From contig CAVKEL010000036.1 of assembly GCA_963655445.1 (NCBI GenBank), forward strand, positions 1 through 25,817: a stretch of 25,817 bases of DNA, given 5' to 3'. A model generated the notes under the pieces. It was given only the letters and a program-made list of their open reading frames with translations. It was not told the DNA's origin and made no database searches. Shown piece by piece: positions 1-25,817 of this stretch. Source of the stretch: Acutalibacteraceae bacterium (lineage in GTDB: Bacteria > Bacillota_I > Bacilli_A > RFN20 > CAG-826). The position numbers were made by a program, and so were the translations under genes. Within the stretch, counting starts at the first letter, position 1. Each line of letters begins with the position of its first letter.

Positions 1-469
1 TAATTCAGCGGATGTTAGTGATTATACGCTCAAAGTTAACGCTTCAAAGTATGGCGTTATTGATGAGACAACATTTATAAATGGTGTTGATAAAGTGCCT
101 TCATGTCTTGATTTTACAAAAGCTTCCAAGTTAAACCCAAAATTAAATTTTATTGAGAAGAATTTGTTTGTTAAAACGATTGATCATACATTTATTTTCG
201 ATGATGTTATCACAAATAAACCACAAGTGGTTTTAAAAAATAAAGACTGCAAAATAAGTTTATTTACAGACTATCCAGCAGTTAATATTTTCTGTGATAA
301 CTTTAGAACCCCTATTAAATTTACTCAATTTGATGAAATAGATAGTGCAAGAAGAGCTCTTGCTCTTGAACCACAACTTTTTAATTATGATATAGATTCA
401 TTAAAAATTAGAAAAGGAGATAAGTATAAGCACTTTATTCTTTTAAAGATTAAAGATCTTAGAAAATAA
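1..469 (+). CDS. galM: Aldose 1-epimerase (galactose mutarotase), 5' end outside the window
   Basis: The frame of ORF 95..469 stays open back to base 2 (NSADVSDYTLKVNASKYGVID...). It has mutarotase-like motifs LDF, IDHTF, PAVNIFCDNF and ALEPQ, and ends 2 nt before galT. Confidence 0.75.
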   Translation, partial: NSADVSDYTLKVNASKYGVIDETTFINGVDKVPSCLDFTKASKLNPKLNFIEKNLFVKTIDHTFIFDDVITNKPQVVLKNKDCKISLFTDYPAVNIFCDNFRTPIKFTQFDEIDSARRALALEPQLFNYDIDSLKIRKGDKYKHFILLKIKDLRK

Positions 470-471
470 TT

Positions 472-1986
472 ATGATTGCTGAAACTATTAATCAATTAAT
501 TGCCTATGCAAAAATTCATCTAGGAATGAAAGATGAAGATTCTTTCTATTTTAAGAATATGCTTTTAGGTGAATTAAAAGTTGCTAAGCCAAGTGAAGAA
601 GAAGTTGATATCAAAAAGATTTCTCAAATGAAAGTTCCTGATCTATTTATTGATCAAATTCAAGAATATTTAATAAATGAATTAAAATATTCTGAACACG
701 AGGCCGAACTATTTGCTACGAAATTAATGGGTTTTATTACTCCTATTCCTTCAGTTGTTACACATAATTTTGAGGAATTAGAAAAAGAAAATGATAGAAA
801 AGCTTTAGATTATCTTTATGATTTATCAATTAAAAACAATTATGTGGCTAAAACAAAAATTGATAGAAATTTGTTATGGGAATCTAATTTTGAAGATAAG
901 AATATTGAAATAAGTGTTAACCTTTCAAAACCAGAAAAAAATAATAAGGATATCGCAAAACTCATTGCCAAAACTTCAAGTACTGAAGAAAAGTATCCAA
1001 AGTGTTTACTTTGCTATGAAAATTTAGGTTTTTATGGAAATGATAAACATCCAGCAAGAGAGAATATTAGATTAATTCCTTTAAAACTTAATGGCGAAAA
1101 TTGGTATTTACAATATTCCCCATATGGATACTTTAATATGCATTGTATTGTTTTAAAGGGAACTCATTCCAATATGGTTATTGATAGAGGTACATTTATT
1201 TCACTTTGCGATTTTGTAGATAGATTTCCTTCTTTCTTTATTGGAAGTAATGCCGATTTACCTATTGTTGGCGGTTCAATTTTGAACCATGAACATTTCC
1301 AAGGCGGCGAACATCTTCTTCCAATTATGAGACAAATTCCATCTAAAGAATATAAACTTACAAGATTTAACGATTGTAAATTATATAAACTTAATTGGTA
1401 TAACACTTGCTTAATGATTGAGAGCGAAAATAGAGAACAAATGATTAATCTTGCAAGTGAGATTTTAGCAACTTGGAGAAATTATTCTGATGCTGAAAAC
1501 GATGTTATTGCTGTTGATGAACAAGGAAAGCATAACACAATAACTCCTTCCGTAAGAAAAGTAGGCAATAAATATTTTATGTATCTAATTTTAAGGAATA
1601 ATAGATGCAATAAAGAATATCCTGATGGAATTTTCCATGCACATCCTGAATATCATATGATTAAAAAAGAAGGTATTGGTATTATTGAAGCTATGGGTTT
1701 ATTTATTTTACCAGCAAGACTTGTTAGACAAAGTGGCGAAATTCAAGATGTTTTATTAAAGAATTATAGTGATGAAGAAATTGTCAAAGCTTATGCTGAC
1801 TTAGAACAATTCTTGCCAATGATTCATAGTTTAAAAAAGGACTATAGCAAACTTTTGATTAAAGAGAAAATTAAAGAATATATCAATAATGTTTGCAAAG
1901 GTATTCTTGAAAACACTGCTGTTTTTAAAAATGATTATAATGGCAGTCTAGGCTTAGACAAATTTATTGGAGGAATGCATTTATGA
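472..1986 (+). CDS. galT: Galactose-1-phosphate uridylyltransferase, Gram-positive (class II) type
   Basis: 504 aa with NLSKPEK, YPKCLLCYEN, QYSPYGYFNMH, GSNADLPIVGGSILNHEHFQGG (HxH) and FHAHPEYHMIKKEGIGIIEAMGL. Confidence 0.95.
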   Translation: MIAETINQLIAYAKIHLGMKDEDSFYFKNMLLGELKVAKPSEEEVDIKKISQMKVPDLFIDQIQEYLINELKYSEHEAELFATKLMGFITPIPSVVTHNFEELEKENDRKALDYLYDLSIKNNYVAKTKIDRNLLWESNFEDKNIEISVNLSKPEKNNKDIAKLIAKTSSTEEKYPKCLLCYENLGFYGNDKHPARENIRLIPLKLNGENWYLQYSPYGYFNMHCIVLKGTHSNMVIDRGTFISLCDFVDRFPSFFIGSNADLPIVGGSILNHEHFQGGEHLLPIMRQIPSKEYKLTRFNDCKLYKLNWYNTCLMIESENREQMINLASEILATWRNYSDAENDVIAVDEQGKHNTITPSVRKVGNKYFMYLILRNNRCNKEYPDGIFHAHPEYHMIKKEGIGIIEAMGLFILPARLVRQSGEIQDVLLKNYSDEEIVKAYADLEQFLPMIHSLKKDYSKLLIKEKIKEYINNVCKGILENTAVFKNDYNGSLGLDKFIGGMHL

Positions 1987-3152
1987 TAAAAGAATTCGAC
2001 TTAATTGAAAGATTCAATGAAGTTTATAAAGAAGAACCAAGTTATTACATTGATACTGGTGGAAGATTTGAAATAATTGGTAATCATACTGATCATAATC
2101 ATGGACTATGTTTGGTCGCAAATTGTTCATTAAGAGTTAAGGCTGTTTTAAATAAAAATCCAGATATGGTCCGTATTAAATCACATGGTTATCCTTTCAT
2201 GGTTTTTGACTTGCAAGATTTAGAAGTTAAGGAATCAGATAAAAATACATCTTTAGGGTTATGTAAGGGGATTTTATTTAAACTTAAAGAACAAGGATAT
2301 CAAGTTGGTGGATTTGATGCGGTTATTGATAGTGAAATTCCATTTGGCGCAGGTGTTTCAAGCTCTGCTGCAATTGAATCTTTATTTGGTTATATAATTT
2401 CTTATTTATATAATGATGGAAAGATTTCTCCAATGGTAATTGCAAAAGATGGGCAATTTAGCGAGAATCATTATTTTGGGAAACCATGTGGTCTTTTAGA
2501 CCAAATAGGAACCAGTTTTGGAAATTGTAACTTTATAGATTTTAAAAATATTGATGATCCAATTGTTGAAACTTTAGATTTTGAGTTGCCTTTGACTTTG
2601 TATTTAATAAAATCTGCCGGAAATCATAGTAATTTAACTCCTTTATATGCTGCAATTCCTAATTCAATGTATGAAGTAGCAGAAAAACTTGAAGGCAAAC
2701 ATTTCTTAAGAGATGTTAATTCTGTGGATATTTATGAAAAAATTGAAAAATTAGATTGTCCAGATGAAGTTAAAAGAAAAGCAAAGCATTTCTTCCTTGA
2801 AAATAACAACGTCAAGTATGCAAAAGAAGCGGTTGAATCAAATAATATTGAAGACTTCTTAGGTGCTATAAGAAATTCACAACATAGTAGCAAAGTAAAT
2901 TTAGAAAATACTTTCGTTAAAGGCGAATATGAAGATTCCATGCAAAATATTGTTGATGATGTAGACAAATTCTTAGGGAAAAATGGAGCAATCCGTATTC
3001 ATGGCGGTGGTTTTAAAGGAACTTGTTTAGCTTTTGTTAAGAATAGTTTTGTTGATAAATTTGATGAATATTTAAGCGAACATTATTCAAATGATAGATA
3101 TTTTAAAGTTCATATTAGCAATTCAGCTGTGAATTTTAAGAAATTAAAATAA
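1983..3152 (+). CDS. galK: Galactokinase (GHMP kinase)
   Basis: GRFEIIGNHTDH, PFGAGVSSSAA (GHMP ATP loop), KPCGLLDQ and HGGGFKG. ATGA overlap with galT. Confidence 0.9.
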   Translation: MIKEFDLIERFNEVYKEEPSYYIDTGGRFEIIGNHTDHNHGLCLVANCSLRVKAVLNKNPDMVRIKSHGYPFMVFDLQDLEVKESDKNTSLGLCKGILFKLKEQGYQVGGFDAVIDSEIPFGAGVSSSAAIESLFGYIISYLYNDGKISPMVIAKDGQFSENHYFGKPCGLLDQIGTSFGNCNFIDFKNIDDPIVETLDFELPLTLYLIKSAGNHSNLTPLYAAIPNSMYEVAEKLEGKHFLRDVNSVDIYEKIEKLDCPDEVKRKAKHFFLENNNVKYAKEAVESNNIEDFLGAIRNSQHSSKVNLENTFVKGEYEDSMQNIVDDVDKFLGKNGAIRIHGGGFKGTCLAFVKNSFVDKFDEYLSEHYSNDRYFKVHISNSAVNFKKLK

Positions 3153-3196
3153 CTATTTTAATTATTAAATTTGCATAGTATTATATGCAACGTGCT

Positions 3197-3242
3197 CGAG
3201 TGTCTTCCCATGACTAACCACTCGTAAAATTAAACAGGGGGG
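3197..3242 (+). ncRNA. Candidate preQ1 class I-like riboswitch (translational, Shine-Dalgarno sequestering)
   Basis: Perfect stem CGAGTG (3197-3202)/CACTCG (3219-3224). The 16-nt loop begins UC and ends UAAC. An A-rich tail TAAAATTAAAC runs into AGGGGGG, the Shine-Dalgarno (SD) 9 nt before the queT ATG. Loop CUUCCC can pair with GGGGGG. It sits directly upstream of queT. Confidence 0.7.
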
Positions 3243-3251
3243 TTTCTTTGA

Positions 3252-3794
3252 ATGAAAAAGAATACTTTAATTAGTAAGATTGCAATTAATGCGATAATTG
3301 CAGCCTTATATGTTGTTTTATCTTTAATAAGTGGGCCGCTAGCGTTTGTTGGTGGTTCTCTTCAATTTAGGCTGAGTGAATTATTAAATTTGTTAATATT
3401 TTTTAATCCAATTTATATTTTTGGAGTTTCTTTGGGATGCTTATTAACAAATATTATTTCTCTTTATGGATGGCCAGATTTGATTTTTGGAACATTAGCA
3501 ACAGTTATTAGTGGACTTTTAATTATTTTAGTATCTAAAACTATTAAAAAGTTATTTATCGCATCATTGATGCCTGTAATTATTAATGCTTTAATTGTTC
3601 CCTTTGTTATCTTTTTATATGATACATCAATTGCCTTATATACTTTTTATTGGACATCATTTATGTTTGTAGGATTAGGCGAATTGATTGTTGTAACTAT
3701 AATTGGTTACCCTTTATTTTTGGTTCTAGTAAAGAAAATTAAAGGAATAAATAAGATAATTTACATCACTCAAAACGAGGATGTTAAATGGTAG
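3252..3794 (+). CDS. queT: QueT-family queuosine precursor transporter (ECF S-component)
   Basis: 180 aa, hydrophobic, with IAALYVVL, LQFRLSELL, GCLLTN, DLIFGTLAT and VGLGELIV. It lies upstream of tgt. Confidence 0.9.
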   Translation: MKKNTLISKIAINAIIAALYVVLSLISGPLAFVGGSLQFRLSELLNLLIFFNPIYIFGVSLGCLLTNIISLYGWPDLIFGTLATVISGLLIILVSKTIKKLFIASLMPVIINALIVPFVIFLYDTSIALYTFYWTSFMFVGLGELIVVTIIGYPLFLVLVKKIKGINKIIYITQNEDVKW

Positions 3795-3886
3795 AATTTT
3801 TAATTTTTATTGAGTTATATATATCGTAATTTAAAAAAGTGCATTCTTGCTTCTCTTTATTTTTGATACGCAAAATGCTAATATAG

Positions 3887-5020
<1,134 letters not shown>

Positions 5021-6079
5021 ATGGATATAAATTTATTTGATTATTATTTGCCTGAAGAACTTATTGCTCAAACACCATGCAAAAAAAGAGATAATTGTCG
5101 TTTAATGGTTATCAATAGAGAAGATGAAACATATGAAGACAAGCATTTTTATGATATTTGCGATTATTTAAATAAAGGTGATGTTTTAGTTAGAAACAAT
5201 ACTAAGGTTATACCTGCTAGACTTTATGCTGTTAAAGAAGGAACTGGCGCCAAAGTTGAAGTATTACTTTTAAAAGATATTGGTGATGATACTTACGAAG
5301 CTCTTTGTGGAAATGCAAAAACTATAAAAGAAGGTACAGTTTTGCATTTTAAAGATGATATTTTGATTGGCACATGTGTTAAGGTTTTAGATGAAGGAAT
5401 TAGACATATCAAATTTAAATATCATGGAATTTTCTTAGAAGAATTAGATAAAATCGGACTTATGCCATTACCTCCATACATTAAAAAACAAGTTAGCGAT
5501 AATAGTGATTACCAAACTGTTTATGCAAAAGTTGAGGGAAGTGCTGCAGCTCCAACTGCAGGATTTCATTTTACTAATGAATTATTAGAAAAATTAAAAG
5601 AAAAAGGTGTAATTATTGTTGATATTACTTTGAATGTTGGTCTTGGTACATTTAGACCTGTAAAAGTTAGTGATACAAAAAATCATGTTATGCATTCCGA
5701 ATATTTTGAAATGAGTGAGGAAGCCGCAAAAACTTTGAACCTTGCAAAAAAAGAAGGAAGAAGAATTATTGCTTGTGGCACAACTTCTGTTAGAACATTA
5801 GAAGCTGTTTATTCAAAATATGGAACATTTAAGGGATGTAAAGAAAACACAAATATATTTATACAACCTGGTTATGAATATAAAGCCGTGGATGCTGTAA
5901 TTACTAATTTTCATTTACCAAAATCTACGCTCGTAATGCTTGTTAGTGCATTCATGGGTAGAGAATTTACTTTAAATTGCTACAAACATGCTGTAGAAGA
6001 AAAATATAGATTCTTTAGTTTTGGGGATGCAATGTTTATTTATGGAAAATACGATTACTCAAAAAACAAATTATTATAA
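5021..6079 (+). CDS. queA: S-adenosylmethionine:tRNA ribosyltransferase-isomerase
   Basis: FDYYLPEELIAQ, NNTKVIPARL, PLPPYI, YQTVYA, AAPTAGFHF, GTTSVRTLE, TNFHLPKSTL and YRFFSFGDAM. It abuts the tgt stop (TAAATG). Confidence 0.97.
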   Translation: MDINLFDYYLPEELIAQTPCKKRDNCRLMVINREDETYEDKHFYDICDYLNKGDVLVRNNTKVIPARLYAVKEGTGAKVEVLLLKDIGDDTYEALCGNAKTIKEGTVLHFKDDILIGTCVKVLDEGIRHIKFKYHGIFLEELDKIGLMPLPPYIKKQVSDNSDYQTVYAKVEGSAAAPTAGFHFTNELLEKLKEKGVIIVDITLNVGLGTFRPVKVSDTKNHVMHSEYFEMSEEAAKTLNLAKKEGRRIIACGTTSVRTLEAVYSKYGTFKGCKENTNIFIQPGYEYKAVDAVITNFHLPKSTLVMLVSAFMGREFTLNCYKHAVEEKYRFFSFGDAMFIYGKYDYSKNKLL

Positions 6080-6695
6080 AGAATCTTTAAAAGAATATAA
6101 AAAAATTAGGAAAGAAAATGGTAATAAAAAACCTAAACTTTTATTACATGTTTGTTGTGGGGCTTGTTCTTGTTATCCTTTAATTTTTTTGGTTGATTTG
6201 TTTGATGTTACAATTTTATTTTCTAATTCAAATATTTATCCATACGAAGAATATCAAAAAAGGTTAAATGCTTTAAAAGATTATGTTAAGGTTATCGAAA
6301 AGAAACTACAAACTAATATAAAAATTGTAGAAGATACATATGATCATAAGAAATTCATTTGTGAACTTGTCCCATTCAAGGATGAACCTGAAGGAGGAAA
6401 GAGGTGTCATAAATGCATTAGAATGCGTATGGAGCGACTTTTTGATTATGCGGAGAATAACGGATATAATTTAGTTACAACCGTAATGTCAATATCGCGT
6501 AATAAAGATACTTTTTATTTAAATTCCTTAGGGAAAGAATTAGAAGAGAAGCATAAAGGTATAAAGTATTTCGTTAATGATTTTAAAAAGAACGGTGGGC
6601 AAGATTTGGGTGTTGAATTATCTAAAGTTTTTAATGTTTATCGTCAAGATTATTGTGGCTGCGAATTTAGTTTGAGAAGGGGAGAAAATGAGTGA
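6042..6695 (+). CDS. queH: Epoxyqueuosine reductase QueH (DUF208)
   Basis: LLLHVCCGACS, NSNI, EPEGGKRCHKC and YRQDYCGCEFS. I prefer ATG 6042 (MENTIT...) over the track's TTG 6021, but the start is uncertain. It overlaps the queA end. Confidence 0.88.
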   Translation: MENTITQKTNYYKESLKEYKKIRKENGNKKPKLLLHVCCGACSCYPLIFLVDLFDVTILFSNSNIYPYEEYQKRLNALKDYVKVIEKKLQTNIKIVEDTYDHKKFICELVPFKDEPEGGKRCHKCIRMRMERLFDYAENNGYNLVTTVMSISRNKDTFYLNSLGKELEEKHKGIKYFVNDFKKNGGQDLGVELSKVFNVYRQDYCGCEFSLRRGENE

Positions 6696-7710
6696 AATTA
6701 AAGTCTCTGTCATAGTTCCTATTCATGGAGTGGAAAAGTATTTAAAAAGATGTTTGGGTTCATTGCTTGATCAAGATTTTAATATGCCTTATGAGGTATT
6801 ATGTGTAAGTGATTCTCCAAATGATAAATCTCCTGAAATCATAGATGAATTTGTTACGAATAATCCTCAAATTTTTAAAAGAATTGATGTTTCTAATGGC
6901 AATGTTTCATTTACAAGGAATGATGGCTTAAAAGCAGCAAAAGGCGAATATGTTGCTTTTGTTGATGGTGATGACTTTGTTTCAAAAGATTATATCTCTT
7001 ATTTTTATAAAACAGCGATTGAAAAGAATGCTGATATAGTCATCACTAATTTTTATATGTATAAAAAAGGTAAAAAAAGTAAGTTTTTCTTATCGCTTAT
7101 TCCATATAAAGGTTATATTTCTCAAAGAAAAGCTGTTCAATTTATGGCAAATGATATCTTCATAAGAGGTTATCTTTGGTATAAGTTTTTCAAACGAGAT
7201 ATTTTAAAGGATTGTAAATTTATTGATATTAAAAAGACTGTTGAAGATTTAACGTTTTCAGCAATGGCTTTTATGAACTCGAAAAAAATTTATTGGACGC
7301 AAAAAAGAAATTATTATTATGTTTACCATGATGGTTCGATAACTAAGGATTGGGATGCTTTTAAATATGTCCAATTATCCATTAATTTTTTAGCTTTCAT
7401 AAAAATTTATGCCGTTGCTACTTATGGAGAAAAAGAAGGCAGTAAGTTCTTTAATTTTAGTTTGTTTATTCGTAGGTTTATTTTCTTATATTATGTGACA
7501 ATTTCTAAATATTCATTCAAAGAAAAAATTAGTATTTTTAGAAATATCAAACAGGAATTGCGTATTTTAAGGAAACATGTAACATATACGAATTCTCCAT
7601 GGGAAAGCGTAATTAAAGAAGCTGGATTAGATCGCGTTAAAGAAGATATTATTTTTGATAAATCTAAATACATTGATTTGATTCAATATTCAAACAAAAT
7701 TAAGAAATAA
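6688..7710 (+). CDS. Family 2 (GT-A fold) glycosyltransferase, acceptor unknown
   Basis: VSVIVP...VEKYLKRCLGSLLDQ, TRNDGLKAAKGEYVAFVDGDD (DxDD) and VEDL. It overlaps the queH stop by 8 nt (ATGAGTGA), with SD AAGGGGAG. Confidence 0.9.
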   Translation: MSEIKVSVIVPIHGVEKYLKRCLGSLLDQDFNMPYEVLCVSDSPNDKSPEIIDEFVTNNPQIFKRIDVSNGNVSFTRNDGLKAAKGEYVAFVDGDDFVSKDYISYFYKTAIEKNADIVITNFYMYKKGKKSKFFLSLIPYKGYISQRKAVQFMANDIFIRGYLWYKFFKRDILKDCKFIDIKKTVEDLTFSAMAFMNSKKIYWTQKRNYYYVYHDGSITKDWDAFKYVQLSINFLAFIKIYAVATYGEKEGSKFFNFSLFIRRFIFLYYVTISKYSFKEKISIFRNIKQELRILRKHVTYTNSPWESVIKEAGLDRVKEDIIFDKSKYIDLIQYSNKIKK

Positions 7711-7761
7711 ATATTTAAATGCAAAAAAGATTATTTATTGTATACTTTTTAAGGTGGTTTT

Positions 7762-8952
7762 ATGAGTTTAAAATTTGATATTTTGATGATTAATGCAAAA
7801 GCAAAAGAAGATGCATCTAAAGGCAATAAAGTCATTAATGGATGCGTAGGAACATTACGTGATGACGAACATAATTTATTAACTTTTACTGAAGTTAAAA
7901 AAGTTTTAAGAGATTATGCATGTTCATATCTAGATTATGCTCCTGTTGTAGGCTACAAATCTTTTAAAGAAGGTGTTGTAAAATGGCTTTTTGATAGACC
8001 TGAAGATATCTTAAATTCTAAGTTATTTTCGTTTGGTGCAACAATGGGTGGAACTGGCGCTTTAGCGACTTCTTTTAAAATTGCAGCAAAAGAGAATGCA
8101 ATTTTAATATATGGCGATATTGTTTGGCCAAACTATGTTACTATTTCAGAAGAAGCGGGTGTAAAAACTGAAAGATTTGAAACCATCAAAGATGGTAAAT
8201 TTAATTTTGATGGTCTTATAAAAGCAATTGATTTTTCATTAGAAAAAACTAACAAAGTAGTTATTTTAATTAATGATCCTTGCGAGAATCCTATTGGTTA
8301 TTCATTTAATAGCGAAGAAACAAATGAATTATTTAAAATCTTGGATAAATATAATGAAAATTCAAATAAAGTTGATTTAATCTTAGATATTGCATATGTG
8401 GATTATGCAAGTTCACATTTGGAAAGTCTTGATTATTGTTATAAAAAGAATAATTTTAATATTTATTTGACATTCAGTGGTTCAAAATCTTTTGGTATTT
8501 ATGGTATTAGATGTGGTGCTCTTTTAGCATTTGCAAAAGATGTAGAAAATGCTAAATATATTCAAAGCGAAATTGCTGCTTATTCAAGGGGTACTATAAG
8601 CAGTCCAAATGGTCAAGCTATTGGACCTTTAAGCGAAGTGTTAAATGATTCAGAATCAAAAAAGAACATTCAAAAAGAAATTCGATTGTATCGAGATATT
8701 TTGAATTCAAGAGGGAAATGTGTTATTGAAAATTTAAATAAACATTGTGTTGGATATTTGCCTTATCACGATGGTTTTTATATTACTTTAAAAACTAAGA
8801 AAAATGCATATGAAATTTGTGAAAAATTATTTGATAGACATATTTATTTAGCGCCTATTTCGGACAAACATATTAGGGTCGCTATTTGCTCAGTTTCTTG
8901 TGAAGAAATCTCTAAAATTGTTGAAGAAATTTCTAAAATTGAGAACGAATAA
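7762..8952 (+). CDS. PLP-dependent aminotransferase class I/II (aspartate/aromatic-like)
   Basis: GGTGAL, NDPCENPIGYS, DIAY, SGSKSFGIYGIRCG (PLP lysine motif) and C-terminal IRVA. SD AAGGTGG. Confidence 0.88.
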   Translation: MSLKFDILMINAKAKEDASKGNKVINGCVGTLRDDEHNLLTFTEVKKVLRDYACSYLDYAPVVGYKSFKEGVVKWLFDRPEDILNSKLFSFGATMGGTGALATSFKIAAKENAILIYGDIVWPNYVTISEEAGVKTERFETIKDGKFNFDGLIKAIDFSLEKTNKVVILINDPCENPIGYSFNSEETNELFKILDKYNENSNKVDLILDIAYVDYASSHLESLDYCYKKNNFNIYLTFSGSKSFGIYGIRCGALLAFAKDVENAKYIQSEIAAYSRGTISSPNGQAIGPLSEVLNDSESKKNIQKEIRLYRDILNSRGKCVIENLNKHCVGYLPYHDGFYITLKTKKNAYEICEKLFDRHIYLAPISDKHIRVAICSVSCEEISKIVEEISKIENE

Positions 8953-8977
8953 ATTAAAAATTTTATTAAAAATGAAT

Positions 8978-9022
8978 GAAAAAGCAGTGGAATTTCAAAT
9001 TAAGAAATTCACTATTTTTTTC
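8978..9022 (+). terminator. Possible intrinsic terminator after the aminotransferase
   Basis: Imperfect hairpin with core GAATTTC (8990-8996)/GAAATTC (9004-9010), extended by AGT/ACT, followed by T7 at 9015-9021. Confidence 0.4.
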
Positions 9023-9041
9023 AAAATTTTGTCGATTTTTA

Positions 9042-9071
9042 TTGACTTTATATTATATATAAAGCTATTAT
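9042..9071 (+). promoter_or_regulatory. SigA-type promoter of the S10 supercluster
   Basis: TTGACT (9042-9047), 18-nt spacer, TATTAT (9066-9071), with an AT-rich tract upstream. Confidence 0.65.
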
Positions 9072-9084
9072 ATTACACGCTGAC

Positions 9085-9170
9085 TGATGTGATGATTTGC
9101 GAGATTGCTGATACACCGACAGGCGTTGTCATGAGTGGTTATCAGGTAACTCGTAATGAGCATTATCGAA
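9085..9170 (+). ncRNA. Structured S10 (rpsJ) leader RNA, Firmicutes type
   Basis: A GC-richer island with nested pairings GATGAT/ATTATC, TTGCGAG/CTCGTAA, CTGATA/TATCAG, CAC/GTG and an inner GACA/TGTC hairpin. It resembles the rpsJ leader of Bacillota as I recall it. Confidence 0.65.
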
Positions 9171-9198
9171 AGCCTGTTATTGAAAGGAGAAAAAATTC

Positions 9199-9510
9199 AT
9201 GGCAAAAGTCAAAAAGATTAGAGTTCGTTTACAAGCTTATGACCACAAAGTGTTAGATTTTGCGGTAAGTAAAATTGTAACTGCAATTCGAAACACAGGT
9301 GCTGAAGTAGTCGGACCTATTCCACTTCCAACGGAAAAACAAGTCTACACAATCTTAAGAGCTGTCTTTAAATACAAAGACTCTCGTGAACAATTTGAGA
9401 TTAGAACACATAAGAGAATTATCGATATCACTAATCCAAACAATGCAACAATTGAAGCTTTACGTAAGTTAGATCTTCCAAGTGGTGTTGATATCGATAT
9501 CAAGTTATAG
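9199..9510 (+). CDS. rpsJ: 30S ribosomal protein S10 (uS10)
   Basis: [18 protein letters not shown] and [22 protein letters not shown]. Confidence 0.98.
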
Positions 9511-9523
9511 GAGGTAAGGCACA

Positions 9524-10399
9524 ATGAAAAGTATCATCGGTAGAAAAATTGGTATGACCGAGGTATATGCAGAAGATGGAACAATGTATGCCGTCACTGT
9601 TGTAGAAGTCTTACCAAACGTTGTTACCCAAAAGAAAACTGTCGAGAAAGATGGTTATGAAGCTCTTCAAGTCGGATATGAAGACAAGAAAGAGAAAAAT
9701 GTAAATAAACCAATGAAAGGTATTTACAAGAAAGCTAATGTTTCACCAAAACAACATTTATATGAATTAAAGGGTGATGAACTTAGCAATTATGAAGTCG
9801 GTCAAGAAATTAAAGCTGATATCTTCCAAATTGGTGATGTAGTTGATGTAATTGGTCATTCAAAAGGAAGAGGATATGCTGGTGTTATTAAGAGATGGCA
9901 TCACAAAATCGGACCAAAAGGACATGGTAGTGGTTACCACAGAGGTCAAGGTTCATTTGCTAACAATGGCCGTTGCAATAACCGTGTTATCCCAGGCAAG
10001 AAGATGGCTGGACACATGGGCAATGATAGAGCAACTGTCTTAAATGCTCGTGTTATTGCAGTTGATGCAACCAAAAATTATATCTTAGTTAGTGGTGGAG
10101 TTCCTGGTAGTAAATTAAGCATCGTTATGATTCGTAGCGCTGTTAAAGGAATTAAACATCCAGAAACAATTAAACCATTACTTGATAGAGCTGCTTATGA
10201 TGCTGCTATTGCTCAAAAGGCTGCTGAAGAAGCTGCTGCAAAAGAAGCAAAGAAAGCAGAAGAAAAAGCAAAAGTTGAAGCCGCTAAGAAAGCTGCTGAA
10301 GAAAAGAAAGCTGCTGAACAACGTGCTGCAGCTGAAGCTAAAAAAGCTGAAGAGGCTGCTTCAAGTGAAGCAAGTGCTCCAAGCGAAGAAAATAAATAG
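9524..10399 (+). CDS. rplC: 50S ribosomal protein L3 (uL3) with long Ala/Lys/Glu C-terminal tail
   Basis: GRKIGMT, DGYEALQVG, SKGRGYAGVIKRW and GKKMAGHMG. Confidence 0.97.
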   Translation: MKSIIGRKIGMTEVYAEDGTMYAVTVVEVLPNVVTQKKTVEKDGYEALQVGYEDKKEKNVNKPMKGIYKKANVSPKQHLYELKGDELSNYEVGQEIKADIFQIGDVVDVIGHSKGRGYAGVIKRWHHKIGPKGHGSGYHRGQGSFANNGRCNNRVIPGKKMAGHMGNDRATVLNARVIAVDATKNYILVSGGVPGSKLSIVMIRSAVKGIKHPETIKPLLDRAAYDAAIAQKAAEEAAAKEAKKAEEKAKVEAAKKAAEEKKAAEQRAAAEAKKAEEAASSEASAPSEENK

Positions 10400-10416
10400 T
10401 AGAAAGGAAATCATTT

Positions 10417-11049
10417 ATGGCTAATACAATGAAATTAAAAGTATTTAAACAAGATGGTTCAGAAGCTTCTACTGTTGATGTTTCCAAAAATGTATTTGGA
10501 TTTGAAGCTGATGGTTCAGAATCTGCAATGTTCAACGCTGTTCTTGTTTATAGAGCAAACTTAAGACAAGCAACTGCCAAAACTAAAAAGAGATTTGAAG
10601 TTTCTGGTGGTGGTAAAAAACCATTCAGACAAAAAGGAACTGGTAGAGCAAGAGCTGGTTCATCAAGATCACCAATTTGGGTTGGTGGTGGAACCGTATT
10701 TGGTCCTACTGGAGTCCAAAACTTCAAGATTAGACAAAACAAGAAAGAACATGCTATTGCAGTCAAGAGTGCATTAAGCCTCTTAGCTAAGAAAGATATG
10801 GTTGTTCTTGATGGTTTAAAAGTTGAAGGTAAAACTAAGGAAATTGTCAAATTATTAGAAGCATTAAAAATTAATGAAAATAAGGTTTTAATCGTCAGTG
10901 AAGATGATAAAGTCTTACAAGCTTCAAACAATCTTCCAAATGTTTTAAATAGAAGTTATGACAATTTAAGTGTTTACGATTTATTAAATACTGAAAAACT
11001 TGTCATCGTTAAAGAAGATTTAAAGAAATTAGAGGAGGGACTTAAATAA
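10417..11049 (+). CDS. rplD: 50S ribosomal protein L4 (uL4)
   Basis: EVSGGGKKPFRQKGTGRARAGSSRSPIWVGGG. Confidence 0.97.
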   Translation: MANTMKLKVFKQDGSEASTVDVSKNVFGFEADGSESAMFNAVLVYRANLRQATAKTKKRFEVSGGGKKPFRQKGTGRARAGSSRSPIWVGGGTVFGPTGVQNFKIRQNKKEHAIAVKSALSLLAKKDMVVLDGLKVEGKTKEIVKLLEALKINENKVLIVSEDDKVLQASNNLPNVLNRSYDNLSVYDLLNTEKLVIVKEDLKKLEEGLK

Positions 11050-11456
11050 TGGCTAAAGAAAAGAAAGTCGCTGAAGTTAGCGAAGTTAAAGAAGAAAAGA
11101 AACCAGCTAAGAAAGCCGCTAAAAAAGAAGCTGTTAAAGAAGTTTCTTCAAAATTCCCAAAAGCAACAATTCATGATCACGAAGTAATTATTGAACCAAT
11201 AATTACTGAAAAGAGCATGAGCTTAACTTCCGAACAAAATAAAGCAACCTTTAAAGTTCAAAAGGATGCAAATAAGATCGAAATTAAGAATGCTATTCAA
11301 AGAATTTATGGCGTTAAAGTTTTAGAAATTAAAACTGTTAATGTTAAACCAAAGAGAACTACTCGTGGAAGTAGATTCCAAGGTAAATTAAGTGGATACA
11401 AAAAGGCCGTTGTCCGTTTAGAAAGTGGACAAGCAATTGACCTTTTCAAGGAATAA
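11049..11456 (+). CDS. rplW: 50S ribosomal protein L23 (uL23) with N-terminal Lys/Glu/Ala extension
   Basis: PIITEKS, ANKIEIKNAI and YKKAVVRL, in the expected operon position. Confidence 0.95.
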   Translation: MAKEKKVAEVSEVKEEKKPAKKAAKKEAVKEVSSKFPKATIHDHEVIIEPIITEKSMSLTSEQNKATFKVQKDANKIEIKNAIQRIYGVKVLEIKTVNVKPKRTTRGSRFQGKLSGYKKAVVRLESGQAIDLFKE

Positions 11457-11489
11457 ACCCGTATCCTTATATAATATAGGAGAAAAAAT

Positions 11490-12323
11490 ATGCCAATTAA
11501 AAGTTATAAACCATATACTCCTTCAAGAAGAGCTATGCAAACTACTTCTTACGAGGAAATTACAAAGAGCACTCCTGAGAAATCATTAGTTGTTACCTTA
11601 AAAAAGACTGGTGGAAGAAATAACCAAGGCGTTATCACTTGCCGTCACATTGGTGGAGGTAATAAGAGAAAATATCGTATTATCGATTTCAAAAGAGATA
11701 AGAAGGGTGTTCCTGGAAAAGTTAGCGCTATCGAATATGATCCAAACCGTAATGCTTTCATTGCTTTGATTAATTATGTCGATGGTGAAAAGAGATATAT
11801 CATTCAACCAAAAGGTTTAAAGGTTGGAGATAAAATCATTAGTGATGATCAAACAGATATCGTTGTTGGTAACTGTTTAAAACTTGAAAATATCCCAGAA
11901 GGTACTGTCGTTAACTGTGTTGAACTTAAACCTGGAAAAGGTGGTCAACTCTGTCGTGCTGCTGGATGTAGCGCTCAAGTACTTGGTAAAGAAGGAAAAT
12001 ATGTCATTATCCGTTTACAAAGCGGTGAAATGCGTAAAATCTTAGCAAGTTGTAGAGCTACAATCGGTTCAGTCGGTAATGAAGATTATACCCTTGTTAA
12101 TGTTGGTAAAGCCGGTAAAACAAGATGGATGGGAACAAGACCTACCGTTAGAGGTAGCGCAATGAACCCACCTGATCACCCACATGGTGGTGGTGAAGGT
12201 AAGTGTCCAGTTGGTCACGATGCACCACGTACTCCATGGGGCAAGAGAGCTTTAGGTCTCAAGACCCGTAAGAATAAGAAAGCTTCTACCAAGCTTATAA
12301 TTCGTAGAATAAATGATAAATAG
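11490..12323 (+). CDS. rplB: 50S ribosomal protein L2 (uL2)
   Basis: [21 protein letters not shown] and [17 protein letters not shown]. Confidence 0.98.
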
Positions 12324-12344
12324 TAAAGGAAAGGAGAGATAAAT

Positions 12345-12665
12345 ATGTCAAGAAGTCTTAAAAAAGGACCATTCGTTGATGGACACCTTATGAAAAAAGT
12401 CCAAGAACTCAATGAAAGCAATAAAAAAGCTATCATCAAGACTTGGAGTAGAAGAAGTACAATTTTCCCAGATTTTGTCGAGCACACCTTTGCTGTTTAT
12501 AACGGTCATACCTTTATTACAGTTTATGTAACACAAGATATGGTTGGTCACAAATTAGGTGAATTCGCCCCAACAAGAACTTTCAAAGGTCACTTTGGAA
12601 ATAATGCTGAGGATAAGGCCGCAAATATGGCAGCAGCTGGTGTTAAACCATCTGCAAAGAAATAG
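12345..12665 (+). CDS. rpsS: 30S ribosomal protein S19 (uS19)
   Basis: [21 protein letters not shown] and [13 protein letters not shown]. Confidence 0.98.
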
Positions 12666-12675
12666 GAGATAAGTT

Positions 12676-13212
12676 ATGGCAGAAAAAATTGAAAAGAAAC
12701 CAGTAGCTAAGAAAGCTCCAGCAAAGAAAGCTGAAACTAAAGCTGCTCCAGTTAAAGAAAAGAAATCTCCAAAAGCTAAAGTTGCTGAAGAAAAGAAAGT
12801 TGAAGTTAAAGAAGAAAAGAAATCAACTAAGAAAGTCAGTGCTAAGAAAGTCGAAGAAGTTAAACCAACAGTCACTGAAGCAAAAGCAAGTGCACTTAGC
12901 GTTAAAATTACTCCTCGTAAAGCAAGATATGTTCTTGATGCAATAAGAGGGAAAGATGTTGATGAAGCTCTTGGAATCTTAGCAAATAGTGGCAGAGCAA
13001 AAGCAAATAGAATTGTTTCAAAATTAATTCTTAGTGCAAAAGCTAATGCAACTAATAACTACAACATGAATGAAGAAAAATTATATATTGCTTCAATTCA
13101 AGCAAGCGATAGTATCAAGATGAGAAGATATCTTCCACGTGCTAAAGGTAGCGCTAGTGGAATGGTTAAGAGATATTCAAATATCTATGTAACCTTAAAG
13201 GAAAGAGATTAG
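12676..13212 (+). CDS. rplV: 50S ribosomal protein L22 (uL22) with about 65-aa basic N-terminal extension
   Basis: ITPRKARYVLDAIRGK, SAKANATNN and PRAKGSA. Confidence 0.95.
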   Translation: MAEKIEKKPVAKKAPAKKAETKAAPVKEKKSPKAKVAEEKKVEVKEEKKSTKKVSAKKVEEVKPTVTEAKASALSVKITPRKARYVLDAIRGKDVDEALGILANSGRAKANRIVSKLILSAKANATNNYNMNEEKLYIASIQASDSIKMRRYLPRAKGSASGMVKRYSNIYVTLKERD

Positions 13213-13228
13213 GAAAGGAGAGAAAACA

Positions 13229-14029
13229 ATGGGTCAAAAAGTTAATCCAGTCGGACTTAGAATCGGTTTAAATAAAGATTGGTCCAGTAGATGGTTTGCA
13301 GAAAATAAAGATTTTTCTACTTTCTTACTCGAAGATAGCAATACTCGTAAATATCTTGAAAAAACAATCGCTAAAGATGCTTATTTAAGCCATATTGATA
13401 TCGAAAGAAAGAAAACTGATAAAGGTTATAACGTTAATGTTCAAATCTTTGTTGCTCGTCCAGGTTTCGTTATTGGCGAAAAAGGTGCCAACATTGAAGT
13501 TTATAAGAAAGCTATCAGTAAAATTTGCAATGGTGCAAATATTAAAATTGATGTTATCGAAGTTAAAAATCCTAGCTTAGATGCACGTATCGTCAGCGAA
13601 CAAATTGCTGATCAACTTGAAAGACGTGCTTCCTTCCGTATTGCTCAAAAGAAAGCAATTATGCAAGTTAGAAAAGCTGGTGCAAGAGGTATTAAAACTC
13701 GTGTTTCAGGAAGACTTGGCGGTGCTGAAATTGCTCGTGAAGAAGGATATAAAGAAGGAACTATGGCAATCAATACCTTAAGAACTGATATTGATTATGC
13801 AATTAGTGAAGCTCATACCACTTATGGAAAACTTGGTGTCAAAGTCTGGATTTCAAGAGGAGAAAAAGAATTTGGTAAATTTGAAGAAGAAACTCAAAAG
13901 AGTGATGCTGAAATCAACGCTCCAAAATTCAATAAGGGTGGAGATAGAGGAGATAGAAACAACAAACGTTTTGCTCCTAAAAAAGAAAACAATGCTCCAG
14001 TAAAAGAAGAAGCTAAGAAAGGAGAATAA
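13229..14029 (+). CDS. rpsC: 30S ribosomal protein S3 (uS3)
   Basis: [24 protein letters not shown] and [12 protein letters not shown]. Confidence 0.98.
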
Positions 14030-14031
14030 CT

Positions 14032-14589
14032 ATGTTACAACCAAAAAGAGTTAAATATAGAAGACCACATATTATTAAATATGAAGGTTTATCAAAAGGT
14101 GGTAACGAAGTAGCCTTTGGTGAATATGGTTTACAAGCCACTGAAGGTGCTTGGGTAAGTGATCGTCAAATTGAAGCTTGCCGTGTTATCTTATCTCGTT
14201 ACACTAAAAGAACTGGTAAATCATGGATTAGAATTTTCCCTCACTTAGCAAAAACTAAGAAACCTGCTGAAGTTCGTATGGGTTCAGGAAAAGGTAATCC
14301 AGAATACTGGGTCGCAGTCGTTAAAAAGAATAGAATTTTATTCGAAGTTGCTGGTATTCCAGAAGAACTCGAAAAAGAATGCTTAAGAATGTGTTCCTAT
14401 AAGTTACCACTTAAGTGCAAGATCGTTAAAACTAATAGAAAAGTCGCTAATTACGTTCATTCAGATAGTGATGCAGTTGTCGCTCCAAGCGAAAATGCTC
14501 CTACTCAACCAGAAGTTATCCATGGTGGTAATGAAGTGAATGAAGGTGCTGTAGCTGATAAATCACAAAAGAAGGAGAGTACTAGATAA
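14032..14589 (+). CDS. rplP: 50S ribosomal protein L16 (uL16) with C-terminal extension
   Basis: [16 protein letters not shown] and EVRMGSGKG. Confidence 0.97.
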
Positions 14590-14591
14590 CT

Positions 14592-14789
14592 ATGAAAATC
14601 GAAGAAATTAAGAAAATGTCTACAGAAGATTTAAATAGTAAAGTATATTCCCTTAAAGAAGAGTTATACGATCTTCGTAGAAAAAAAGCTGTTGGACAAT
14701 TAGAAAATCTTTCTCATATTAAAGAAGTTAGAAAAGACATTGCTCGTATCTATACTGTTTTGAAAGAAAGAGAACTTGGAATTAAATAA
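14592..14789 (+). CDS. rpmC: 50S ribosomal protein L29 (uL29)
   Basis: LKEELYDLR, GQLEN and VRKDIARIYT, in the expected position. Confidence 0.95.
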   Translation: MKIEEIKKMSTEDLNSKVYSLKEELYDLRRKKAVGQLENLSHIKEVRKDIARIYTVLKERELGIK

Positions 14790-14799
14790 GGAGTAAGTT

Positions 14800-15135
14800 A
14801 TGGATAAACGTAGAAGAATTCAAGGTGTCGTTTTTTCAAATAAAAACGATAAAACCATTGGCGTTATGTTAAGCGGTTATAAAAAACACTCCAAATATTT
14901 AAAGAGAGTTCAATTTAGAAGCAAATATTATGCTGATGATCCAAAAAATGAAGCTAAGGTTGGTGATTTAGTCACTATTGAAGAGTGCAGACCAATCTCA
15001 AAAACAAAAAGATTTAAACTTGTTTCAATAGATAAGAAAGCTTTAGAAGAAATTAAAGTTTCTGAAGAAGCTGCTGTTGAAGAAGTCTTACATGATGAAG
15101 ACAAGAGTGAAGAAGAAACTAAGGAGGAAAACTAG
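14800..15135 (+). CDS. rpsQ: 30S ribosomal protein S17 (uS17) with acidic tail
   Basis: [12 protein letters not shown] and [18 protein letters not shown]. Confidence 0.95.
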
Positions 15136-15137
15136 TT

Positions 15138-15515
15138 ATGATACAAACAGAAACCAATTTAGTTGTAGCTGATAATAGCGGCGCTCACCTTGTTAGAGTC
15201 TTCAGACTCTATGGTGGTAGCCATAGAAAATCAGTTTCAGTCGGCGATATCGTCTTATGTGCTGTTAAAGATGCAGAACCAGCTGGAAAAGTTAAAAAGA
15301 GTCAAATCGTTAAAGCTGTTATTGTTCGTACATCTTATCCAATTCAAAGAAAAGATGGCAGTTCAATCAGATTTGATGACAATGCTTGCGTTATTATTGA
15401 TGACAATAAAAACCCAGTTGGAACACGTGTTTTCGGACCTGTTGCCCGTGAAATTCGTGAAAAAGGTGGAGATGGATTTATGAAGATTATCTCCCTTGCA
15501 ACTGAAGTTTTATAG
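15138..15515 (+). CDS. rplN: 50S ribosomal protein L14 (uL14)
   Basis: MIQ...VADNSGA, FDDNACV and [13 protein letters not shown]. Confidence 0.98.
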
Positions 15516-15529
15516 AAAGGATAAATGCT

Positions 15530-15841
15530 ATGAAAATTAAAACTGGTGATAAGGTCATTGTCATAAGTGGCAAAGACAAGGGTAAAACTGGTGTTGTTCA
15601 AAAAGTTTATCCTAAAGTTAATAAAGTTGTTGTTGAAGGCGTTAATATTCATAAAAAACACCTCAAACCAACTCAACAAAATCCAGAAGGAAGCATTCAA
15701 GAAATGTATGCTCCACTTGATGCTAGCAAGGTAATGTATTACGATGCTAAAGCAAAGAAGGGAACAAGACTTGGATATAAAGTTTCCAAAGATGGATCAA
15801 AAGTTAGATTCGCTAAAAAGAGCGGTCAAGAAATTAAGTAA
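15530..15841 (+). CDS. rplX: 50S ribosomal protein L24 (uL24)
   Basis: KOW motif [16 protein letters not shown] and VEGVN. Confidence 0.97.
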
Positions 15842-15852
15842 AGGAGAGAATT

Positions 15853-16512
15853 ATGGCAGAAGAAAAGAAAAGTGTTGCTAAAAAATCAGTAAAAGCTGAT
15901 TCTCCAAAAGCTCCAAAAGAATCTAAACCAGAAGCAAAGAAAGTTTCTAATGGTCATAAAGAAGCTACAAATACTACAAGACTTTTAGAAAAATACAACA
16001 AAGAGATCAAACCAGAACTTTTAAAGAAGTTCGAATATAAGAGCGTTATGCAATGCCCAAAACTTGAGAAGATTGTTGTCAATATTGGTGTTGGTGATGC
16101 AACTCAAGATGATAAGAGACTTGATGAATGTGTTGAAGAAATTGCTTTAATTACAGGACAAAAATGTGTTGTTACTAAAGCTAAAAAATCAATTGCTCCA
16201 TTTAAATTAAGAGAAGGACAATCAATTGGTTGTAAAGTTACTCTTAGAGGAGTCAGAATGTATGAATTCTTTGATAAACTCGTATCAATTGCTCTCCCAC
16301 GTGTCCGTGATTTTAGAGGTGTTTCTAAAAACTCATTCGATGGAAGAGGAAATTATACTTTAGGTGTTAAAGAACAACTTATATTCCCAGAAATTGATTA
16401 TGATAAGGTTGGCAAGGTTAGAGGTATGGATGTCGTTATCGTAACCACTGCAAATAGTGATGAAGAAGCATATGCATTACTTAAAGCCTTAGGTATGCCT
16501 TTCAGTAAATAG
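15853..16512 (+). CDS. rplE: 50S ribosomal protein L5 (uL5) with about 40-aa N-terminal extension
   Basis: [25 protein letters not shown] and FDGRGNY. Confidence 0.97.
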
Positions 16513-16528
16513 TTAGGAGGAAATAAAC

Positions 16529-16714
16529 ATGGCAAAGAAAAGTTTAATTGCAAAACAAGAGCGTAAGCCAAAGTTCTCAACTCGTGCTTATTCTCGTTGT
16601 AAAAGATGTGGACGTCCTCATGGCGTTTACTCAAAATTCGGATTATGTAGAATTTGCTTAAGAGAGCTTGCTTATAAAGGTGAGATCCCTGGCATGAAGA
16701 AATCTTCATGGTAA
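16529..16714 (+). CDS. rpsN: 30S ribosomal protein S14, zinc-binding 61-aa (type Z) form
   Basis: RCKRCGRP...FGLCRIC, ending KKSSW. Confidence 0.97.
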
Positions 16715-16733
16715 TTATTAGGAGGAAAAAACG

Positions 16734-17132
16734 ATGCATCAAGATCCAATAGCCGATATGCTAACAAGAATTAGAAACGCTAACGCTATTCGTAAAGACA
16801 GTGTTTCTATGCCTTCTAGTAAAATTAAAGTCGGAATCGCTAAGATTCTTCTTAGTGAAGGTTTTATAAAAGATTATAAAGAAAGCAAAGTCAGTGAAGG
16901 TAAAAAAGAATTAACAATTACCTTAAAATACGGACCAAATGGTGAAAGAGTCATCTCTGGACTTAAGAGAATTTCAAAACCTGGTCTTAGAGTCACTGCT
17001 GATAGCAAAAACTTACCAAGTGTCTTAAGAGGTTTAGGTATTGCTATCATCTCAACTAGTAAAGGACTTTTAACCGATAAAGAGTGTAAAGCTCAAAATG
17101 TCGGTGGCGAAGTTATTTGCTACATCTGGTAG
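16734..17132 (+). CDS. rpsH: 30S ribosomal protein S8 (uS8)
   Basis: [20 protein letters not shown] and GGEVICYIW. Confidence 0.98.
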
Positions 17133-17143
17133 GAGGTAAGAAT

Positions 17144-17695
17144 ATGTCAAGAATTGGAAATAAACTTATTAATATACCAGAAGGATTAAATGTCTCAGTT
17201 GATGGTGATGTTATTGATATCAAAGGTAAAGTTGGTGAAGATAAAATTAAATTTGATAAAAACTATGTTGATATCGAAATTAACGATGGAATTATCAAAG
17301 TTACTCGTAAAAATGAAGAAAAACACACCAAACAAATGCATGGAACCACTCGTGCTTTATTACATAATGCAATAGTTGGATGTAGTGAAGGATTTACCAA
17401 AGAATTAGAACTCGTTGGTATTGGTTATAGAGCAGAACTTAAAGGAAAAGATTTAGTACTTTATGTTGGATATAGCCATCCTGTAACTATTTCTCCACTT
17501 GAAGGAGTCACTATTTCATTAAAAGATGCCAACCACGTTGTTGTCACTGGAAGTGATAAATTCAAAGTTGGTCAAGTCAGTGCATTAATTCATGACACAC
17601 GTAAACCTGAACCATATCAAGGTAAAGGTATTAAGTATAAAGGCGAAGTTATCATCCGTAAGGAAGGTAAGAGAGCTGGTGCTGGTGCTAAATAA
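17144..17695 (+). CDS. rplF: 50S ribosomal protein L6 (uL6)
   Basis: The canonical start MSRIG is at ATG 17144 after SD AGGAGG; the track's TTG 17117 lies inside rpsH. GYSHP and PEPYQGKGI. Confidence 0.97.
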   Translation: MSRIGNKLINIPEGLNVSVDGDVIDIKGKVGEDKIKFDKNYVDIEINDGIIKVTRKNEEKHTKQMHGTTRALLHNAIVGCSEGFTKELELVGIGYRAELKGKDLVLYVGYSHPVTISPLEGVTISLKDANHVVVTGSDKFKVGQVSALIHDTRKPEPYQGKGIKYKGEVIIRKEGKRAGAGAK

Positions 17696-17707
17696 GGAGA
17701 TTAATTT

Positions 17708-18064
17708 ATGATTAAGAAAGTTAGTAAAAATGAAGTCCGTGTTAGAAAACACGTTCGTGTCAGACAAAAAGTCTCCGGTACAAGCGAAAAACCAAGATTA
17801 TGTGTCTTCAGAAGTAATAAACACATTAGCGCTCAAGTTATTGATGACGTTAAGGGAGTTACCTTAGTTAGCTCATCAAGCGTTGCTTTAAAGCTTAATG
17901 ATGGTGGTAATGTTGAAGGCGCTAAAAAAGTTGGTGAAGATATTGCTAAGAAATGCTTAGAAAAGAAGATTGATACCGTTGTCTTCGATAGAGCAGGTTA
18001 TATCTATCATGGTAGAGTTAAGGCTCTTGCCGAAGCCGCAAGAAGTGCAGGCTTAAAATTCTAA
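17708..18064 (+). CDS. rplR: 50S ribosomal protein L18 (uL18)
   Basis: [12 protein letters not shown] and [17 protein letters not shown]. Confidence 0.97.
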
Positions 18065-18076
18065 GGGAGATCACTT

Positions 18077-18751
18077 ATGGAAAATGAAAACAAAGTAGAA
18101 GTTGCTCAAGAAGAGCAAGTTAAAACTGAAGCCCCTCAAACTGAAAATGTTGAAGGACAAGAAAAAGCTCATGACCAACGTGGTCCAAAAAACGGTAGAA
18201 ATGATCGTAAAGGTGGAAAACGTCCTTTCAATAAACAAAATAGAAAGCCTGAAGTTAAGGAATTCGAAGAAAGAGTAGTTTACATTAACAGAGTCACCAA
18301 AGTTGTTAAAGGTGGTAAGAGAATGAAATTCAGTGCTCTTGTTGTTGTTGGAAACCACAAAGGCAAATATGGATTTGCAATGTGCAAGAGTGGTGAAGTC
18401 CCAGATGCAATCAAGAAAGCAGTTGATAAATCAAAACGTAATCTTTACGAAATTAAACTTGTTGGAAGTGCAAAAACTATTTCCCACGATGTTATTGGAA
18501 AATATGGTGCAACAACAGTTTTCTTAAAACCAGCTTTAGATGGTACTGGAATTATTGCTGGCGGACCAGTCCGTGCTATTTTAGAACTTTGTGGCGTTAA
18601 TAACGTCTATTCAAAAGTTTATGGTTCCAGAACTTCAGTCAACGTAATTAGAGCTACAAACGCTGCTTTAAATCAATTAAAAGATTATAAATCAGTTCAA
18701 GCTTTACGTGGAATTGGCGTAGAAGAAGGAGGAAAAGACGATGTTAAATAA
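18077..18751 (+). CDS. rpsE: 30S ribosomal protein S5 (uS5) with N-terminal extension
   Basis: INRVTKVVKGG, EVPDAIKKA and GTGIIAGG. Confidence 0.97.
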   Translation: MENENKVEVAQEEQVKTEAPQTENVEGQEKAHDQRGPKNGRNDRKGGKRPFNKQNRKPEVKEFEERVVYINRVTKVVKGGKRMKFSALVVVGNHKGKYGFAMCKSGEVPDAIKKAVDKSKRNLYEIKLVGSAKTISHDVIGKYGATTVFLKPALDGTGIIAGGPVRAILELCGVNNVYSKVYGSRTSVNVIRATNAALNQLKDYKSVQALRGIGVEEGGKDDVK

Positions 18752-19187
18752 CTTAAAACCTGCTTCAGGCAGCCGTAAAAAGAAAATCAGAAGATGTAGA
18801 GGTCTTGGAAGCGGACTTGGAAAGAATGGTGGATCTGGTAATAAAGGTCAAAATTCTAGAACTGGTGGCGGAGTCGCTTTAGGATTTGAAGGTGGACAAA
18901 ACCCACTTTGGAGAAGATTACCAAAGAGAGGTACTGGTTTCAAATCACATTGCCATGTCACCTATGCAGTCGTTTCTTTAACTGATATTAATGAAAAATT
19001 CAAGGATGGAGATGTTGTTACAACAACCGAACTCATTGAAAAAGGATTAGTTAAAAAAGAACTCTATGGTACTAAAATTTTAAATGGTACTTTAGAAAAG
19101 AAGCTTACAATAAAAGCTGATAAATTCAGTGCAAGTGCACTCGAGACCATTAAAAATACAGGTTCGACTGCAGAAGTTGTTGAGTAA
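18741..19187 (+). CDS. rplO: 50S ribosomal protein L15 (uL15)
   Basis: RGLGSGLGK, KGQNSR and GFEGGQNPLWRRLPKRG. It overlaps rpsE by 11 nt. Confidence 0.97.
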   Translation: MLNNLKPASGSRKKKIRRCRGLGSGLGKNGGSGNKGQNSRTGGGVALGFEGGQNPLWRRLPKRGTGFKSHCHVTYAVVSLTDINEKFKDGDVVTTTELIEKGLVKKELYGTKILNGTLEKKLTIKADKFSASALETIKNTGSTAEVVE

Positions 19188-19232
19188 AATTTTAATAGGT
19201 CTTATATTATTAAATATTGTAGGATTTTTTAA

Positions 19233-20579
19233 ATGAGGAAGTTCATTGAAGTATTTAAAAACAAAGAAGTTGTTAATCGTATATTTTTTACGATAATGAT
19301 TTTATTTGTATTTAGAATTGGTGCTGCTATCACAGTTCCTGGCATTGATGTCAGCCAACTTAATGAGCAAATCAATAATAGCAATAGTATATTGGCTATT
19401 ATGAATTTGCTTGGTGGTGGTGCTTTAAGTAACTTTAGTGTATTTGCTCTAGGTGTTTCACCATATATTACAGCTCAAATTATTATTCAACTTTTAAGTA
19501 TGGATGTTCTTCCAGCTTTGACTGAACTTACGAAGCAAGGTCAATATGGTCGTAAAAAGATTGAAATGGCTACAAGATATTTAGCCTTAATGCTTGGAGC
19601 TGTTCAAGGATATGGTATTATTCAAACCGCGAAAAATGTTAGTTGGATATCTCTTACAATGGAAGAAAATTTCTTCACATATGCTTATATTGTTACAGTT
19701 TTAGTAGCTGGTACAATGCTTGTCATGTGGCTTGGTGATCAAATCACTGATAAAGGCGTTGGTAATGGTATTTCAATTATCATTTTTGCAGGTATTGTTG
19801 TTTCTCTTCCTAACCAAATTACAACAGCTTTCTCTAAATGGATTTTATCTAGTTGGAGTTTAGGAAGTGCAGAGGCAAGTTTAGGTGTATTTAGATTTAT
19901 CCTTTATATATTAGCGCTTGTTGCAATTATTGCTTTCGTTACATTTATTGAATTAAGTAAACGTAAAATTCCTGTTCAACATAGTTCAAGAAGTGGCGGA
20001 AGTGAAAAAATGAGTAGAGCCAGTTTCTTACCAATTAAGGTAAATAGTGCTGGTGTTATCCCTGTTATTTTTGCTTCATCAATATTAACAGCTCCTAGTA
20101 TTATTGCTTCATTTATTTCAAGTGATGCAGCTAATGCAAGCTGGCTTGATATATTTAATTATTCAAAATTAACAGACATGGGCAATGGAGTCTATTTCCC
20201 ATGGGGCTTAATCATTTATATTGTGCTCGTGTTTGCCTTTACATTCTTCTATTCTAATTTACAAATTAATCCAGAAAGAATGGCTGAAGACTTTAAGAAA
20301 AACGGCAGTTATATTCCAGGAATTAGACCTGGCGTTGAAACTGAACGTTATGTTAGAAAAGTTTTAAACCGTGTAACCTTAATCGGTGCATTATCCCTTT
20401 GCTTTATTAGCGCTCTTCCAGTTGTTTTAACTTTAACTGGTGCATTTGGAGACGATTCTAGTTTAGCAATTGGCGGTACTGGTTTGATCATTGTTGTTGG
20501 TGTTGCTATCGAAATTAGTAAGCAAATCGATGGACTTATTGCTGGGAAATCATATGATGAAGTTATGGGAGGAATGTAA
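19233..20579 (+). CDS. secY: Preprotein translocase subunit SecY
   Basis: FALGVSPYITAQII, GVGNGISIIIFAGI, SAGVIPVIFA, IPGIRPG and GGTGLIIVVGV. Confidence 0.98.
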   Translation: MRKFIEVFKNKEVVNRIFFTIMILFVFRIGAAITVPGIDVSQLNEQINNSNSILAIMNLLGGGALSNFSVFALGVSPYITAQIIIQLLSMDVLPALTELTKQGQYGRKKIEMATRYLALMLGAVQGYGIIQTAKNVSWISLTMEENFFTYAYIVTVLVAGTMLVMWLGDQITDKGVGNGISIIIFAGIVVSLPNQITTAFSKWILSSWSLGSAEASLGVFRFILYILALVAIIAFVTFIELSKRKIPVQHSSRSGGSEKMSRASFLPIKVNSAGVIPVIFASSILTAPSIIASFISSDAANASWLDIFNYSKLTDMGNGVYFPWGLIIYIVLVFAFTFFYSNLQINPERMAEDFKKNGSYIPGIRPGVETERYVRKVLNRVTLIGALSLCFISALPVVLTLTGAFGDDSSLAIGGTGLIIVVGVAIEISKQIDGLIAGKSYDEVMGGM

Positions 20580-20581
20580 TT

Positions 20582-21226
20582 ATGTTTCGTTCAATCATTT
20601 TACTTGGTGCTCCAGGCGCTGGAAAAGGCACTAATGCAAAACGCATAACTAAAACATTTAATATTCCCCATATTTCTACTGGTGATATGTTTAGAGAAGC
20701 AATTAAAAACCATACAAAACTTGGTGAAGAAGCTAGTAGCTATATGCAAAAAGGTCTTCTTGTTCCTGATTCAATTACAATTGGATTAGTAAAGGAAAGA
20801 CTTGCAAAAGACGATTGTAAAGATGGATTTTTACTTGATGGTTTCCCAAGAAATGTTTCACAAGCTGAAGCATTAAGTGAAATAGGTAAAGATCTAAATC
20901 GTCCAATTAATTATGTTATAGACATTAATGTTCCAGAATCTGTTTTAAAAGATAGAATCTGTGGCAGACGTGTTTGTAAGGTTTGTGGCGCTCCATACCA
21001 CGTAACTAATATGAAACCAAAAGTCGAAGGTGTTTGCGACTTATGTGGAGGCGAGCTTATTCAAAGAAAAGATGACAATGAAGAAGCTTTAAAGGTTCGA
21101 CTTAGTGAGTATCATAAGCAAACAGAACCTCTTGAAAAGTATTATTCTAATGTTCTTTATACCATTGATGGAACAAAGAATTTAGATGATTTACTTGAAG
21201 AAATTAAAGGAATCTTAGGAGAATAG
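20582..21226 (+). CDS. adk: Adenylate kinase with zinc LID
   Basis: GAPGAGKGT, HISTGDMFR, LDGFPR and CKVC...CDLC. Confidence 0.97.
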   Translation: MFRSIILLGAPGAGKGTNAKRITKTFNIPHISTGDMFREAIKNHTKLGEEASSYMQKGLLVPDSITIGLVKERLAKDDCKDGFLLDGFPRNVSQAEALSEIGKDLNRPINYVIDINVPESVLKDRICGRRVCKVCGAPYHVTNMKPKVEGVCDLCGGELIQRKDDNEEALKVRLSEYHKQTEPLEKYYSNVLYTIDGTKNLDDLLEEIKGILGE

Positions 21227-21231
21227 TTATC

Positions 21232-21990
21232 TTGATTATTGAAAAATCTCCTCGAGAAATTGCTTTAATGAAAGAAGCCGGGGAAGTTTTAATTGGTCTA
21301 TTTGATCTATTGGAAGAAAACACTGTACCTGGCAAAACAACCAAAGAATTAGATAGCTTAGCTAGAAAGTATATCCTCTCAAAAGGGGGATATCCTTCTA
21401 GTTATCACTATGAAGGATTCCCTGGTAATATCTGCATCTCAGTCAATGATACTTTGATTCATGGTATCCCTAGCGATAAGATTGTCTTAAAAGAAGGCGA
21501 TATTGTGAGTTATGATTGCATGTGTACAAAACATGGTTATGTTGCAGATGCTTGCCGTACTTTTCCAGTTGGTAAGGTAAGCGAAGAAGCAAAAAGACTC
21601 ATTGAAGTTACAAGAAATTGTTTCTTTAATGCAGTGAAACTTGTTAAACCTGGAATTCATCTTGGCGTCATTAGTCACGAAATCGAAAAAACTGCAAGAG
21701 AAGCAGGTTATACTGTGACTCCGCTTTACACGGGACATGGAGTTGGTAGAGATGTTCACGAAGACCCATATGTTCCAAATTGTGGTAAAGAGACAGATGG
21801 ACCAATTTTAAGAAAAGGAATGACTATTGCAATTGAACCAATGGTTAATGAAGGCAAAGTTGACTTAATCACTTTAAAAGATGGTTGGACTGTTAAGACT
21901 AAAGATGGAAAGTTATCTTGTCATTACGAAAATACGGTTGTAATTACAGATGACGGTTATGAGATTATCACTTTAAAAAAGGAGAATTAA
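21232..21990 (+). CDS. map: Methionine aminopeptidase type I (TTG start)
   Basis: CISVND...HGIP, GHGVG...HEDP, IAIEPM and HYENT. Confidence 0.96.
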   Translation: MIIEKSPREIALMKEAGEVLIGLFDLLEENTVPGKTTKELDSLARKYILSKGGYPSSYHYEGFPGNICISVNDTLIHGIPSDKIVLKEGDIVSYDCMCTKHGYVADACRTFPVGKVSEEAKRLIEVTRNCFFNAVKLVKPGIHLGVISHEIEKTAREAGYTVTPLYTGHGVGRDVHEDPYVPNCGKETDGPILRKGMTIAIEPMVNEGKVDLITLKDGWTVKTKDGKLSCHYENTVVITDDGYEIITLKKEN

Positions 21991-22209
21991 ATGGCTAAAC
22001 AAGATGTTATTACCGTCGAGGCGGTTGTTGTTGAAAGTTTACCAAATTGTAATTTTAAGGTAAAACTTGAAAACGATGTTGTAATTCATGCCACTGTTTC
22101 TGGTAAAATCCGTATGCATTACATTCGCATCTTACCAGGTGATCGAGTTACTATTGAATTATCGCCTTATGATTTAAACAATGGCAGAATTGTTTTTAGA
22201 CATAAGTAG
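21991..22209 (+). CDS. infA: Translation initiation factor IF-1
   Basis: MAKQDVI and [17 protein letters not shown]...SPYDL. Confidence 0.98.
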
Positions 22210-22233
22210 TCTAAAGGAAATAGGAGAAAAAAG

Positions 22234-22347
22234 ATGAAAGTTAGACCATCAGTTAAACCTATTTGTGACAAGTGCAGAGTCATTAAAAGACATGGTGTTG
22301 TTATGGTTATTTGCAGCAACCCAAAGCACAAACAAAGACAAGGTTAA
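22234..22347 (+). CDS. rpmJ: 50S ribosomal protein L36 (zinc type), absent from the ORF track
   Basis: Manual translation gives [45 protein letters not shown] upstream. Confidence 0.97.
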
Positions 22348-22371
22348 TTTTTGAAAGGAAGAAAATAAGAT

Positions 22372-22746
22372 ATGGCACGTATTGTTGGTGTTGATATTCC
22401 AAATGAGAAAGTTGTTAGAGTCTCATTAACTTATATTTATGGTATCTGCGACACTTTAGCTAAACAAATTTGTGAAACTGCAAAAGTTGATCCACAAAAG
22501 AGAGTTAAAGATTTAACCGAAGAAGAAACTGCAGCAATTAGAGCTGCAATTGGTCATCACAAAGTTGAAGGTGACTTACGTAGAGAGCAAATGCTCAATA
22601 TTAAAAGATTACAAGAAATTGGCTGCTATAGAGGTATTAGACATAGAAGAGGTCTTCCAGTAAGAGGACAAAGAACTAAAACTAATGCTCGTACTCGTAA
22701 AGGTCCACGTAAGACTATTGCGAATAAGAAGGAAGCCGTTAAGTAA
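22372..22746 (+). CDS. rpsM: 30S ribosomal protein S13 (uS13)
   Basis: [10 protein letters not shown] and [26 protein letters not shown]. Confidence 0.98.
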
Positions 22747-22764
22747 TAGGGGAGGGATGAATTT

Positions 22765-23154
22765 ATGGCAAAGAAACAAACTACCCGTAAGAAAAAGATT
22801 AAGAGATCGTTTTCAAAAGCAGTCGCTCACATTCATGCTTCATTCAATAACACAATTGTTACAATTACAGATGAACAAGGAAACGTTATTGCTTGGAGTA
22901 GCACAGGTGTTTTAGGCTTTAAAGGTGCTAAAAAATCTACACCATTTGCTGCTCAAAGTGCTGCTGAAGCTGCAGGAAAGAGTGCTTTTGAACAAGGTAT
23001 TAGAACTGTTGATGTTGATGTTAAAGGACCAGGAGCTGGTAGAGAAAGCGCAATTAGAGCTTTAACTAATGCTGGTTTAACTGTTACTAGTATTAACGAT
23101 TCAACTCCAATCCCACATAACGGATGTCGTCCACCAAAGAGACCAAGAGGATAA
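22765..23154 (+). CDS. rpsK: 30S ribosomal protein S11 (uS11)
   Basis: [21 protein letters not shown] and [11 protein letters not shown]. Confidence 0.98.
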
Positions 23155-23163
23155 TAGATATTT

Positions 23164-24144
23164 ATGGCAGAGAACGAAATTAAAATTGCTCATCCTTTTG
23201 AAAAGTGTAACTTCAGATTAGCATTTGAATCTCAAGAAGAAAATTATGCTAAGGTTGTTGCTGAACCTTTAGAAAAAGGATTTGGCATTACTGTTGGTAA
23301 TGCTTTACGTAGAGTATTGTTAAGTGCTTTACCTGGAACTTCGGTCTATGCAGTTGAAGTTGAAGGTGCAGTACATGAATTTACTGCTCTAGACGGAATT
23401 GAAGAAGATTTAACACAAATCATTCTCAATTTAAAAGAATTAGTTATTAAATCAGATACAATTGGCGAAGCTGAATATGTTGTTAATGTTGATGTTAAAG
23501 GTTCAAAGACTTTATATGCTGGAGACCTTGTTTGTCCAACCGGCATCGAAATCATTAACAAAGATTTAATCATTTGCCATATCGCAGATGGTGGTCATTT
23601 AAAGATGACTCTTCATATTAGAAACGGACGTGGATTTGCTACTTCTGAAGAAAATAAAGTATATCCTCTTCCAATCCATTCAATTGCTACCGATAGTAAC
23701 TATTCGCCAATTGAACGTGTTAATTATAAAGTTGAAGGGACTCGTGTTGGTCACGATTCAAGATATGATAAATTAACTCTTGAGGTTTGGACTAATGGTG
23801 CAATTACTCCAATTGATGCTATTGCACTTGCAACTAAGATCTTAATGAATTATTTCTCAAATTTCTTAGATTTAAATAAAGGATTTGACGAACTTGGTTT
23901 AACAAAAGATCCAGAAGTTAAGAAAGAACAAACTTTTGAAAATGTACCAATTGAAGATTTAGACTTCAGTGTAAGATCAAGCAATTGCTTAAAGAGAGCT
24001 GGTATTACAACTGTTGCTGAATTAACTGAAAAGAGTGAAGCTGAAATGATGAAGGTTAGAAACTTAGGCAAGAAATCACTTAAAGAAGTTAAGGAAAAAC
24101 TTGCTAGTATGGGTTTATCCTTCAAGGATAGCAAGGAGGAATAG
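23164..24144 (+). CDS. rpoA: RNA polymerase alpha subunit
   Basis: EPLEKGFGITVGNALRRVLLS, SVRSSNCLKRAGI and RNLGKKSL. Confidence 0.98.
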   Translation: MAENEIKIAHPFEKCNFRLAFESQEENYAKVVAEPLEKGFGITVGNALRRVLLSALPGTSVYAVEVEGAVHEFTALDGIEEDLTQIILNLKELVIKSDTIGEAEYVVNVDVKGSKTLYAGDLVCPTGIEIINKDLIICHIADGGHLKMTLHIRNGRGFATSEENKVYPLPIHSIATDSNYSPIERVNYKVEGTRVGHDSRYDKLTLEVWTNGAITPIDAIALATKILMNYFSNFLDLNKGFDELGLTKDPEVKKEQTFENVPIEDLDFSVRSSNCLKRAGITTVAELTEKSEAEMMKVRNLGKKSLKEVKEKLASMGLSFKDSKEE

Positions 24145-24147
24145 ACA

Positions 24148-24543
24148 ATGCAAATCGGAAGAAAGAATGTCCATGGTAAGGGTGGCGTTAGATTTAAGAC
24201 ACCTTATACATCTAGCAAAAAGAAAGCTCAAGTTCGTAATTTAGTTACTGAACTTATAGTTTATGAAAAAGTAACTTGCACTAAGAGCATGACTAAAGAT
24301 GTAATTAAAGAATTTGATCATTTAGTTACATTATCCAAAAGAGGCGATCAACATAGCAAACGTTTAGCAGCCGCTGTTGTTAAACATTACAATGTTGATG
24401 AAAATACAACTGCTTTAGATAAGTTATTTAATGATTTAGCAAAACAATTTGCTAATAGAAATGGCGGTTATTTAAGAGTTTTAAAACTTGAAAACCGTAA
24501 AGGAGATAATGCCCCTGTTAATATGCTTGTTTATAGCAAGTAA
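24148..24543 (+). CDS. rplQ: 50S ribosomal protein L17 (bL17), divergent N-terminal half
   Basis: Follows rpoA. LVTLSKRGD and RNGGYLRVLKLENRKGDNAP. Confidence 0.92.
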   Translation: MQIGRKNVHGKGGVRFKTPYTSSKKKAQVRNLVTELIVYEKVTCTKSMTKDVIKEFDHLVTLSKRGDQHSKRLAAAVVKHYNVDENTTALDKLFNDLAKQFANRNGGYLRVLKLENRKGDNAPVNMLVYSK

Positions 24544-24558
24544 TTAAACAAAATGTAT

Positions 24559-24583
24559 AAGCCCTCGATTTTGAGGGCTTTTT
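24559..24583 (+). terminator. Intrinsic terminator ending the ribosomal supercluster
   Basis: Stem AAGCCCTC/GAGGGCTT followed by TTT, 15 nt after the rplQ stop. Confidence 0.8.
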
Positions 24584-24772
24584 AAATGGGGAAATGATGA
24601 ATTTTTGAAAAAGAAGTCGAAACGTATATAAAAATTTTAGAAAAATGCACATATGAAACTTGCTAAAAATAATAATGTTCATTTATGCACTTTTTTAAAA
24701 TTCATTGTCAAATAAGCATTAAATTTTTAAATTTCTATTTTTATGGTTATATTAATGGTGGAGGTAGGAACT

Positions 24773-25729
24773 ATGGAATATAGAAAGGTTACTATTATTG
24801 GAGATGGAACTGTTGGATCAACTACAGCATTCACTTTATTAATGAAAAAGTATATAAATGAAATTTGCATCATTGATCTAAATAAAGAAAAAGTTGAAGG
24901 TGATATACTTGATATGAATCAAGGTATGTCATTTGTTTCTAGTAAGAAAATTAAAGTTGGCGCATATGAAGATATAAAAGATTCAAGTTTAGTAATTATT
25001 ACAGCAGGTGCCGCCCAGAAAGAAGGCGAGACAAGACTTGATTTATTGAATAAAAATATTCACATTTTTGAATCAATTCTTTCGCAAGTTAAACCAAACT
25101 TAAATGATAGTTGCATTGTTTTAGTTGTTTCTAATCCAGTAGATATTTTAAGTTATTATACTTATAAATATTTAGGCATTGATGAAAAAAGAGTTATTGG
25201 TAGTGGAACAGTACTAGATTCAAGTCGTTTAAAAGTGCTATTAAGCCAGGATACACATATTGATCCAAAAAATATCCATGCTTATGTTATTGGTGAACAT
25301 GGCGATTCAGAAGTTGTTGCATTTAGCGCTTCATCAATTGCTGGAATTCCTGTAAAAGATTATTGTAAGCAATGTAAAAAGTGTGATTTAAAGAGGCTTG
25401 AAAATTTAGAAGAAATTTCTAAAACAGTTAGAAATGCTGCATATGAAATAATTAAGAAAAAAGGTGCTACATTCTACGCTATTGCACTTTCGGTTGAGAA
25501 AATAGTGGACACTATTTTAAATGATACCCATAGTGTATTAACTGTTAGTAGTTATATAAAAGATGCTTTCAATGGTCAAATCAAAGATGTATACATATCG
25601 TTGCCTTGTGTTGTTTCAAGAAACGGAATAGAAAAGCGTTTAGATGTTAGTTATTCTTTGGAAGAAGGCGTAAAACTAATAGAATCCGCTCAAAAATTAA
25701 AGAAAACATTTGATGAATTGAAAATATAA
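24773..25729 (+). CDS. ldh: L-lactate dehydrogenase
   Basis: GDGTVG Rossmann motif, TAGAAQKEGETRLDL (Gln specificity residue typical of LDH), SNPVD, GTVLDSSR and GEHGDS. Start placed at ATG 24773, 8 nt after GGAGG; the track start is 24743. Confidence 0.92.
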   Translation: MEYRKVTIIGDGTVGSTTAFTLLMKKYINEICIIDLNKEKVEGDILDMNQGMSFVSSKKIKVGAYEDIKDSSLVIITAGAAQKEGETRLDLLNKNIHIFESILSQVKPNLNDSCIVLVVSNPVDILSYYTYKYLGIDEKRVIGSGTVLDSSRLKVLLSQDTHIDPKNIHAYVIGEHGDSEVVAFSASSIAGIPVKDYCKQCKKCDLKRLENLEEISKTVRNAAYEIIKKKGATFYAIALSVEKIVDTILNDTHSVLTVSSYIKDAFNGQIKDVYISLPCVVSRNGIEKRLDVSYSLEEGVKLIESAQKLKKTFDELKI

Positions 25730-25759
25730 AAAGATGGCCGATTATTCGGTCATCTTTTT
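25728..25759 (+). terminator. Intrinsic terminator after ldh, likely bidirectional
   Basis: AAAAAGATGGCCGA-TTAT-TCGGTCATCTTTTT: a stem with one G-U, an A-run on the left and a T-run on the right. Confidence 0.85.
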
Positions 25760-25817
25760 GCATAAAAAACTCATGGAATCACCATCTAGATATGGAATGA
25801 TTAAATTTATATTTAAT

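Follow-up and report, generated by a model that had tools for sequence, protein, structure and literature searches.

Comparative evidence for a probable lineage-specific variant of the class I preQ1 riboswitch upstream of queT in uncultured Bacilli

The queT leader and its genomic setting

The question raised by this locus is whether the 46-nt element of two helices that ends 9 nt upstream of the queT start codon (ATG at 3252, as read out from the sequence) is a preQ1 riboswitch and, if so, of which kind, for which ligand and by which mode of control. The window, meaning here the whole 25,817-nt stretch of DNA that was analyzed (contig CAVKEL010000036.1, Acutalibacteraceae bacterium), contains the element at positions 3197–3242; all features described below lie on the forward strand. 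Comparisons with relatives indicate that the element is real and well conserved. Very probably it represents a form of the class I preQ1 riboswitch peculiar to this lineage, in which the helix covering the Shine-Dalgarno (SD) sequence is lengthened. The initial annotation of this DNA had proposed a preQ1-I-like H-type pseudoknot before queT, able to hide the SD, and the comparison with relatives bears this out.

The first helix, P1, pairs CGAGUG (3197–3202), whose G3202 matches the G of the pocket-floor G-C pair, with CACUCG (3219–3224), the latter strand being assigned from sequence and covariation. Between the two strands lies a loop of 16 nt (3203–3218) ending in C3218, which consists of L1 (4 nt), the 5′ strand of P2 (6 nt) and L2 (6 nt). 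L1 (3203–3206) comprises a conserved UCU and a variable insert, a single nucleotide in the window, and its U3203 and C3204 correspond to U6 and C7 of the Thermoanaerobacter tengcongensis (Tte) aptamer, the residue roles behind this assignment being those given in PMC7641330 and PMC10622847. The 5′ strand of P2, which is also the anti-SD (3207–3212), is made up of CCC, of A3210, either unpaired or in an A.G pair, and of UG, with G3212 in the place of Tte G11. L2 (ACUAAC, 3213–3218) carries A3217 (Tte A14) and the specificity base C3218 (Tte C15). The A-rich L3 (3225–3234) ends in A3234 (Tte A29), its final two A being invariant in the alignment used for covariation (A1). The 3′ strand of P2 together with the SD, delimited by comparison, occupies 3235–3242 and comprises C3235 (Tte C30), A3236 and a run of six G (3237–3242). 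From the G-run to the start codon extends a U-rich spacer (3243–3251), a possible termination or pause tract recognized from the U count in 48 copies. Both strands of P1, the 16-nt loop, the A-rich tail, A3236 and the G6 run had been located by the initial annotation exactly as described here.

A candidate -10 hexamer, TATTAT (3179–3184), matching five of six positions, lies 12 nt upstream of P1 and marks an inferred promoter. TATAAT-like hexamers with five of six matches stand 5–16 nt upstream of P1 in 30 of the 48 distinct copies, most commonly at 11 nt, a count made without a shuffled control, and a scan for consensus promoters and terminators made no call in the leader. The position of this hexamer close upstream of P1 suggests that the transcript probably begins with the switch. 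At the other end of the element, 41/48 copies have their first ATG 11–16 nt past the point where the G-run begins; the assembly yielded no 16S 3′ end. The candidate -10 box is overlapped by a perfect 7-bp inverted repeat (TTGCATA/TATGCAA, 3171–3190), which L002 and L003, the two closest relatives, share and which is not obvious in the others. The repeat might serve as an operator or as a weak terminator of galK, the gene that ends upstream of the leader at 3152.

The regulated gene, queT (3252–3794), encodes a 180-aa component of a queuosine-precursor transporter of the QueT family (PF06177, 124.7 bits, E 4.6e-36). It is followed by tgt (3893–5020; PF01702, and 522 bits against a cut-off of 307 for TIGR00430, the bacterial Tgt model), queA (5021–6079; PF02547) and queH (6021–6695; PF02677), and tgt-queA-queH is the pathway that uses imported preQ1. 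In the window, tgt begins 98 nt past queT. This gap (3795–3892) contains an extended -10-like site, TG-C-TAATAT, which recurs in L002 and L003, and -10-like hexamers precede tgt in 19/27 relatives against 9/27 in a control stretch, with none passed in the window. A terminator-like hairpin with a T-rich tail is located inside the coding region of queT (3333–3368; one found, against a mean of 0.3 in shuffles). Further downstream, the S10-spc-alpha ribosomal protein operons occupy positions 9199–24543, and across the entire window, the region before rpsJ included, no hit rose to the gathering score of any Rfam family.

Conservation of the element and of its helices

A search of 61 related genomes detected QueT in 44, among them 31 of the 36 other members of the genus, and the motif was present in all 32 genus queT leaders read, the source genome counted in. 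It was kept even though galK lies upstream in just 5 of 30. Among eight leaders from two genera of the sister family, five shared the core but differed in P1 and had an L2 of 4 nt, one had a canonical type I switch, and two were without the motif. A pattern specifying neither P1 pairing nor UCU returned 59 matches in the GTDB collection (185,579 species), 58 of them directly before queT, and the single exception lacked both P1 and UCU. These matches carry labels such as Candidatus Onthovivens and Candidatus Enterosoma among many uncultured Bacilli, and the names of unrelated taxa attached to some genus-like sequences were taken for submitters' labels. Metagenome contigs gave 38 matches, of which 35 had GUCU and a P1 of at least six pairs and 34 had a detectable queT, one match having only 77 nt of flank. 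Four pattern matches without GUCU, without the family P1 and without queT downstream (L133, L187, L190 and L208) are probably chance matches. The window contains the pattern a single time and none of 100 shuffles does, and viral contigs gave 0 matches. A search of 150 other genomes of the class with model R1, scoring 40 candidates per genome, produced weak matches in three genomes (best E 3e-4), whose four sites were rejected since queT was not found downstream; the same search missed known sister leaders and is thus a weak negative.

The 95 motif loci, drawn from overlapping sets, reduce to 48 distinct cores, of which the 38 with short inserts form alignment A1. Pocket bases were counted in 37 loci found by homology, namely the 32 unselected genus loci and the five motif-bearing loci of the sister family; loci found by pattern were left out of these counts, the pocket positions being built into their parse. 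As the copies are kin, the counts overstate independence. Of the 74 rows of a quick QueT tree, the 36 that carry the core all fell inside one group of 41 (SH-aLRT 90, not strong), whose other rows are one leader of canonical type I and four that lack the motif.

All six pairs of P1 are canonical in 48/48 distinct copies, and the pocket-floor G-C pair is likewise present in 48/48. Three pairs of this helix change on both sides and covary: counted from the loop, pair 2 occurs as U-A, G-C, C-G and U-G, pair 4 as A-U, U-A and C-G, and pair 6 as C-G, A-U and G-C. For the whole structure in A1, 99% of cells pair and 39 cells are altered on both sides. The covariation value was 0.264 against 0.051 in shuffles, with 0/500 shuffles as high and slid controls reaching at most 0.015, and the number of covarying pairs was not above that of shuffles (429/500). 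Folded by itself, the sequence of 3197–3242 was no better than shuffles (z +0.96), so that the single sequence does not show the element beyond chance and the comparison does; this null folding signal is what a pseudoknot would be expected to give, the folding program being unable to draw one.

Covariation among queT leaders, which the initial annotation had named as a check, was found in P1; P2 pairs were never altered on both sides in the 38 sequences of A1, and for this reason the alignment is silent on P2. The conserved match in P2 is that of CCC-A-UG with CA-GGG(G), which is complementary in all copies. Within the genus the CCC-A-UG strand is invariant except for CCCAUUG (three distinct copies) and CCCAAUG (one copy). 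CCCAUUG is always paired with a CAAG tail (3/3), neither change being seen alone in the tail, and this matched U/A insertion is probably a single event, because the three cores belong to one subclade. In the sister genera, a perfect CCUUG/CAAGG helix is present in 20 leaders and UCUGG/CCAGG in two, a two-sided change in 2/22. Together, these comparisons give moderate support to the pairing of P2 and in part establish an H-type pseudoknot whose five to six pairs are predicted to bury most of the SD; CCC and the G-run could each be conserved for other reasons.

The six-pair helix CUUCCC/G6 originally proposed for the pseudoknot can form in the window, where the duplex (four G-C and two G-U pairs) has a computed energy of -8.8 kcal/mol, equal to that of the register with the two pocket-side pairs. 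As a conserved pseudoknot it does not hold: G6 occurs in 3/48 distinct copies, the two bases before CCC take six forms in the 48 cores, and the three extra pairs of this helix are paired in 54% of cells, with the last column mostly gaps. The CUUCCC/G6 register also omits the pocket-side pairs G3212-C3235 and U3211-A3236. The G-run contains at least four G in 37/37 homology-found loci (28 with G5, five with G6 and four with G4), which fits the register with an A.G pair, and selection on the SD explains it as well. Computed energies do not separate P2 with A3210 bulged from P2 with A.G paired.

Relationship to the known preQ1 riboswitches

The element was suspected to be a form that standard models miss, and it is indeed missed: the Rfam preQ1 models gave no match in 3000–3400 at E values up to 10, and RF01054 and RF02680 gave no match in a search with all 4227 Rfam families. 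RF00522 produced 23 weak matches over the whole genome, none at the element, and its cut-off (39 bits) was passed in 0/41 genus genomes. However, little novelty can be read from this failure: canonical type I leaders of the same order also remain below the threshold (20.6–27.5 bits against 39). Weakly scoring forms in the same order link the element to RF00522 (L039 with 23.3 bits, L064 with 20.4 and L059 with 19.0), and a model built for this analysis finds those sister leaders.

In the class I aptamers of known structure, preQ1 pairs with the cytidine that ends L2 and is read along its minor-groove edge by a uridine of L1 and an adenine of L3, and the ceiling of the Tte pocket is composed of C7, G11-C30 and A14, as described in PMC10622847 and PMC7641330. 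The matching bases (C3218, U3203, A3234, C3204, G3212-C3235 and A3217) are all present in 37/37 homology-found loci, the correspondence with the Tte ceiling being one of sequence position only. AC directly before the 3′ strand of P1, the feature by which PMC11625349 defines preQ1-I type II, was also found in 37/37. Type II (RF00522) includes the translational queT switch of Thermoanaerobacter tengcongensis and the transcriptional queC switch of Bacillus subtilis (Bsu), and has the same H-type pseudoknot with a short P1. The element shares with it AC before the 3′ strand of P1, a U and a C opening the loop, the G-C ceiling pair, the A-rich L3 and queT as a target, and its L2 is 6 nt long as in Bsu, while the sister family has 4 nt as in Tte. 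According to PMC3905878, the Bsu and Tte aptamers have a P1 of 5 bp, an L1 of 2 nt, a P2 of 4 bp and L2 of 6 and 4 nt, respectively. In contrast, P1 has six pairs here, L1 ranges from 4 to 39 nt, and P2 has five to six pairs with an unpaired or mismatched A where type II has four steps; most of the SD is predicted to be buried, compared with two bases in Tte. Failing both the RF00522 score and the compact geometry of type II, the element would be a type II-like variant rather than a plain member. Literature searches returned no paper on this form, and the type II alignment of McCown 2014 might already include such members.

Other preQ1 riboswitches are more distant. Type III, as in E. coli yhhQ (PDB 8fza), resembles the element in its pyrimidine-rich anti-SD loop, the near-complete burial of the SD and AC at the specificity base. 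However, type III has a UU motif, a shorter loop and a first SD adenine that contacts the ligand, whereas the loop of the element starts with UC and is 16 nt long, and a C stands between the pocket adenines and the SD. Type I, known from Carnobacterium antarcticum with two stacked ligands, has the same fold and occurs before queT in other families of the order. It needs UC before P1, UU atop P1 and CUA in the tail, according to PMC11625349 and PMC8752633; the element has AC, UC and CAG instead, and the absence of these type I features leads to the expectation that a single ligand is bound. The preQ1-II (RF01054) and preQ1-III (RF02680) riboswitches respond to the same ligand and often precede the same gene, and class II also buries the whole SD, but both form larger pseudoknots of the HLout kind, built from at least four helices, whereas the element has two.

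The loop, whose length had been remarked at the outset, measures 16 nt against 12 in Bsu and 10 in Tte; compared with these two aptamers it gains two extra bases in L1 and two more in the P2 strand. Across the GTDB order RFN20, preQ1-I-like leaders were found in 47 of 60 sampled queT genes (0/60 on the reverse strand and 2/600 shuffles). One of the 47 parses (L069) is doubtful. Loops measured 12–15 nt in 46 of the 47, which places the 16-nt loop of the window at the upper end of a continuum. L2 is 4–5 nt in the sister family against 6 nt here. L1 is variable: the inserts of relatives without a hairpin measure 1–6 nt, and 10 of the 48 cores carry an AU-rich insert of 20–36 nt between UCU and CCC. 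All ten long inserts fold as hairpins (-3.1 to -9.7 kcal/mol; 0–8 of 500 mononucleotide shuffles as stable). These hairpins intervene between UCU and CCC and thereby place the C of UCU outside any continuous helix with CCC. Judged from the copies compared, L1 appears to be a tolerant insertion site. The hairpin carriers are L025–L030, L126, L127, L132 and L140, with the rest of the aptamer unchanged, and their hairpins are of two sequence types in two subclades of the QueT tree, suggesting that they may have arisen twice.

Control of queT and the nature of the ligand

The formation of P1, the linkage to queT and the retention of the bases that contact preQ1 in solved structures emerge from the comparison of sequences. 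The element is probably a preQ1 riboswitch of class I whose pocket resembles that of type II and which would shut down queT translation when preQ1 is plentiful. By analogy with the Tte structure, preQ1 would stack between P1 and P2 and pair with C3218, U3203 and A3234 would hold it in place, and C3204.G3212-C3235.A3217 would form a ceiling over it. Once bound, preQ1 would lock P2, so that most of the SD would be buried and the ribosome blocked; at low preQ1, P2 would open and the importer would be made.

The U-rich tract after the G-run is left unexplained by this translational model. At least five U occur in the 8 nt after the G-run in 38/48 cores, compared with 39/298 SD-to-ATG spacers and 7/35 sister-type leaders; the 298 background spacers are those of this one genome, and kinship inflates the 38/48. 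Since a G-C-rich helix followed by a U-tract has the layout of an intrinsic terminator, P2 might stop or pause RNA polymerase, and the aptamer could act also or mainly on transcription, with P2 as the stem of a terminator or pause and no separate hairpin. This reading, which appears unlikely, draws on the enrichment of U right after P2, which reaches 13/14 in the short-L2 group, and on the G-C richness of the helix. Precedents exist in the pseudoknot-stabilised pausing of Bsu, described in the review PMC11625349, which also regards hairpin-free control as hard to detect, and in a terminator-embedded HMP-PP aptamer (PMC6478431). However, the G-run is the only SD candidate and stands at SD distance from the ATG. 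The start of tgt lies no more than 10 nt from the queT stop in 12/27 relatives, so that a terminator would silence the preQ1-using enzyme along with the importer. In the window the tract is broken by a C (UUUCUUU), and it is weaker in the hairpin-insert group (6/10); the relatedness of the copies and the single-genome background also weigh against a reading of the enrichment in terms of transcription. In addition, a U-rich spacer could serve to avoid competing pairs or, in the ON state, could base-pair to the A-rich tail. There is a small chance that the element represents a fourth preQ1-I subtype, in which the ligand-locked P2 would both bury the SD and act as a hairpin-free terminator or pause stem. 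If so, the pseudoknot itself would be the transcription signal, in a riboswitch of about 55 nt with a natural site for hairpin insertion in L1, and a U-tract acting in transcription would offer a concrete case of the hairpin-free pseudoknot control that the review finds hard to detect. If the tract has no role in transcription, the element is a modest extension of a well-studied class.

For the translational switch, the gene content points to preQ1 as the ligand. The pathway runs from import through TGT and QueA to QueH, with preQ1 as the free intermediate. QueF was found in 0/60 genus genomes, so that preQ0 cannot be used. QueC matches passed the Pfam cut-off in 37/60 genomes; these were weak and mostly partial (18–29 bits), and they were read as cross-hits to other PP-loop enzymes. 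Six radical-SAM proteins were found in the genome (MiaB, a HemW-like protein, MtaB, NrdG2, RimO and RlmN), and none of these six is a candidate for QueL, the genome being 86% complete. The TGT has DEC and GGTSIGE motifs, close to those of its best PDB match, which we take to be specificity motifs of the bacterial type.

The initial annotation had also raised a shifted ligand preference, towards preQ0 or queuine. That the same fold prefers another ligand (preQ0, queuine or queuosine) now seems highly improbable. In its favor, L1 and P2 depart from the characterised aptamers, and a nucleoside hydrolase is encoded in the genome that belongs to a Pfam family presumably including QueK. The C. difficile QueT/QrtT proteins carry preQ1, and one of the two also takes queuine and queuosine, as reported in PMC11130926 and PMC10723273. 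However, the ligand-contact and ceiling bases are all canonical, QueF is absent and the 86% complete genome offers no QueL candidate. The hydrolase belongs to a cluster for sugar utilisation that stands apart from the Q genes, and the TGT motifs are of the bacterial type, with QueA and QueH present. A canonical type I switch stands before one queT of the same clade, and the replacement of the element by a type I preQ1 sensor within one QueT group fits the same ligand.

A leader structure that senses no metabolite, and either holds queT translation at a fixed low level or binds a protein, is scarcely credible, for although P2 is perhaps stable enough to form with no ligand present (free-duplex energy of about -6 to -9 kcal/mol), unpaired bases are kept at the preQ1-I ligand contacts while P1 and L1 vary freely, and both the weakly scoring forms of the order and their recovery by the built model tie the element to RF00522.

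In one order of uncultured gut Bacilli, 47 leaders among 60 were positive in the scan for preQ1-I-like elements, and none of the 20 + 15 + 18 loci scored with Rfam reached a preQ1 cut-off; annotation of the smallest known riboswitch class is thus incomplete. These leaders form a natural structure-function series, with L1 of 2 to 39 nt, L2 of 3 to 6 nt and P2 with or without the unpaired base, and the hairpins in L1 point to a possible site for cargo in a widely used small aptamer.

Several leaders outside the main set deserve mention. L099/L242 (G194) is a type I switch of canonical form, followed by stem-loops and U-runs; its queT is nested among those of variant carriers, an apparent riboswitch swap. 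Canonical-looking type I switches were also found in two other families of the order (L040–L042, L044, L046 and L104–L110), most of them with terminator-like hairpins. L111 (G154) is of the kind with a long P2, and its loop ends in UC, the type I signature, rather than AC. In L070, L071, L072 and L113 (genus g29), as well as in L048, the loop ends in GG-YACC and the tail has AAAAAAUC; by position, the ceiling pair of these leaders would be G.U rather than G-C and the equivalent of A14 a C, which makes them better candidates for an altered pocket than the element of the window.
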